NCBI GenBank assembly: GCA_947574215.1
Contig: CANPIX010000004.1
Span: 1-59,443, forward strand
From: an uncultured Mycoplasmatota bacterium
GTDB lineage: Bacteria; Bacillota_I; Bacilli_A; RF39; UBA660
Direction of reading: 5' to 3'
Length of the DNA stretch: 59,443 bases
Part shown: positions 1 to 59,443 of the stretch, one piece after another
How positions within the stretch are numbered: the stretch's first letter is position 1
How the letters are laid out: each line of letters begins with the position of its first letter
Made by a program: the position numbers and the translations under genes
Notes under the pieces: generated by a model
Databases searched by the model: none
What the model was told of the DNA's origin: nothing
The model's input: only the letters and a program-made list of their open reading frames with translations

Positions 1-2
1 GG

Positions 3-548
3 ACATCACTAGGAGTAGATGGAAATGTAACCATCAACTACAAGAATCCATCCTCCGTAGTTGCATCAACCACTGGAAACTATACAGGAATCTATGATAT
101 GAGTGGAGGGGCCTGGGAATATGTGATGGGAGTTATGTTAAATGAAGATAATACCACACCACTAAGTGGAAGAAATAGTACATATCATTCTGGATTTAAT
201 GGACCCTATAGTGAAGGTGGAGATAAAACGGATGGAATTGATTTTCCAGATTCAAGATATTATGATACTTATCAATATAGTACGGATTCTTTCACATACA
301 ATCGAAGAATCTTAGGAGATGCAACAGGAGAGATGGGACCATTTTCGAATGCCAAGTATGGAACCCAAACTAGACAAATCAGTTCCTGGTATAAAGATGA
401 AGCTTATTATTTAAACACCGCTTCTCCTTGGTTTGGGCGCGGGGGAGATTTTACACGTGGTCTAGGTACAGGAGATTATACTTTTTCTCGTGGTCATGGT
501 AGCGTAACTACCAACAATGGATTTAGAACCATTTTAGCCGTCAAATAA
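3..548 (+). CDS. C-terminal part of an FGE-sulfatase/SUMF1-like (C-type-lectin fold) domain protein; the 5' end lies outside the window
   Basis: Frame 3 is open from the window edge. GIYDMSGGAWEYV and PWFGRGG...NNGFRTILAV resemble the conserved YDMSGNVWEW and RGGS...GFR signatures of the FGE-sulfatase fold. Confidence 0.55.
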   Translation, partial: TSLGVDGNVTINYKNPSSVVASTTGNYTGIYDMSGGAWEYVMGVMLNEDNTTPLSGRNSTYHSGFNGPYSEGGDKTDGIDFPDSRYYDTYQYSTDSFTYNRRILGDATGEMGPFSNAKYGTQTRQISSWYKDEAYYLNTASPWFGRGGDFTRGLGTGDYTFSRGHGSVTTNNGFRTILAVK

Positions 549-629
549 GATGTAAAACGACAAAATTTGATAACAAAGTAAATTTACAATTAGTAAAAGT
601 AAGCGTATAATACATATTAGGTGAAGCCT

Positions 630-1019
630 ATGTTTACGGATGCAACGTTAAAAAAATACAATATTTCTGAAAAAAATAAATATATTGGGAAGTTAGAAGT
701 AAATGATAATTTAGTAATAACAGCTAAATTTATCCATCCTTTAGTTCGAGAAGCAGGAATAAAAAAAGTAATAAAAATAGGAGATCGTAATTACGAAAAA
801 TTAAATCAATATATCATTTCATGTTTAAAAGATTATTACAATCGTTTAATGAATACAACTTCGAGTACAGAACAAAACAGAATGCTAAAAACGTATAATC
901 ATCTCTATGATATGTGGAGAGATTTGCATAACCATAAAAAGGGAAACAATATTGTTGAAATGGACAAAACCTATGATTTATTTTCTTACGAACTTTATGT
1001 TTTGGGATATACAGAGTAA
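630..1019 (+). CDS. hypothetical protein (about 129 aa)
   Basis: ORF with AGGTGA (619-624) 5 nt upstream of ATG 630. No recognisable motif. Confidence 0.45.
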   Translation: MFTDATLKKYNISEKNKYIGKLEVNDNLVITAKFIHPLVREAGIKKVIKIGDRNYEKLNQYIISCLKDYYNRLMNTTSSTEQNRMLKTYNHLYDMWRDLHNHKKGNNIVEMDKTYDLFSYELYVLGYTE

Positions 1020-1069
1020 AAAAATATCATTTTTACTTTTTTTATGTTAAAATGCAGTTAGGTGAAAAC

Positions 1070-3265
1070 ATGATGGAAAATATAAAAGGCAAAATACGAC
1101 AAACTATTTATAAAAATGAAAACGGTTTTTTTGTTGGAACGTTTCGAGTAAAAGAAGCTGGAAGTGAAAATCTACAAGAATTTGTAAACAAAACTATAAC
1201 CATTAGTGGAACTATTTTCGACCCAAATGAAGAAGAAATTTATCTATTAGTAGGAGAATATTTAAAACATGAACGGTATGGCTATCAATTTAAAATTTTT
1301 AATTATGAAAAAGAAAAACCTACAAGTAGTGATGCTATAATAGAATTTTTAGCAAGTCCATTAATTAAAGGCTGTGGAGAGAAAACCGCGAGAAAAATTG
1401 TAGAAACATTAGGAGAAAATGCCATTGATTTAATAAAAGAAAACAAGGGAAATTTATTTTTAGTTACTGATATGACGGAAAAAAGAGCAAATAACATCTA
1501 CACCTCTCTTCTCATGCATTCTTCAAATGATGATACAATAATCGAATTAAAATCTTTTGGTTTTTCGATTGGAGAAGCAACAAAAATAATAAAAAAATTT
1601 AAAGAAAACGCGAGAATTTACTTGCACGAAAACTTGTATTGTTTTAAGAAAATTATTGATTTTAATAAATTGGATGCAATTTATAAAAAGAATTTTGAGG
1701 CGACTAGTAAGATACGAACCAAAGAATGTATTCTAGAAACTATGAAAAAAATAAGTGAGACAACAGGAGATATTTATTATTTTCAAGAAGAAATTGAAAG
1801 TGCTTTAAAAAACTATTTTCAAATTCTTTTGGAAAAAGAGGAATTTACTAATTTTTTAGAAGAACTTTTTAAAGAAAATAACATTATAATAGAACACGAA
1901 AAGTACTATTTAAAAGAAAATTACATTATGGAGCAAGATATTGCTAAAAATTTGTTAAAAATCAGTAGTCTTCCGAAAAAAAATATAGATCACTTTGAAG
2001 AGACTATTCATACATTAGAAAACAATATTGGTGTTACATACAATCAAGAACAAAAAAATGCTATAAAAAATGCATTAGAAAATCGTATTTCTATTATTTC
2101 TGGAGGACCTGGAACTGGAAAAACGACAATTATTAACGCTATTACACGCCTTTATATCGATATCAATAGGCTTTCTCCAATAGATGTTCTTAGTACAGTT
2201 GCCCTTTTGGCTCCTACAGGAAGAGCCAGCAAAAAAATGGCTGAATCCACACATTTGCCAGCGATGACTATACATAGATACTTAAAATGGAACAAAGATA
2301 CAAATGATTTTAATATCAACGAATATAACAAAAACAACCATACTTTAATCATTGTGGATGAAACGAGTATGATCGATACATTTTTATTCGACTCTCTATT
2401 AAAAGGAATCAATTCAAACATTCAATTGATATTAGTAGGAGATACGTTTCAACTTCCAAGCGTAGGAGCGGGTCTTATATTAAATGATTTAGTAGAATCT
2501 GGATTATTTTCTTACAATCCATTGGAAAAGATTTATCGTCAAAGTGAAAATTCTTACATAGCTGATTTAGCACGTGAAATAAAAGACCACAAGTTAAGTG
2601 AATCTTTTACAGAAAAAAAAGACGATTACAATTTCTTTTTAACAGATTCTAAAGAAATAAACAAAATGATTAAAGAAATATGTAAACGAAGTATAGAAAA
2701 AGGATTAAAAGTAGAAGATATTCAAGTTTTAGCGCCTATGTATAAAGGAGAAAATGGCATAGATAATTTAAATTTATCGTTGCAAGAATTGTTTAATCCA
2801 AAAAGAGAGAATCAAAAAGAATTAAAATTAGGGGATGTTACATTTCGAGAAAACGATAAAGTATTACAACTTGTAAATAATCCCGATTGTAATGTTTATA
2901 ATGGAGATATTGGTTTCATAAAAAAATTGGATCTTAAATCAACAACGCGAAAAAAAGAAATAATTACTATTGATTTTGATGGCAATTATGTTGAATACAC
3001 CAAAGAAGATCTTTATATGATAAAACACGCTTATGCTATAACTGTTCATAAGAGTCAAGGAAGTGAATTTCCGCACGTATTATTGCCAATAAGCAAAAAT
3101 TATTATAAAATGCTTTACAATAAACTGATTTATACAGGGGTTTCTAGAGCCAAAAAAAGTTTAGTCCTTGTTGGTGAGAAAAATGCTTTTTTGATGGCAA
3201 TGAATAATGATTACAGTACCTATCGAAAAACATCCTTAAAACACGTTTTATTGCATATTTTTTAA
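1070..3265 (+). CDS. recD2: ATP-dependent RecD2-type SF1 DNA helicase
   Basis: Walker A GGPGTGKTT, Walker B IIVDETSM, LVGDTFQLPSVGAG, TVHKSQGSEF and YTGVSRAK motifs. AGGTGA precedes ATG 1070/1073, so ATG 1052 is unlikely to be the start. Confidence 0.9.
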   Translation: MMENIKGKIRQTIYKNENGFFVGTFRVKEAGSENLQEFVNKTITISGTIFDPNEEEIYLLVGEYLKHERYGYQFKIFNYEKEKPTSSDAIIEFLASPLIKGCGEKTARKIVETLGENAIDLIKENKGNLFLVTDMTEKRANNIYTSLLMHSSNDDTIIELKSFGFSIGEATKIIKKFKENARIYLHENLYCFKKIIDFNKLDAIYKKNFEATSKIRTKECILETMKKISETTGDIYYFQEEIESALKNYFQILLEKEEFTNFLEELFKENNIIIEHEKYYLKENYIMEQDIAKNLLKISSLPKKNIDHFEETIHTLENNIGVTYNQEQKNAIKNALENRISIISGGPGTGKTTIINAITRLYIDINRLSPIDVLSTVALLAPTGRASKKMAESTHLPAMTIHRYLKWNKDTNDFNINEYNKNNHTLIIVDETSMIDTFLFDSLLKGINSNIQLILVGDTFQLPSVGAGLILNDLVESGLFSYNPLEKIYRQSENSYIADLAREIKDHKLSESFTEKKDDYNFFLTDSKEINKMIKEICKRSIEKGLKVEDIQVLAPMYKGENGIDNLNLSLQELFNPKRENQKELKLGDVTFRENDKVLQLVNNPDCNVYNGDIGFIKKLDLKSTTRKKEIITIDFDGNYVEYTKEDLYMIKHAYAITVHKSQGSEFPHVLLPISKNYYKMLYNKLIYTGVSRAKKSLVLVGEKNAFLMAMNNDYSTYRKTSLKHVLLHIF

Positions 3266-3300
3266 ATTTCGTTTCATACTACAAATAAGGAGTGATTTTT

Positions 3301-3456
3301 ATGAAAAGAATGATGATAGCAACAACGGTTGGTATGGCTTGTGGAGCAGGACTAGCTGCTTATGTATTAACCAATAAAAACACAAAGAAAAACGCGGATA
3401 AACTATTAAATACAATGATGGATGAAGCCAATCATATGATTAAAGCAAAAAATTAG
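3301..3456 (+). CDS. small membrane-anchored protein (51 aa), below the ORF-track cutoff
   Basis: AAGGAG 8 nt upstream of ATG 3301. Translation MKRMMIATTVGMACGAGLAAYVL... has one hydrophobic helix followed by a charged tail. A hairpin plus T-run follows the stop. Confidence 0.4.
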   Translation: MKRMMIATTVGMACGAGLAAYVLTNKNTKKNADKLLNTMMDEANHMIKAKN

Positions 3457-3480
3457 AAGAGACACTCTTCTTTTTTATTT
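3456..3480 (+). terminator. putative rho-independent terminator
   Basis: GAAGAG-aca-CTCTTC hairpin followed by TTTTTTATTT. Confidence 0.4.
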
Positions 3481-3498
3481 TCATTTTATTTCAGAAAA

Positions 3499-3507
3499 TG
3501 GTATAAT
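3499..3507 (+). promoter_or_regulatory. extended -10 element (TGGTATAAT) upstream of mutS
   Basis: TGnTATAAT match 20 nt upstream of the mutS start. Confidence 0.35.
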
Positions 3508-3526
3508 TTTCCTGGGTGGGTAAAAC

Positions 3527-6070
3527 ATGAAACGTAGTGAAATTGACAAAGAAAAATTAAGTCCTGGCATGCGCCAATATTATGATATAAAAGAAGAATA
3601 TCCTAATGAGTTATTGTTTTTTCGTTTAGGAGATTTTTATGAACTTTTTTTTGAAGACGGAGAAATTGCTTCTCGTGAACTTGAGTTGACTTTAACTAGC
3701 AAAAACGCTGGATTAGAAGAAAGAGTTCCTATGTGTGGAGTTCCTTTTCATTCTGTAAAACCTTATATAGAAAAATTAGTAAATAAAGGATACAAAGTAG
3801 CCATTTGTGAGCAATTGGAAGAGCCTAAAAATACAAAAGGAATGGTACGTCGAGGTGTAGTTGAAGTTATTAGTAAAGGAACCATAGTGGATTCAGAACT
3901 TTTAAGTGAACACGAAAACAATTATATTGCTAGTATTTTAGATTTTTCTTTTACCTACGTTTTGTGTTATGCCGATATTTCAACAGGTAGCTTAAACATT
4001 ATGAATGTAGAGCCAAAAAAAGAAAGCTTATTAAATGAACTTTTAAATTTAAAGGTTAAAGAAGTTGTTTTAAAAGATAATTTGGATTCAGAACTTATTA
4101 GTCTTTTAAAAGAGAATTATGGAATTGAAGTAACGATATCGGATCGATTTATGGAAAATGGTTATGAAAATTTAATAGAGAGTGTAGAAGACATTCGTTT
4201 TAAAGAAGGAATCAAACATTTACTTTACTATTTAGTAATTCGAGAATTAAAAGACGTTACACATATGAAAAACGTGAAAGTAATTCATAAAGAAGATTAT
4301 TTGGAAATGGATGTTCATACAGTGCGAAATCTAGAATTAGTGGAAACGTTGCGCCTAAAAGAAAGAATGTATTCTTTAATTTGGCTATTAGATAAAACGA
4401 AAACAAGTATGGGGAGTCGAAAATTAAAAGAATTTTTAATGCATCCTTTAAAAAACAAAGAAAAAATAGAAGAACGATACGATAAAATTACAATTTTAAA
4501 TAATGAGTTTATTTTAAAAGACCAATTAAGAGACGCATTGTATGAAGTTTATGATATTGAAAGACTTTGTGGAAAGTTAGCTTGTGGTAATTTAAACGCT
4601 CGGGATTTATTACAATTAAAAGCAAGTGTAAAAGTTTTACCAACGATTAAAGAAATTGTAGAAAAACTACACTTTGATTATAAAATAGAAGAACATAAAT
4701 CTATATATGATTTATTAGAACAAGCCGTTTTTGAAAATCCACCGATTACTTTAAAAGAAGGTTTTTTAATTAAAGATGGTTATAACAATGAATTGGACGA
4801 ATTAAAAAAAATTAGAAGTGGTGGTAAAAATTTTATTGCCGAATTCGAAGCCAAGTTAAAAGAAAATACAGGAATCAAAAACTTAAAAGTGGGGTACAAC
4901 CGTGTATTCGGATATTTTATAGAAGTATCCAAAGGTCAAGTAAAAGAAGTTAACGAAAATTTAAAATGGGAAAGAAGACAAACTCTTGCCAATTGTGAAC
5001 GATACATTTCACCAGAATTAAAAGAAAAAGAAGCTTTGATCCTAAATGCTGAGGAAAAAATTGTAGAATTGGAGTACAATTTATTTAATGAAATAAAAGA
5101 AAAAATAAAAACGCAATTGATTTCTTTAAAAGATACGGCGGAAATTCTAAGTGAACTGGATGCTATTGTTGCTCTTTCTGTTTGTGCTGAGGAATACAAT
5201 TTAGTTAGACCAGAGTTAAATTTGAATCATACTATCGATATAAAAGAAGGATTTCATCCTGTTATCAAGAAAGTAGCGAACAATACCTATGTTCCAAACA
5301 ATTGTGTAATGGAAAAGAACATAGCAACACTTTTAATAACAGGTCCTAATATGAGTGGTAAGTCTACTTTTATGCGCCAACTTGCAATTATCATTATTAT
5401 GGCTCAAATAGGATCTTTTGTTCCAGCCAAAAGTGCCAACTTACCAATTATAGATAAAATATTTACAAGAATTGGTGCCAGTGATGATTTAGTAAGTGGT
5501 GAATCTACATTTATGGTAGAGATGAAAGAAGCGAAAAACGCTATTGTAAATGCTACCGAAAATAGTTTAATTCTTTTCGATGAACTTGGAAGAGGAACCG
5601 CTACATACGATGGAATGAGTCTTGCAAGAGCGATACTGGAATATGTTAATAAAAATATAAAATGTAAAACTTTATTCTCTACTCATTATCATGAATTGAC
5701 CGTTTTAGAAAAAGAAATACCAAGCATTCGAAATATTCATGTTTCTGCACATGAAGAAAATGGTACTCTTACCTTTTTACATAAAATAAAAATGGGAGCC
5801 GTTGATAAATCGTATGGTATACACGTAGCAAAACTTGCTGGAATGCCTGAAGAATTGACAACAAGAGCAAATGAAATATTAAGTCATTATGAAAGCAAAA
5901 AACAAGAACAAAATGATGACAAAGTACAATTGGAGATGGTGTTTGAAGAAACAAAAAAAGAAGATCCAATTAAAAAAATTTTAGATGATGTGGATCCTTT
6001 ATATATGACACCAATGCAAGCGATTAACAAGTTGTACGAATTAAAAGAAATTATAAAAAATAATAATTAA
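3527..6070 (+). CDS. mutS: DNA mismatch repair protein MutS
   Basis: N-terminal MRQYYDIKEEYPNELLFFRLGDFYELF, Walker A GPNMSGKST, STFMVEM and LFDELGRGT motifs. Confidence 0.95.
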   Translation: MKRSEIDKEKLSPGMRQYYDIKEEYPNELLFFRLGDFYELFFEDGEIASRELELTLTSKNAGLEERVPMCGVPFHSVKPYIEKLVNKGYKVAICEQLEEPKNTKGMVRRGVVEVISKGTIVDSELLSEHENNYIASILDFSFTYVLCYADISTGSLNIMNVEPKKESLLNELLNLKVKEVVLKDNLDSELISLLKENYGIEVTISDRFMENGYENLIESVEDIRFKEGIKHLLYYLVIRELKDVTHMKNVKVIHKEDYLEMDVHTVRNLELVETLRLKERMYSLIWLLDKTKTSMGSRKLKEFLMHPLKNKEKIEERYDKITILNNEFILKDQLRDALYEVYDIERLCGKLACGNLNARDLLQLKASVKVLPTIKEIVEKLHFDYKIEEHKSIYDLLEQAVFENPPITLKEGFLIKDGYNNELDELKKIRSGGKNFIAEFEAKLKENTGIKNLKVGYNRVFGYFIEVSKGQVKEVNENLKWERRQTLANCERYISPELKEKEALILNAEEKIVELEYNLFNEIKEKIKTQLISLKDTAEILSELDAIVALSVCAEEYNLVRPELNLNHTIDIKEGFHPVIKKVANNTYVPNNCVMEKNIATLLITGPNMSGKSTFMRQLAIIIIMAQIGSFVPAKSANLPIIDKIFTRIGASDDLVSGESTFMVEMKEAKNAIVNATENSLILFDELGRGTATYDGMSLARAILEYVNKNIKCKTLFSTHYHELTVLEKEIPSIRNIHVSAHEENGTLTFLHKIKMGAVDKSYGIHVAKLAGMPEELTTRANEILSHYESKKQEQNDDKVQLEMVFEETKKEDPIKKILDDVDPLYMTPMQAINKLYELKEIIKNNN

Positions 6071-6142
6071 ATAGAAACTTTATTTAAATTTATAAAATTA
6101 TTTTTTAAAGATAAAAATAAAGTGAAAAAAGGAGTCTTGAAA

Positions 6143-6892
6143 ATGGAAACTAAATTATTATCTTATGTTGTTGAAGAATTTTTATACGATGTCGGTTTAA
6201 ATGAAAACAAAAACGCTAGAAAAACACTGCGATATTTTCTAAATAGAAACATCAATATTCTTTTTGGAAAAGAAATTTTTTCTTCTTTTGAATTAAAAAT
6301 AAGAAGAGGCGTTCAAAAAGAAGAAAACTATACAGGCAGTCAATTTGAATTTCGTCGCAGTAACTATTTGAAAATTATTTATGCTGAAAATACCTTTATT
6401 TTAGTATTTAATAAACAAGATGGAATTTTAAAACTTAGTAAATTAAATGAAATGGATGAATTTGTAATTCGATTTGATCAAGATAAAATTTGTAATAAAA
6501 TTACATATTCTTCAAGTGAAGAAATTGTTACAGAGTATCAAAACGTTGGTATAGAAAAAGAAGCTTATTTTGATTATCAAAAAGTAAGATATAGGAATGG
6601 TCAGGAAGAAATTATTACAATCCCTTATCGACTAAGACCTATTTTTATTAAACAAAGTGTGTCTAGTCTTTTTACGGTTGAAGAATTGTGTGCTTCTAAA
6701 AATAAAAGTTCATCTTCTTTTTCTATTTCTTTAAAAGAATCTATTAAAAATTTTTTTTCTTTTTCAAATCAAAAAGATATTGTACAAATACCAAGTCAAG
6801 ACAACTCCGTAGATTGTTATGATAATTTATTAGAGATTTACGCTATCTTAATAAAAGATGAAGATTCGAAAAAATTGGAGAGAAAAATTTAA
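6143..6892 (+). CDS. hypothetical protein (249 aa)
   Basis: AAGGAG (6129-6134) precedes ATG 6143. No recognisable motif. It occupies the slot where mutL is normally found. Confidence 0.45.
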   Translation: METKLLSYVVEEFLYDVGLNENKNARKTLRYFLNRNINILFGKEIFSSFELKIRRGVQKEENYTGSQFEFRRSNYLKIIYAENTFILVFNKQDGILKLSKLNEMDEFVIRFDQDKICNKITYSSSEEIVTEYQNVGIEKEAYFDYQKVRYRNGQEEIITIPYRLRPIFIKQSVSSLFTVEELCASKNKSSSSFSISLKESIKNFFSFSNQKDIVQIPSQDNSVDCYDNLLEIYAILIKDEDSKKLERKI

Positions 6893-7003
6893 AATTTCTA
6901 AACACCTAATTTTTTATTTTTTAGAAAAAAGCTTTTGGAATGAAATTTAGAGTTTATCTAGGCATTTTCTGGAACTTATGATATAATTTAACTGGTGGTT
7001 TTT

Positions 7004-7399
7004 ATGGCATACAAAAGAAGCGAATTAAGAGAAAAGTGCATGATTATACTTTACCAATACGATGTGATGAAAAGTAATAAAATAAATATAGAGTTGGATG
7101 AAATTATCAAAGAAAATATGGAAATTGAGAATGAATTTGTCAAAGATATTGTTTATGGAGTTGTCACGCATTTAGAAGAATTGGATTCTTTGGCCAATTC
7201 CCATATAAAAGATTGGACCATTGACAGGCTGGATAAAACAGGATCTTCAATTTTACGAATTGCATTGTTTGAATTAAATTATATGGATACGCCAGAAGTC
7301 GTCGTAATTAATGAAGCCATTGAACTTGCTAAAAAATATAGTGACGATGCGGTTCGTAAAATGATTAATGCAGTACTGGATAAAATTATCCGTGAATAG
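7004..7399 (+). CDS. nusB: transcription antitermination factor NusB
   Basis: The size and the ILRIALFEL / INEAIELAKKY / VNAVLDKI pattern are typical of NusB. It lies upstream of xseAB, as in other Bacillota. TGATATAAT at 6979-6987. Confidence 0.8.
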   Translation: MAYKRSELREKCMIILYQYDVMKSNKINIELDEIIKENMEIENEFVKDIVYGVVTHLEELDSLANSHIKDWTIDRLDKTGSSILRIALFELNYMDTPEVVVINEAIELAKKYSDDAVRKMINAVLDKIIRE

Positions 7400-7407
7400 G
7401 TGTTTTT

Positions 7408-8757
7408 ATGATTGGAATAGAAGAAAAGTATTTAAAAATAAGTGATTTAAATGATTATATTAAAGGAATGTTCGATGAAAATAGTTTTCTTCGTAAAATT
7501 TATTTAAAAGGCGAAATCTCAAACTTTAAAAATCATACAAGAGGACATTTGTATTTTACATTAAAAGATGAAACTTCAAGAATTAGTGCGGTTATGTTTT
7601 ATAACAGTGCTTTGTCCTTGAAGTTTAAACCGGAAGATGGAATGAATGTTTTAGTAACTGGACGAATTTCTTGCTACCCAGCTCAAGGAACTTATCAGAT
7701 TTATGTAGAAACTATGGTGATGGATGGGCTAGGAAATCTTTATATCGAATACGAAAAATTAAAGAAAAAATTAGCCAATGAAGGTTTGTTTGACGTGCGT
7801 TTTAAAAAAACAATCCCAAAATACCCCAAAAAAATTGGAATTATCACAGCTTCTACAGGAGCGGCAATACGAGATATTTTAAGTACAATTAAAAGAAGAT
7901 ATCCCATTTGTGAAACCATTTTATTTCCATCTTTAGTGCAAGGGGCATCAGCTGCTCCAGAAATCGTTCGTCAAATAAGGCGCGCTAATGAATTTGATTT
8001 GGATGTTCTAATTTGTGGACGTGGAGGGGGCTCTATAGAAGACTTATGGGCATTTAATGAAGAAAGTGTGGCCAGAGCTATTTTTGAATCTAAAATTCCA
8101 ATTATTAGTGCAGTGGGACATGAGGTAGATTATACGATAGCCGACTTTGTTGCAGATATGAGAGCTCCTACGCCAACAGGAGCGGCTGAAATGGCAGTTC
8201 CTACTAAAAAAGATATTGAAACTATTTTATATGAAAAGAAAAAACAGTTAAATACAATTCTAAAACATACATTAAAAATTCGTATCGATAAAATCAAAAG
8301 CATAAAAAACAGTTTTATTCTGAAAAATCCGATGTCTTTGTATGAAATAAAAGAACAAAAATTAGATATTTTAATGGAACAATTATATAAAAATATTCAA
8401 AATAAATTAAAAGATGGAGAAACAAGGCTTGCTCTTATAAAAAAGAATTACGTTCTTAAAAATCCTCTTGTTTCTTTTGAAACCTTTAAAAATAGAATGG
8501 ATAGTACACAAGTAAAACTTCATCATTTTATTAAAAATTATTTAGACGAAAAAAAACATGAACAAAAACTTTTACTTACAACATTAAAACTTGTAAATCC
8601 TTTAAATATTTTAGAAAAGGGGTATAGTTTGGTAGAAAAAGAAGGGCAAATCATCCAATCAAGTGATGCAATCAATATAGAAGACTTGATTCATATAAAA
8701 TTAAGGAAAGGCGAATTAATCGCTGTAGTGAAGGAGAAAAAAGAATGGAAAATTTAA
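7408..8757 (+). CDS. xseA: exodeoxyribonuclease VII large subunit
   Basis: N-terminal OB-fold region (GEISNFKNHTRGHLYFTLKD) and GRGGGSIEDLWAFNEE motif. Confidence 0.9.
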   Translation: MIGIEEKYLKISDLNDYIKGMFDENSFLRKIYLKGEISNFKNHTRGHLYFTLKDETSRISAVMFYNSALSLKFKPEDGMNVLVTGRISCYPAQGTYQIYVETMVMDGLGNLYIEYEKLKKKLANEGLFDVRFKKTIPKYPKKIGIITASTGAAIRDILSTIKRRYPICETILFPSLVQGASAAPEIVRQIRRANEFDLDVLICGRGGGSIEDLWAFNEESVARAIFESKIPIISAVGHEVDYTIADFVADMRAPTPTGAAEMAVPTKKDIETILYEKKKQLNTILKHTLKIRIDKIKSIKNSFILKNPMSLYEIKEQKLDILMEQLYKNIQNKLKDGETRLALIKKNYVLKNPLVSFETFKNRMDSTQVKLHHFIKNYLDEKKHEQKLLLTTLKLVNPLNILEKGYSLVEKEGQIIQSSDAINIEDLIHIKLRKGELIAVVKEKKEWKI

Positions 8758-8972
8758 ATTTTGAAAAGTCACTAGAAAAATTAGAAACAATTGTGCATGA
8801 ATTAGAAAATGGAAATATAGAATTAGATAAGGCTATTGAAAAATATACAGAAGCTATGAAATTAGTGAAATCTTGTAGTGAAAAATTAAACGAAGCTACT
8901 AAAAAAGTGAATAAGATTTTGAATGAAAATGGTGAACTTGTAGATTTTTCAATAGAAGACGCTGAAGAATAG
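8745..8972 (+). CDS. xseB: exodeoxyribonuclease VII small subunit
   Basis: 75 aa with FEKSLEKLETIVHELENG...LDKAIEKYTEAMKL. Overlaps the xseA stop by 13 nt. Confidence 0.85.
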   Translation: MENLNFEKSLEKLETIVHELENGNIELDKAIEKYTEAMKLVKSCSEKLNEATKKVNKILNENGELVDFSIEDAEE

Positions 8973-8980
8973 GTGAGTTT

Positions 8981-10405
8981 ATGAAAGAACAAGTACGTGA
9001 TATTACAAGTCGTGATGTTGATTTTAGTAGTTGGTACACAGACGTAGTAAAAAAAGCCGACTTAGTGGATTACTCAAGTGTAAAAGGAAGTATGATTATA
9101 CGACCTTATGGTTATGCAATTTGGGAAAATATTCAGAACGTTTTGGATGCTGAATTTAAAAAGTTAGGTCATCAAAACGTTCAAATGCCAATGTTTATTC
9201 CAGAGAGTCTTTTAAATGTTGAGCGCGACCATGTGGAAGGGTTTGCACCCGAAGTGGCATGGGTAACACATGGTGGGTCTGAGGAATTAGAAGAGCGTCT
9301 ATGCGTGCGACCAACGAGTGAAGTATTATTTTGTGATCATTTTAAAAAAATAATTAAATCCTATCGCGATTTGCCTCTTTTGTATAATCAGTGGTGCACA
9401 ATTGTTCGTTGGGAAAAAACGACTCGTCCTTTTCTTAGAAGTCGTGAGATTTTATGGCAAGAAGGACACACAATGCATGCTACAGAAAAAGAAGCAATTG
9501 AAGAAACCAAAAGAATGTTAAAAGTCTATGAAGATTTTCAAAGAAATTATCTAGCTCTTCCTGTAATTATTGGAAAAAAGACTGAAAAAGAAAAATTTGC
9601 TGGAGCGAAAAGTACTTATGCAATTGAAGCCATGATGTACGATGGAGTGGCTTTACAAAATGGAACTAGTCATTATTTTGGTCAAGGTTTTGCAAAAGCT
9701 TTTGGGATAGAATTTTTAAATAAAGAAAACAAATTAGAAAATCCTTATCAAACCAGTTGGGGCGTTAGCACTCGTATGCTAGGTGCTGTTATTATGACAC
9801 ATAGTGATGATCGTGGATTAATCCTTCCACCAAAAATTGCTCCAATAAAAGTGAATCTAATTCCCATTGGAAATAAAGAAGAAGTTTTTAGCAAAATGGA
9901 AGAAATTCAAAAATTATTAACTAAAGAAAATATTACAAATCAATTGGATAAATCTGATAAAACACCAGGGTTTAAATTTGCAGAATCAGAAGTAAAAGGT
10001 TATCCTATTCGTTTAGAATTAGGTCCAAGAGATTTAGAAGCAGAAACAATTACTTTAGTAAGAAGAGATACTTTAGAAAAAATAAATGTTTCTTTTGAAA
10101 ATTTAATGGAGACTATTAAAAACGTATTGGAAAGCATTCAAAAGAATTTATACAATCGTGCTTTGGAAAGAAGAGATTCTATGTTGTATGTAGCCAGTAC
10201 ATACGATGAGTTTAAAACCCTAGCCGAATCAAAACCAGGTTTTATTAAAATCAATTGGTGTGGAAATATAGATTGTGAAAACAAAATAAAAGAAGATACG
10301 GGATTAAAATCGCGTTGTATTCTTGAAGAAGAAGAGGCAGATGGAAATTGTATCGTTTGTGGAAATTCTGGGAAACATAAAATTTATTTTGGACGTCAGT
10401 ATTAA
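8981..10405 (+). CDS. proS: prolyl-tRNA synthetase (archaeal/eukaryote-like type with C-terminal Zn-binding domain)
   Basis: Class II core motifs (IRPYGYAIWE, RWEKTTRPFLRSREILWQEGHT) and a Cys-rich C-terminus (WCGNIDCE...CIVCG). Confidence 0.9.
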   Translation: MKEQVRDITSRDVDFSSWYTDVVKKADLVDYSSVKGSMIIRPYGYAIWENIQNVLDAEFKKLGHQNVQMPMFIPESLLNVERDHVEGFAPEVAWVTHGGSEELEERLCVRPTSEVLFCDHFKKIIKSYRDLPLLYNQWCTIVRWEKTTRPFLRSREILWQEGHTMHATEKEAIEETKRMLKVYEDFQRNYLALPVIIGKKTEKEKFAGAKSTYAIEAMMYDGVALQNGTSHYFGQGFAKAFGIEFLNKENKLENPYQTSWGVSTRMLGAVIMTHSDDRGLILPPKIAPIKVNLIPIGNKEEVFSKMEEIQKLLTKENITNQLDKSDKTPGFKFAESEVKGYPIRLELGPRDLEAETITLVRRDTLEKINVSFENLMETIKNVLESIQKNLYNRALERRDSMLYVASTYDEFKTLAESKPGFIKINWCGNIDCENKIKEDTGLKSRCILEEEEADGNCIVCGNSGKHKIYFGRQY

Positions 10406-10438
10406 AACAGAAGAAAATAACAAAATTTACCAAAAAAG

Positions 10439-10474
10439 CAATAATTGGTACTTGCCAAATATTGTTTTTATTTT
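10439..10474 (+). terminator. rho-independent terminator after proS
   Basis: CAATAATTGG-tacttg-CCAAATATTG stem (one mismatch) followed by TTTTTATTTT. Confidence 0.55.
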
Positions 10475-10518
10475 AGAAAAATAAATTACCATACTAGTAC
10501 TAGTAAGGTGTGATAATT

Positions 10519-11493
10519 ATGAAAAAATTAAAAATTGCATTTGTTGCATTATTAATGTTAATGCCGAATTTAGTATTGGCTTATTCTAATAAAATTTTGG
10601 TAGGTGGCCAAAATATCGGAATAAGTATACAAAGTAAAGGAATTCTTGTTGTTGGATTTTATAAAGTAGATGGTAAACTAATAAAATCCAATCCTTCTAT
10701 TGAGGTTGGGGATTATATTTTAAAAGTAGGAGAAACAGAAGTAAATTCTATAAATGAATTAACCAATGCTATTGAAAAAAATATTATAGATTCAAAAGTA
10801 GAATTAACAACAATAAGAAAAGGAAAAGAGCGTAAAAGCACTTTATCTTTAATAGAACAAAATGGTATCTTCAAAACAGGTCTATATGTAAAAGATAGCA
10901 TTACAGGAATTGGAACATTAACCTATATTGACCCAGAAAGCAAAATTTTTGGAGCTTTAGGTCATGAAATTATTGAAGCCAATTCTAATAAAAGAATTGA
11001 AGTAAAAACAGGAACGATTTTTAACAGTGTCATTACAGGAATTCATAAAAGTAGTGATGGTTCTCCAGGAGAAAAAAAAGCAAACTTTAAACCTAATGAT
11101 GTTTATGGAACAATTAAAAAAAATACAGAATATGGATTATTTGGAACCTATAATGCTAATCTTCCAGGAAACAAAATGTATGACGTAGCTCAAAAAGAAG
11201 AAGTAAAAGTAGGAGACGCTAAAATATTAACGGTCTTGAATGGCAGTGAAATAAAAGAATACAATATTAACATTACAAAAATCAACGAATACAATAAGAT
11301 TAAAAATATTTCTTTTGAGATTACAGACAAAGAACTTTTGGATCAAGCTGGAGGAGTAGTGCAAGGAATGAGTGGAAGTCCTATTATTCAAAATGAAAAA
11401 ATAATTGGTGCAGTAACACACGTTATAGTTGATAATGTAAAAACAGGCTATGGAATATTTATAACTACGATGTTAGAAGAAGGCGAAAATTAA
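10519..11493 (+). CDS. spoIVB: SpoIVB-type S55 serine peptidase (PDZ plus protease domain)
   Basis: Signal anchor, PDZ-like GDYILKVGETEVNSINEL, GTLTYIDPESKIFGALGH and catalytic-Ser motif GMSGSPII. Confidence 0.8.
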   Translation: MKKLKIAFVALLMLMPNLVLAYSNKILVGGQNIGISIQSKGILVVGFYKVDGKLIKSNPSIEVGDYILKVGETEVNSINELTNAIEKNIIDSKVELTTIRKGKERKSTLSLIEQNGIFKTGLYVKDSITGIGTLTYIDPESKIFGALGHEIIEANSNKRIEVKTGTIFNSVITGIHKSSDGSPGEKKANFKPNDVYGTIKKNTEYGLFGTYNANLPGNKMYDVAQKEEVKVGDAKILTVLNGSEIKEYNINITKINEYNKIKNISFEITDKELLDQAGGVVQGMSGSPIIQNEKIIGAVTHVIVDNVKTGYGIFITTMLEEGEN

Positions 11494-11526
11494 GCCTTTT
11501 TTTATTTTTCCTATTACAAAAATTTA

Positions 11527-11535
11527 TGGTATAAT
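11527..11535 (+). promoter_or_regulatory. extended -10 element (TGGTATAAT)
   Basis: Lies 26 nt upstream of ATG 11561 and overlaps the alternative ATG 11534, which argues for 11561 as the start. Confidence 0.35.
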
Positions 11536-11560
11536 GAATATATTTAAAAGAGGTGTTTAT

Positions 11561-12829
11561 ATGAAAAAATTAATTTTTATTATAGGTTTATGTGTAGCTT
11601 TTATTTTACCTGTACACGCGGCATCATTCAAAATAACTTCAAGTACAAGTAAGGTGGCTCCTAATAAAACCTTTACTATAAAGGTAGGTGGAGACTGTAT
11701 TGGTAAGGTGAACTTGAAGGTTACCAATGGAACATTATCTAAAAGTAGTGTTTGGGTGGAAGAAGGATATGAAAGTATTAGTGTAAAAGCTGGATCAAGT
11801 GGGATAGTCACTGTAACAGCTACTCCTGAAGAAGGATTTTCGGATTCAGATGCTAATATTTATAATCCCGGTTCTAAGAGTGTAAAAGTAAATATATCTA
11901 CACCAAGTTCTTCTTCTGAAGAGAAAGAAGATAAACCAAACAACGTAGACAATTCGACTCCAAAAAAATCTGGAAATAACCAATTGGCTTCTTTAAAAGT
12001 AAGTGCAGGAGTCTTATCTCCTACATTTGAATCGACAAAAAGCGAATATACTTTGGAGTTGGCAAAAGGTAGCGAAGAAATTATTGTAGAAGCAACGGCA
12101 AAAGATAATAAAGCTAAAATAGAAGGAATTGGAAAAATAAATTTACATCCTGGAAACAATGAGATAAAAATACTAGTTACAGCTGAAAACAATACTTCAA
12201 AAACTTATTTAATAAAAGTTTATGTAGAAGAAGAACCAGAAGTTTTTTTTAATTACAATAACAAGACAATTGGAATTGTAAAAAATTTAAAAGGCGCTAT
12301 AATTCCTGAAAATTTTACAGTATCCAACTATACAATAAAAGACAAAAATATTTCTATTTTTACAAAAGAAAATATTGCTATTGTTTATGGAATCAATGAA
12401 GAGCAAGTAAAAAGTTTTTATGTTTTGGATAAAGAAAAACAAGAAATAATAAGTACATTTACGCCAATAAATATAAATAATCGTATTCTTTATGTAGTGG
12501 ATACAAAACCAAAAAAAGAAAATGTTTTTTTAGAAAAAATATCCATAAAAGACACCGAAGTGAATTGCTATTCTCTTTCAAAAGAAGAAGCAAATTATTG
12601 TGTGTTGAATACACTTAAAGAAGATGGTAATTTTGTAGAATATTTGTACGAAACTACTGAAAATAGTGTACAACTATTTCCTGAATTTTTAAATCATATG
12701 AAAACAGAAGAAAACCAAAAAGAAGCAAATAATCTTGTTTTGATTCTTGTTAGTCTATTAGAATTGTGTGTAATTATTTTTTTAGTATTCAATCGAAAAA
12801 AAGGAAGTACCTATGAAAAAGCAAAATAA
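11561..12829 (+). CDS. surface protein: signal peptide, Ig/cohesin-like beta-sandwich, Ser-rich linker, cadherin-like beta-sandwich, C-terminal TM anchor
   Basis: MKKLIFIIGLCVAFILPVHA signal. NQLASLKVSAGVLSPTFESTKSEYTLEL...TAENNTSKTYLIKV matches the cadherin-like beta-sandwich signature. C-terminal hydrophobic LVLILVSLLELCVIIFLVF. Confidence 0.65.
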   Translation: MKKLIFIIGLCVAFILPVHAASFKITSSTSKVAPNKTFTIKVGGDCIGKVNLKVTNGTLSKSSVWVEEGYESISVKAGSSGIVTVTATPEEGFSDSDANIYNPGSKSVKVNISTPSSSSEEKEDKPNNVDNSTPKKSGNNQLASLKVSAGVLSPTFESTKSEYTLELAKGSEEIIVEATAKDNKAKIEGIGKINLHPGNNEIKILVTAENNTSKTYLIKVYVEEEPEVFFNYNNKTIGIVKNLKGAIIPENFTVSNYTIKDKNISIFTKENIAIVYGINEEQVKSFYVLDKEKQEIISTFTPININNRILYVVDTKPKKENVFLEKISIKDTEVNCYSLSKEEANYCVLNTLKEDGNFVEYLYETTENSVQLFPEFLNHMKTEENQKEANNLVLILVSLLELCVIIFLVFNRKKGSTYEKAK

Positions 12830-15710
12830 ACTATTTTTAATTTTATTTATTGGTTTTGCTTTTCTTTTTTCTCAAATAGAGATGGGAAAAGAAAACCGAA
12901 TGGAAACCAAAAACAATACAAACACCTTAGCGTATAATTCAGAAAGAACGTATAAAAGAAATCTTAAAAATCTTGCTGTATTTATTCGCTTTGCTGATAG
13001 TGATGTCATGGTTTCTCATCATTTGGATGATGAAAAAAGTGTAGAAAATGCTTTAAAATTGTTTAACAGTAATGATTTAATCGAAATGGAGAGTGTTATA
13101 GGAAGCTCAACAGGAAAAGTATATGTACCATCATTTAAAAAATATTACGAAAGAGAAAGTTATGGAGATTTATCCATTACAACGGAAATATTTCCAAAAA
13201 TAAATGGGAAAGTGGTTTCCTATACAGATACGCATCCAATAGGCTATTATTTACAGTACAATGAAAACAATACTATTGGATATAAAGACAAAACAGAATC
13301 CTTAAAAAGAGAAACAGAACTTATCAATAGTGCCATTTTGCACATATCAAATATGGTAGCTACTTCAGGAATAACAGGAAATGATTTAGATACCAACCAA
13401 GATGGAATCGTCGATGCTATCTCTTTTGTGATCGAAGGAGTAGATGGAAATAAACTGCCTTCTGCGATTCAATTTAATGATTTGTTATGGTCTCATAAAA
13501 TGGATAATACGGGAATTGCAAATTCCATTTTAGGAAAACGTGTTTCTTCGTATACTCTACTTTATGCCAACGATTATACAGAAGCGGCTGGTTTATTTTC
13601 ATTGGATCGTGGAACGTATGGAACCATTATCCATGAATTTGGCCATATGTTGGGATTTATGGACTTGTATCGATATCGAAATGATACAGCTAAGCCTGTA
13701 GGATTTTATGATATTATGGGAAATACAATTGGTTCCAATCCCCAAAGTTTTTTAACGTATTTTACTAGCGAATATCATTCGACAACTAATTGGCACAATC
13801 CGCTTCCCATTGTTGAAAAAACAACCGAAAATATTACGCTTTATAAACCAAAATATATAGATAAAAATGAACAAAGAGCTATCAAAATTCAAATAGGAGG
13901 GAATCCAAAAGAATACTTTATTGTCGAATATCATGAGAAAAAGAATACGTATTCTTCCTATGCAGCTGAATCGAGCGGAATACTTGTTTATCGTATTAAT
14001 GACAACAACAAATATTTAGGAAACAATGCAAGTGGCAATCAAGGAGGAAAAGATCATATTTATATTTTCCGTCCTAATGAAACCGGAGTAGGCGATGCAT
14101 CTGGAAATCTATCACAGGCTACCTTAAATATGAAAAGAAATAAATTAGGAAAAGAACTGGTATTAGGAAGCCAAAGTTTTGAAAGACAATCTATTTTCTT
14201 TTCAGATGGAACCAATTCTGGTTTAATAATTGAAGTAACAAAAGAAACGACAGATTCTATTACATTTAATGTCATTTTTCCAAAAATGGAAGGTGATGGA
14301 ACAAAAACGAATCCTTATTTGATAAGAGATACAAAGACTTTTCTTTATTTAATGAATACTTCCACTAAAAACAAATATTACAAATTGCTAAACGATTTAG
14401 ATTTTAAAGATGTATCGTATCCTTCTATTCAATTTGAAGGGAATTTCGATGGAAATAATAAAACCATTCGTAATATATCTGCAAAAAATACAGGAGTGTT
14501 TAAAACGATTGGTCATTTTGCAACTGCAACAAAAATAGAAAATTTAACAATTGAGAATATAGAGATTGTGTCGGATTCTGGCTATACACTTGGAGGATTT
14601 GCTAATTCCGCTGAGAATGTTACTTTAACAAATATCCATGTGAAAAGTGGAAAAGTTCTTCAAGAGAAAGATCCTATTTACGACTCAGAAACAACTGGAG
14701 GTTTTATAGGAAGTGTAGAAAATACGGCAACTATCGATACGTGTTCTTCGAATGTAGAAGTTAGTGCTAAAAAAAATGCTGGAGGTTTTATAGGATTAAA
14801 TAAAAATGCAACGATAAAGAATAGTTTTGTTTTAGGGAATATTAATGGATCTTCTAACATAGGAAGTTTTATAGGATTACAACTCATAACGGATGCAACT
14901 TACCGTGTTCCAGAAAACGTTTATTATGATAAAAATTCTTTGTACAATGCTGTGGGTGGCTATGATAAATTTTTTCATAATTTAAATGCTTTAAGTGAAA
15001 AAGATTTAACTAAAGGAATTACATCCATTTCCTTTCCAAAAGAAATTCTTATTACAAAATATACAAACATCAACTTACCCGTTACAATATCGCCCTACAA
15101 AGATTTATATTTTACAGTTGTTTCTGATAATAATTCAGTTGTAACTTATGAAAATAACCAATTAAAAGGAATTAATGTTGGAAATACACAAATTACAATT
15201 TCTCTTCCTGTAGGGTCATCGTATATGATTTTTAAAAGAAAAGTCATTGTAGAAGATACCAAAACTTCACTGACTGAAGATGAGGTAATGAACTATTTAG
15301 GGCTTACAAAAAAATCAAATTATGTAAGTGGTTTTCCGTTAGGTACGAAGATAAAAGAGATACAACAAAAAATAATGGCAGAACCTAGAATTCAATTTCA
15401 ACATTTCGCAAATGAAAACAATATTCCAATTAAAGACGGTCTCATTGCAACTGGAATGAAATTAACAATTGCAATGAATCAAATTCAATACACTTATACC
15501 ATTGTAGTAAAAGGTGATGTGAACGGTGATGGTTTAATTTACGCGACCGATTACGTAAAAATAAAAAATCATATTATGGGAAAAACAAAGCTTTCAGGAG
15601 CTTATTTAATGGCCTCTGATATAAATAATGATGGAAAAATTTACGCGACCGATTATGTTCTTGTCAAAAATCATATTATGGGAAAAAGTAGTATCGTTCA
15701 AAAATTATAA
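12813..15710 (+). CDS. secreted M6 (immune inhibitor A-like) zinc metalloprotease with GLUG-type repeats, Big_2-like domain and C-terminal dockerin
   Basis: Signal peptide. HEFGHMLGF zinc motif at 13632-13646. Repeated GGFIG/GGFAN motifs. Two DxNxDGxIxxxD loops at the C-terminus. The start overlaps the upstream gene by 17 nt. Confidence 0.8.
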   Translation: MKKQNKLFLILFIGFAFLFSQIEMGKENRMETKNNTNTLAYNSERTYKRNLKNLAVFIRFADSDVMVSHHLDDEKSVENALKLFNSNDLIEMESVIGSSTGKVYVPSFKKYYERESYGDLSITTEIFPKINGKVVSYTDTHPIGYYLQYNENNTIGYKDKTESLKRETELINSAILHISNMVATSGITGNDLDTNQDGIVDAISFVIEGVDGNKLPSAIQFNDLLWSHKMDNTGIANSILGKRVSSYTLLYANDYTEAAGLFSLDRGTYGTIIHEFGHMLGFMDLYRYRNDTAKPVGFYDIMGNTIGSNPQSFLTYFTSEYHSTTNWHNPLPIVEKTTENITLYKPKYIDKNEQRAIKIQIGGNPKEYFIVEYHEKKNTYSSYAAESSGILVYRINDNNKYLGNNASGNQGGKDHIYIFRPNETGVGDASGNLSQATLNMKRNKLGKELVLGSQSFERQSIFFSDGTNSGLIIEVTKETTDSITFNVIFPKMEGDGTKTNPYLIRDTKTFLYLMNTSTKNKYYKLLNDLDFKDVSYPSIQFEGNFDGNNKTIRNISAKNTGVFKTIGHFATATKIENLTIENIEIVSDSGYTLGGFANSAENVTLTNIHVKSGKVLQEKDPIYDSETTGGFIGSVENTATIDTCSSNVEVSAKKNAGGFIGLNKNATIKNSFVLGNINGSSNIGSFIGLQLITDATYRVPENVYYDKNSLYNAVGGYDKFFHNLNALSEKDLTKGITSISFPKEILITKYTNINLPVTISPYKDLYFTVVSDNNSVVTYENNQLKGINVGNTQITISLPVGSSYMIFKRKVIVEDTKTSLTEDEVMNYLGLTKKSNYVSGFPLGTKIKEIQQKIMAEPRIQFQHFANENNIPIKDGLIATGMKLTIAMNQIQYTYTIVVKGDVNGDGLIYATDYVKIKNHIMGKTKLSGAYLMASDINNDGKIYATDYVLVKNHIMGKSSIVQKL
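15513..15686 (+). other. type-I-like dockerin module (two Ca-binding repeats) of the M6 protease
   Basis: GDVNGDGLIYATDYVKIKNHIMGK and SDINNDGKIYATDYVLVKNHIMGK duplicated segments. Confidence 0.7.
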
Positions 15711-15729
15711 ATAAGTAAATAAAATAAAA

Positions 15730-15755
15730 AATGTCAAAAATCGACATTTTTTTTC
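15730..15755 (+). terminator. rho-independent terminator after the M6 protease gene
   Basis: AATGTC-aaaaatc-GACATT hairpin followed by TTTTTTT. Confidence 0.5.
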
Positions 15756-15791
15756 TTATATGTATGTTATACAACTTGTAGGTGATTTAGT

Positions 15792-16223
15792 ATGAAAAAA
15801 ACTTTAAAAATAATTTGCTTTTCCTCTATAGTAGGAGTTCTATTAGCTGGTCTGTTTTTTTTCACAATCAAAGAAAAAGCAGAGGCTAAAAATAAACCAG
15901 TCTTATACGCTTTTCAAGTAGGAGTATTTAAAAATTTAGAAAATGCCAATAGTTATAAAAATCGATTTTCTTCAAGTAAAATTGTTTATGATGGTGAGTA
16001 TTATCGTATTTTCATTGGGATTACCATTGACAATAAAGAATACCTTTCTACTCTTTTTGATCAAAAGAAGTACAATTATTACGTTAAAGAAATAGAAACA
16101 ACAGAAGAATTCGCTGAAGAAATAAAAAAATACGATGCTTTGTTTAAAAAAAGTAGTGAAGAAAGTCAAACTCAAATTTTAATAAAAATGTTAGAGAGTT
16201 ATACAAATGAATTACAGAATTAA
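15792..16223 (+). CDS. membrane-anchored SPOR-domain protein
   Basis: N-terminal TM segment. YAFQVGVFKNLENANSYKNRF...YYRIFIG resembles the SPOR peptidoglycan-binding fold signature. Confidence 0.55.
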   Translation: MKKTLKIICFSSIVGVLLAGLFFFTIKEKAEAKNKPVLYAFQVGVFKNLENANSYKNRFSSSKIVYDGEYYRIFIGITIDNKEYLSTLFDQKKYNYYVKEIETTEEFAEEIKKYDALFKKSSEESQTQILIKMLESYTNELQN

Positions 16224-16887
16224 AGATTTGCCTGTTGATGAAAGACCTCGCGAAAAACTAAAAGAAAAAGGCAGTGAAAATTTATCAAATGAAGAATTAT
16301 TAGCTATTATTTTGAGATGTGGGAATAAAGAAGAATCAGTAAAAGATTTAGCAATTCGACTAGTAAAAACATTAGAAAGCTTTCATGATTTAAAAAGCAT
16401 AACGTATCAAGATTTAATTAAAATAAAAGGAATTAAGGACGCCAAAGCGATTTCTCTATTAGCAAGTATAGAACTTGGAAAAAGATTATTAAATAAGCCA
16501 ATAGGAAAAAAAGAAAAAATAACAAACGCAGAAACTCTTTATAAAAAATTTCAGGCAAAAACGATTGGATTAAAACAAGAAAAATTGTTTGCTATCTTTT
16601 TAAATACCAAAAATGAAATAATAAAAGAAGAAGTTCTTTTTATAGGAACACAAAATAAAAGCATTACGCATCCTCGAGAGATTTTTAACGCGGCAATTAA
16701 AAATAGTGCTGTAAAATTTATTTTGATGCATAATCATCCAACAGGAGATGTTATGCCAAGTAAAGAAGATATTTTATTTACAGAAAATATTAAAAAGATT
16801 GGAGACATGATGCAAATTCCTTTACTAGATCATATTATTATCAGTGAAAGCTCTTTTTTTAGTTTTTTTGATCATCAAATGCTTTAA
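16207..16887 (+). CDS. radC: RadC-family JAMM-motif protein
   Basis: N-terminal IKDLPVDERPREKL, HhH region and JAMM motif HNHPTGDVMPSKEDI. Confidence 0.9.
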   Translation: MNYRIKDLPVDERPREKLKEKGSENLSNEELLAIILRCGNKEESVKDLAIRLVKTLESFHDLKSITYQDLIKIKGIKDAKAISLLASIELGKRLLNKPIGKKEKITNAETLYKKFQAKTIGLKQEKLFAIFLNTKNEIIKEEVLFIGTQNKSITHPREIFNAAIKNSAVKFILMHNHPTGDVMPSKEDILFTENIKKIGDMMQIPLLDHIIISESSFFSFFDHQML

Positions 16888-16925
16888 TTTTAAAAAAATA
16901 TTCCATACTAAAAATGGTGAAGTGT

Positions 16926-17594
16926 ATGACAAAAAAGGGAAAAGTACTTATTATATTTCTTATAATAATTGGAATCATATTGAAAGAAGAAATTTATGAT
17001 TTTTTATTTAAAATAGGAGAAATCAATAAAACAAATGCTTACGTTTGTTCGATAAAAAATGAAGAAATTTTACAAAAATACCAAGAATTAGAAAATGCAT
17101 ATCATTATCAAGACTTGCTTTCTTATCACACAACTCCATCCAAAATATTGTATCGAGATATTTACAATTTGTCCCATCATATTACTATTTATAAAGGAAG
17201 TAAAGAGGGAATAAAAGAAAAAAATTTAGTGGTAAATAGTGAAGGACTTGTGGGGATAGTTACAAAGGTCAATAAAAACAGCAGTGAAGTAGATTTACTT
17301 ATACATGAAAATATAAATTTATCGGTAAAAATAAATGACAATTATGGCATTTTAAAATACGAGGAAAAGGATTTAGTCATAAAAGGCATTAATAATAAAG
17401 GGAAAATCGAAAAAGGGGATAAAGTATACACAAGTGATATTTCTATCTACCCTGAAAATGTTTTTATAGGTGAAGTTTCAGAAATATCTTTTGATAACTA
17501 TGAAATTGAAAAAATAGTAAAAATAATTCCAGCTGTAAATTTTGAAAACTTAAAATATGTAAGTGTAATTACAGATTTACGAGGTGAAGAATGA
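16926..17594 (+). CDS. mreC: rod shape-determining protein MreC
   Basis: N-terminal TM and coiled coil. Beta-barrel region with GLVGIVTKVNKNSSEVDLL and GDKVYTSDISIYPENVFIGEV. Lies directly upstream of an mreD-like gene. Confidence 0.75.
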   Translation: MTKKGKVLIIFLIIIGIILKEEIYDFLFKIGEINKTNAYVCSIKNEEILQKYQELENAYHYQDLLSYHTTPSKILYRDIYNLSHHITIYKGSKEGIKEKNLVVNSEGLVGIVTKVNKNSSEVDLLIHENINLSVKINDNYGILKYEEKDLVIKGINNKGKIEKGDKVYTSDISIYPENVFIGEVSEISFDNYEIEKIVKIIPAVNFENLKYVSVITDLRGEE

Positions 17595-17956
17595 CATTTC
17601 TTTATTTTGTATTAGACGTATGTTTTTACAACTTTACCTCGATCAAAACGGATTTTTTATTACAAATTTTTTTCGAAAGAAAAGAAAACAAGTTTTTTTA
17701 TTATGGTAGTCTTATTTTTATTGATTGGCTTTTACTTGCTAAGGGAAAATTTTTTTTGTTATACGTTTTACTTTCTATACTTAATAAAAAGATAAAACTG
17801 TCTTATCAAGATATACAATTCCTTTTTTTACGTTTTTTTCTTTTGTATGTTTTTTATAAAATTGGTATTTTTCTTCTTTTTCAACAATTTATTTTTGATT
17901 GGCTTGGTTTTATTTTTAACCTTTTGTTGCTTTTTCTTCTGCATAAAAAGTTTTAA
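17591..17956 (+). CDS. mreD: putative MreD (short, very Phe/Leu-rich polytopic membrane protein)
   Basis: Called by position only. ATGA start/stop overlap with mreC. About four hydrophobic segments. Only 121 aa. Confidence 0.45.
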   Translation: MTFLYFVLDVCFYNFTSIKTDFLLQIFFERKENKFFYYGSLIFIDWLLLAKGKFFLLYVLLSILNKKIKLSYQDIQFLFLRFFLLYVFYKIGIFLLFQQFIFDWLGFIFNLLLLFLLHKKF

Positions 17957-17984
17957 TTTTTCATAAATTGTAATGGTGATAAAT

Positions 17985-18611
17985 ATGGACCATTTACTTT
18001 TAGAAGCCCAAAATCGCATTCGAAACAAACGAATACATTTAGTAAGTACACAAAAAAAGCAAAAAGAAAAACCTTCAAAATATATTTCTGAATTGTTTAC
18101 TCGAACGCTTTTAAGTGTCATATTGGTTTTGTTATGTGCCATTTTTGTCAATAGTAGCGATGCCAATTTACTTCTTTTTAAAAATCATTTGTTTAATGAA
18201 ACGTTAGCCTTTACAAAAATCAATAATTTTTATACAAAATATTTTGGGGATCTTATTCCTGATAAAATCAATAACACTCTTCCTGTTTTTGATACAGGAA
18301 AGAATTATTCAAACATTGAAAAAGAAAATGATTCGTTTCGAGTACATTTAACAAGCAATACGTATAATTTTTTAGAAAGTGGAGTCATTGTTTTTTTAGG
18401 AGAAAAAGAAGGTTTTGGAAAAACCATGATTGTTCAAGGAATCGATGGAGTTGATATTTGGTATTCCAATTTAACCAATCTAAATGCAACAATGTACGAT
18501 TATGTTGAAAAAAATAGTATAGTTGGAGAATTTAATGACCAAAATGCCGTTTTAACATTTGTTGAAAATGGAGAATACATTGGCTATGAAAAATATATCA
18601 GCGAAATTTAA
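17985..18611 (+). CDS. SpoIVFA-like membrane protein with degenerate LytM/M23 domain
   Basis: TM segment LLSVILVLLCAIFV. C-terminal GVIVFLGEKEGFGKTMIVQGIDGVDIWYSNL resembles M23 but lacks the catalytic His motifs. Lies upstream of spoIVFB, as in B. subtilis. Confidence 0.5.
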   Translation: MDHLLLEAQNRIRNKRIHLVSTQKKQKEKPSKYISELFTRTLLSVILVLLCAIFVNSSDANLLLFKNHLFNETLAFTKINNFYTKYFGDLIPDKINNTLPVFDTGKNYSNIEKENDSFRVHLTSNTYNFLESGVIVFLGEKEGFGKTMIVQGIDGVDIWYSNLTNLNATMYDYVEKNSIVGEFNDQNAVLTFVENGEYIGYEKYISEI

Positions 18612-19365
18612 AATAAATGCATTATGTTATTTTATCTTTTTGAGTTTCCTTCTCACTGGTTTTATTAAAAACATACTTCTTATTTTTTTAATCGTTTTTA
18701 TTCATGAATTAGGACATGTCTTTTTTTTGAAATGTTTTCATTATGAAATCATAAAAGTTGAATTATTACCTTTTGGAGGAGTCACTAAAACAGATAAACT
18801 TATCAATTCACCAATTGACAAAGATATTCTTATTTATTTAGGAGGAATTTTTTTTCAAATTTTATTGGCCATTTTGTTTCGTTTTTTGTATCAAAATGGT
18901 TGGATTTTAGAAAATACCTATTTTCTTTTCCAATATTATAATAAAAGTATTTTTTTCTTTAATTTGCTTCCAATACGACCTTTAGATGGAGCAGAAATAC
19001 TTCTTCTCCTTTTTCAAAAATTTATCCCTTTTGAAAAAACGCTTCGAATTTCTAATCAAATGTCTATAGTTTTTCTTTTTCTCTTTGTTCTTTACAATAT
19101 AAAGAGTAATTTAAATCAAATGATTGTCATTAGTTTTTTACTTTACAAAATTATTGATTTTGTAAGAAAAAAAGAATTTCTTAAAAATAAATTTTTATTG
19201 GAACGATTTTTATACAATATTCCTTACAAAAAAATTGAACACACAGTTATAACAAATCCTAATCTCTTAAAAAAAGAAACACTTCATTTTTTTAAAAAAG
19301 GAGAGAAATACGTTCATGAAAAAGAAATACTAAGGCAAAAGTTTGACAATCGTACGTATTTTTGA
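18568..19365 (+). CDS. spoIVFB: site-2 (M50) intramembrane metalloprotease, SpoIVFB-like
   Basis: HELGH motif (FIHELGHVFF) and NLLPIRPLDGAEIL (NxxPxxxLDG). The start codon is uncertain (18559, 18568 or 18586). Confidence 0.75.
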   Translation: MENTLAMKNISAKFKINALCYFIFLSFLLTGFIKNILLIFLIVFIHELGHVFFLKCFHYEIIKVELLPFGGVTKTDKLINSPIDKDILIYLGGIFFQILLAILFRFLYQNGWILENTYFLFQYYNKSIFFFNLLPIRPLDGAEILLLLFQKFIPFEKTLRISNQMSIVFLFLFVLYNIKSNLNQMIVISFLLYKIIDFVRKKEFLKNKFLLERFLYNIPYKKIEHTVITNPNLLKKETLHFFKKGEKYVHEKEILRQKFDNRTYF

Positions 19366-19375
19366 TAAAATGGAC

Positions 19376-19460
19376 TACGTTTGGAAGGGCTTTTCTTTCT
19401 AAAACCGCATGGAAAAGGTTAAAGCCTATAAAGCACCTTAACAGCGAGTCTTATAAATAA
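19376..19460 (+). promoter_or_regulatory. 5' leader of the rplU-prp-rpmA operon, at the position of the ribosomal L21 leader
   Basis: 107-nt untranslated gap with local pairing potential (AAGGT...ACCTT). The assignment is by position only and was not verified against a covariance model. Confidence 0.25.
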
Positions 19461-19472
19461 AGGAGGTAAGAA

Positions 19473-19775
19473 ATGAAAGCTATATTTACGACAGGTGGAA
19501 AGCAGTATTATGTAACAGAAGGCGACACCATTTTTGTTGAAAAACTACCAAATGAAGCGGGAAGTGAAGTTGTATTTACAGAAGTTTTATTTGTAGATGG
19601 TAAAGTCGGAAATCCTTATGTTAGTGGTGCAAAAGTAAGTTGTACTGTAGAAAAACATGGGAAACAAAAAAAGATTGTTGTTTTCAAATACAAACCAAAA
19701 AAGAAGTATCGTAATAAACAAGGTCATAGACAACCTTATACAAAATTAGTGGTTAAAAAAATCGAAGCTAAATAG
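19473..19775 (+). CDS. rplU: 50S ribosomal protein L21
   Basis: [28 protein letters not shown]... is typical of L21. Confidence 0.95.
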
Positions 19776-19777
19776 TT

Positions 19778-20086
19778 ATGATACATATTCAAATAAAAAA
19801 GGAAAACCAAGAGATTACTTCTATTGAAATTTCAGGTCATTCAGGATATGCAAAATCTGGATATGATATTGTTTGTTCTGCAGTATCCAGTATTGTTATA
19901 ACAAGTGTAAATGCGATTTTGTCTTTAGAAGAAAAGACCATTGCTGTAACAGATGATGGAAGTGTTTTAAAAATAAGAATTAAAAAACACGATAGAATTA
20001 CAAACATCTTAATAGAAAATATGTTAAATCTCTTAAAAGAATTAGAAAATCAATACCAAAAAAATATAAAAATGGAAGGAGAATAG
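19778..20086 (+). CDS. prp: ribosomal-processing cysteine protease Prp (YsxB family)
   Basis: GHSGYAKSGYDIVCSAVSSI motif. Located between rplU and rpmA. Confidence 0.85.
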   Translation: MIHIQIKKENQEITSIEISGHSGYAKSGYDIVCSAVSSIVITSVNAILSLEEKTIAVTDDGSVLKIRIKKHDRITNILIENMLNLLKELENQYQKNIKMEGE

Positions 20087-20089
20087 CGA

Positions 20090-20374
20090 ATGTTAAGATT
20101 TGCCTTGAATATTCAACGTTTTGCCCATATTAAAGCGCAAGGTTCTACAAAAAACGGCCGTGATAGTGCTGGTAGACGACTAGGTGCAAAAGCAAGCGAT
20201 GGAGAATTTGTCAGCGCTGGATCTATTTTATATCGCCAAAGAGGTACAAAAATTTATCCAGGAACAAACGTTGGAATGGGTCGCGATCATACTCTATTTG
20301 CTAAAATAGATGGAGTTGTAAAATTCGAAAGATTAGGAAGAGACAAAAAGAAAGTAAGCGTATACGTTAAGTAA
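20090..20374 (+). CDS. rpmA: 50S ribosomal protein L27 with N-terminal Prp-cleaved extension
   Basis: [26 protein letters not shown]... An N-terminal propeptide of this form is typical of Bacillota that carry Prp. Confidence 0.95.
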
Positions 20375-20432
20375 GCGCTTTTTTAATGCATTTTTTTGCT
20401 AATTTTGGTACAATCTATATGAGGTGAAAAAA

Positions 20433-21071
20433 ATGCGATACAATATAGTAAAAGGAGCTAAATACATATTAGAGGACAGTCCTTATGTAGTTAAAAATCC
20501 CGCGAATTATAAGAACAAATGGAATCAACTTTTTGGAAATAACAATCCTATTTGTTTAGAATTAGGAATGGGAAGAGGAATTTTTATAATTGAAATGGCA
20601 AAAGCTTTTCCAAATAAAAATTTTATTGGATTGGAAATTGATAGCTCTCAAACGGCTACCGCTATACACAATATTGGAACAAAAAAATTAAACAATTTAA
20701 AAATTATTTGTGCAGATGCCAATTCGATTTTGGATTTTTTTGGACGTGAAATTAGTTCTATTTATCTTACGTTTTCAGAGCCTTGGCCAAAAAAACAAGA
20801 TGAGAAAAAAAGATTTACTTCTATGAATTATTTAAAACTATACGATCGTATTTTTAAGAAAAACAAGCACATTATTTTAAAAACAGATAATAAAATATTA
20901 TTTGCATCGTCTTTAGAAAACTTAAGCAAATATTGGTATACTTTTGATAAAGTGAGTTTGGATCTGCATCATGATGATAGAAAAATTCCTAATTTAATGA
21001 CCGATTTTGAGATGCAATATTATAAAGAAAAACGTCCAATTTACTATGTAGATGCGACATTTAGAGAATAA
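20433..21071 (+). CDS. trmB: tRNA (guanine-N7)-methyltransferase
   Basis: SAM-binding LELGMGRGIFIIEMA and FSEPWPKKQDEKKR motifs. GAGGTG RBS. TGGTACAAT at 20406-20414. Confidence 0.85.
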   Translation: MRYNIVKGAKYILEDSPYVVKNPANYKNKWNQLFGNNNPICLELGMGRGIFIIEMAKAFPNKNFIGLEIDSSQTATAIHNIGTKKLNNLKIICADANSILDFFGREISSIYLTFSEPWPKKQDEKKRFTSMNYLKLYDRIFKKNKHIILKTDNKILFASSLENLSKYWYTFDKVSLDLHHDDRKIPNLMTDFEMQYYKEKRPIYYVDATFRE

Positions 21072-21104
21072 AGTTAAGCAAAATAAAATGAAAGAGTGAT
21101 GCAT

Positions 21105-22196
21105 ATGCATGAGCAATTTATTGAAAAAGCAAAAGAACTAGAACAAGATTTTATAAACGGAGATATAAAAATTAATACTCTTTTAGACTGGAATGATTTA
21201 AAAAAACGTCTTTGGAATTTAGGAGACTTATGGGCAGAGGAAGAAAATGAAAAAACGTCGCAAGAGGAAAAGAAGCCAGTTACATTAAAAAACTGTAAGT
21301 CTTTTGTTGGAAATCTTTTTTACGCTATGAAAAAGATGGAACAAAAAGAGAAAACAATGTCCGATGAAGATTTAAAGTTATTGGTTTATCAATTACGAGT
21401 TCTAGTAGAATATAATTTTCTTGTTGCATATCCAAAAGAATTAGCTGAAAATTATACTTTAGAAAAAGAACAAAATCCAGCCCTTACTTATATTGATATA
21501 ACGGATAATTTTGGTATTTCTTATCGTATAAAAGAAAGTGACAAAGAAAATTTTGAAAATTCTTGTAGAAAGCAAAAGAAGCAATTTGAAGAATATCGCC
21601 AAGTACATACTTGCGTTTATAAAGAAACAAAAGATCAAATTAAATTATTAGAAGAATACAATCAAGATACGGAAAAATATATGTACAGTATCATCAATAA
21701 CGAAATGAAAATTGTAACACTAAATCAATGGGGAATCTTTAAAAATAGTGTAAATAATTTTAAGAAAGATTTTGATGCTTTAATTACAAATATTATAAAA
21801 GGAAAACGTTTACAATTGGGAGAAAATTTATACAAAACTTTTATAGATTTACTTCTAAATTGTATCCATGAAATAGAAACAAGATACAATGGCCAAATTA
21901 GTGAAGAGGATTTACCCTTCATAATGGAAAAAATTTGGATCCTATGCAAGTACCAATCTCTAACTTTAGAAAAAGTAAATATTCATCGTGTAAAAACAAG
22001 TATAGAAGACGAACAAATGGAAAAAGTAGAGATTAGTGCTGTAAATAAGAGTCTAAAACTAACTCCTGCGCAAGCAGAAATTTATTCTAAAATAGATAAA
22101 GAACAGAACGAATTAAAAGAAAAATATAAAGAAGTTATACAATTTGTTTTTAGAGATTCAATGGACGAGAAAGAAAGTAAAAAAATGTCATTATAA
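21105..22196 (+). CDS. hypothetical acidic, helical protein (about 363 aa)
   Basis: Long ORF with no recognisable motif. The start is ambiguous (21096-21105). Confidence 0.45.
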   Translation: MHEQFIEKAKELEQDFINGDIKINTLLDWNDLKKRLWNLGDLWAEEENEKTSQEEKKPVTLKNCKSFVGNLFYAMKKMEQKEKTMSDEDLKLLVYQLRVLVEYNFLVAYPKELAENYTLEKEQNPALTYIDITDNFGISYRIKESDKENFENSCRKQKKQFEEYRQVHTCVYKETKDQIKLLEEYNQDTEKYMYSIINNEMKIVTLNQWGIFKNSVNNFKKDFDALITNIIKGKRLQLGENLYKTFIDLLLNCIHEIETRYNGQISEEDLPFIMEKIWILCKYQSLTLEKVNIHRVKTSIEDEQMEKVEISAVNKSLKLTPAQAEIYSKIDKEQNELKEKYKEVIQFVFRDSMDEKESKKMSL

Positions 22197-22293
22197 TGAT
22201 AGAAAATCAACTCTTATTCTAAAATTTATTGAAAAATCTTTTTAGAACAAAGAATTCTTTTTTTATTATTGAGTCTATAAGAAAATAAATTAG

Positions 22294-23964
<1,671 letters not shown>

Positions 23965-24056
23965 CTAATACATCATATCATAAAAGTGTCAATAAAATAT
24001 CTAAAAGAATGGAATTTATAGAGTAATCGTTTTATAATAAAAATAAGTGAGGTCGT

Positions 24057-24977
24057 ATGAAAAGAAAAAGGAGAAAAATAAAAAAAATTTTTTTGGTATT
24101 TTTAATGTATTTTTTTATAATTTGTGTTGCGTTTTGCATTTTAAAATTTGTTAAAATAGAAAACAAAGAAATTCCAAAAATCACCTATCCAAAAATAATA
24201 GCAACTACAAAAGGAGAATCCATTAATTTATTAGAAAAAGTAAGCGTTCAAAATAAAGATATATCTGAAATAAATATTGAAGTTGAAGGAAATTACGACT
24301 TTAATAAAGAAGGAGAATACACACTATATTATGTTGTAAAAGATAATTTAGGAAATGAAATAAAAGAACCTTTTACTTTAAAAGTTGAAAGAACATTGGA
24401 AGAAGACGAAAACCATTTTACAACAAGTAAGGGATTTAAAGGAGAAATAATTGATGGTGTCACCTATATTGATGGAACATTAATCGTCAATAAAACTTAT
24501 TCATTGCCTTCGACATTTGGCAATGGTCTTACAGAAGAAACAAAAAACGCCTTTGCTCAATTAAAAGCTGCTGCACTATTAGAGGGTCTTGATATTTATA
24601 TTGCAAGTGGTTTTCGCTCTTATGAAAGGCAAGTAACGCTTTATAACAATTATGTAAAAAGAGATGGTAAAGAGGCAGCTGATACTTATTCAGCAAGGCC
24701 AGGACACTCTGAGCATCAATCTGGACTCACTTTTGATGTGAACGAAGTAAGTGATCGTTTTCATGGAACAAAAGAAGCCAATTGGCTTTCAGATAATTGT
24801 TATAAATTTGGTTTTATTTTAAGATTTCCAAATGGAAAATCAGATGAAACTGGGTTTAAATACGAATCATGGCATTTTCGTTATGTTGGAGAAGATCTAG
24901 CTAAAAAACTATACAACAATGGAAATTGGATAACATTAGAGGAATATTTTGGTATTCCAAGTGTTTATGAAAATTAA
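24057..24977 (+). CDS. membrane-anchored VanY-type (M15B) D-alanyl-D-alanine carboxypeptidase with Ig-like domain
   Basis: TM anchor. SGFRSYERQ, RPGHSEHQSGLTFD and ESWHFRYVG zinc-peptidase motifs. Confidence 0.8.
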   Translation: MKRKRRKIKKIFLVFLMYFFIICVAFCILKFVKIENKEIPKITYPKIIATTKGESINLLEKVSVQNKDISEINIEVEGNYDFNKEGEYTLYYVVKDNLGNEIKEPFTLKVERTLEEDENHFTTSKGFKGEIIDGVTYIDGTLIVNKTYSLPSTFGNGLTEETKNAFAQLKAAALLEGLDIYIASGFRSYERQVTLYNNYVKRDGKEAADTYSARPGHSEHQSGLTFDVNEVSDRFHGTKEANWLSDNCYKFGFILRFPNGKSDETGFKYESWHFRYVGEDLAKKLYNNGNWITLEEYFGIPSVYEN

Positions 24978-24980
24978 GAG

Positions 24981-25006
24981 AAAGTACAATTGATGTACTT
25001 TTTTTC
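24981..25006 (+). terminator. rho-independent terminator after the vanY-like gene
   Basis: AAAGTACA-attga-TGTACTTT hairpin followed by a T-run. Confidence 0.55.
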
Positions 25007-25070
25007 ATAGCAAAACCATTTGACTTTACTAGTTATTTCGTTTATATTTAATATGATAGTAGGTGAAGAA

Positions 25071-25274
25071 ATGGTGTGGAAGAAAAATAATGGGCAAGCT
25101 TTAGTTGAATATGTTTTGATTGTTGCCCTTATAAGTGTAATAACGATAGCCATTGTAAGTTATTTTGGTGGTTATTTAAAAGATTCCATTACCAAAACAT
25201 CCTGTTCATTAATGGATCAAGAATATGTTCCTGGGGCCAAACCAGGAGAAGGTTCTTGTCAAGATAAAGAGTAA
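25071..25274 (+). CDS. flp: Flp-family type IVb pilin (67 aa)
   Basis: AGGTGA RBS. MVWKKNNG/QALVEYVLIVALISVITIAIV contains the G/xxxxEY Flp processing motif and a hydrophobic helix. Confidence 0.75.
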   Translation: MVWKKNNGQALVEYVLIVALISVITIAIVSYFGGYLKDSITKTSCSLMDQEYVPGAKPGEGSCQDKE

Positions 25275-25340
25275 GGAAAACTTTTCACTTTCTTTTTTTT
25301 GTGTTATACTATTTTTGATCATAAAGGGGTGAAGAATGTG

Positions 25341-25691
25341 ATGCAAAAAAGGCGAAACGGCCAGGCTTTAGTTGAATTTGTTCTTTTATTGCCCTTATTT
25401 ATTTTTATGATTTTTACAGTTATAGATTTTGGAAAAATACTGTATACCAAAAACAATTTAGAAAGTAAAATGGATGAGGTAATCACTCTTTATGAAACCA
25501 AAAAGGAAAGTGAAAATATAAAAGATCTATTGAAACTTGGCAAAGAAAAAATAGAATTGGAAATAAAAAATGAGCAAGAATATATAAATTTTTTTCTAAA
25601 AAAGAAACTAGAAATTCTAACTCCTGGATTAAATCTAATATTAAAAAATCCTTATGAAGTTGTGTCTAAAAGAGTGGTATACAATGAATAA
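25341..25691 (+). CDS. TadE-like pseudopilin
   Basis: MQKRRNGQALVEFVLLLPLFIFMIFTVIDFG is a typical TadE N-terminal domain. Confidence 0.65.
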   Translation: MQKRRNGQALVEFVLLLPLFIFMIFTVIDFGKILYTKNNLESKMDEVITLYETKKESENIKDLLKLGKEKIELEIKNEQEYINFFLKKKLEILTPGLNLILKNPYEVVSKRVVYNE

Positions 25692-26064
25692 AAATGGCCA
25701 GACATTAATTTTATTTGTATTGCTTTTGCCAATGCTTATCGTACTGCTAGCTTTTGTTGTAGATACTGGAATCGTACTTCAAGAAAAGACAAGAGTCAAT
25801 AGTTTAGTTAAAACAATTTTAAAAACCACCCATGAAGAATACTTAGAAGAAAATTATCAAGAAAAAGTTTTGGAACTACTGAATAAAAATAATATTCCTG
25901 TAGAGAAGATCGATTTAAAAATTACTGTGGAGGAAATTAAAATACAAATTGAATACCAAAAAGAAAGTATTTTTGGAAAAATAATTGGCATTTCTAATTA
26001 TAAGATAAAAAGTAGTATAAAAGGGAAAATAAAAGAGGGTACTCTTAAAATAGAAAAAGAATAG
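25684..26064 (+). CDS. TadE/TadG-like pseudopilin
   Basis: MNKNGQTLILFVLLLPMLIVLLAFVVDTG. Start overlaps the upstream stop (ATGAATAA). Confidence 0.55.
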   Translation: MNKNGQTLILFVLLLPMLIVLLAFVVDTGIVLQEKTRVNSLVKTILKTTHEEYLEENYQEKVLELLNKNNIPVEKIDLKITVEEIKIQIEYQKESIFGKIIGISNYKIKSSIKGKIKEGTLKIEKE

Positions 26065-26073
26065 AGGGAGAAT

Positions 26074-26862
26074 ATGTCAAAATCAAAAGGAAAATCTATG
26101 TGTTTATTTTCAAGCAAAGGTGGGGTCGGAAAAACCATCACAGCGATTAATTTGGCAGGAATTTACGAACATTTAGAAAAGCGAGTTTTACTTTTGGATT
26201 TGGATTTATCAAGTGGTGGCATTTCTATGGCACTTAACTGTTCTTTTGAAAAAAGTATTTATAATTTTGTTGATGATTACAACAACAATCGCTATAAAGA
26301 TTTTAAAGATTACGTTTCGAAATACGATGAATTTATTGATATTTTAGCTTGCCCAAAAGACCCACGTCAGAGTAATAAAATTGATTCCAAATATTTGGAG
26401 ATTTTAATAGATAAAGCCGAATCGAATTATGATATTGTACTTATTGATACCAATCACATATTAGATGAATTAAACATAGTCGTTTTAGACAAAGTGGATT
26501 ATATTTTATTTGTTCTAACAAACGATCCTTTGGCTTTAAAAAATATGAAATCGTTAGTAAGCATCTTAAAAGATTCTAATGTAACCAATTATAAAATTCT
26601 TTTAAACAATAGTAGAGAGCCTTTTAAAGATTATTTTTCTCTTTTTGATATTAAAAACATTATTAAAGCCAATATTGATTACACGTTGACTTCAAGTTTT
26701 TACATTAAAAATATAGATAGTTATATTATGAATGGTCAAATTATTACCTTACAAAATAAAATGCCAACTACATTTAATAAAGATTACGATACTTTAATGA
26801 AAATTGCTCTAGAAACAATTGAAAATAAAGAAGCGTTAGAAAAAGACGAGGAGGCAGTATGA
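26074..26862 (+). CDS. TadZ/CpaE-like ParA/MinD-family ATPase (no receiver domain)
   Basis: Deviant Walker A SSKGGVGKT. Located upstream of tadA. Confidence 0.7.
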   Translation: MSKSKGKSMCLFSSKGGVGKTITAINLAGIYEHLEKRVLLLDLDLSSGGISMALNCSFEKSIYNFVDDYNNNRYKDFKDYVSKYDEFIDILACPKDPRQSNKIDSKYLEILIDKAESNYDIVLIDTNHILDELNIVVLDKVDYILFVLTNDPLALKNMKSLVSILKDSNVTNYKILLNNSREPFKDYFSLFDIKNIIKANIDYTLTSSFYIKNIDSYIMNGQIITLQNKMPTTFNKDYDTLMKIALETIENKEALEKDEEAV

Positions 26863-28187
26863 CAAAAACGAGTTTAATTGATGCATTTAATATTGAAAGA
26901 AAAGCACCAAAAGTTACTTCTTTATCCGACTACGAAATTTTTGAAGATAAAAAATTATTGGACGAATTAAGAACCAAAATAGTAGAAAATTTAATTGATA
27001 AAGATATTCCAGAGGATAAAGTGGTAAATGAATTTATTAATGAAGAAATTGATAGTGCCATTGAAGGTTATGATTTATCTAATTTAGAAAGAAGTCACTT
27101 ATACAATTTGATTGACAACGAAATAAATGGATATGGTCCTTTAACTGAAGTTTTGGAGGATACAAATATAACAGAAATTATGGTTAATGGGCCTGATGAA
27201 ATTTATATTGAAATTGATGGTTCTATTATTAAAGACGAAAGTATTTCGTTTATTAATGAAGAACACATTGTAAGAACCATTGAACGGTTGATAGAACCTC
27301 TTGGAAGAAGCATTGATGTAGCTAATCCTATGGTAGATTCAAGATTACTCGATGGTTCTCGAATTAACGCTGTAATTCCTCCTTTATCCACTAAAGGTCC
27401 TGTTATTACGATTCGAAAATTCAAAGAGACCATGACCAATATCGAAGACTTTATTCGCATAGGTTCTTTAACTCCTTACATGGCTCGTTTTTTAGAAGCC
27501 GCAGTAAAAGGAAAACTCAACCTCATTGTTTGTGGAGGAACTGGAAGCGGTAAAACAACACTTTTGAATATTTTAAGTGGTTTTATTCATCCACAAGAAA
27601 GAATAATTACGATTGAAGACGCAGCAGAACTTCATTTAAACCAACAACATGTTATTTCTTTAGAAACAAGAGTAACCAATTATGATCACGATGGAGAAAT
27701 AACGATTCGTGATTTAGTGAAAAATTCACTGCGTATGCGACCCGATCGTATTATTGTTGGTGAGGTGCGTGGAAAAGAAGCTTTTGACATGCTTCAAGCT
27801 ATGAATACAGGACATGATGGCTCTTTAACTACCTTGCATGCGAATGGGCCTCAAGACGCCCTAAATCGTTTAGAGACGATGGTTCTTATGAGTGGTCTAG
27901 ATATTCCTATAAAAGCCATTCGAGAATACATAACTAGTGCAATAGACTTGGTTGTAAATATTGAAAGAATGAACGATGGCAAAAGAAAGATTACATCTAT
28001 TTCAGAGTTAGATGGTTTTTTAGAAGATCGAATCAAACTAAAAGAAATCTTTAAATTTACTCAAAAAGGACTTACAGAAAATGGAGAAGTTGATGGAGAA
28101 TTTATGTTGTACAAAACAACACCAAAAGTATATAAAAAATTAATTTCTCGTGGTATCAACGATTTAGAAGATATTTTTGGAAAATAA
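26859..28187 (+). CDS. tadA: Tad pilus secretion ATPase TadA/CpaF
   Basis: Walker A GGTGSGKTTLLN, Asp box, IVGEVRGKEAFDMLQAMNTGHDGSLTTLHA His-box region. Confidence 0.9.
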   Translation: MTKTSLIDAFNIERKAPKVTSLSDYEIFEDKKLLDELRTKIVENLIDKDIPEDKVVNEFINEEIDSAIEGYDLSNLERSHLYNLIDNEINGYGPLTEVLEDTNITEIMVNGPDEIYIEIDGSIIKDESISFINEEHIVRTIERLIEPLGRSIDVANPMVDSRLLDGSRINAVIPPLSTKGPVITIRKFKETMTNIEDFIRIGSLTPYMARFLEAAVKGKLNLIVCGGTGSGKTTLLNILSGFIHPQERIITIEDAAELHLNQQHVISLETRVTNYDHDGEITIRDLVKNSLRMRPDRIIVGEVRGKEAFDMLQAMNTGHDGSLTTLHANGPQDALNRLETMVLMSGLDIPIKAIREYITSAIDLVVNIERMNDGKRKITSISELDGFLEDRIKLKEIFKFTQKGLTENGEVDGEFMLYKTTPKVYKKLISRGINDLEDIFGK

Positions 28188-28225
28188 ATTAAAAAATAAA
28201 CTATGACAAGTTAGGAGGTGCTTTT

Positions 28226-29233
28226 ATGAATTTGATGACGATCTTATCTGTACTCGTTATTGTATGTGTGCTAGTAAGTCTTGTTACATTGTTTTTTTGG
28301 TTTTTAAATGAAAAACAAACGGCTAAACTAAGAAAGCGTTTTGATTCTTTTAGTTTAAAATCGAATAGCGAATACGAAATTTCATTCTTGGATTCCTTTG
28401 CAAGCAAAGCAGAATCTTTTGTAAAAAAGTACTCCAAAGTTTTACAAAAATCACATGTATTACAAGATTATTCTAAGAAATATGAAAAATATATTTCTTA
28501 TGAAGAAAAGGAAACAAAAAAAAGTATGGACTTTATTAGTATAAAATTTCTAATAGGCTTCTTTTTTGTTTTTTTACAAATAATTGTGGATGTTTTTAAA
28601 ATTAGTAAAGGAAATGTTCTAACGTATTTACTATCGTTTCTAATTGGTTTTTTTATGATAGATATTATTTTATTATTAGAATATAAGAAAAAGCGTCAAG
28701 AAATGGAAGAAGACTTATTAAAAGCCATTATGATAATGAACAATAGTTTTAAATCAGGAAAAAATATTATGCAAGCAATTGGTACCGTAAAAAATGAACT
28801 CGAAGGGCCTATTTCTGATGAATTTAAAAAAATATATATGGACATTACATATGGATTAAGTTTAGAAGTAGTATTTAGTAGATTTTATGAAAGAGTCAAA
28901 TTAGAAGATGCAAAGTTAATTGCTTCTTCATTAACTCTACTGAATAAAACAGGAGGAAACATTATTCGAGTATTTGAAACCATTGAAAAATCTTTTTTTA
29001 CGAAAAAAAGAATGCACGATGAATTAAATAGTTTAACAGCTTCTAGTATATTTGTTTTTCGAGTTCTGGTTGCTCTTCCTCCTTTATTTACAGCGATGAT
29101 CCTTCTTTTAAATCCAATGTATTTTAATCCCTTATTCAAAACACCTATTGGAATTTTATTACTAGCTAGTATTATTTTACTATACAGTTTGTATATTAGA
29201 ACAATTAAGAGGATTTTAGAGGTGAAGATGTAA
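28226..29233 (+). CDS. tadB: Tad pilus platform protein TadB (T2SS-F domain)
   Basis: N-terminal TM. T2SSF-like core (LKAIMIMNNSFKSGKNIMQAI...GLSLEVVFSRFYERV) and C-terminal TM pair. Confidence 0.7.
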   Translation: MNLMTILSVLVIVCVLVSLVTLFFWFLNEKQTAKLRKRFDSFSLKSNSEYEISFLDSFASKAESFVKKYSKVLQKSHVLQDYSKKYEKYISYEEKETKKSMDFISIKFLIGFFFVFLQIIVDVFKISKGNVLTYLLSFLIGFFMIDIILLLEYKKKRQEMEEDLLKAIMIMNNSFKSGKNIMQAIGTVKNELEGPISDEFKKIYMDITYGLSLEVVFSRFYERVKLEDAKLIASSLTLLNKTGGNIIRVFETIEKSFFTKKRMHDELNSLTASSIFVFRVLVALPPLFTAMILLLNPMYFNPLFKTPIGILLLASIILLYSLYIRTIKRILEVKM

Positions 29234-29934
29234 TGACAAAACAAGAACATTTTGCAAATCATTTGTATCGTAAAAAGACTATTACTCGAATAAAAAAGAA
29301 AATAAACTTAGCAGGTCTAGAATCTTTTAATGTATATACTTTCTTAAACGTTCGTTTCTTACTATCAATTTGTTTGTTTCTTCTTGTCTTTTTGTTTTTT
29401 AAATTTGGTTATATTTTAGCACCTCTATTTACGATTTTGTTTTTTGTCTGTAGTGAACAATGCGTATTGGATCGTAAAATAAAAAAAAGAAAAGCAAAAC
29501 TAGAAGAGGAAGCCATTTTTTTCTTTGAAATTTTAGGTGTTACTTTAGAAACCAGTCAGCATTTAAAAGGAGCTATAGAACTAACAGCAAAAAATATAAA
29601 TAATGAATTAGCTATAGAATTTCAAAAAACACTAGCTGAAATAAAAATAGGAAAAAGTTTCACTGAAAGTTTAGTGGCCATGAAAGAACGTATTCCAAGT
29701 GATGCAATCAATACAATTCTTTTAAATCTTACCGAAGCAAGTATTTTCGGAAATAACATTCAAGAATCTTTAAAAAATCAATTAGAATATTTACGAGATA
29801 AAAAAATGATGGCTATAAAAGCAGAAATTAATAAACTTCCTACCAAGATCAGTGTTCTCTCCGTTTTATTTTTTATTCCTATTATGCTTTTAATTATTTT
29901 AGCTCCGGTAGTCCTATCTTTTTTATTAGGATAA
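29233..29934 (+). CDS. tadC: Tad pilus platform protein TadC (T2SS-F domain)
   Basis: Same T2SSF topology (FFEILGVTLETSQHLKGAIE...GKSFTESLVAMKERIP). Its start abuts the tadB stop. Confidence 0.65.
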   Translation: MTKQEHFANHLYRKKTITRIKKKINLAGLESFNVYTFLNVRFLLSICLFLLVFLFFKFGYILAPLFTILFFVCSEQCVLDRKIKKRKAKLEEEAIFFFEILGVTLETSQHLKGAIELTAKNINNELAIEFQKTLAEIKIGKSFTESLVAMKERIPSDAINTILLNLTEASIFGNNIQESLKNQLEYLRDKKMMAIKAEINKLPTKISVLSVLFFIPIMLLIILAPVVLSFLLG

Positions 29935-29951
29935 GGTAAGGAGTTTTTTTC

Positions 29952-29980
29952 TTGCCTAAAGGATAATTTAAATTTATAAT
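29952..29980 (+). promoter_or_regulatory. sigma-A-type promoter TTGCCT-17 nt-TATAAT for the giant sigma factor gene
   Basis: Near-consensus -35 and perfect -10 with 17-nt spacing, 19 nt upstream of ATG 29999. Confidence 0.5.
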
Positions 29981-29998
29981 AAATAAATGGTGAGAAAT

Positions 29999-32899
29999 AT
30001 GGCATTAGATAAAAATCAAAAAAAGTTATGGGATCTCTATAGTTATATTGAAATTTCTGAGGAAGAATTTTTAATCTTATACGATTTAGCCCGCAAGGAA
30101 AAGGATTTAAAGTCAGCGTTTCATGAACTTATGATGAAATATGTAAAAACGTATATGAATTTCGAAAATATAAAAAAGTACATTAAAAAACTAAACATAG
30201 ATATAAATCAATCCAGTCTTACTTTAGCTAAAAAAATTCGTCCTTTATTTCAGCTTTTAGATAAGATTGAATATACTTTTAGCGAAAAAGAAAAAGAGCT
30301 ATTGCTGGAGGAACCTTTATTTAAAAATTTATTTGAAACATTTAGTAAAAAAAGTACTTTAAAAAAAGAAGATTTTATAAAAATACATCGAGAAAGTAAA
30401 AGTTTTATGGAACTTTGCGAAGCGTTTTTTGAAAAAAAAGATTTATTTATAAATTTAGAAGATATTGAAGAAATCTCCGATGAAGATTTTGAAAAAATTC
30501 AAGAAGAATATGAAAAAAATGAAATTCCTATTAACAATCCAGTACTTATGTATTTAAGAGAAATCGGTTGCATTCCTTTATTAAATGCGAATGAAGAGAA
30601 ATTTTTAACGGAAAAATGTAGTTTAGGAGATGAAGAGGCTAAGAAAAAATTAGTAGAAGCCAATTTACGTTTAGTGGTAAGTATTGCATATCGTTATGTA
30701 GGACATAGACTTTCATTTTTAGATTTGATTCAATATGGAAATGTAGGATTAATGAAAGCTGTAGACAAATTTGATTACAATAAAGGTTTTAAGTTTTCAA
30801 CTTATGCTACTTGGTGGATTCGTCAAGCCATTACTCGCGCTTTAGCAGATCAAGCAAGAACTATACGTGTTCCCGTTCATATGGTAGAAACAATTAACAA
30901 AATGGCTCGTATTCAAAGACAATTGACACTTGAATTAAATCGTGAACCTAGTGAGGAAGAAGTAGCAAAAAAAATAGGTATTTCTGTTGAGAAAGTTCGT
31001 GAAGTTATTAAAATAAGTCAAGATCCTGTATCACTAGAAACACCTATTGGAGAAGAGGAAGATTCACATTTAGGAGATTTTGTTCCTGATGCTAGTAGTA
31101 TGACGCCAGAAGAATACGCTACTAATGAGATTTTAAAAGAAGAAATTCGAGCTGTTTTAGAAACTCTTCAAGAACGAGAGCAAGAAGTTTTAGAACTTCG
31201 ATTTGGTCTTGTAGATGGAACAAGCCATACTTTAGAAGAAGTAGGAAAGCGTTTCAATGTTACACGTGAGAGAATTCGTCAAATAGAAGCTAAAGCTTTA
31301 CGAAAACTAAGCTATCCTTCTCGCGCAAAAAAATTGAAAGATTATATTGATTTTTATACCACCAATAAAAGAGCTCTAGAAGTTCCTTTTACTACATATG
31401 ATAAGAAAGAAGGGTTAAATTTTATTCCAAACTCTACAAATTGGAGTGTCAAAAAAGATAAAGTAGAAGAAAAAGAAAAACCAGTAGCTTATGCAAAAAA
31501 GATTCCTATTTCTGCAGCTAAGAATGAGTTAAATACCAATTCTACTAAAGATCCAATCTTAGTAGCTTCCCAGCCGATTCCTCAAAAGGATACAAATCAT
31601 AAGAAACCTTCATTAACTAAAAGAGAATATGAGATTATAGAACTTCGATTTGGTTTAAAAGATAGAAACGTAAGAACTATAAAAGAGACAGCTAGTCTTA
31701 TTAATTTAAATAATTCTTATCTTTCACAATTAATAAAATCTATTCTTCAAAAGTTAAAAGAAAATCCAAAGATTTGGTTGGATTGGAATGATGATGAAAC
31801 AAAATTAAAAATGGTTTTAAATTATAATGGTTTTATTAAATTAATGTTGGAACACCCTGAAATTTCTTTAGAAAAATGGCGAGAATATATTGCCAATTTA
31901 TCTGAAGATCAACAAAAAGCTATTATCGCAAAAAATGGTGAAACTTTATTTGAAAATAATAAAGGCCTTGATTATAAAACGAAAAGCATGTATGAAAACG
32001 CTATAATAAATTTAAGAGATTACTGTGAAGGAAAACGCAATATTATGAGTCAAGAAGAAAAGCATAATAAAATTATTGAACCATTCTTTTCTAAATTTAA
32101 TGAATACGAAAAAATAAAAACTTTTTGGGCCTTTTTACAATGTAAAATTTTTTTGAGAAATGCAGCCTTTTTAAAGTATGGTGAAAATTTAAATCTACAA
32201 AAAGAAATTCCAAAAGAAAAAAGGAATTCTAGTTATACTTATCTATATATTTTAAAAAAAGAAATGCTTTCTATTTTAAATGGTGAAAAAAACTTATTGA
32301 ATTTTGTATTAAAATATACAGAAAAGGAAAGAACAGAAGCGATAGTAATTTTAAATGAAGAAGAAATTATTTTATTAAAAAAATTTCATGGAGAAAATTT
32401 AAATGAATTAAAAATGCCAATAGTAGAAGAAATGACTTTAAAGGAACTTGTAGAAGAATATGAAAGAATTACTTTGAAATTAGAAAAAGAAATTTTAAAA
32501 GCAAGAAAGAATGAAGTATTACAAACAAAAAGAAACCAATGGCTTTTAGAAAATATAAAAGCACAACTGTTTGACTACTTAGCTAAATCATACAAAAATA
32601 TAATAAATGATAAGATTTTAGAAGAGAGCATAGATTCTATGGTAAACGAATTCCTATACACTTTGGATAAAAAAATTATTATGTACTTGGCAAATCTTTA
32701 TAAAGATGATCCTAAAACACCTGAAGCACTTTCTATTCTTAATCAATTAAAACAACTATTTGCTGTTAAAATACAAGCAACGTATCCTTTATATAGTCTA
32801 GAAATGATTGAAAAGAGTATAGAAGAAGTTTTTAAAAATTATCAAGAAGATATACAATTCGAAGAAGAAATTGTTAGATATTTAAAAAATGCCTTATAA
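29999..32899 (+). CDS. RpoD-like (group 1/2) sigma-70 factor fused to a ~525-aa C-terminal extension
   Basis: Regions 1.2-4.2 are recognisable. They include [45 protein letters not shown] and [37 protein letters not shown] further 525 aa follows. Confidence 0.85.
31322..32896 (+). other. C-terminal extension of the sigma factor with a second region-4-like HTH (31613-31759) and further degenerate copies
   Basis: [49 protein letters not shown] mirrors canonical region 4. Three more segments share the xExxIIxxKxGExL pattern: [30 protein letters not shown] and [19 protein letters not shown]. Confidence 0.6.
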
Positions 32900-32916
32900 A
32901 ATGTAAGGCTTTTTTC
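32891..32916 (+). terminator. rho-independent terminator after the sigma factor gene
   Basis: GCCTTA-taaaatg-TAAGGC hairpin (the stop codon is in the loop) followed by TTTTTT. Confidence 0.5.
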
Positions 32917-32945
32917 TTGGCAATAGTACACTTGTATGCTAAAAT
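32917..32945 (+). promoter_or_regulatory. promoter TTGGCA-17 nt-(TG)cTAAAAT for ruvAB
   Basis: -35-like hexamer at 32917-32922. Extended -10 TGCTAAAAT at 32937-32945. Confidence 0.45.
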
Positions 32946-32963
32946 AAAAATAAGGTGGTCAAG

Positions 32964-33515
32964 ATGTTTAGTTTTATTAAAGGAATTGTTCGTGAAACTG
33001 AAAAAAATTATATAACAGTAGAAAATAATGGAATTGGGTATCAAATTTTTGTTGCCAATCCTTTTGGATTTCCAATAGATGAAGAGCAAAAAGTTTTTAT
33101 TTATACTTATATAAAAGAAGATGAATTTTCTTTATATGGATTTAATACATTAGAAGAAAAAGAACTTTTTTTAAAATTAATTAGTGTTAAAGGGGTAGGA
33201 CCTAAATTAGCTCTTCCTATGTTTGCTTTAGGAAGTGTTACTGGAATTTTAGATGCAATTGATCGCGAAAATATTTTATATTTAACAAAATTTCCAAAAG
33301 TGGGAGAAAAAGTGGCACGTCAAATTATATTGGATTTAAAAGGAAAATTAGTAAAAAAAGAAAATGTTTCTACAACAGGATTTGAGGAAGTAATAGAGGC
33401 ATTAGAAAGTTTAGGATATAAAACGGCGGATATAAAAAAAGTTTTACCGCAAATAGATACTTCTTTAAAAATTGAAGAACAAATCAAAGAAGCTTTAAAA
33501 TTATTATTAAAATAG
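32964..33515 (+). CDS. ruvA: Holliday junction helicase subunit RuvA
   Basis: MFSFIKGIV...GIGYQIFV OB domain. HhH motifs (LISVKGVGPKLAL, LTKFPKVGEKVARQIILDLKGK). Confidence 0.9.
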   Translation: MFSFIKGIVRETEKNYITVENNGIGYQIFVANPFGFPIDEEQKVFIYTYIKEDEFSLYGFNTLEEKELFLKLISVKGVGPKLALPMFALGSVTGILDAIDRENILYLTKFPKVGEKVARQIILDLKGKLVKKENVSTTGFEEVIEALESLGYKTADIKKVLPQIDTSLKIEEQIKEALKLLLK

Positions 33516-33527
33516 AAAGGTACAAGT

Positions 33528-34532
33528 ATGGAAGATCGAATTATAGATGTAGAAGAAAAACAAGAAGATGTGTTTGAAAAAAATATTCGTCCAGAAAGTT
33601 TAGAGGAATACATTGGTCAAACCGAAATCAAAGAAAATATTAGAGTGTTTATAAAAGCCGCTCTTATGAGAGAGGAACCGTTAGATCATGTATTATTGTA
33701 TGGTCCCCCAGGACTTGGTAAAACAACACTTGCACATATTATTGCAAATGAACTTGGAACAAACATTAAAACCGCTAGTGGTCCTTCTATTGAAAAAACA
33801 GGAGACTTAGCAGCGATACTTTCCACACTAGAGCCAGGGGATGTTTTGTTTATTGATGAAATCCACCGTATGCCAAAATTTATCGAAGAAGTATTGTATC
33901 CAGCCATGGAAGATTTTGAAATTGATTTGGTTATTGGTGAGACAGGAAAGTCTAGAAATATCAAAATTGATTTGCCACCCTTTACTTTAGTGGGCGCAAC
34001 CACTCGTGCTGGAGATATTTCTTCGCCTTTACGAGATCGTTTTGGTATTATTTCCAAATTAGAATACTATAAAAATGAAGAATTAGAATGCATTTTAAAA
34101 AGAACAAGCCGCGTATTGGGAATGCCAATTGAAGACGCAGCGGCTAAAGAATTAAGTGGAAGATGCCGAAAAACTCCTCGTATTGCTAATCGTTTATTCA
34201 AAAGGGTTCGCGATTTTACTTTGGTAGAAGGAAATAGTAAAATTACCAAAGAAATAACTTTGAGATCGTTAGAAAGATTGAAAGTAGACGCCTATGGATT
34301 GGATGCAATTGATATAGAATATTTAACAAGTCTCATTACAAAATTTAATGGAGGTCCAGTAGGTGTTGAGACCATTGCCACGTCAATTGGAGAAGAAGTA
34401 TCAACAATTGAGGATGTGGTAGAACCATTTTTATTGCAAGAAGGATTTATTAAAAGAACACCACGTGGTCGAGTAGCAACCGAAAAATCCTATGATCATT
34501 TAAAGATTAATCATAACGAATCTATGTTTTAA
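33528..34532 (+). CDS. ruvB: Holliday junction helicase RuvB
   Basis: AAA+ motifs LLYGPPGLGKTTLA, LFIDEIHR and GATTRAGDISSPLRDRFG. Confidence 0.95.
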   Translation: MEDRIIDVEEKQEDVFEKNIRPESLEEYIGQTEIKENIRVFIKAALMREEPLDHVLLYGPPGLGKTTLAHIIANELGTNIKTASGPSIEKTGDLAAILSTLEPGDVLFIDEIHRMPKFIEEVLYPAMEDFEIDLVIGETGKSRNIKIDLPPFTLVGATTRAGDISSPLRDRFGIISKLEYYKNEELECILKRTSRVLGMPIEDAAAKELSGRCRKTPRIANRLFKRVRDFTLVEGNSKITKEITLRSLERLKVDAYGLDAIDIEYLTSLITKFNGGPVGVETIATSIGEEVSTIEDVVEPFLLQEGFIKRTPRGRVATEKSYDHLKINHNESMF

Positions 34533-34629
34533 ATAAGTGGCTTGTAAAAGGTTATAAGTGAAGAGAAAAATGCTAAAGTGATGCAAAAATTAAAAAACGT
34601 TAAATAGCAAAAGAAAGAAGAGAACGTGT

Positions 34630-35655
34630 ATGAAAACGGATGATTACAATTACAATTTGCCAGAAGAATTAATTGCCCAAACCCCCTTAGAGAGAAGGAG
34701 CAATTCACGCCTTTTGATAATGGACCGTTTTACAGGAAAAACAGAGCATAAAAAATTCAATGAAATTGTCTCTTTATTTCATAAAGGTGATGTTTTAGTA
34801 CTTAACGATACCAAGGTAATTCCAGCAAGATTAATTGGAGAAAAGATGGAAACAAAAGCGCATATTGAACTTTTGCTTTTAAAAGAATTAGATGGCGATT
34901 GTTGGGAATGTTTATCACGTCCTTTTAAGCGTTTACAAGTGGGGACTAAAATAAAATTTGGTAATTCTTTGCTTATTGCAGAAGTTATCGAAAAAAAAGA
35001 AGAAGGAATTGTAAGGGTTCGTTTTTTCTATCAAGGAATTTTTTTAGAGATTTTAGAACAACTAGGCGAAATGCCACTTCCTCCATACATTCATGAAAAA
35101 CTAGAGGATAAAAATCGTTACCAAACAGTATACGCTAAAAATATTGGGAGTGCAGCTGCACCAACAGCAGGTCTTCATTTTACAAAGGAACTTATAAAAG
35201 AAATTGAAAAGAAAGGCGTTATAATAACGCGAGTTACATTGCACGTTGGACTTGGAACTTTTCGACCTATAGAAGTTGAAGATGTCAGTAAGCATAAAAT
35301 GCATAGTGAATTTTATAAAATGTCAAAAGAAACTGCTGATCTTTTAAATCAAGCGAAAAAAGAAAATCGAAAAATAATTGCAGTGGGAACAACTACTACA
35401 AGAACTTTAGAAACAATTATTCAAAAATATGGAAAATTTACAGAATGCGAAGGGAATACAGATATTTTTATTTACCCAGGATTTGAGTTAAAAGCGATTG
35501 ATGGATTAATTACGAATTTCCATTTGCCTAAAAGTACGCTTTTAATGCTAGTAAGCGCTTTTTCAAAAAAAGAATTTATATTAAAAGCTTATGAAGAAGC
35601 TATCAAAAATAAGTATCGTTTTTTTTCCTTTGGAGATGCAATGTTTATAAAATGA
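34630..35655 (+). CDS. queA: S-adenosylmethionine:tRNA ribosyltransferase-isomerase
   Basis: [32 protein letters not shown] and [12 protein letters not shown] motifs. Confidence 0.95.
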
Positions 35656-35684
35656 TGTTATAATAGCAAACAGGTGATTTAAAA

Positions 35685-36002
35685 ATGAATAGAAAATATA
35701 TAGAATTAAGCAAAAATAAAAATATGAAAGTTTTTCCTATAAAAACACCTGATGGAAATGCTTTTCGTATTGAGGAATTGTTAATGCTGGGGGATAGGCC
35801 TATATTTCTTTATTTTGTTGCTGATCGTTTTGGAAAATCTCTATCTAATGTTTTTAATACTTATTTTGGAAATGAGTGTAAAGATATTTTTAATAATTTA
35901 GGATGGATAGAATACAAAATACAATTATTAAATCGTATTCAAAAAGATTTAATTGAAAAAAAACAATCCTTTACTTTAGAAAATAAAGAATGGGTTCGTT
36001 AA
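35685..36002 (+). CDS. hypothetical protein (105 aa)
   Basis: ORF only. No motif recognised. Lies between queA and tgt. Confidence 0.4.
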   Translation: MNRKYIELSKNKNMKVFPIKTPDGNAFRIEELLMLGDRPIFLYFVADRFGKSLSNVFNTYFGNECKDIFNNLGWIEYKIQLLNRIQKDLIEKKQSFTLENKEWVR

Positions 36003-36466
36003 ATTTTTTTATCGAACTCGCTGACAATTGTTGGAAATCTTTTATTATAGTAAGTTTCTATTTGTAGTAATCTAGAATCATAACGAACTTCAAATTCTTC
36101 CGTAAATCTTCTTATTATTTCTTCCTTTTTTACTTCCTCCATAGCAATTTGTAGCAACTTTAATTCAGGATCAAAAGCAAATAGTAAAAATAAAAAACAT
36201 TCATCATGAGGATTTAATTTTGGTTCAATATCTACTCGTAGATATAAATTTAATAGATTATAAATAGCGTATAATTTTTGTTGGTTATTAAAATTTTGAT
36301 TTTGTTTTGCCCAAAAACGAGCAACTTCTTCAATTTGGTTCTTTCTCTCTTCACTTACAGATTTAAATCCATAAAATTTATTTTTTTCATAAAAAAGATG
36401 TTTTTGATTGTAATTGTAATGATTTTCGTAATTTATATGCTTGATTTTTTGGTATCCTTTGTACAT
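35999..36466 (-). CDS. hypothetical protein (155 aa)
   Basis: AGAGGA RBS 6 nt upstream of the ATG at 36466 (MYKGYQ...). Its stop shares the TTAA tetranucleotide with the convergent 105-aa ORF. Confidence 0.45.
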   Translation of the reverse strand: MYKGYQKIKHINYENHYNYNQKHLFYEKNKFYGFKSVSEERKNQIEEVARFWAKQNQNFNNQQKLYAIYNLLNLYLRVDIEPKLNPHDECFLFLLFAFDPELKLLQIAMEEVKKEEIIRRFTEEFEVRYDSRLLQIETYYNKRFPTIVSEFDKKI

Positions 36467-36513
36467 AAATATTCCTCTTTTCAAATTTCATTTTAAATAA
36501 AAAAACAGAATGA

Positions 36514-37984
<1,471 letters not shown>

Positions 37985-37990
<6 letters not shown>

Positions 37991-38014
37991 AGAAATCGCT
38001 TTATTCTTTTTTTT
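37985..38014 (+). terminator. rho-independent terminator
   Basis: GAATAAAG-aaatcg-CTTTATTC perfect 8-bp stem followed by T8. It overlaps the 3' end of the convergent membrane-protein gene. Confidence 0.55.
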
Positions 38015-38363
38015 GGTTGATTCCAATTGTCGCACCAACAACACTAGCAAAAAGCAGAGATAAGTAATAAAGAATGCGTATCATTTGAAATCCCGTTTGA
38101 AAAAGAAGTAAGTTAAAGAAAAAAAGTATTAGGAGTAAAAGAAAACCAATTTTTAGCCCTTCCAAAAAACCACGATTCTCTGTTTGCTTGCCCATTTTGT
38201 ATCCAAAGGCTAGAAATACAATAAGTATATAAAGGTAGGATAAGACATTTACTACTTTTGTGGGCAACAAAAGATAATAAAGCAAACTTAAAAATACACT
38301 ACCTCCCAATAAAAAACCTAAAAATTTAAGAAGAGTTAAACCATAGTACTTCACATATTTCAT
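38001..38363 (-). CDS. small polytopic membrane protein (about 4 TM)
   Basis: AGGTGA RBS 5 nt upstream of ATG 38363. Four hydrophobic segments. Confidence 0.55.
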   Translation of the reverse strand: MKYVKYYGLTLLKFLGFLLGGSVFLSLLYYLLLPTKVVNVLSYLYILIVFLAFGYKMGKQTENRGFLEGLKIGFLLLLILFFFNLLLFQTGFQMIRILYYLSLLFASVVGATIGINQKKE

Positions 38364-38440
38364 CCAAATCACCTAATAATATTTATGATAATGATTAAAA
38401 CTTTATGAAAACTATCATAATAGTATTGGAGAGTGATTGT

Positions 38441-39085
38441 ATGGAATTAGTAACCATTGTGTTTAGAACTACATTTTTTTATTTTTTTATTGTTCTTGCT
38501 TATCGAATTATGGGAAAAAGAGAAATTGGCCAATTAGGTGTCATTGATCTAATTGTATCCATATTAATTGCAGAATTAGTAGCTATAAGTATTGAGAATA
38601 TTAAAGACTCTATTTTCTTTACCATTATTCCAATTGTCTTATTAGTTGTATTAGAAGTTGGACTTGCTTTTATCAGTATAAAATCTAGAACTTTTCGTAC
38701 ACTTTTCGGAGGAAAACCATCTTTAATTATTGCAAATGGAAATGTAAACTACAAAGAAATGGTTCGACAAAGGTATAGTATGGATGACTTGCTTTTAAGT
38801 TTGAGACAAAACTCTATTAAAAGTATAGATGAAATTGAATACGCTTTTTTAGAGCCAAATGGAAAATTATCTATTTTTAAATACAATTTGTTGCATAGCA
38901 AAAGCAATTACCCAATGCCTATTATAGTTGATGGAGAATTGCAACAAAAAGCTTTGAGTTTTATTAAAAAAGACAAACGTTGGCTAGAAGAAGAACTTGC
39001 GACTAGAGGATTAAAAATAGAGGATGTTTTCTACGCTTTTAAAAAGAAAAAGAAAATATATTTAATTAAGAAAAGCAATTTATAA
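38441..39085 (+). CDS. DUF421 (YetF-like) membrane protein
   Basis: RIMGKREIGQLGVIDLIVSILIAELVA N-terminal signature plus a C-terminal soluble domain. Confidence 0.7.
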   Translation: MELVTIVFRTTFFYFFIVLAYRIMGKREIGQLGVIDLIVSILIAELVAISIENIKDSIFFTIIPIVLLVVLEVGLAFISIKSRTFRTLFGGKPSLIIANGNVNYKEMVRQRYSMDDLLLSLRQNSIKSIDEIEYAFLEPNGKLSIFKYNLLHSKSNYPMPIIVDGELQQKALSFIKKDKRWLEEELATRGLKIEDVFYAFKKKKKIYLIKKSNL

Positions 39086-39148
39086 AATTTCCTATTTTCT
39101 AAAGTATCTAAAAATGGTATACTAACATGAGAAAGTTAGGAGTTTTTT

Positions 39149-39790
39149 ATGGAAGATATACCTTTAATTACTATAGAAAACGAGGAATCGTTTTTAAGAC
39201 AAATTTCAAAACCCGTCAATGAAGAGGATTTGGATTTAGAGAATGATTTAAAAAAGTTGGAACGATATTGTAAAGAAAATCAAGTTCTAGCTCTAGCAGC
39301 CATTCAAATAGGAATTCCCAAAAGAATTATTTATTTAAAAAATACCAATTTAAAATTAGTTCAAAAAAAACAAGAAAACAAGTTGACAAAAGAAGACGAA
39401 ATGTATAATGAAGCAAGAATTTTAATAAATCCTATTATAAAAGAAAAAATTGGATTAACAGAATATTGGGAAGCCTGTGCGAGTTGTTTGGATTCTATGG
39501 GTTTAGTAAAAAGACCTTATGAAATTGTTATAGAATATTTGGACAAAAATTGGAAGAAATGTCAAGAAACATTTACTGGTTTTCCGGCCACCGTATTATC
39601 CCACGAATTGGATCACTTGGATGGTATTTTACACATCGATATTGCAGAAGAAGTTTTAAATATGAAATTGGAAGAAAGAAAAAAATTTCGTCAAACACAC
39701 GACTATAAAATTTTTGAAAAAAAAGGCAATTTTTCTGAATTGTCAGAAATAAAAAAAGATTGTACTTTGACAAAATCTATGTTACCCTAA
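39149..39790 (+). CDS. def: peptide deformylase (long form with C-terminal tail)
   Basis: LAAIQIG, EACASC and HELDHLDG motifs. Confidence 0.8.
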   Translation: MEDIPLITIENEESFLRQISKPVNEEDLDLENDLKKLERYCKENQVLALAAIQIGIPKRIIYLKNTNLKLVQKKQENKLTKEDEMYNEARILINPIIKEKIGLTEYWEACASCLDSMGLVKRPYEIVIEYLDKNWKKCQETFTGFPATVLSHELDHLDGILHIDIAEEVLNMKLEERKKFRQTHDYKIFEKKGNFSELSEIKKDCTLTKSMLP

Positions 39791-39808
39791 TCGAAAAGGA
39801 AAGTAATT

Positions 39809-40459
39809 ATGTCAAAAAGTATATTTGAATTGTTGACTTTAATAGAAGCATACCAAAAGTACAGTCAACTGGCTTCTATTTTAACTCAGGAAGAACATAA
39901 AAAATATTTTCAAAGCGCAAAAGTGGTTACTTTAAAACTAATTGAAAAATTCTGTAAACAAAAAAAGATTATTATAGAAGATTTGCAATATTTTTATGAA
40001 AACGCTACAAAGTATTTGAATACAAAGAACCAATTTTCTCCTTCTTTACAAAAAATCTTAAATCCTATCAGTGAAATCGATCGTACAATTCAAGATTTGC
40101 AAGAACAAGATTTATTATTTGGTGGAGACTTAAGCGGTTTGAAGATAGAAAATACAGATTTATCAAGTTTGCTATTTTGTAAAATCATGGGACGAAAAGC
40201 GTTACAAGAAAAAAAAGAAATGGAAGAAAATTTAGAAATGAATATTCTTTCCATTTTAAAAGAAAATGGAGAATATTATTTTGAAGCGGTACATAATGAA
40301 TGGATAAATATTTTAAATGAGAAAATGAAAAACAAGAATTTGACGGAAGAACAATATAAAAATTATTTGAGAAATATTGAGTACATTTCTAATTATTACT
40401 GGATGTTGCACAAAAAACAAAATAGAATGTTGACTTTAAATTTAAAAATAGGCATTTGA
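39809..40459 (+). CDS. hypothetical protein (216 aa)
   Basis: ORF with AAAGGAAAG upstream. No motif recognised. Confidence 0.45.
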   Translation: MSKSIFELLTLIEAYQKYSQLASILTQEEHKKYFQSAKVVTLKLIEKFCKQKKIIIEDLQYFYENATKYLNTKNQFSPSLQKILNPISEIDRTIQDLQEQDLLFGGDLSGLKIENTDLSSLLFCKIMGRKALQEKKEMEENLEMNILSILKENGEYYFEAVHNEWINILNEKMKNKNLTEEQYKNYLRNIEYISNYYWMLHKKQNRMLTLNLKIGI

Positions 40460-40487
40460 AAGATTTAAACAAAAGGAATGTTGAAAT

Positions 40488-41789
40488 TTAATTTGGAAGA
40501 GTAGACATTACTTTTTTTATTTTGTAAAGATTGGTACTTACAACGAAAATAATATTAACGATTTCAGATAAAATAAGTCCATAAATTCCGATACGAAAAA
40601 AAGAAAAAAAAGCTAAAACTATATTTTTTAGAATCACGCCGATCAAAGTAATTTTCATTGTAAATTTGGCGAGTCCAAGTCCTTGTAAAGTACTAATCAG
40701 AGGGCTTTCTAAATAAAAAAGTACAAAGAAAGGAGCGAGAACTTTAATATAATCAATTCCACTATTTGTATGATATAAAATCCACAAAAGAGGTTCTTTG
40801 AAAAAGAAAATAAAAATACTAAAAACAAGACCCAAAAGAAAGGAAATGAGCATAGCTTGACGAAATCTTCTTTTTAACATGATTCCATTTTTCTTTTGAT
40901 AAAATTTACTCATTTCAGGAATTAAAGCATTGGATATTGCCGCGACAAAAAAACTAGGCATTGTTAAAAGACCAATAGAATAGGCATTATAAGCTCCATA
41001 TTCCAATAAAATAAAATCGCTAGAATATCCTACAAATAACAAAATATTAGTTAATAAAATGGGTTCAAAGAAAAAACCGATGTTTCCAATAAATCGTGAG
41101 GAAACTGTTGGCAAACTAACATTTAATACCTCTTTGATCGTGTGTATGTTTGGTTTTAAATCATTTTTCGTAATAAGTGCATTTTTAGGAATAAAAAATA
41201 AAAATACAATAATGGAAGCAATTTCTGAAACAATATTAAACAAAATCAAAGCAATGACAGCTGCTAAAATACTAATAGTAACAAAATAAGGTAAAAACAA
41301 GACAATTAGAATAAGACGTACAACTTGTTCAAGAGAATTGGATAAAGCGTAGGGAATCATTCTTTGTTTTCCAAAAAAATATCCTTTTACAATACTTGAT
41401 AAACTAACAAAAGGTAAAGTAATCGTACAAGCTAAAAGAAGCAAATAAGTTTTATCATTTTTTAAAAGATGAAGTGCAATAAACTTGCTAGTCATTAACA
41501 TGGTACTCAAAAGCATTACATTCACTAGTATAATAATAAATATCGAAGAACAAATAATTTTAATACTTCTTGTTTTTTCTTCAGCAACGAGTTTGGATAT
41601 AGCAAGCGGCATAGCAAGAGTAGCAATGGTAATTAAAAGGGAATACGTAGGCATAACAAGAGAATGTAAACCTACACCTTCTTCTAAAATAATACGAGTA
41701 TAAATAATTTTGATAATAAAACCAAGGATTCGAGTTACAAATCCACCTAATATAAGTACTATGGTTGATGTTAAAAATTTGTTTTTCAT
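40488..41789 (-). CDS. MOP-superfamily flippase (SpoVB/MurJ-like)
   Basis: About 12 TM segments. Its position next to comN-relA-dtd matches B. subtilis spoVB. At 433 aa it is shorter than SpoVB. Confidence 0.65.
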   Translation of the reverse strand: MKNKFLTSTIVLILGGFVTRILGFIIKIIYTRIILEEGVGLHSLVMPTYSLLITIATLAMPLAISKLVAEEKTRSIKIICSSIFIIILVNVMLLSTMLMTSKFIALHLLKNDKTYLLLLACTITLPFVSLSSIVKGYFFGKQRMIPYALSNSLEQVVRLILIVLFLPYFVTISILAAVIALILFNIVSEIASIIVFLFFIPKNALITKNDLKPNIHTIKEVLNVSLPTVSSRFIGNIGFFFEPILLTNILLFVGYSSDFILLEYGAYNAYSIGLLTMPSFFVAAISNALIPEMSKFYQKKNGIMLKRRFRQAMLISFLLGLVFSIFIFFFKEPLLWILYHTNSGIDYIKVLAPFFVLFYLESPLISTLQGLGLAKFTMKITLIGVILKNIVLAFFSFFRIGIYGLILSEIVNIIFVVSTNLYKIKKVMSTLPN

Positions 41790-41854
41790 GTTATGTCCCC
41801 TTTAAAAATACTTAAAAATGCTTTATAATAAATATATGTTTTAGGAGGCAAAAT

Positions 41855-42160
41855 ATGGTAAATGAGAATATTGGAACTTTAAAAGATTTGTACAATCGTG
41901 TTTTGCCAGCATTAAAATCTAAAGTAAAAGAATTAAAAAAAAATCATTTAACTTTTATAGGGGAAAAAGACGTTTGGAACTGTCTAAAAAATACAAAATG
42001 GAAAGATGAAAATGATTTGACGCTTTATGACATTGTAAATGATATATTATTTATTGAAGAACAGAAAATTATCGAATACCTAAATTCCAAAGAAGAATTT
42101 GTTATAGAGCCTTATAAGCAAGAATTAAAAAATACAGGAGAAGAGGACACTATTTTATGA
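41855..42160 (+). CDS. ComN-like post-transcriptional regulator
   Basis: About 100 aa with a LKSKVKELKK..L.FIGEKDVWNCL...W pattern. Conserved position divergent from the spoVB-like gene. Confidence 0.5.
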   Translation: MVNENIGTLKDLYNRVLPALKSKVKELKKNHLTFIGEKDVWNCLKNTKWKDENDLTLYDIVNDILFIEEQKIIEYLNSKEEFVIEPYKQELKNTGEEDTIL

Positions 42161-44304
42161 AAAAGGATATTCCTAAACTAGAAGATTTACTAAATATATT
42201 AAAAGGAAATTTTTTAGAAAAAGAATTAAAAGAAGTTGAAAAAGCTTACTTTTTTGCCGAAGAAAAACACAGAGAAAAAGTACGTTTGACAAATGAACCT
42301 TATATTACGCATCCATTAAATGTAGCTTTAATTTTAAGCGAACTAAATGTAGACAAAATTACAATTATGTCTGCTCTTTTGCATGAGGTTATTAATAATG
42401 GAGATACAACAGAAGAAGAATTGCAGAAAAATTTTGGTACAGAAATTACAAGTATTGTAAAAAGTATTAGCACAATCAATAAATTAGAATTACCGGATAG
42501 CAAAGAATCTAGCGCAATTTATTTAAGAAAAGTGCTTGTGGGTCTTGCAGAAGATGTACGTGTTTTGTTTATTAAACTTGCAGATCGCCTTCATAATATG
42601 CGGACTATTTGGGCTGTAAATCCTGAAAAGCAAAAAAGAAAAGCCAATGAAACAATGAATGTGTTAATACCAATTGCCCATCGCTTAGGAATATATTCCA
42701 TTAAAAGTGAATTAGAAGATTTGTGTTTGAGATATTTAAAGCCCGATGTATATGACGATATTTTGAAACATTTAAGTTCTTCTGTAGAAGAATTAAACGA
42801 AGTCTTAGAAGAAATGCAAGAAAGTATTTCTGAAATATTAATAGAACACGGTATTAAGTTCCGTATCAAAAGTCGTGTAAAAAGTATTTATAGTATTTAT
42901 AAAAAATTATCTACCTGGCGTAAATGGAGCGATATATACGATATACTGGCTTTACGTATCATTGTTGAAAAAGAGAGTGAATGCTACCTAACAATAGGCT
43001 TAATTCATTCAAAATTTCGTCCTATTGCCAAACGTTTTAAAGACTATATCGCGATGCCAAAAGAAAATATGTATCAATCTTTGCATACAGGAATTATTGG
43101 AAGAAATGGACATGTTTTTGAAGTACAAGTAAGAACTTATGAAATGGATGAAATAGCTGAAAAAGGAATTGCTTCCCATTTTTCTTATAAAGAAAAAGGA
43201 ACTAAAAAAATTCAGAGTATGATGGAACAAAAATTAGAAATTTTTCGTAATATGATTGAATCTTATAAGGAAAACGAAAACGTAGAAGATTTTGCAAGAA
43301 GTATGAATACAGACTTTTTAGGAGATTTGATTTATGTATTTACTCCAAAAGGCGACGTTGTAGAACTTCCAAAAGGTTCAACACCAATTGACTTTGCTTA
43401 TCGAATTCATTCAAAAGTAGGAGATTCAACCATTGGTGCAATTGTAAATGAGGAAATTGTTCCATTATCTTATGAATTAAAAGACAATGATTGTGTTAAA
43501 ATTAATACGAATAAAAATGGAACACCAAGCAAAGAATGGTTGGAATTTGTAAAAACTACTGGTGCAAAAAATAAAATTAAATCCTATTTTAGTAAACAAG
43601 ATCGTATGGACTACATAGAAAATGGAAAAAACATTTTAGAAAAAGAACTTCGAAAGCAAAAATTATCTTTCAATGAAGTTTTTACAGAAGAAAAACTAGA
43701 AAAAGTTTATAAAGATTTAAAAATAAACGATATGGAAGAAATTTATCTTGCGATAGGTTCATTTCGCTATACCGCTGGGTATGTTATAAAATTGACAACT
43801 GAGGAAAAGCAAACCTTATCGGATGCTTTAATTGAGAAAGTAACCAAAGTCAAAAGTATACCTAAAACCAATAATAAAAATGATATTGTAGTTGGAGAAT
43901 ACAATGACATATTGGTAACATTAGCCAAATGTTGTAAACCTGTAAAAGGAGATAAAATTATTGGTTATATTACTAAAGGAGAAGGAATTTCCGTACACTG
44001 CGCCAATTGTTCTAATATACTAGATAAAAATGAAAGATTGATTTCTGTTTTATGGAGCGAAAAAGAAAATGGAGAATATTATACAGATATTTTCATTGAA
44101 ACGTTAAACGATAAAAATTATGTTACGGATATTATTAATAAAGCAAGTAGCAAAAATATAAATGTTGTCTCTTTGAATATGAATGACACTACAGAAAACT
44201 CTTTATACAATTTAACCATTAAAGTTAAAAATACTACTGAATTAAATGATTTTTTAAATAGTTTGTATTCACTTACTTTTGTAAAGAAAGCAGGAAAAAA
44301 ATAA
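42157..44304 (+). CDS. relA: bifunctional (p)ppGpp synthetase/hydrolase RelA/SpoT homologue
   Basis: HD domain (YITHPLNVALIL...LHEVI), synthetase (YQSLHTGI), TGS (VFTPKGDVVELPKGSTPIDFAYRIHSKVG) and ACT domains. Confidence 0.95.
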   Translation: MKKDIPKLEDLLNILKGNFLEKELKEVEKAYFFAEEKHREKVRLTNEPYITHPLNVALILSELNVDKITIMSALLHEVINNGDTTEEELQKNFGTEITSIVKSISTINKLELPDSKESSAIYLRKVLVGLAEDVRVLFIKLADRLHNMRTIWAVNPEKQKRKANETMNVLIPIAHRLGIYSIKSELEDLCLRYLKPDVYDDILKHLSSSVEELNEVLEEMQESISEILIEHGIKFRIKSRVKSIYSIYKKLSTWRKWSDIYDILALRIIVEKESECYLTIGLIHSKFRPIAKRFKDYIAMPKENMYQSLHTGIIGRNGHVFEVQVRTYEMDEIAEKGIASHFSYKEKGTKKIQSMMEQKLEIFRNMIESYKENENVEDFARSMNTDFLGDLIYVFTPKGDVVELPKGSTPIDFAYRIHSKVGDSTIGAIVNEEIVPLSYELKDNDCVKINTNKNGTPSKEWLEFVKTTGAKNKIKSYFSKQDRMDYIENGKNILEKELRKQKLSFNEVFTEEKLEKVYKDLKINDMEEIYLAIGSFRYTAGYVIKLTTEEKQTLSDALIEKVTKVKSIPKTNNKNDIVVGEYNDILVTLAKCCKPVKGDKIIGYITKGEGISVHCANCSNILDKNERLISVLWSEKENGEYYTDIFIETLNDKNYVTDIINKASSKNINVVSLNMNDTTENSLYNLTIKVKNTTELNDFLNSLYSLTFVKKAGKK

Positions 44305-44747
44305 TGCGAGTGGTTGTACAGCGAAGTAAAGAAAGTAGTGTATGCGTAAATGGAAATTTGGTTTCAAAAATCAAAAAGGGTCTTGTTCTTTTGGTAGGAT
44401 TTACGGACACGGACACCACTGAAGATATTGATTATATAGTTAGAAAAATTGTAAATATGCGTTTGTTTCACGATGAAAATGGAGTAATGAATAAAAGTAT
44501 TTTAGAAGTAGAAGGAAGTATTTTATCTATAAGTCAGTTTACTTTATACGCAGATACAAAAAAAGGCAATCGTCCTTCTTATACAAAAGCCATGAAAAAA
44601 GAAGAAGCAATAAAACTTTATGATTTATTGAATCAAAAACTTAGTAAACAAGTAAAAACACTTACCGGAGTATTTGGTGCGGATATGAAAGTTAGCATTT
44701 TAAACGATGGTCCTATTACTATATTGTTGGATTCAAAGGATAAGTAA
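44304..44747 (+). CDS. dtd: D-aminoacyl-tRNA deacylase
   Basis: MRVVVQRSKESSV...SQFTLYADTKKGNRPSY...NDGPIT signature. Confidence 0.95.
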   Translation: MRVVVQRSKESSVCVNGNLVSKIKKGLVLLVGFTDTDTTEDIDYIVRKIVNMRLFHDENGVMNKSILEVEGSILSISQFTLYADTKKGNRPSYTKAMKKEEAIKLYDLLNQKLSKQVKTLTGVFGADMKVSILNDGPITILLDSKDK

Positions 44748-44827
44748 ACTAAGAAGTTGGAACTAGAAATTAACTATAAGACATGAATGAAATGGGTACT
44801 AATTTTTAACACCTTTTTATTTGCCTG

Positions 44828-44836
44828 TGCTATAAT
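44828..44836 (+). promoter_or_regulatory. extended -10 element (TGCTATAAT) upstream of murE
   Basis: TGnTATAAT match 22 nt upstream of ATG 44858. Confidence 0.35.
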
Positions 44837-44857
44837 ACTAGTAAAGTGAGGTATATT

Positions 44858-46222
44858 ATGTTAGAGTTAAAAACTGATTCTAGAAAAGTAGAAAAGGGAG
44901 ATACATTTCTTGCGATTCGTAACGTAAATCGAGATGGACATGATTATATAGAGCAAGCCATTCAAAATGGTGCAAGTAAAATAATTTGTGAAAAAGGATC
45001 CTACTCAGTAGAAACTGAAATCGTATCAAATACAAAAGAGTATTTAAATGAATATTTGTATACAAATTATTACCCTAAAATAAAAGATATGAATTTTATT
45101 GGAGTGACAGGCACCAATGGAAAAACGACAATTTGTTTTCTAGTGTATCAAATGCTTAAAAAATTAGGTCATAACCCAGCGTATATTGGAACCATTGGAT
45201 TTTATTATAAAGATACAAAAAAAGAATTAAATAATACAACGCCTGATACGGATCTTTTATATGAAATGTTTCTAGAAGCAAAAGAAAATAATTGTGATAC
45301 CATTGTGATGGAAATAAGTAGTCATGCACTCGATAAAAATAGAATTTATGGACTAGAGTTTGATGAAGTGGCGTTTACAAATTTAACCCAAGATCATTTG
45401 GATTATCATGAAACAATGGATAAATATAAAGAAGCCAAACAAAAACTATTTAAACGTACGCGTAATCAAAAAATTGCCATTATCAATGGAGATGATCAGT
45501 ATGGAAAAGATTTTATATTTGATGAAAACAACAATACAATTATAAGTGCAAACAGCGGAAATTGCACGATTACTAGTATAGACTTTTCTCACTTGGATAC
45601 AAAAATCACCTTTTCTTTTGAAAAGACCAGTTACGAAACTACAATAAAAATGGTTGGAAGATACAACGTATACAATTACTTAACTGCACTTTTTCTTGTT
45701 AAAAATTTAGGGCATTCTATTGAAGAAATTTTAAATTTATCCAATGGATTGTCTGCCCCAAATGGACGTATGGAAAAAATAGATTATAAAACCAATAGTA
45801 TTTTTATTGATTATGCTCATACACCTGATGCTGTTGAAAATGTTTTAAAAAGTGCTGAAGAATATAAAAAAGGAAAAATAATTACAATAATAGGTTGTGG
45901 AGGAGATAGAGACCCGATGAAACGTCCTATAATGGGAAAAATTGCCGAAAAATTTTCAGATTATGTTCTTTTTACAAATGATAATCCTCGTACAGAAGAT
46001 GAAAGGAAAATTATGAACGACATTTTATCAGGCGTACAAAAAGATAATCATGAAGTTATTTTTGATAGAAAAGAAGCCATTCGTAAAGGAATAGAACTTT
46101 TAAAAGAAAATGATATTTTAATGATCTTAGGGAAAGGTCACGAAGATTATCAAATTATTGGCACTGAAAAACACCATTTTAGTGATAAAGAAGTTGTCGA
46201 AGAATATACAAAAGTAAATTAA
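44858..46222 (+). CDS. murE: UDP-N-acetylmuramoyl-tripeptide synthetase MurE (DNPR motif, meso-DAP type)
   Basis: GVTGTNGKTT P-loop. DNPR motif in FTNDNPRTED. Confidence 0.9.
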   Translation: MLELKTDSRKVEKGDTFLAIRNVNRDGHDYIEQAIQNGASKIICEKGSYSVETEIVSNTKEYLNEYLYTNYYPKIKDMNFIGVTGTNGKTTICFLVYQMLKKLGHNPAYIGTIGFYYKDTKKELNNTTPDTDLLYEMFLEAKENNCDTIVMEISSHALDKNRIYGLEFDEVAFTNLTQDHLDYHETMDKYKEAKQKLFKRTRNQKIAIINGDDQYGKDFIFDENNNTIISANSGNCTITSIDFSHLDTKITFSFEKTSYETTIKMVGRYNVYNYLTALFLVKNLGHSIEEILNLSNGLSAPNGRMEKIDYKTNSIFIDYAHTPDAVENVLKSAEEYKKGKIITIIGCGGDRDPMKRPIMGKIAEKFSDYVLFTNDNPRTEDERKIMNDILSGVQKDNHEVIFDRKEAIRKGIELLKENDILMILGKGHEDYQIIGTEKHHFSDKEVVEEYTKVN

Positions 46223-46237
46223 GAATTTACTTTTTTT
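46214..46237 (+). terminator. rho-independent terminator after murE
   Basis: GTAAATT-aag-AATTTAC hairpin followed by T7. An extended -10 TGTTATAAT (46239-46247) follows immediately. Confidence 0.45.
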
Positions 46238-46268
46238 ATGTTATAATCGATAGTAACAAGGTGAAAAA

Positions 46269-48143
46269 ATGAAATACGAAATAAAAAATGGAAGTGTTTT
46301 TTTAAACGGAAATTCTATATTGGACGAAATAAATTTCGATATTACTGAAAAAAGTCACATTGGCGTTGTAGGTAAGAATGGAAGTGGAAAAACAACTTTA
46401 TTAAAATCTTTGATAAACAATGAAATGTTAGAAGAAGGAATTGAAGAAACCTCACTATTCATAAACAAAATAGGAAACTTTTCTATCGGGTATTTAGAAC
46501 AAGTCACGTTCGATAATGAAAATACAACTCTTTTTGAAGAAATAAAAAAATCTTTTCAAGAAATAATAGATTTAGAGAAAAAAATAGATACATTGGTTAA
46601 GAAAATGGAAACCAATTCCTCATTGAAATTTATAAATGAATACACCACTTGTTTGGAACGATACGAAACTTTAGGAGGGTATACTTACCAAAAAGAATAC
46701 GAAATCATGCTAAAAAAATTTGGTTTCACAGAAGACGATAAATGTAAAAAAATAAGCTCTTTTTCGGGTGGGGAAAGAACAAAAATTGCATTTTTAAAAT
46801 TACTACTAAAAAAACCAGATATTTTATTTTTAGATGAGCCAACCAATCATTTAGATATCGAGGCAATCGTTTGGTTAGAAAATTATTTAAAAAACTATAA
46901 AAAAGCTTTTGTAGTGGTTTCTCATGATCGTATGTTTTTAAACAATATTGCAAACACCATATACAATATTTCTAATAAAAGAGTTATAAAATATGTAGGA
47001 AATTACGAAGACTTTGAACGGATAAGAAAAGAAAATTATGAAAAAAATGTAAAAAATTATGATTTACAACAAAAGGAAATAAAAAGATTAAGAACACTTT
47101 ATGAAAAATTTAGATACAAACCTTCCAAAGCAAGTATGGCGTTATCTCAACTTCGTAGAATAGAAAGAATGGAGAAGATTGATAAACCCCTAAGAATTAG
47201 TGAAAAAACATTTAAAACCAATTTAAATACAATGGAACCTAGTGGCAAAACCGTTTGTACTTTAAAAAATTTAGAAGTCGGTTTTACAGTTCCTTTCTTT
47301 ACTTTGAATTTAGAAATTTTAAATGGAGAAAAAATTGGCGTAATTGGAGCGAACGGAAGTGGAAAATCAACACTTTTGAAAACCATTTTTGGAATACTAA
47401 AACCGCTTCACGGCAATGTTTCTTTTGGCTATCATGTTCGTATTGGATATTTTGACCAGTCTCTAAAAATGAACCAGGAAGAACATACGATTTTAGAAGA
47501 GTTTAAAAGCGCTTTTCCAAATTGTTTGGATAACGAAGCTAGAAATGCATTAGGAGCTTTTCTTTTTACAGGAGAAGAAACAAATAAAAAAGTATCGGTT
47601 TTATCTGGAGGAGAAAAAGTACGCTTACAATTGTGTAAAATTTTATACAATAAACCTAACTTTCTTTTGTTGGATGAACCAACCAACCACTTGGATTTGG
47701 TAGGAAAAGAACAGTTAGAATCAATTTTACAGTGTTACAAAGGAACGATATTGTTTGTTTCCCATGATCGATATTTTGTAAAAAAAATTGCATCAAAATT
47801 AATTGTTTTTGGGGAAACGGGAGCAAGTATTTTTCCTTATGGCTACGAAGAATATGTAAATAAGAAAAAAGAAAAAGAAATAGAAATTCCAAAAACAAAT
47901 AAAATAGAGAAAAATACAGAAAAGAAAAGTAATCCTTTTGCTTCTCTAAAAAAAATAGAAAATGAACTAGAAAAATTAGAGAAAGAAAAAAAGTTAACAT
48001 TGGAAGAAATGTATAAAAAAGAAAATTTTCTAGATTATATCAAACAAAATGAAATGCAAAAAAATCTAAATCAAATTGAAGAAAAATTAAAATTACTAGA
48101 AAAAAATTGGGAAGAATTAACGGAATTAGAGAACAAAAACTAG
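46269..48143 (+). CDS. ABC-F family ATPase with C-terminal coiled coil
   Basis: Two ABC cassettes (GKNGSGKTT/LSGGE-like FSGGER and GANGSGKST/LSGGEK) and no TM domain. Confidence 0.9.
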   Translation: MKYEIKNGSVFLNGNSILDEINFDITEKSHIGVVGKNGSGKTTLLKSLINNEMLEEGIEETSLFINKIGNFSIGYLEQVTFDNENTTLFEEIKKSFQEIIDLEKKIDTLVKKMETNSSLKFINEYTTCLERYETLGGYTYQKEYEIMLKKFGFTEDDKCKKISSFSGGERTKIAFLKLLLKKPDILFLDEPTNHLDIEAIVWLENYLKNYKKAFVVVSHDRMFLNNIANTIYNISNKRVIKYVGNYEDFERIRKENYEKNVKNYDLQQKEIKRLRTLYEKFRYKPSKASMALSQLRRIERMEKIDKPLRISEKTFKTNLNTMEPSGKTVCTLKNLEVGFTVPFFTLNLEILNGEKIGVIGANGSGKSTLLKTIFGILKPLHGNVSFGYHVRIGYFDQSLKMNQEEHTILEEFKSAFPNCLDNEARNALGAFLFTGEETNKKVSVLSGGEKVRLQLCKILYNKPNFLLLDEPTNHLDLVGKEQLESILQCYKGTILFVSHDRYFVKKIASKLIVFGETGASIFPYGYEEYVNKKKEKEIEIPKTNKIEKNTEKKSNPFASLKKIENELEKLEKEKKLTLEEMYKKENFLDYIKQNEMQKNLNQIEEKLKLLEKNWEELTELENKN

Positions 48144-48170
48144 CAAAAATGCTTAATTTGCTAGTTTTTT
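48140..48170. terminator. bidirectional terminator between the ABC-F gene and the convergent endolysin gene
   Basis: CTAGCAAA-aatgcttaa-TTTGCTAG perfect 8-bp stem. An A-run precedes it and T6 follows. Each arm contains the stop codon of one of the two convergent genes. Confidence 0.6.
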
Positions 48171-48997
48171 ATTTGGATGGCATCAATTTCTTTACCATAG
48201 ATTCCCGCATAACCTTGATTTGTATTATCTACTTTAGAAACCCAAGGCAACCAGTTTCCGTTTTTTAAATGAACACGGTAAATTGCATTTTTGATTTGCA
48301 CACCATCTATATTTTTAAAATTTTTTATTGAAGGCGTTTGATTGTTATTTAACCATTCGCTCCAATTCTTTTGTTCTTTAAAATGAAGTCGGTACACGAG
48401 TTTGTCAATTTTTATTCCTCCAATAGAGTTACCAAAATTTCCCGCGTATTCGTTTGTATGATTTGTCACTATAGGAAGCCATTTTTCTTTTTTATTATCG
48501 TATACTTGGTAATGAATCGAATCGTCTATTTTTTGGTTTAAATATTGATAAAAAGAAGTACAGCAAGATTTGGTCATGGATTTAGATTCATCTCCAAACC
48601 ATTTTCTTGGTTTTACATCAATGTGAGTATAATAATTATTTCCACCACATTTATATCCAATCCCAAATTGATGGCCTAAATCCTCTAAAGCAAGAACAAC
48701 AACTTTACTATCTATTTTTTTTCCAAAGGAATCCAGAAAACAAATATCACAAGCGTATCCTTGATGGGTGTTGCTGCCAGTTCCCCCAATAGTACTCTCA
48801 TAGCTTTTGCATCGATAACCACTAGAAATATTCCCTCGAACCGCTCCTATTTTTTTCATTACTTGTTCTAAAAGAAAGGGCAAAGTGTCTGCAATAAGAA
48901 TATTATGCTCTCTACCACATTTGCATTTCCATTCAGAAACGTTAAAATGTTCAGTCAATTGTGTACAATCCCTAGAATCGTATTTTATTAATTTCAT
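48161..48997 (-). CDS. endolysin-like peptidoglycan hydrolase: N-terminal M15 (Peptidase_M15_3-type) zinc peptidase plus three C-terminal ChW-like repeats
   Basis: SGYRC..Y...GG...SNTHQGYACD...THIDV (H-x6-D...H zinc site). C-terminal repeats of the form YRVHLKNGNWLPWV...GYAGIYGKEIDAIQIK. No signal peptide. 4-nt overlap with the upstream holin gene. Confidence 0.8.
   Translation of the reverse strand: MKLIKYDSRDCTQLTEHFNVSEWKCKCGREHNILIADTLPFLLEQVMKKIGAVRGNISSGYRCKSYESTIGGTGSNTHQGYACDICFLDSFGKKIDSKVVVLALEDLGHQFGIGYKCGGNNYYTHIDVKPRKWFGDESKSMTKSCCTSFYQYLNQKIDDSIHYQVYDNKKEKWLPIVTNHTNEYAGNFGNSIGGIKIDKLVYRLHFKEQKNWSEWLNNNQTPSIKNFKNIDGVQIKNAIYRVHLKNGNWLPWVSKVDNTNQGYAGIYGKEIDAIQIKN
48164..48517 (-). 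repeat. three ChW-like (clostridial hydrophobic W) cell-wall-binding repeats, at protein level
   Basis: IHYQVYDNKKEKWLPIV..GGIKIDK, VYRLHFKEQKNWSEWL..DGVQIKN and IYRVHLKNGNWLPWV..IDAIQIKN. Confidence 0.6.
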
Positions 48998-49275
48998 AAA
49001 TCCTCCTTTTGGTTTAAAATGGTTTTTAAAATGATATTGATATTGTGAAAAATGTCATAAATGCCACCCGCCGCAATTCCAGAAACAGCAATTGCCATAT
49101 TAAAATCTTTAGTAAAAAACCATTCTGTAAAAGCAACGCTGATACCAATGAGGGCATTTTGAACAGGAATCATATAATTCTCAAACCAAGGGAGCTTCTT
49201 AGCTATTTTCCCCGTAATCCAAGATATCAATAAGGTAATAGTACAAAAAAATTCAGTTGAGTTTTCTTTTATCAT
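48994..49275 (-). CDS. holin (93 aa, 2-3 TM segments, charged C-terminus)
   Basis: Hydrophobic segments FFCTITLLISWITGKIA, IPVQNALIGISVAFTEWFF and MAIAVSGIAAGGIYDIF. Tail KTILNQKEDL. Lies immediately upstream of the endolysin and overlaps it. Confidence 0.7.
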   Translation of the reverse strand: MIKENSTEFFCTITLLISWITGKIAKKLPWFENYMIPVQNALIGISVAFTEWFFTKDFNMAIAVSGIAAGGIYDIFHNINIILKTILNQKEDL

Positions 49276-49808
49276 AAATGTAGGGTGATTTCATTCATAT
49301 GATCAAAATAAGAATGAGAATAAGTCTTCATTGTTTTAAAGATTTGACTTTCTAAAAAAGAAATAGTGTCTAAGGCATGCTGGTACGAAGCAACCACAAT
49401 CCCTTTTTTTTGAACTAAAAAACTTTGTTGGATCCGATAAGAAGTAAAATTGTTTTCTAATTGAAAAAAAGTATAGGTTTTTTCATTATTTTGTTTTGTC
49501 AAAGATGATTTTATTTTTTTGTTATTTGCAAGAACATAACTATAAATTGGACCAATAAAATGAGAATGAAACAAACGAAATTCTAAAACGTCGTAACTTC
49601 TAATTTTAGGTTTTTGGTACCATTCTAATTTTATAACAACAAAAGATTCTAGAAAATTTGTAGGAATTGTATAAACAGATATTTTTTTGTATTTGGACTC
49701 AAAAAAATAAAATTCTTTGTTAAGGATTAGTTCTTCTTTAGCTTGAGTATTTTTATAGCCAACAAAAAAAACAATCAAAACCAAAAGAATTTGTATTCTT
49801 TTCACCAC
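49272..49808 (-). CDS. secreted hypothetical protein; first gene of the holin-endolysin operon
   Basis: AAGGAGG RBS upstream of an in-frame GTG at 49808. Signal peptide KRIQILLVLIVFFVGYKNTQA/KEE. ATGA overlap with the holin gene. Confidence 0.5.
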   Translation of the reverse strand: MVKRIQILLVLIVFFVGYKNTQAKEELILNKEFYFFESKYKKISVYTIPTNFLESFVVIKLEWYQKPKIRSYDVLEFRLFHSHFIGPIYSYVLANNKKIKSSLTKQNNEKTYTFFQLENNFTSYRIQQSFLVQKKGIVVASYQHALDTISFLESQIFKTMKTYSHSYFDHMNEITLHL

Positions 49809-49888
49809 AAGCACCTCCTTTCTTATTTCATCATAAAGATTGTTTTCGTTTTGTAAAAGCAACATAAAGTTCCGTCCCTAAAGCCAAT

Positions 49889-49913
49889 TGTCGAAACCTG
49901 TCGTTTCTTGTCG
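49889..49913. promoter_or_regulatory. three TGTCG motifs phased at exactly 10 bp in the divergent control region
   Basis: TTGTCGAA (49888), CTGTCGTT (49898) and TTGTCGAA (49908). This locally GC-richer patch lies inside the 217-bp intergenic region between the lysis operon and the toxin operon. Confidence 0.4.
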
Positions 49914-50025
49914 AATTAAGAATTCAATTTGTATTCTTAAACTAAGAAAGGAGAACGTATATGCAAACGTAAAATAAGAAAAATTTTTTTAGTAAAAGTC
50001 ATAAAAAGAAAGAAGAGGAGAAAAA

Positions 50026-50640
50026 ATGAATTTAGACGAATTATATTTTAAAGATAATTTTACAAAAGAGGGAGATAAGGTTGATTTAGAAATCAATAAA
50101 CTAACAGCAGAATGTATTACAAGTAAAAATAATAACTTTCATTTAGATAGTTCTGGGAACTTAAGTGTTTATTCAATTACTACAGAAAAGCCAATTGTAA
50201 CAGAAACTTTAACAGACGTACTTTATCCAATAGGTTCCATTTACATGAATGTGAATCCGGTAAGTCCAAGTGCTTTATTGGGTGGAACATGGGAACAAAT
50301 AAAAGATAGATTTTTATTAGCGTGTGGAAATAATTATATAAATGGAACAATGGGTGGAAGTGAATCTCATTTTCATGAAACAACCAATCATGAGCTTACT
50401 TACGAGGAAATGCCTTCACACAGACATATTGGGCTTTTTTGTGACAACGATATAAGATTAAACAACAATGGTGGAACAGAAAGTTATTCTTTAACTTGGA
50501 CAGGAGGAAATAAAGGACACACCGTGCCATTTGTAACAGGACCTGCCGGGGCTTCAAAAGCTCACAACCATGGAAACACGAATAACGCTAGTAGTATGCC
50601 ACCTTATTTAGCGGTCTACGTATGGAAAAGAATTGCATAA
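50026..50640 (+). CDS. phage tail-fibre/baseplate-like protein (C-terminal His-rich receptor-binding-type domain)
   Basis: GAGGAG RBS. YPIGSIYMNVNPVSPSALLGGTWEQIKDRFLL...GGSESHFHE..HELTYEEMPSHRH...AHNHGN...MPPYLAVYVWKRIA matches the conserved C-terminal module of prophage tail-fibre/baseplate proteins of Bacillota. Confidence 0.65.
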   Translation: MNLDELYFKDNFTKEGDKVDLEINKLTAECITSKNNNFHLDSSGNLSVYSITTEKPIVTETLTDVLYPIGSIYMNVNPVSPSALLGGTWEQIKDRFLLACGNNYINGTMGGSESHFHETTNHELTYEEMPSHRHIGLFCDNDIRLNNNGGTESYSLTWTGGNKGHTVPFVTGPAGASKAHNHGNTNNASSMPPYLAVYVWKRIA

Positions 50641-50650
50641 GGGTGTTTTT

Positions 50651-53600
50651 ATGAAAGAAATTATTAGTTTACGAAAACCTCGCGAAAAACATTTTTTAAA
50701 TGAAGACGGAAGTTTTACTCTATACGCTTATGATTCTGATATACATTATCTAAAAAATGGAGAATATGTTGAAATAGATAATAATTTGGTGGAACAAAAA
50801 GATTTTTTTACAACAAAAGATAATACCTTAGGCATCTATTTTGCAAATCAAAATAGTAAGGATTTTATAGTAAAAGTAGAAAAAGATACTTATAAAATTC
50901 AGTTTGACTTATTGGAAAAATATTTAGATCCTGAAATTAAAGAAAATTCCATTCTTTATAAAAATATTTTAGAAAATATTGATATAAAGTACGATATTTT
51001 TTCCAAGAAAGTAAAAGATACCATCATTCTAAAAAAGAAAAGCAACCAAGTTACGAATTTAAAATACAAAATCAAAACCAATTTACAACTTACATTAGAT
51101 AAAAATAAGATTCTTATCTTTGATAAAAACGAGCATTTGTTTACTATAGAAAAACCAACATTGAACGATAAAAATCTTACAAACTATCCTATAGAATATA
51201 CTCTTATTCCAATAGAAGATGGTTACCTTCTTGGTTTTCAAATTAACGAAGAAATTTTAATGAAAGAAGAACTGTATCCTTTAACAATTGATCCCACACT
51301 CGATATAGAAGAACAACAAAATATTTTTGACACTTATATTTATTCTGGAGATACAAACGACAATCGAGATGATAGAGATTTTGTAAGAATTGGAGTTAAC
51401 CAATCCAATCGTGTTTATAGAACACTTCTTAAATTCAATCTTCCAACTCTTCCAACCGCTTGCAATATTATCAAAGCGATCGCTTGTTTAACTTCTCACA
51501 AAGACAATTATGTAAATGTTGAAAATATGCAATTTTCTCCTATTACAGTTCACAAGATAACCGCCCCATGGAATGAAAAATACGCCAATTGGGAAAATAT
51601 GCATGACAAATACGATGAAAAAATCGAAGACTGGTTTTTAGGAGAACATTCTGTTGTTGTACCTAAAGAAGGAGGAGGTTTTCAAATAGAATTGCATTCC
51701 AATTGCTTTTCTATCACAAATTTAGTAAAAAAGTGGTATGCTGGAGAAGAAAATAATGGCGTTTTACTCAAATACGAAACAGAAATATATGAAGAAAGTA
51801 CAGAGTATGAAGCACAAGATTATATTTTTTATACCAAAAATAGTTCTATAGAAAACTCTAAACCAACTTTAATTATTCAATATCGTAATCAAAACGGATT
51901 GGAAAATTATATGTCTTATCAAACCATTAATTTAGAACAAGGAATTTCTTATATAAATAATTTAAATGGAAATGTTACGAATGTTTTTGATATCATTAAG
52001 ACATTAGATAATAAATTTCCTTTGCAATTAAATTTAATTTATAATACCAATGATGTGATTGCAAATACGAACCTAGGTTGTGGAATAGGTTTTCAATGGA
52101 ATTATTACCAAACGCTAAAAGAAGTTAATTTTGATAATGTTTCATTAGAATACTTAGATAGTGACGGAACATTACACTATTTTAGAAAAATAGATGACAA
52201 ATTAATTGACGAAGACGGATTGGGGTTTACAGTTACAAAAGAAAATGATATTTATACTTTAACAGATAAAAGTGATAATAAATTAGAATTTACAAAAATA
52301 AATCCAGTATTGAGTGCTTATTATTTAACCAAAATAATAAATTCTAATCAAGATACGATTACTATAAATTATAATAGTAACATACAAATTAGTAAGCTAT
52401 ATGATGGAGCAAACGAGGAAACCAATATTCATTATTATGGTGATGAAATTGAGATTTTAAATGGGTATACGACTACAAATATTAGGCTTGAAAATAATCG
52501 TGTTACCTCAATAAAAACTAAATATGGAACAACAAATCTTTATTATAATAATCAGAATCTTATAACAAAAATAACGGATAATAATGGTTTAAGTAAAGAA
52601 TATACTTATTTTGATTGTGTTCCTTATCGATTGAAGAAAATAACAGAAATGGGTTTAAACAACAAAGTAGGAAATTCTTTAGAATTTCAATATGAATATA
52701 ATGTTACCCGCATAAGGGATTCTAAAGGAAGAGTCAGTGCTTATACCTTTAACAATGAAGGAAATACTCTAGGGATTACCACCTTAAGAAGTAAAGACGA
52801 TTTTTTAAATGGGTATGGAATAAAACAAGAATATTATGAGAACGAAAATTTAAAAAATAAAAATAAAATTTCTTTAGAGACAAATCCTACCAAATATACA
52901 AATAATCTTATCATGGATTCTAGTTTTGAGAAAAATGTATATACAAATACATCAACCGATTTTGCAAGAACTGGAAAGAAAAGTTTAAAAATTACAGATA
53001 CCTTTTCCTATCCTTTACCGAATAGAACCAAAACGGATATCTATACGTTTAGTGGATATTTTAAAACAAAAGATGCATTTACATTATCTTTATTAGAAAA
53101 TGATCAAAAAATAAAAGAAACAAAAATTTTGCAAAGTGATGATTTTGTTAGAACTTCAATTTTCAGTAACTTAGATTCATTAAAAACTTATAAAATTCAA
53201 ATAGCACCTTTAAATGAAAATTCTGTTGTTTATATGGATGATATCCAATTAGAAGTAGGAGAAAGCTCAAACTATTATAACTTAATAGAGAATTCAGATT
53301 TTGAAAATGGTTCAAACTGTTGGGATTTTTATGGAAGTGATCGATTTGGTAATGAAGTAAATAATGGAGAAATTCTTACTTTAGAAAACGGGGTTAAAGC
53401 CTATACTTTTCATAGTAAATTATTTACAAGTTCTTCTCTAAACCAAACACTACCTATAAGTGGCAAAAAAAATGATTCTTATCGTTTATCTTTTTGGTAT
53501 AAAAATGAAGGAGTTAAAAATCCATTAGAAACTGAATTTGCCAATATGGCTTTATTAGGATTTGCCTATAAAGAAGAAGAGGATAGCGGTAGAGGTTTAC

Positions 53601-56600
53601 TTCCAATCAATTTAAATTTACATAATGATGAGTGGCAACTTTTTGAAAGCGTATTTACTGCAGAAGAAGACTACGATAATCTTTGGTTAACTTTCATTTC
53701 ACAAGATGAAGTCAACAACTTTTCTTTTACACATATTACATTAACGAAAGACTTAGAAAATAATAGTTATGGATATGATAGTGAAGGCAATTTAACTACA
53801 GCTATTGGCAAAAATAATGAAGTTACAAAATTTCAATACGATCAAAAAAATCAATTGACCAGCATATTTGAACCAAAAGGAAACCATTTTTTGTTTGAAT
53901 ACGATAATACAAATACAAATAAAGTATTACAAGGCATCTCTAAAAAAGGAATTACCAATAAAATCACATACGATGCCTATAATAATCCTATAAAAACAAG
54001 AATTATAAATAACGACACTCATACAATAGATGGAAAATCCTTTTATATACGTTTAAAAGGAACAGACAAATATATCCTTCCTAATTATAGAGAATTAAAG
54101 CTTGTTTTAGAAACACCTACTTGTAGTAATGAGAGTTGGGATTTTACAAAGGAAGAAAATACAAAGAGCTATACAATAAAAAGTAGTGTTATCCCTTTTT
54201 ATTTCGTAAAAAATTCTAACGAATTTAATTTAGCTAAAAACTTTCCTACATCCTATGAAATGATTGAAAATAAAAATGGCAGTTATACAATAAAAGAGGC
54301 AACTTCTCAGTTATGTTTGACATTAGAAAATAATCAATTTATTGGAAAACTATACGATGAAAACGACCCAAATCAACAATTTTATCTAGAACCTTTTGAA
54401 AGTAAAAAATATATAGAAACTAGCGCAGAATATACAGACGATGGAAAATTTATGAAAAGTAGAACTGATGCTTTAGATAGAACAACTGAATATGACGTTA
54501 ATCCTATAACGGGTCTTGTTAAAAATATTACAGATCCACTTAAACAAATTACAGATTATACCTACAACGATAAAGAACAAATCACGAAAATAGAAAAAAA
54601 TAATAAATCAACAAGTTATACGTATAATGAACAAAATTTACTTTCTAAAATCACTTGCAACAACAAAGAATACAACTTTACGTACGATGATTTCTTAAAC
54701 ACCAAAGAAGTTAAAATAAATAACCAAACACTAGTCACAAATGAATATGAAGAAAATAATGGTAATTTACTATCTTCAAACTATGCAAACCATACCAGCA
54801 TAAATTATACTTATGATGAATTTGATCGAGTAAAAACACTAACTAAAGGAAATAAAACCTATACCTATTTATACAACAATCAAAACGATTTAGTCAAAAT
54901 CACTTCAAATAATGAAACGTATAACTATTACTATGATTTAGCACAAAGACTTTCTAGATATGAATTTAATCATAATAGCATCGACTACGAATATGACTTA
55001 AATAATAATATTACCAAGAAGATATACAAATATAACAATACCACCAAACTTATAAATTATACCTATGATGAAGACGATTCTATTGTTAAAGTTAGCTTGG
55101 ATGATAAGGAAGTAAACTTTATTTACGATAACTTAGGAAGATTAAATAAAAAGGATATCAATGGAAACTTACCAGTAGAATACGAATATTACTCCAATGG
55201 AAATAAAACTTCCTTTGTATTAAAAAGTATGAAAATAGAAAATGATTTCTATGAATATGTTTATGATGAAGTCTATAACATCACAGATATTTATAAAAAT
55301 AAGGAATTATTAAATCATTATGAATATGATAACGAAAATGAACTTATAGAAGATAATAATTATTCATTAAATAGAACGTATAAATATACATATGACCATT
55401 CTGGAAATATATTAAAAAAAGAAGAATATGATATAAATACAAGCATCTTACTTCAAGAAAACAATTACGAATACTCTAATAGCAATTGGAAAGATCAACT
55501 AACCAAATTCAATGATGAGGAAATCACCTATGATGAAATAGGAAACCCAATTACGATTGGAAATACTTATTTATCATGGTATGGAAGAGAATTACAAAGT
55601 TTAGAAAATAACATGTCTAATATCGAATATTTCTATAACAAAGAAGGAATAAGAATTCAAAAAAATATAAATGGAGTTAAAACAAACTATTTTGTAGAGA
55701 ACTCAAATATTGTATTTGAAGAAACAAACGGAAAAGAACTATACTTTAAAAGAACTGATGAGGGAGAATTAATAGGGTTTGTTTATATGGATGAAACCTA
55801 TTATTACAAAAAGAACTATCAAGAAGATATTCTAGGTATATATGACAGTAATTATAATCTAATTTGTACCTATGAATACGATAGTTATGGTGCGATTATC
55901 AGTATCAAAGATGCTCTTGGAAATAAAGTAGAAGATGAAACTCATATAGGAAATATCAACCCATATCGATATAGAAGTTACTATTACGATAGAGAAACCA
56001 ATCTTTATTACTTAAATACTAGATACTATAATCCAGTTTGGGGTAGATTTTTGAATGCGGATGGTATCATTGGAACAAATGAGAATTATTTAGGTTATAA
56101 CCTATACGCTTATTGTGAAAATAATCCTGCTATTCGTGTAGATAGTGAAGGAGAGTTTGCTTTAACTTTAGCCTTAGGAGCAATTGCTGCAGGTGTCTTT
56201 GCTTTAGGAGCTTATTGCGGTGCAAAAGCATTACAACCTGTTGCTGGAGTAGTTACCAAAAGAATAGAGACTGTTTATGAAAGAAAAAAGGAAAAAGAAA
56301 GAGAAGATGCAAAAAAAATTGAAAAAGCAAATACAAAAACTGCAGTAAATATATATGAAAGAAATAATAAACCTTGTACAGAAGCATATTTTACAAAAGG
56401 TAAAAGAGATGTAGAAAGAGGAAAAAGATTAACGATAGAGCAATCTAAAATAGCAATAGATACAGGCAACCATGTTATGTGTGATAACCAATTTTATGCC
56501 CTACAAGTTGCTATGTATTATGGGAAAGATATGGAAGGCCCAGAAATCGATAAAAATCAATATCTTGGATATAAATACTATTATCACTATCATCCAGATA

Positions 56601-56650
56601 GAGATTCACATCGTCATATATGGTTTTTAGGGATACCGTGGAGTAAGTAA
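50651..56650 (+). CDS. Rhs/YD-repeat polymorphic toxin (about 2000 aa), leaderless. It has a DNRLRE-like N-terminal region, two CBM/galactose-binding-like modules, a ricin-like insert, the Rhs core and a variable C-terminal toxin.
   Basis: Many YD repeats (YTYNDKEQITKI, YTYNEQNLLSKI, YEYDLNNNITKK...). Rhs-associated core NPYRYRSYYYDRETNLYYLNTRYYNPVWGRFLNADG...NNPAIRVDSEGE. AAGGGTG RBS upstream of ATG 50651. No hydrophobic N-terminal segment. Confidence 0.9.
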   Translation: MKEIISLRKPREKHFLNEDGSFTLYAYDSDIHYLKNGEYVEIDNNLVEQKDFFTTKDNTLGIYFANQNSKDFIVKVEKDTYKIQFDLLEKYLDPEIKENSILYKNILENIDIKYDIFSKKVKDTIILKKKSNQVTNLKYKIKTNLQLTLDKNKILIFDKNEHLFTIEKPTLNDKNLTNYPIEYTLIPIEDGYLLGFQINEEILMKEELYPLTIDPTLDIEEQQNIFDTYIYSGDTNDNRDDRDFVRIGVNQSNRVYRTLLKFNLPTLPTACNIIKAIACLTSHKDNYVNVENMQFSPITVHKITAPWNEKYANWENMHDKYDEKIEDWFLGEHSVVVPKEGGGFQIELHSNCFSITNLVKKWYAGEENNGVLLKYETEIYEESTEYEAQDYIFYTKNSSIENSKPTLIIQYRNQNGLENYMSYQTINLEQGISYINNLNGNVTNVFDIIKTLDNKFPLQLNLIYNTNDVIANTNLGCGIGFQWNYYQTLKEVNFDNVSLEYLDSDGTLHYFRKIDDKLIDEDGLGFTVTKENDIYTLTDKSDNKLEFTKINPVLSAYYLTKIINSNQDTITINYNSNIQISKLYDGANEETNIHYYGDEIEILNGYTTTNIRLENNRVTSIKTKYGTTNLYYNNQNLITKITDNNGLSKEYTYFDCVPYRLKKITEMGLNNKVGNSLEFQYEYNVTRIRDSKGRVSAYTFNNEGNTLGITTLRSKDDFLNGYGIKQEYYENENLKNKNKISLETNPTKYTNNLIMDSSFEKNVYTNTSTDFARTGKKSLKITDTFSYPLPNRTKTDIYTFSGYFKTKDAFTLSLLENDQKIKETKILQSDDFVRTSIFSNLDSLKTYKIQIAPLNENSVVYMDDIQLEVGESSNYYNLIENSDFENGSNCWDFYGSDRFGNEVNNGEILTLENGVKAYTFHSKLFTSSSLNQTLPISGKKNDSYRLSFWYKNEGVKNPLETEFANMALLGFAYKEEEDSGRGLLPINLNLHNDEWQLFESVFTAEEDYDNLWLTFISQDEVNNFSFTHITLTKDLENNSYGYDSEGNLTTAIGKNNEVTKFQYDQKNQLTSIFEPKGNHFLFEYDNTNTNKVLQGISKKGITNKITYDAYNNPIKTRIINNDTHTIDGKSFYIRLKGTDKYILPNYRELKLVLETPTCSNESWDFTKEENTKSYTIKSSVIPFYFVKNSNEFNLAKNFPTSYEMIENKNGSYTIKEATSQLCLTLENNQFIGKLYDENDPNQQFYLEPFESKKYIETSAEYTDDGKFMKSRTDALDRTTEYDVNPITGLVKNITDPLKQITDYTYNDKEQITKIEKNNKSTSYTYNEQNLLSKITCNNKEYNFTYDDFLNTKEVKINNQTLVTNEYEENNGNLLSSNYANHTSINYTYDEFDRVKTLTKGNKTYTYLYNNQNDLVKITSNNETYNYYYDLAQRLSRYEFNHNSIDYEYDLNNNITKKIYKYNNTTKLINYTYDEDDSIVKVSLDDKEVNFIYDNLGRLNKKDINGNLPVEYEYYSNGNKTSFVLKSMKIENDFYEYVYDEVYNITDIYKNKELLNHYEYDNENELIEDNNYSLNRTYKYTYDHSGNILKKEEYDINTSILLQENNYEYSNSNWKDQLTKFNDEEITYDEIGNPITIGNTYLSWYGRELQSLENNMSNIEYFYNKEGIRIQKNINGVKTNYFVENSNIVFEETNGKELYFKRTDEGELIGFVYMDETYYYKKNYQEDILGIYDSNYNLICTYEYDSYGAIISIKDALGNKVEDETHIGNINPYRYRSYYYDRETNLYYLNTRYYNPVWGRFLNADGIIGTNENYLGYNLYAYCENNPAIRVDSEGEFALTLALGAIAAGVFALGAYCGAKALQPVAGVVTKRIETVYERKKEKEREDAKKIEKANTKTAVNIYERNNKPCTEAYFTKGKRDVERGKRLTIEQSKIAIDTGNHVMCDNQFYALQVAMYYGKDMEGPEIDKNQYLGYKYYYHYHPDRDSHRHIWFLGIPWSK
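56156..56647 (+). other. variable C-terminal toxin module of the Rhs protein (164 aa) downstream of the core cleavage motif
   Basis: Begins right after ...VDSEGE. Gly/Ala-rich hydrophobic helix FALTLALGAIAAGVFALGAYCGA, then a Lys/Glu linker, then a globular part ending in YYYHYHPDRDSHRHIWFLGIPWSK. Confidence 0.6.
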
Positions 56651-56676
56651 GAGAAGAAAGGAACCAAAAAATAAAT

Positions 56677-57411
56677 ATGCAAATAAAAAGAATGTCAAAA
56701 GAAGCATATCCAAAGTTTATAGATTATGTTTTTCAAACTTGTGATGTAGTCGAATTAAAAAAATATTCATCTGGGCATAACCATCAAAATCAACGAATAG
56801 TCAATATTATGTTGAGTGATTTACCGAAGAATTTAAATATTTCCTGTAAAAAAAAATGTATAGACTTACTATATATAAAATTTAAAAATAATCCTTTTAT
56901 ATTTGACCAAGATTATAAAAAATCATATGAAACGAATGATATGGGTTTAGATAGCAAAACCTTTCAAAAATTGGCGCAAAAAAGAAGAAAATCACTTATA
57001 AAAGGTAGTATTTATAATTATATCCATAATAAAGAAACCAATAACTTTTTATTAAAAAATAAATCTGATCTTATTTACGCCAGAGAAGATATTCATAAAA
57101 TAGGTGATATGGGTAATTCATACTATTTCTTCAAATTAAGTAAAAATATAAAACAAGAAATCCAAAATAAAAATTCTATATTTGCTTGGCGCTTTCCGAT
57201 CTCACTCGAAGATATATGCTTTTTTAATAAAAATGGTCTTTGTTGGCTTTGGTCCACTTCGCATGAAGAAATGTATGCAATATGTTTTCAAGAAGGTGAA
57301 GAAAAAGAATATGAATATTTAAAATCAATAGGAATCGAATTTGTAGAAGAAGAGTTTACACCAACTCCGAAAGAATATTTATTTTATTTAGAAGATGACT
57401 TAAAATACTAG
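56677..57411 (+). CDS. putative cognate immunity protein (244 aa, soluble), copy 1
   Basis: Starts 26 nt after the Rhs stop, with an AAAGGA RBS. No TM or signal peptide. The call rests on position. Confidence 0.55.
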   Translation: MQIKRMSKEAYPKFIDYVFQTCDVVELKKYSSGHNHQNQRIVNIMLSDLPKNLNISCKKKCIDLLYIKFKNNPFIFDQDYKKSYETNDMGLDSKTFQKLAQKRRKSLIKGSIYNYIHNKETNNFLLKNKSDLIYAREDIHKIGDMGNSYYFFKLSKNIKQEIQNKNSIFAWRFPISLEDICFFNKNGLCWLWSTSHEEMYAICFQEGEEKEYEYLKSIGIEFVEEEFTPTPKEYLFYLEDDLKY

Positions 57412-57440
57412 AAGCAAAAACAAATGCTTCTTTTCTTTTT
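57410..57440 (+). terminator. rho-independent terminator after immunity copy 1
   Basis: AGAAGCA-aaaacaaa-TGCTTCT hairpin followed by TTTCTTTTT. Confidence 0.55.
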
Positions 57441-57443
57441 ATA

Positions 57444-57452
57444 TGTTATAAT
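57444..57452 (+). promoter_or_regulatory. extended -10 (TGTTATAAT) inside the repeat unit, upstream of immunity copy 2
   Basis: Lies 3 nt after the terminator T-run. The same element recurs at 58350-58358 after copy 2. Confidence 0.4.
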
Positions 57453-57581
57453 GTAACTATACTGATAAAACTAACTGGTAAATATGAAGGATTTGAATAA
57501 AAGAAAATTAATTGGTAATTAATAGTTTTGTTAATTATTTCATTTATATAAATAAAGTTAGAAAGGAAACTAAAAATAAAT

Positions 57582-58316
57582 ATGCAAATAAAAAGAATGT
57601 CAAAAGAAGCGTATCCAAAGTTTATAGATTATGTTTTTCAAACTTGTGATGTAGTCAGATTAAAAAAATATTCATCTGGGCATAACCATCAAAATCAACG
57701 AATAGTCAATATTATGTTGAGTGATTTACCGAAGAATTTAAATATTTCCTGTAAAAAAAAATGTATAGACTTACTATATATAAAATTTAAAAATAATCCT
57801 TTTATATTTGACCAAGATTATAAAAAATCATATGAAACGAATGATATGGGTTTAGATAGCAAAACCTTTCAAAAATTGGCGCAAAAAAGAAGAAAATCAC
57901 TTATAAAAGGTAGTATTTATAATTATATCCATAATAAAGAAACCAATAACTTTTTATTAAAAAATAAATCTGATCTTATTTACGCCAGAGAAGATATTCA
58001 TAAAATAGGTGATATGGGTAATTCATACTATTTCTTCAAATTAAGTAAAAATATAAAACAAGAAATCCAAAATAAAAATTCTATATTTGCTTGGCGCTTT
58101 CCGATCTCACTCGAAGATATATGCTTTTTTAATAAAAATGGTCTTTGTTGGCTTTGGTCCACTTCGCATGAAGAAATGTATGAAATATGTTTTCAAGAAA
58201 GTGAAGAAAAAGAATACGAATATTTAAAATCAATAGGAATCAAATTTGTAGAAGAAGAGTTTACACCGACTCCGAAAGAATATTTATATTCTTTAGAAGA
58301 TGACTTAAAATATTAG
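57582..58316 (+). CDS. putative immunity protein, copy 2 (6 substitutions in 244 aa versus copy 1)
   Basis: Translation is identical to copy 1 except E26R and five changes within residues 201-237. Confidence 0.55.
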   Translation: MQIKRMSKEAYPKFIDYVFQTCDVVRLKKYSSGHNHQNQRIVNIMLSDLPKNLNISCKKKCIDLLYIKFKNNPFIFDQDYKKSYETNDMGLDSKTFQKLAQKRRKSLIKGSIYNYIHNKETNNFLLKNKSDLIYAREDIHKIGDMGNSYYFFKLSKNIKQEIQNKNSIFAWRFPISLEDICFFNKNGLCWLWSTSHEEMYEICFQESEEKEYEYLKSIGIKFVEEEFTPTPKEYLYSLEDDLKY

Positions 58317-58346
58317 AAGCAAAAAATAAACGCTTCTTTTCTTTTT
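58315..58346 (+). terminator. rho-independent terminator after immunity copy 2
   Basis: AGAAGC-loop-GCTTCT hairpin followed by TTTCTTTTT. Confidence 0.5.
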
Positions 58347-58349
58347 ATA

Positions 58350-58358
58350 TGTTATAAT
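58350..58358 (+). promoter_or_regulatory. extended -10 (TGTTATAAT) after immunity copy 2
   Basis: Duplicate of the element at 57444-57452. Confidence 0.35.
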
Positions 58359-58458
58359 ATAACTACATGATGAAAACGTAACTGAGCTAAATGAAAGTTA
58401 ATTTTTTCTTTTTTTGTTAGAAATAACAAGATTATATTTTTTGTCTAAATATACATGA

Positions 58459-58850
58459 AACTTTTTTAGTTCTATCGGATGTATTTGTGCGATTACAATT
58501 ACCATAAATTTGTTCCTTAGTATATTAAAAAAAGAAGTTAATAAATGCGTGTCCGAAAATAAACAAAAGAAAAATTTTGAATGCAGTGGTTCTGTTAATG
58601 GTAATACAGGTTTTATTAGTGATTCGGATTTGCATGGTTCAATACAACATGCCAGTTATGTACTATTGATGCAACAAACAAAAATATGGATTTGAATATA
58701 ACAATTTCAGATATTTATAATTTTGATAATTGGCGATGGTCAACTAATTGATTAGATATGGCAAATAATTTTGGACTTATATATTAAAAAACAGGATTAT
58801 AGGATATATCTTATTCAATATCTGTACCAATTGAAGAATAATAGTTTTAT
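58459..58850 (+). pseudogene. possible decayed coding remnant (short ORFs in three frames, no RBS)
   Basis: The 61-aa ORF 58510-58695 ends in TGA. It continues in shifted frames as ITISDIYNFDNWRWSTN*, LDMANNFGLIY* and KNRIIGYILFNICTN*. The pattern is compatible with a frameshifted gene fragment, but no family was recognised. Confidence 0.2.
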
Positions 58851-58890
58851 TAATTTTAGAAGGAAAAGAAATAGAAGAAGGTAATAAGCC

Positions 58891-59373
58891 ATGAAAAAAA
58901 AGTTTATTATAATTATTTTGAGCATAATAAGTTGTGTGATGATTATAGGAGTACTTTTTATGTATTTATCTAGCATTAATTTTGCTTATAAAATTAACTG
59001 GAATATTGATATTCCAAATCCCAAAAAAGTAATTTCTAAATATAATAATACCGGATTTCAATATGGTTTATATTTAGATATATTTCATTATAATCAAAGA
59101 GAAATAATGCAACTTATATCAAAATTAAATTTTCAAAAAATAGACAGATCAGAAAAACTAAAGCTAACTCAAAAATACAATGAATTTATGAATAATCTTG
59201 AAGAAGAACTTCAAAAAAAATTTGATGATGTAATTCAACCAGAAACCAATTTTAACAACAATAACTACTATGTTTATTTGGAAAAAAATAGTAATAAATC
59301 AAACTACTGTTTATTATTAATGGTTCTCGATGTTATTAATAATAAAGTTTATGTTATACAATACTTTAAATAA
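58891..59373 (+). CDS. membrane-anchored hypothetical protein (160 aa)
   Basis: GAAGAAGG upstream. N-terminal TM FIIIILSIISCVMIIGVLFMYL. No motif recognised. Confidence 0.45.
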   Translation: MKKKFIIIILSIISCVMIIGVLFMYLSSINFAYKINWNIDIPNPKKVISKYNNTGFQYGLYLDIFHYNQREIMQLISKLNFQKIDRSEKLKLTQKYNEFMNNLEEELQKKFDDVIQPETNFNNNNYYVYLEKNSNKSNYCLLLMVLDVINNKVYVIQYFK

Positions 59374-59443
59374 CAAGAATATAATATGATTGCAAAAAAA
59401 TTAATAAAAAAAGAGGATGCCAAATTCACATTTAAAGAAATTA

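Follow-up and report, generated by a model that had tools for sequence, protein, structure and literature searches.

The DNA analysed here carries what is best read as a compact phage-derived toxin island of about 10-11 kb in the chromosome of an uncultured gut Bacilli bacterium. In this island a lysis cassette, clearly of phage ancestry, lies back to back with an operon encoding a giant leaderless Rhs toxin, and we consider it moderately probable that these genes make up a phage-derived unit that would release the toxin by holin-endolysin action in a T10SS-like manner. The pairing of Rhs genes with lysis cassettes recurs in dozens of related genomes and, because of this recurrence, the toxin is probably freed through controlled lysis of the producer cell. 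An earlier note on this DNA had proposed the cassette as a release device for the Rhs toxin; the sequence comparisons reported below support that proposal.

Organization of the island

The window (the whole 59,443-nt stretch of DNA that was analysed) contains a three-gene lysis operon on the minus strand (48161-49808) and a divergent operon on the plus strand (50026-58316). An ORF check of the window recovered every ORF of the earlier note at its coordinates, both the signal-peptide protein, holin and M15 peptidase of the minus-strand operon and, across a 217-bp control region, the tail-fibre-like, Rhs and immunity-like genes. A further immunity-like copy takes the island past 57411, where the earlier note had placed its end. 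The features are as follows.

48141-48172, unstranded: candidate bidirectional terminator, read from the sequence as an inverted repeat, CTAGCAAA...TTTGCTAG, then a T-run
48161-48997, minus: endolysin, with an M15 zinc peptidase domain at the N-terminus and, at the C-terminus, three wall-binding repeats (~40 aa each)
48994-49275, minus: holin of the Hol44/Phage_holin_5_2 type, 93 aa, with 2-3 hydrophobic TM segments
49272-49808, minus: c10-family protein, 178 aa, first gene of the lysis operon, with a GTG start and a strong SD
49809-50025, unstranded: divergent control region, 217 bp, with operator-like palindromes, promoter-like sites, an SD and a mini-ORF
50026-50640, plus: Gp10_C protein (phage baseplate/tail-fibre tip domain), 204 aa, PF21939 at 2e-17
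50651-56650, plus: leaderless DNRLRE-Rhs polymorphic toxin, 1999 aa, from Pfam, NCBIfam, homologue alignment and AF2
56677-57411, plus: immunity-like gene, 244 aa, of no known family; its cluster, c8, recurs after Rhs genes in 10 loci
57582-58316, plus: second immunity-like copy, ~97% identical to 56677-57411
58891-59373, plus: 160-aa protein with an N-terminal TM segment; a 31% identical homologue occurs in the L035 array

The upstream flank consists of housekeeping genes, among them the ten largest ORFs of positions 1-42 kb and, at 42-48 kb, RelA, Dtd, MurE and ABC-F (named from their Pfam families). Between the convergent ABC-F and endolysin genes, the inverted repeat with its T-run is likely a bidirectional terminator, which the terminator scan did not flag because its loop is longer than 8 nt. 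No phage structural gene, integrase, T7SS gene or T6SS gene was found in the rest of the window. Moreover, a sister strain that is 99.96% identical and has the same Rhs gene sequence carries the entire island of about 11 kb between ABC-F and HisS, and no capsid, portal, terminase, tail, integrase or replication gene was found in it. The earlier statements that T7SS and T6SS genes are missing and that the lysis genes are not part of an evident prophage were thus borne out. The immunity-like pair is a tandem duplication with a 905-bp period, the second copy of which is truncated in the sister strain. The window stops before any distal boundary of the island comes into view. Its final 1 kb is unlike the sister strain, the distal island end differing between the two, and the stretch that carries the 160-aa protein is absent from the sister strain; this protein may come from an orphan immunity or accessory gene belonging to the variable array, and its membership in the island is uncertain.

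Both junctions of the lysis operon (c10-holin and holin-endolysin) are 4-nt overlaps, the stop of the holin gene overlapping the endolysin start. In Pfam the endolysin only just passed the Peptidase_M15_3 cut-off (23.4 versus 23.2 bits); it also matched phrog_894 'endolysin' at 1e-14, shared ~30% identity with M15 endolysins from deposited phage genomes, and showed no N-terminal hydrophobic segment or signal peptide. The ChW assignment of its repeats stood in part, in that they were ChW-like by eye, but Pfam reported no ChW at E<=0.01. The holin scored 22.7 bits with Phage_holin_5_2, under the cut-off of 29.2, and its homologues (~52% identity) carry PF16079 and are located directly 5' of GH25 endolysins in siphophage Dit-Tal late modules. 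The c10 protein combines a Sec-type signal or anchor helix with a beta-sandwich domain (AF2 pLDDT 89). A fold search with this model gave no informative match, and the family, of no known function, is rare, with only 45 representatives among 1.84 billion proteins; members occurred together with the Rhs module at 11 of the loci compared.

The first gene of the divergent operon encodes the Gp10_C protein, in which no signal peptide or hydrophobic leader was found. Its domain bears out the earlier description as tail-fibre-like, and the gene is more than that, namely a conserved, obligate Rhs partner that immediately precedes the Rhs homologue in 78 of the 80 loci compared. No signal emerged when Gp10_C and the Rhs N-terminus were tested for co-evolution. 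Judged by alignment, the ATG at 50651 is the most likely Rhs start, because the homologues all begin MKEIEL..LRK.REKHFL; no ORF extension upstream of the MKEIEL start was found. Conserved N-terminal beta domains (aa 1-232, with a weak DUF7948 match) are followed by a DNRLRE/CBM-like domain (~233-415), a mid-region with lectin/CBM-like sequence features (weak ricin-B match at ~aa 1212-1260), a YD-repeat shell and the Rhs-associated core (~1749-1840). The C-terminal domain of ~160 aa belongs to no known family and has a hydrophobic helix at its start. Within the N-terminal region the first 70 aa are best conserved (54% mean pairwise identity). The AF2 model of the N-terminus is all-beta, and its DNRLRE part matches the polysaccharide-binding CBMs 7vbo and 8wab. 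In agreement with the earlier note, Pfam, NCBIfam and structure searches of the Rhs N-terminus detected no export handle, returning only DNRLRE and the weak DUF7948 match, and no hydrophobic leader was found on it. Because it has no signal peptide, the toxin presumably folds in the cytoplasm.

The divergent control region

Two operator-like palindromes of the form GMAAC-N5-GTTKC, O1 (49859-49873) and O2 (49893-49907), lie between the divergent operons. On the minus strand, a promoter-like site has its -35 at 49857-49852 and its -10 at 49835-49830; on the plus strand, the corresponding elements are at 49908-49913 and 49932-49937. Each palindrome abuts the -35 of one of the two sites. A conserved SD (49946-49953) is followed by a mini-ORF, ATG CAA ACG TAA, at 49961-49972. 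The exact palindrome occurred once in the 59-kb window, compared with 0.14 occurrences expected by chance. Each of 7 related loci had exactly two copies, without exception in the Gp10_C/lysis intergenic region. The palindromes are a conserved predicted operator pair common to both divergent promoters.

Association of the Rhs module with lysis genes

When 80 loci encoding homologues of the Rhs N-terminus were surveyed, these homologues were recurrently flanked by unrelated holin and endolysin pairs, mostly in chromosomal surroundings, which was the co-occurrence that the earlier note had looked to. An endolysin-type hydrolase was present in 36 of the 80, with an adjacent holin-like gene in 35 of these 36. 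Among the 37 loci with adequate flanks (>=3.6 kb upstream and >=4.9 kb downstream), 24 had lysis genes; 10 had none within the DNA seen, which mostly continued as orphan toxin/immunity arrays to its end. Every hydrolase was located 2.8 kb or less from the module, and 370 kb of distal flank contained none. Their catalytic types included M15, M23, Amidase_2, GH25, CW_7+LysM and others, and the holin types included Phage_holin_4_1 in many loci. At least 10 different holin/hydrolase combinations were distributed over at least 10 Rhs clades, and lysis families were swapped inside clades too. The c10-holin-endolysin genes and the divergent Gp10_C-Rhs genes formed an intact block at two different chromosomal sites, and some loci with this block have an endolysin in which one domain, wall-binding or catalytic, has been swapped.

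The flanks were mostly chromosomal housekeeping genes (IleS, PBP, MraY, FtsW, acetate kinase, HtpG, DinB and MutS among them), and the top families to which 95 large flanking ORFs belonged included no terminase, portal or capsid. A small Sigma70_r4 protein was encoded directly upstream of the module in 26 loci; the window locus has none. The module was located on a prophage in L071/74/78/84 and L086/87, and on an ICE-like element in L032, L042, L050 and L080, the latter setting being assigned from a serine recombinase cluster and, at one locus, a TraG/VirB4-like ATPase. The lysis genes of these loci could serve the mobile element. The earlier account is to be corrected in this respect, as the cassette is of clear phage ancestry and there are lineages in which prophages or ICE-like elements carry the module.

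Three other explanations were weighed. It is unlikely, in our view, that the holin-endolysin pair and Gp10_C survive from the late region of a degraded prophage, a region that by chance trapped or adjoined an Rhs cassette, the lysis genes now decaying or serving general autolysis. Phage kinship is plain enough, given that the nearest outside relatives of the holin are genuine siphophage holins, that Gp10_C is a phage tail domain in which the phage tail fibre of L078/L086 also ends, and that the module lies directly 3' of a prophage tail and lysis module in L071-type loci and IMG/VR contigs; moreover, the endolysin is split in L009, a MAG. Decay, however, sits poorly with ORFs that are intact, with overlapping start/stop junctions, across a species-level divergence of ~50% in the Rhs N-terminus. 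An association with at least 10 non-homologous, strictly proximal lysis pairs requires that such pairs were acquired or retained time and again, for which one chance event is not enough, and the module has them beside it on ICE-like elements too, although ICEs normally lack holin-endolysin cassettes. Translational coupling of the module-specific c10 gene to the holin, and the predicted operator pair common to both promoters, likewise speak against a remnant.

Improbable, too, is that the lysis genes work for a phage or other element on which Gp10_C-Rhs-immunity travels as a moron (cargo), so that the toxin is freed only as a by-product of element-induced lysis and the window island is a recent derivative. 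The module does occur on three IMG/VR viral contigs, the order in L086/L087 is tail genes, holin, lysin, Gp10_C and Rhs, other loci have a serine recombinase and a TraG/VirB4-like ATPase close to the module, and the distal island end varies between strains. Most loci, however, have housekeeping flanks and no structural genes; structural, replication and integrase genes are all missing from the sister-strain island; and the Rhs N-terminus is essentially absent from deposited phage genomes, with one match at 26% identity.

LXG/WXG substrates of T7SSb are helical, whereas the Rhs N-terminus is predicted to be beta-rich. This difference, the lack of any conserved secretion ATPase or T7SS gene accompanying the module at the 80 loci or in the window, and the strictly proximal lysis pairs that would be left unexplained make it very unlikely that the conserved N-terminus is a signal for an unrecognised or distant system such as T7SSb, with the cassette unrelated, even though its extreme end is its best-conserved part, the visible part of the genome is 59 kb only, and Listeria Rhs toxins are reported to be associated with a T7SSb variant (PMC10327511).

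Proposed release and known systems

In the reading that we prefer, release by the adjoining lysis cassette, a common regulator would act at the operator pair to turn both arms on, probably in just a fraction of the cells. The holin would permeabilise the membrane and the endolysin would cut peptidoglycan, and the ~230-kDa Rhs cocoon, probably with the Gp10_C protein, would exit by lysis or local wall breaching, in a type-10-secretion-like, colicin/Tc-toxin-like mode. Once outside, the carbohydrate-binding-like domains and the receptor-binding-type domain of Gp10_C would target competitor cells, and the C-terminal toxin, hydrophobic helix first, would kill those without the immunity protein. 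We infer co-induction of the two arms, a Gp10_C-Rhs complex, an antibacterial target and, from comparative evidence, dependence of release on the lysis cassette.

YenLC/YenTc of Yersinia entomophaga and ChiWXYZ of Serratia likewise link a holin and a peptidoglycan hydrolase to a giant leaderless Rhs/YD-repeat toxin. ChiX is an M15-type L-Ala-D-Glu endopeptidase, and the island's endolysin is also of M15 type. Tc toxins are folded in the cytoplasm, TcB/TcC forming an Rhs-repeat cocoon, and are released by operon-embedded T10SS lysis, in which part of the population lyses in a controlled manner (PMC10847048). The combination, of which the earlier note knew no description for Rhs toxins, is not unprecedented, the Tc toxins and the C. 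difficile PaLoc being precedents. Unlike the Tc system, the island belongs to a Gram-positive-type host and has no spanin; it has no TcA injection component but a small Gp10_C tail-fibre-tip protein; its cargo is a polymorphic, presumably antibacterial Rhs toxin with immunity instead of an insecticidal ABC toxin; and its family interchanges holins and hydrolases of many families.

In the PaLoc (TcdR sigma factor, TcdB/TcdA, TcdE and TcdL), leaderless giant toxins lie, as here, beside a phage-derived holin and an endolysin-like gene. Further likenesses are that many Rhs loci have a holin of the Phage_holin_4_1 family, to which TcdE belongs, and that others have the upstream Sigma70_r4 genes. 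Toxin release in the PaLoc is linked to TcdE, a phage-like holin (PMC10516005), and TcdL is the remnant of a phage endolysin (PMC12485765), whereas the island's endolysin appears intact. The island also differs in having an Rhs shell in place of a glucosyltransferase LCT and, in the absence of a sigma-like gene at the window locus, a palindromic operator pair as its proposed means of regulation.

WapA of B. subtilis and S. suis has in common with the Rhs toxin a YD-repeat shell, an Rhs-associated core, a variable C-terminal toxin with its immunity gene downstream, and an N-terminal DNRLRE, but WapA is equipped with a Sec signal peptide and with domains for wall anchoring (PMC12704120); the leaderless family has neither and is tied to Gp10_C and lysis cassettes. 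Colicins and S-pyocins, which have lysis proteins, and R/F-type tailocins (diffocin, monocin), which have holin-endolysin cassettes, combine altruistic lysis, a big antibacterial agent and phage ancestry, and such lysis-released bacteriocins are targeted by a domain of the phage receptor-binding-protein type, as proposed here (in part PMC11830787). The island differs from tailocins in having no sheath, tube or baseplate genes, and its killer would be an enzyme or toxin domain encapsulated in an Rhs cocoon rather than a tail device. Finally, the MuF toxins of temperate phages are also polymorphic toxins with immunity, found in prophages of Firmicutes and released in a phage context; these are head-associated MuF-domain fusions (PMC5576092), whereas the present family combines an Rhs shell with a partner of the tail-fibre-tip kind and is located mostly outside prophages.

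Chromosomal setting of the island

The window has a G+C content of 27-30%, and from 1 to 48.1 kb it carries housekeeping genes on the plus strand. RecD2, MutS, XseA, ProS, Obg, RpoD and a type IV pilus/Com ATPase were among the ten largest ORFs (1-42 kb); RelA, Dtd, MurE and ABC-F, named via their Pfam families, followed at 42-48 kb. Two side observations concern this stretch. The ORF at 29987-32899 contains RpoD-like sigma-70 regions 1.2-4 in residues 185-441; the roughly 530 residues beyond them were without a Pfam hit at 1e-5 and make up a C-terminal extension of a length unusual in primary sigma factors. At 11534-15710, a gene for a cadherin-like beta-sandwich protein lies next to one for a 965-aa M6 (InhA-like) metallopeptidase that ends in a type I dockerin, which is unexpected in reduced-genome gut Bacilli.

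Pfam, PHROG and NCBIfam-type domain searches across the window (1-59 kb) found no capsid, portal, terminase, tail/tape-measure or integrase gene. Because the window stops inside a variable array, the same locus was sought in other genomes. A 20.7-kb contig of a sister strain (L101) was 99.96% identical to window positions 41783-57774. Its left part carries RelA, Dtd, MurE and ABC-F, followed by endolysin, holin and c10 (the gene for the signal-peptide protein that heads the lysis operon), divergent from Gp10_C (a phage tail-fibre-tip domain protein), Rhs and immunity genes. Its right part carries a second immunity copy, truncated at 15799-16059, two XRE-type HTH genes (15912-16665) and a 220-aa ORF, then HisS and a 460-aa ORF that is asparaginyl-tRNA synthetase-like by eye. 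This complete island of about 11 kb is bounded at either end by housekeeping genes, and structural phage genes and an integrase are absent from it. Tube, sheath, tape-measure and baseplate genes were likewise absent, Gp10_C being the sole tail-related gene of the island. By this gene content the island appears to be neither a prophage nor a tailocin. The earlier note had seen no prophage genes from 48.1 kb to the window end, and this was borne out by the domain searches; a cassette outside any functional prophage is indicated by the ABC-F and HisS flanks in the sister strain and, for the window, by the housekeeping genes on its upstream side.

The window strain diverges from L101 after 57774: its second immunity copy is complete, and roughly 1 kb of its sequence is unmatched; the segment 58393-59443 has no L101 counterpart, so the distal end of the island differs between the strains. 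The island had been taken to end at 57411, and it in fact runs on through the second immunity-like copy. Exact look-ups with both immunity copies and with a 160-aa protein encoded downstream of them returned zero matches, as did a metagenome scan with the 160-aa protein.

Gene content of the two divergent operons

Protein-coding features of the island in the window
48161-48997, minus strand: endolysin, 278 aa, M15 domain, three C-terminal repeats of ~40 aa
48994-49275, minus strand: holin, 93 aa, 2-3 hydrophobic segments
49272-49808, minus strand: c10 protein, 178 aa, N-terminal signal/anchor helix, GTG start after AAAGGAGGTG
After the 217-bp spacer, plus strand: Gp10_C protein, 204 aa, PF21939 (2e-17)
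Downstream of the immunity-like copies, plus strand: 160-aa protein with a TM segment

The three minus-strand ORFs lie directly after ABC-F, and neighbouring stops and starts overlap by 4 nt; their description as an operon for a signal-peptide protein, a holin and an M15 peptidase was correct. The endolysin gene begins where the holin gene stops, the two overlapping, and its product lacks a signal peptide, its N-terminus being free of hydrophobic segments. Its M15 assignment held (Peptidase_M15_3, 23.4 bits against a cut-off of 23.2; phrog_894 endolysin, 1e-14; ~30% identity to M15 endolysins in deposited phage genomes), and the ChW identity that had been claimed for its repeats is a call made by eye. 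Where ABC-F and the endolysin gene converge, the DNA contains an AT-rich inverted repeat (48141-48172) that has A- and T-runs at its sides and overlaps the endolysin stop; judged by its sequence, it is a plausible bidirectional terminator.

Taken alone, the 93-aa holin scored below the Pfam threshold (Phage_holin_5_2, 22.7 bits; gathering score, 29.2), and its naming as a holin is upheld by its hydrophobic segments and by the contexts of its homologues. There were just 17 relatives in 5.8 billion proteins. Close relatives (72-80% identity) were always found in a c10-holin-endolysin cassette divergent from Gp10_C-Rhs and adjoining ABC-F (loci L095-L098). Distant relatives (~52% identity, precomputed PF16079) were found in two siphophage late modules (L099 and L100) with the gene order Dit, Tal, several ORFs, holin and GH25 endolysin. 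Given these siphophage relatives, the 93-aa protein is a genuine phage-type holin and the cassette is of phage ancestry. Scans of viral contigs yielded no close relative of the endolysin or of the c10 family. The c10 family had 45 representatives in 1.84 billion proteins, none in viral contigs, and in 9 other loci c10 was located upstream of Gp10_C without an adjacent holin. By the available evidence c10 is not a phage gene and belongs with the module, that is, the Gp10_C-Rhs gene pair; the window thus has a module gene translationally coupled to the holin. The 178-aa protein had no Pfam or PHROG family, a word-index search gave 2 matches, and its AF2 model (pLDDT 89) matched just generic beta-sandwich/pilin-like folds. 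The sole sign of cassette decay in the close clade was in locus L009 (3786-4657), where the endolysin is divided into two ORFs of 202 aa and 79 aa by a frameshift or an assembly error.

In the plus-strand operon (50026-58316), a hydrophobic N-terminus was absent from both Gp10_C and Rhs, so that neither has a leader. The Rhs start had been placed at TTG 50633; the homologues all begin MKEIEL..LRK.REKHFL, and by this shared motif the start is most likely ATG 50651. Matches to RHS_repeat (6e-19), YD_repeat_2x and Rhs_assc_core (1e-16, aa 1749-1840) give the protein both a YD shell and a core, and the core terminates, as read from the sequence, in ...NNPAIRVDSEGEF, which we take to be a variant of the PxxxxDPxGL cleavage motif. 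A DNRLRE domain spans aa 233-415 (1e-20), and aa 1-232 gave a weak DUF7948 match alone. An AF2 model of residues 1-491 was all-beta (pLDDT 74.5), with a DNRLRE part resembling polysaccharide-binding CBMs (7vbo, E 1e-5; 8wab). The first 70 residues were the best-conserved stretch of the N-terminal region (mean pairwise identity, 54%). In Pfam, NCBIfam and structure searches, no signal peptide, PAAR, LXG/WXG, VgrG-binding, TcdB/TcaC or other known trafficking domain was found in Rhs, in agreement with the initial impression that it has no recognisable export handle. Neither Rhs nor its aligned homologues had a hydrophobic N-terminus, and Rhs had no LysM or anchor domain; by descent it is a Rhs/WapA-like polymorphic toxin, but one without the WapA signal peptide and wall anchor (PMC12704120).

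Directly after the predicted autoproteolysis motif, the first ~25 residues following DSEGE (56120-56200) form a strongly hydrophobic helix, FALTLALGAIAAGVFALGAYCGAKAL, which may be a membrane-inserting or translocation element. The C-terminal 160 aa of Rhs and the 244-aa immunity-like proteins fell into no known family, toxin and immunity both being without a Pfam or PDB sequence match. The two 244-aa ORFs of the window are 97% identical, and the immunity-like gene with its 3' spacer forms a tandem duplicate (56644-58365; period 905 bp, 97% identity). Across loci, the genes downstream belonged to several unrelated clusters (c6, c8, c11, c12, c17 and c18) or were orphan Rhs fragments (c3), which is what a polymorphic toxin family should show.

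Lysis genes beside the Rhs module in related genomes

When the alignment of the Rhs N-terminus was scanned against one genome per GTDB species, at least 116 stretches were confirmed, and 80 loci were retrieved. All 80 came from MAGs of uncultured gut Bacilli, 'Tenericutes' or 'Mycoplasma sp. CAG:776' type, with mice, rabbits, ruminants, birds and humans as hosts. Gp10_C is an obligate partner of Rhs: in 78 of these loci its gene directly precedes that of Rhs, often at a distance of 1-40 nt or with a coiled-coil gene of 120 aa in between. In 26 loci, a coiled-coil protein of cluster c4 (105-135 aa, no family; e.g. L014:9606-9971) is encoded between the two genes, mostly where Gp10_C is of the long form (350-450 aa), and it could be a chaperone or adaptor. 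A conserved Gp10_C N-terminal anchor co-evolving with the Rhs N-terminus was considered and found no support: conservation of the N- versus C-terminal parts of Gp10_C was 33% versus 37%, and mirror-tree correlations were low (~0.16). As a co-evolution signal was lacking, the proposed complex of Rhs with Gp10_C, the latter probably a trimer, is suggested by gene adjacency.

All ORFs were then clustered (with simple ORF calling), representatives were annotated, and lysis genes were tallied. The check for lysis genes near homologues of the Rhs N-terminus, which the earlier note had called for, gave a positive result: an endolysin-type hydrolase was present in 36 of the 80 loci and was adjoined by a small TM gene in 35 of these 36. 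The hydrolases included M15, several M23 forms, Amidase_2 and GH25, as well as carriers of CW_7 with LysM or SH3_3 wall-binding domains. The adjacent TM genes were of several types, among them Phage_holin_4_1 (the family of TcdE) and Hol44-like proteins. Each of the 36 hydrolase genes was at most 2.8 kb from the module, in a position immediately in front of it or immediately behind the immunity genes, and 29 were on the Rhs strand. By comparison, no clustered hydrolase occurred in the 370 kb of flank that lies upstream at distances above 3.6 kb, a count that out-of-cluster enzymes escape, such as the 500-aa M23 protein (c34) of the four loci L032, L042, L050 and L080. Counted over the 37 loci with sufficient flanks at either end, a hydrolase was present in 24 (65%), and a hydrolase, a holin-like gene or both in 27 (73%). 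In most of the 10 loci without either, orphan toxin/immunity arrays continued as far as the downstream DNA covered (5 kb). Since MAG loci are phylogenetically non-independent, we give weight to how many different lysis-gene combinations occur and not to raw counts. At least 10 holin/hydrolase combinations were found over at least 10 clades, and they were swapped even inside clades, as ordered by similarity of the Rhs N-terminus. Such non-orthologous displacement at a fixed position argues for a functional requirement and not for one historical accident.

The settings of these modules were mostly chromosomal. Recurrent large flanking clusters were considered as phage tail genes and ruled out, as they proved to be IleS, PBP/FtsI, MraY and FtsW. 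When 95 large flanking ORFs were searched against Pfam, they fell into housekeeping families, with no terminase, portal or capsid among the top families, and the genes in front of loci with an upstream lysis pair were YbbR, DinB, acetate kinase, HtpG and MutS. A minority was of prophage type (L071, L074, L078, L084 and two IMG/VR contigs, L086 and L087), with tail genes followed by holin, lysin, Gp10_C and Rhs; these tail genes include one for a 650-aa fibre with a Gp10_C domain at its own end. The Rhs N-terminus was essentially absent from deposited phage genomes. A prophage setting was rejected for the L032 group, as L032 has upstream a large ORF that encodes a TraG/VirB4-like ATPase; we read L032, L042, L050 and L080 as ICE-like from their gene content, which includes a large serine recombinase (c35) in L032, L050 and L080, and in these four loci the module and a holin-lysin pair appear to lie inside the elements. 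With chromosomal islands, ICE-like elements and prophages all represented, the module would seem to move among them, taking or re-acquiring a lysis pair each time. In the clade of the window, the intact divergent block occupies two chromosomal sites, beside ABC-F or beside rubrerythrin and Gmk, and the endolysin differs between loci in a swapped catalytic or wall-binding domain (M23 in L010; M15 with PG_binding_1 in L102).

The shared control region and the proposed release of the toxin

The 217-bp spacer was aligned with its counterparts from seven related loci (proteins ~50% identical), and two GMAAC-N5-GTTKC palindromes emerged, 27-34 bp apart. The exact motif occurs once in the 59-kb window, versus 0.14 expected by chance, and twice in each of L005-L011, always in the divergent spacer, with four stray matches across all other loci; when one mismatch was allowed, these two were the only sites in L101.

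Operator-like palindromes of the spacer
49859-49873: O1, abuts the -35 of the minus-strand promoter-like site TTTACA-16-TATGAT
49893-49907: O2, abuts the conserved plus-strand TTG...TAttCT

The promoter assignments rest on conservation in the alignment, since a consensus promoter scan was not above shuffled expectation (16 sites versus 12.6). O1 and O2 are mutually complementary, including their variable centres, with compensatory changes in five pairs, so that instead of two sites for a protein the element could be a hairpin or cruciform. Both operons share one symmetric, conserved regulatory element, and this sequence-level support points to their co-regulation, for which the XRE-type HTH genes of the sister-strain island are candidate regulators. 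The toxin operon has in its leader, some 55 nt before Gp10_C begins, a conserved strong SD (GAAAGGAG) and, 7 nt on, a start-stop mini-ORF (together 49946-49972) that is kept in 7 of the 8 related loci; it is ATG TAA in most relatives and ATG CAA ACG TAA in the window (49961-49972), and the region had no Rfam match.

The exit of giant leaderless Rhs/YD-shell toxins from Gram-positive bacteria is an acknowledged gap: how WapA crosses the wall is still an unsolved question (PMC12704120), and leaderless teneurin-like YD-shell toxins 'may utilize alternative mechanisms' (PMC13018210). Lysis-cassette-coupled release has recently been shown for Tc toxins in Gram-negative bacteria (PMC10847048). The present locus combines a holin, an adjacent leaderless hydrolase and a linked cargo without a known signal, as in a type 10 secretion system (T10SS), with linkage in the 36 loci. 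The 230-kDa Rhs shell would fold in the cytoplasm, and the Sec route would thus be unusable. Intact Gram-positive peptidoglycan is too tight for a shell of this size to diffuse through. Of the conserved neighbours, the holin and hydrolase alone could bring the toxin out, which favours holin-endolysin release. On this comparative evidence, we consider it fairly probable that the two operons are co-induced and that the Rhs shell leaves the cell by lysis or local lysis. Once outside, the toxin would be guided to its targets by its CBM-like domains and by Gp10_C, and this tail-fibre-type partner could set the target range of a toxin that presumably acts against bacteria. The locus and its 80 relatives would offer a concrete, testable answer for one large family, in which release is coupled to a holin-endolysin cassette and the operator pair is a defined regulatory element for co-induction of both operons. 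It would also mean that genome-reduced uncultured gut Bacilli are investing in altruistic-lysis weaponry, with a bearing on strain competition in the gut.

More tentatively, the locus could be the type of a widespread, undescribed class of high-molecular-weight bacteriocins in uncultured gut Bacilli, in which an Rhs cocoon assembled in the cytoplasm and docked to a Gp10_C receptor-binding subunit is freed through altruistic lysis by a dedicated, co-regulated and family-exchangeable holin-endolysin pair; we regard this fuller picture as possible, if rather doubtful. Were it true, the particle would be a hybrid of Tc-toxin/T10SS release and tailocin-style targeting.

The combination had been thought undescribed for Rhs toxins. 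In full-text searches of the literature, and in PMC3482391 and PMC13018210, neither a holin-endolysin-linked Rhs toxin in Bacillota nor a Gp10_C partner was described, and to that extent the claim stands; the T10SS embedded in Tc toxin operons is a precedent and the closest system in working mode (PMC10847048), and the C. difficile toxin locus PaLoc is likewise close (PMC10516005, PMC12485765). A further likeness to PaLoc, absent from the window clade, was seen in 26 of the 80 loci, where a 150-175-aa protein with sigma-70 region 4 alone (Sigma70_r4_2; PHROG 'sigma factor / transcriptional activator'; e.g. L050:7688-8170 and L017:8495-8956) is encoded directly upstream of Gp10_C and recalls TcdR.

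Follow-up and report, generated by a model that had tools for sequence, protein, structure and literature searches.

A conserved cassette with a histidine-triad domain at the C-terminus of an Rhs protein from uncultured gut Bacilli

The window analysed here (the whole stretch of DNA, 59,443 nucleotides in length) encodes a large Rhs protein, the 164-residue C-terminal tip of which was confirmed to be a genuine conserved cassette. The similarity of the tip to other proteins lies far beyond chance, since 58 cluster representatives match it in a library of 1.84 billion proteins, with E-values down to 2e-29, and three histidines (H144, H146 and H154) are invariant in a family of ~77 distinct members. 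By its sequence, the globular domain of the tip founds a previously unnamed family, and the tip can be regarded as a new cargo for a familiar weapon, because it is a conserved cassette that matches no described toxin family and no solved structure and is accompanied by a putative antidote gene of its own. The chances are about even that a Gram-positive Rhs polymorphic toxin carries the tip as its cargo, with helix-borne entry, a His-triad domain acting in the cytoplasm and immunity provided by the 244-aa product of the downstream gene.

The tip and its Rhs scaffold

The Rhs ORF occupies positions 50633-56650 of the forward strand and codes for a protein of 2005 aa, of which the tip is the C-terminus. 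The preceding delivery scaffold (50633..56155, forward strand) consists, according to NCBIfam and Pfam, of a DNRLRE domain, YD/RHS repeats and an Rhs-associated core: NCBIfam placed DNRLRE_dom at residues 233-415 and also recognised RHS_core and YD repeats, while Pfam returned RHS_repeat. The Rhs_assc_core model TIGR03696 covers residues 1749-1840 (E 1e-16), hence the tip begins at residue 1842, right behind the core. The core is closed by a PxxxxDxxG-type motif, NNPAIRVDSEGE (56120-56155, its last residue being residue 1841 of the translation), which is the presumed autoproteolysis site, as judged from the behaviour of the family. Positions 56156-56647 translate to the tip and are followed by the stop codon at 56648-56650; the translation reproduced the 164 residues given in the original prediction, including FALTLALGAIAAGVFALGAYCGA, the YERKKEKEREDAKKIEKANTK linker, KPCTEAYF, GNHVMCDNQFYALQVAMYYG and YYYHYHPDRDSHRHIWFLGIPWSK. 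Three parts can be distinguished in it, namely a TM-grade helix (residues 1-23), a polar, net-positive linker (residues 24-71) and a globular domain of 93 aa (residues 72-164).

Within the bacterial family concerned, the Rhs cores share 48-63% identity, yet they bear unrelated tips. Among the tips of the sister Rhs proteins are Ntox44 (E 2e-18) and a GIY-YIG-like domain, and eight of the ten are likewise without family assignment. A Gp10_C-like gene and a holin/endolysin pair also accompany the Rhs locus.

The hydrophobic helix (FALTLALGAIAAGVFALGAYCGA; 56156..56224, forward strand), a proposed membrane-entry (pre-toxin) element, has a mean Kyte-Doolittle value of 2.12 over 19 residues, and such a helix is kept across the family with a median maximum of 2.0. 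It had been described as glycine-zipper-like, and five small-xxx-small motifs are indeed present in this protein; the pattern, however, is not kept in the family, in which hydrophobicity alone is retained. Similar helices precede the Ntox44 and GIY-YIG-like tips of sister Rhs proteins, which are unrelated to the present one, and this makes a generic role in membrane entry probable. Such a role agrees with the earlier suggestion that the helix serves for entry rather than for killing, as does the location of the invariant residues in the globular domain. Alternatively, the helix could serve packaging inside the Rhs cage rather than translocation. The Lys/Glu-rich linker, delimited from the translation (56225..56368, forward strand), is not conserved in sequence among the relatives; its median length is 52 aa and it is net positive in 16 of the 22 members. 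The first 10 residues of the AF2 construct (tip residues 60-69) were modelled with a low mean pLDDT of 54.

The histidine-triad domain and its family

The globular domain is encoded by positions 56369..56647 of the forward strand. Almost all of its ~77 distinct relatives are Rhs C-termini of uncultured gut Bacillota, and every match retrieved by searches of the large library and the protein collection came from the C-terminus of an Rhs protein or from an orphan fragment of one. In plasmid and phage collections, tblastn did not find the domain. A hint of a PHP domain came from P0099 and was discarded, as this is a chimeric gene call in which a DNA-polymerase PHP fragment is fused to an orphan tip remnant. 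Outside the Rhs proteins, hhalign also detected the His-triad domain in Acholeplasmataceae (probability 93.7%, E 2e-7), where it is mounted on a polymorphic scaffold of another kind; a TM element stands ahead of the domain in every case, on two different scaffolds. The genes downstream of the Acholeplasma homologues are unrelated to the immunity family described below (hhalign probability 0.2%).

The column statistics of the family alignment single out an HYH-x7-H motif (56585..56617, forward strand), made up of H144 (56585-56587, present in 76/76 members), H146 (56591-56593, 75/76) and H154 (56615-56617, 74/75). A115, C109, E130, Y142 and W156 are nearly invariant as well, and the conserved aromatic residues are Y141, Y142 and W156; on the same strand, the codons of E130, C109 and W156 lie at 56543-56545, 56480-56482 and 56621-56623, and the residues are present in 62/77, 69/76 and 66/75 members, respectively. 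In 7 of the 76 members, including one whole subclade, and also in the Acholeplasma homologues, Thr or Ala stands in place of C109; judged by these substitutions, the Cys is not essential. In most members, Asp or His occupies position 132 (His in 26/77), and a subclade carrying ‘DPPH’ retains an acidic residue and a His around it, which together resembles the behaviour of a metal ligand. With a median pI of 8.5, the toxin core is basic to a mild degree only.

The AF2 model of the domain (pLDDT 91.6, pTM 0.83) shows the secondary structure order beta-beta-alpha-beta-alpha-beta-beta-beta; HYH lies on one C-terminal strand and H-IWF on the one that follows. From the register of these strands we infer that the three histidines share one face. 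A Foldseek comparison of the model revealed no neighbour in PDB (best E 0.44, to the CorA N-terminal domain with a TM of 0.39) or in BFVD (best E 0.57).

The original prediction had called the tip unassignable, and the database searches led to the same outcome. The tip has no match in Pfam, NCBIfam, PHROGs or PADLOC; Pfam was also blank for 50 aligned family members at E<=1, and PDB sequences, searched with the single sequence as well as with the family profile, gave nothing below E 0.28. Thus, no confident match to a characterised family emerged, Foldseek on the AF2 model included. Several particular families were considered and rejected. The HNH/EndoVII group (AHH, GHH, SHH, LHH, WHH) has no Pfam match in the tip or its 50 relatives, and the protein stops 10 residues past the last His, on a strand and with no helix in the AF2 model. 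The JAMM signature of Tox-JAB (E...HxH-x7-S-xx-D) is departed from in HYHPDRDSHRH, where His and not Ser follows the seventh residue; there is no SxxD helix after the motif and no JAB match in Pfam or Foldseek. Deaminases, ART, EndoU and BECR RNases were not matched by Pfam in the 50 members, nor by Foldseek at E<0.4. The HIT and LAS ideas were dropped on the grounds of sequence, secondary structure and conservation. Finally, the PT1-PT9 toxins (Nachmias et al., 10.1101/2021.10.19.465003) were rejected as relatives: solved complexes of PT1 and PT7 are described in the preprint, and the search of PDB gave no match.

Putative immunity genes, proposed mechanism and alternative activities

The putative cognate immunity gene (56677..57411, forward strand), homologues of which lie downstream of the toxin elsewhere, codes for a protein of 244 aa with an acidic, conserved C-terminal domain (pI 4.6), and is followed by a second, nearly identical copy, likewise of 244 aa (57582..58316, forward strand). 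Contig C27 of this genome carries three more paralogues, one of them split, which brings the total to at least five. The immunity family comprises 21 clusters, none of which is named or has a Pfam match. The protein was modelled by AF2 with a pLDDT of 91.9 and has no neighbour in PDB according to Foldseek; the best match, GvpF, was rejected as a relative (E 0.03, TM 0.21), and the family profile found nothing among PDB sequences. Neighbouring loci were collected by a contig search with the closer family alignment A3. An immunity homologue adjoins the toxin in all 11 of the relatives’ loci L019-L029, as well as in L001, L003-L009 and L012 and in the distant clades L052 and L054, the exception being L053. 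The view of the downstream protein as soluble and immunity-like is therefore upheld both by this nearly constant adjacency and by the lack of a TM segment (maximum Kyte-Doolittle value 0.64).

According to the proposed mechanism, the Rhs cage would cut itself after ...VDSEGE, as is expected from the family, and the freed 164-aa fragment would insert into and pass through the target membrane by means of its N-terminal helix and net-positive linker. The 93-aa globular domain would then work in the target cytoplasm, where it would probably act as a metal-dependent hydrolase. The Ntox44 and GIY-YIG-like sister tips, which lie behind comparable helices, likewise point to targets in the cytoplasm. 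The likely active site is formed by H144-x-H146 on one strand and H154 at the start of the next, together with E130; these residues most likely constitute the mononuclear metal site of a small hydrolase, the likeliest class being a phosphodiesterase or nuclease. This proposal is based on the residue pattern and on how often toxins of this sort have such activities. No particular chemistry is backed by homology or by fold, the three-His-plus-Glu pattern fits metal-independent acid-base RNases as well, and the mild basicity of the toxin core is a further point against the proposal. The producer would be protected by the 244-aa cytoplasmic protein encoded directly downstream, with its acidic C-terminal domain, which is strongly conserved, probably lying over the histidine site.

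The RNase reading, in which two histidines would serve as general acid and base with the assistance of E130, as in RNase T1/barnase or EndoU chemistry, and tRNA or rRNA would be cut in the cytoplasm, seems unlikely. The invariant histidines, the conserved Glu and the aromatic residues Y141, Y142 and W156 suit such an enzyme, as do the small size of the domain (about 93 aa) and the cytoplasmic, acidic immunity protein; moreover, one sister tip, Ntox44, is predicted to be an RNase, and RNases are the commonest cargo of Gram-positive Rhs/WapA proteins (PMC12704120). However, no BECR, T1 or EndoU profile and no Foldseek neighbour was matched, the order of secondary structure elements is unlike the alpha plus four-strand BECR core, and the interchange of Asp and His at position 132 is more like that of a metal ligand. 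The latter position also enters into a quite unlikely alternative, namely a VOC-like metalloenzyme of the S8-VOC1 type, tethered near the membrane by the helix, with a small molecule or membrane-linked metabolite as its substrate instead of nucleic acid. The conserved residues of S8-VOC1 were described as ‘four His on the beta-sheet surface’ (PMC9424270), and a fourth His would be supplied by position 132 in the 26 members mentioned above. The element order of the AF2 model is compatible with a VOC module, the last five elements (beta-alpha-beta-beta-beta) behind an N-terminal extension following the order described for S8-VOC1, with which the domain was compared by description only; the constant presence of a TM element on both scaffolds would also fit. 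The VOC proteins 2rk9 and 3rmu do occur among the weak Foldseek matches, but these are insignificant (E 2.3-2.7, TM about 0.25), and hhalign of the toxin family against a Glyoxalase/VOC alignment of 23 Bacilli proteins gave a probability of 0.1%.

Two further readings assign a part to C109 and both suffer from its replacement. It is improbable that the domain is a non-catalytic, zinc-stabilised binder which poisons an essential target stoichiometrically: although the domain is very small and C109, H144, H146 and H154 could make a structural zinc site, a whole subclade does without the Cys, the histidines have a conserved Glu and conserved aromatics beside them, which suggests an open active site, and polymorphic toxin tips are, reportedly, mostly enzymes (Zhang et al. 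2012). Scarcely credible is a papain-like or NlpC/P60-type Cys-His-His hydrolase, for which C109 lies suitably at the strand-to-helix junction, at the N-terminus of helix 2, with the histidines on the following strands and a spacing comparable to that of NlpC/P60 triads, as the Cys gives way to Ala or Thr in the members listed above and in Acholeplasma, Pfam gave no match to NlpC/P60, CHAP or Tox-PL, and no such fold appears among the Foldseek matches listed. Glycine-zipper pore toxins occur among Gram-positive LXG toxins, and the helix of the tip, TM-grade and with its five small-xxx-small motifs, might itself kill by pore formation or depolarisation, leaving the globular domain an accessory role. 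This is highly improbable, given that the immunity protein has no TM segment, that neither the helix sequence nor the zipper is conserved while the globular domain has invariant residues, and that similar helices stand ahead of several unrelated tips. A more far-reaching variant of the metalloenzyme proposal, itself a rather unlikely prospect, is that the HxH...H domain may have a new fold and a chemistry new to interbacterial toxins, directed at neither nucleic acid nor NAD, and may be delivered receptor-free across the Gram-positive membrane by a self-inserting helix and cationic linker, either from an injector-less Rhs cage or, in the wall-less Acholeplasma, from a lipoprotein-anchored scaffold.

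Significance and comparison with known systems

New tips on Rhs scaffolds are common and the present one is no surprise in kind. If its activity is confirmed, the polymorphic-toxin repertoire would gain a new fold on the toxin side and another on the immunity side, and this from uncultured small-genome gut Bacilli, in which interbacterial antagonism is almost undescribed. In addition, the helix-linker-toxin layout, which occurs before several unrelated tips and on two scaffolds, may offer a handle on the way Rhs/WapA toxins cross the cytoplasmic membrane of Gram-positive targets.

The closest parallels are the WapA-type Rhs toxins (B. subtilis WapA; S. suis WapA-CT1, PMC12704120). In these, as in the present system, a DNRLRE domain forms part of a very large YD/Rhs cage, the C-terminal toxin behind the Rhs-associated core can be exchanged and has its immunity gene right after it, and the genome contains orphan fragments and additional immunity genes at other sites. 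In contrast to them, the protein described here lacks a Sec signal, a LysM domain and a PT-TG pre-toxin and has a hydrophobic helix and a charged linker instead; no relationship links its toxin domain to the tRNases and DNases of WapA, and the Gp10_C-like gene and holin/endolysin pair noted above set its locus apart. S8-VOC1 of the S8-PTS/ABP systems (Li, Tan & Zhang 2022, PMC9424270; review PMC13460014) is likewise a small uncharacterised Gram-positive polymorphic-toxin domain, but it is carried on a BetaH/S8 scaffold, whereas the domain described here rides on Rhs.

In the H-N-H DNase colicins E7/E9, three histidines hold the metal which binds the scissile phosphate, and a small bacteriocin domain is, as proposed here, neutralised by an acidic cytoplasmic immunity protein. 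The present domain nevertheless has no HNH-family profile match, its immunity protein is unrelated, and, since no helix follows the His hairpin, it lacks the beta-beta-alpha-Me finger. As for entry, a hydrophobic or cationic segment adjoining the toxin has been proposed as the membrane carrier in the prePAAR/TM helices of T6SS Rhs proteins and Tse6, in the cytoplasm-entry domains of CdiA-CT and in the cationic ABP toxins, as it is here; the element of the present protein differs from these in being a single helix, placed directly behind the presumed Rhs cleavage site, in an organism with neither T6SS nor CDI.

The C-terminal tip and its family

The Rhs protein is encoded by a single ORF of 2005 aa (50633-56650, plus strand) and comprises a DNRLRE domain (residues 233-415), YD/RHS repeats and the Rhs repeat-associated core TIGR03696 (residues 1749-1840, E 1e-16), the end of which, NNPAIRVDSEGE, is encoded at 56120-56155. 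The C-terminal 164 residues (56156-56647) constitute the tip. Its boundary, as placed in the original prediction, corresponds to residue 1842 and matches the end of the Rhs core, and all tip segments quoted there are present in the translation. Counted from the tip start, a hydrophobic helix (residues 1-23), whose mean Kyte-Doolittle value over 19 residues (2.12) is TM-grade, is followed by a polar Lys/Glu-rich linker (residues 24-71) and a globular part (residues 72-164), hereafter the His-triad domain.

The tip had been described as unassignable, and the database searches led to the same result. No match was obtained in Pfam, NCBIfam, PHROGs or PADLOC, 50 aligned relatives of the tip matched no Pfam family, all Tox- and Ntox models included, and nothing below E 0.28 was found among PDB sequences with either the single sequence or the family profile. 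The AlphaFold2 model of tip residues 60-164, based on a 50-sequence alignment, is confident (pLDDT 91.6, pTM 0.83) and predicts the element order beta-beta-alpha-beta-alpha-beta-beta-beta; Foldseek detected no neighbour of this model in PDB (best E 0.44, TM 0.39) or BFVD (best E 0.57).

Judging from sequence comparison, the tip represents a real, conserved family. With the tip alone as query, five further full-length Rhs proteins of ∼2030-2070 aa were retrieved that end in the same way (34-51% identity); phmmer, run exhaustively against 1.84 billion representatives, yielded 58 matches, with E values down to 2e-29. All matches retrieved from the protein collections are Rhs C-termini or orphan Rhs fragments, the latter including two seemingly stand-alone genes whose upstream sequence was read. 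Within the host's order, the tip occurs in 14 of 401 genomes (11 of 145 genera), all of 1.0-1.6 Mb, and in a phylum-wide sample in 4 of 400; it was not found in plasmid and phage collections. In NCBI the related loci carry the labels of uncultured Bacillota, Bacilli, Bacillales or Tenericutes MAGs. One contig of a MAG labelled Muribaculaceae (Bacteroidota; CAYTKH010000003.1) also has an orphan tip, truncated and preceded by an immunity homologue; this contig may have been mis-binned, in which case the tip would not truly cross phyla.

Among 77 distinct members, the best conserved positions of the toxin domain are H144 (76/76), H146 (75/76), H154 (74/75) and A115 (75/77), followed by C109 and Y142 (69/76 each), W156 (66/75), E130 (62/77) and G89 (59/65). 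The first cysteine, C74 of the KPCTEA segment, is confined to the low-GC clade, distant members having YWEA there. Position 132 switches between Asp and His, and in the "DPPH" subclade GPEID is replaced with retention of an acidic residue and a His; such variation would be typical of metal ligands. The last two strands of the AlphaFold2 model carry the HYH motif and the H-IWF segment, and from the strand register we infer that H144, H146, H154 and W156 face one side.

The putative immunity partner and its arrays

The 244-aa ORF downstream of the toxin (56677-57411) is followed by a tandem, near-identical copy (57582-58316). Its product, previously proposed to be a soluble immunity-like protein, indeed has no TM segment (maximum KD 0.64) and combines a basic N-terminal half with a very acidic C-terminal domain (pI 4.6), in which all invariant residues (W171, P174, H196, E197, Y212, L215, G219) reside. 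A homologue directly follows the toxin in nearly all loci examined: on the contigs of two related proteins, P0003 and P0004, in the loci from species genomes, in 11 of 11 loci from relatives' genomes, and also in the distant Cys-less (L052) and YWTA (L054) clades. The exception is an orphan locus, L053, with another gene downstream of the toxin. None of the 21 clusters of the immunity family is named or contains a Pfam domain, and the confident AF2 model (pLDDT 91.9) has no PDB neighbour. Comparative analysis has shown that the tip and the downstream gene form a conserved putative toxin/immunity cassette of an unnamed family, with a triad of histidines in the toxin and an immunity protein that is soluble.

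The host genome (1.11 Mb, 40 contigs) contains only one copy of the toxin and at least five immunity paralogues; it is ∼1.11 Mb in size and 92% complete, yet devotes ∼6 kb to one Rhs toxin. Three of the paralogues (L018:1504-2158, split; 4849-5592; 6230-6964) belong to a second array, located on contig C27 (L018:1-7000) amid decayed Rhs core fragments and small TM proteins. Also on this contig, an orphan tip survives as a frameshifted remnant (...DYSHPEHHPELENSHVHDW...), with a 119-aa ORF after it. Since C27 begins within an immunity gene, repeats probably broke the assembly beside the window's end. The immunity array of the window is followed by a 160-aa N-terminally anchored protein (58891-59373), a paralogue of which is encoded on C27 (L018:3206-3724); both share the motif NWNI(D/E)IPNP(K/N)KVI, which suggests a repeated module of these arrays.

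A Gp10_C-like gene (phage baseplate/tail-fibre C-terminal) lies upstream of the Rhs gene in the window (48161-50640) and in relatives (regions L001:4352-13446 and L003:4374-16147). The same locus also contains a holin and a cell-wall hydrolase: in the window the holin accompanies M15_3 on the minus strand, and in L001 and L003 a holin and a CW_7/LysM endolysin are encoded downstream. As this association is conserved, the leaderless Rhs protein may be freed by lysis-type release.

A proposed entry helix and a second scaffold

The core end could be identified in 22 members; among them the maximum hydrophobicity of the helix has a median of 2.0, the number of small-xxx-small motifs varies from 0 to 7, and the linker, with a median length of 52 residues, carries a net positive charge in 16. 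Sister Rhs proteins (L030-L051), which come from the same bacterial family, show 48-63% identity at their core ends but have unrelated tips. Of ten such tips, Ntox44 was recognized in one (E 2e-18) and a GIY-YIG-like domain in another (E 7e-4, short of the cut-off); the other eight have no Pfam match. Three kinds of start occur among the sister tips: a TM-grade hydrophobic helix; in most of the others, a cationic amphipathic helix that resembles antimicrobial peptides, e.g. WPKWIKKLGKLAKKVWNKF; and in the rest, some other hydrophobic stretch of helix-like character. Some of these share the "...A(L/I)xPV..." continuation with the helix of the window. With similar helical starts on unrelated tips, the helix behaves like a pre-toxin module in general use in this Rhs lineage and, in line with the original prediction, would not be the toxic principle of this tip.

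Two complete Acholeplasmataceae genomes gave weak matches, which were traced to proteins of 402 and 418 aa, one being WP_026389951.1 of Haploplasma axanthum. Their homology over the whole His-triad domain is supported by profile-profile comparison (probability 93.7%, E 2e-7); they have a ∼35-aa insert and Thr or Ala at the C109 position. Their layout comprises a signal or lipoprotein anchor, a ∼150-aa N-terminal domain, a conserved double hydrophobic module, a linker and the toxin; no part of the scaffold has a Pfam match. The scaffold is sporadic (4 of 121 genomes; L056:1486-2742, minus; L057:1486-2694, minus; L060:1483-2601, plus; L061:1006-2277, minus), and two of the four proteins share only the N-terminal 250 residues and have other C-termini, the His-triad domain being on the other two. 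Each is followed by a small unrelated gene; Acholeplasmataceae lack a cell wall. On this evidence the His-triad domain is a cassette carried by two unrelated delivery scaffolds, as is classical for polymorphic toxin domains, with a membrane element ahead of it on both.

Proposed activity and comparison with known systems

The target is probably cytoplasmic, judging from the solubility of the immunity protein and from the sister tips with comparable helices in front of them, which are predicted to be nucleases. H144, H146, H154 and E130, with Asp or His at 132, would most likely form a mononuclear metal site. Carbonic anhydrase has HxH on one strand and a His on the neighbouring strand, an arrangement which that of the tip resembles; alternatively, it resembles the three-His metal site of DNase colicins. 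The enzyme would probably be a hydrolase, with a phosphodiester as the likeliest substrate given the base rate and the acidic immunity domain. We hold this combined reading with roughly even confidence.

The foremost alternative, a metal-independent RNase with catalytic His and Glu, is distinctly less probable. That the domain is VOC-like and acts on a small molecule or one linked to the membrane is doubtful; the S8-VOC1 link of the toxin domain is a lead, but where we tested for a relationship to VOC the outcome was negative or insignificant. It is improbable that the domain is a non-catalytic binder, and quite improbable that killing is due to a pore formed by the helix. Least of all do we expect a Cys-His hydrolase: C109, for all its conservation, is replaced by Thr or Ala throughout one subclade, so a catalytic role is unlikely.

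The points of note are the toxin and immunity folds without a match and the recurring, putative entry helix. The whole system works like the WapA-type Rhs toxins of Gram-positive bacteria (PMC12704120), although the protein described here differs from them in having neither a Sec signal nor the PT-TG pre-toxin domain and in carrying another tip. It is a new family-level member within a well-known kind of system.
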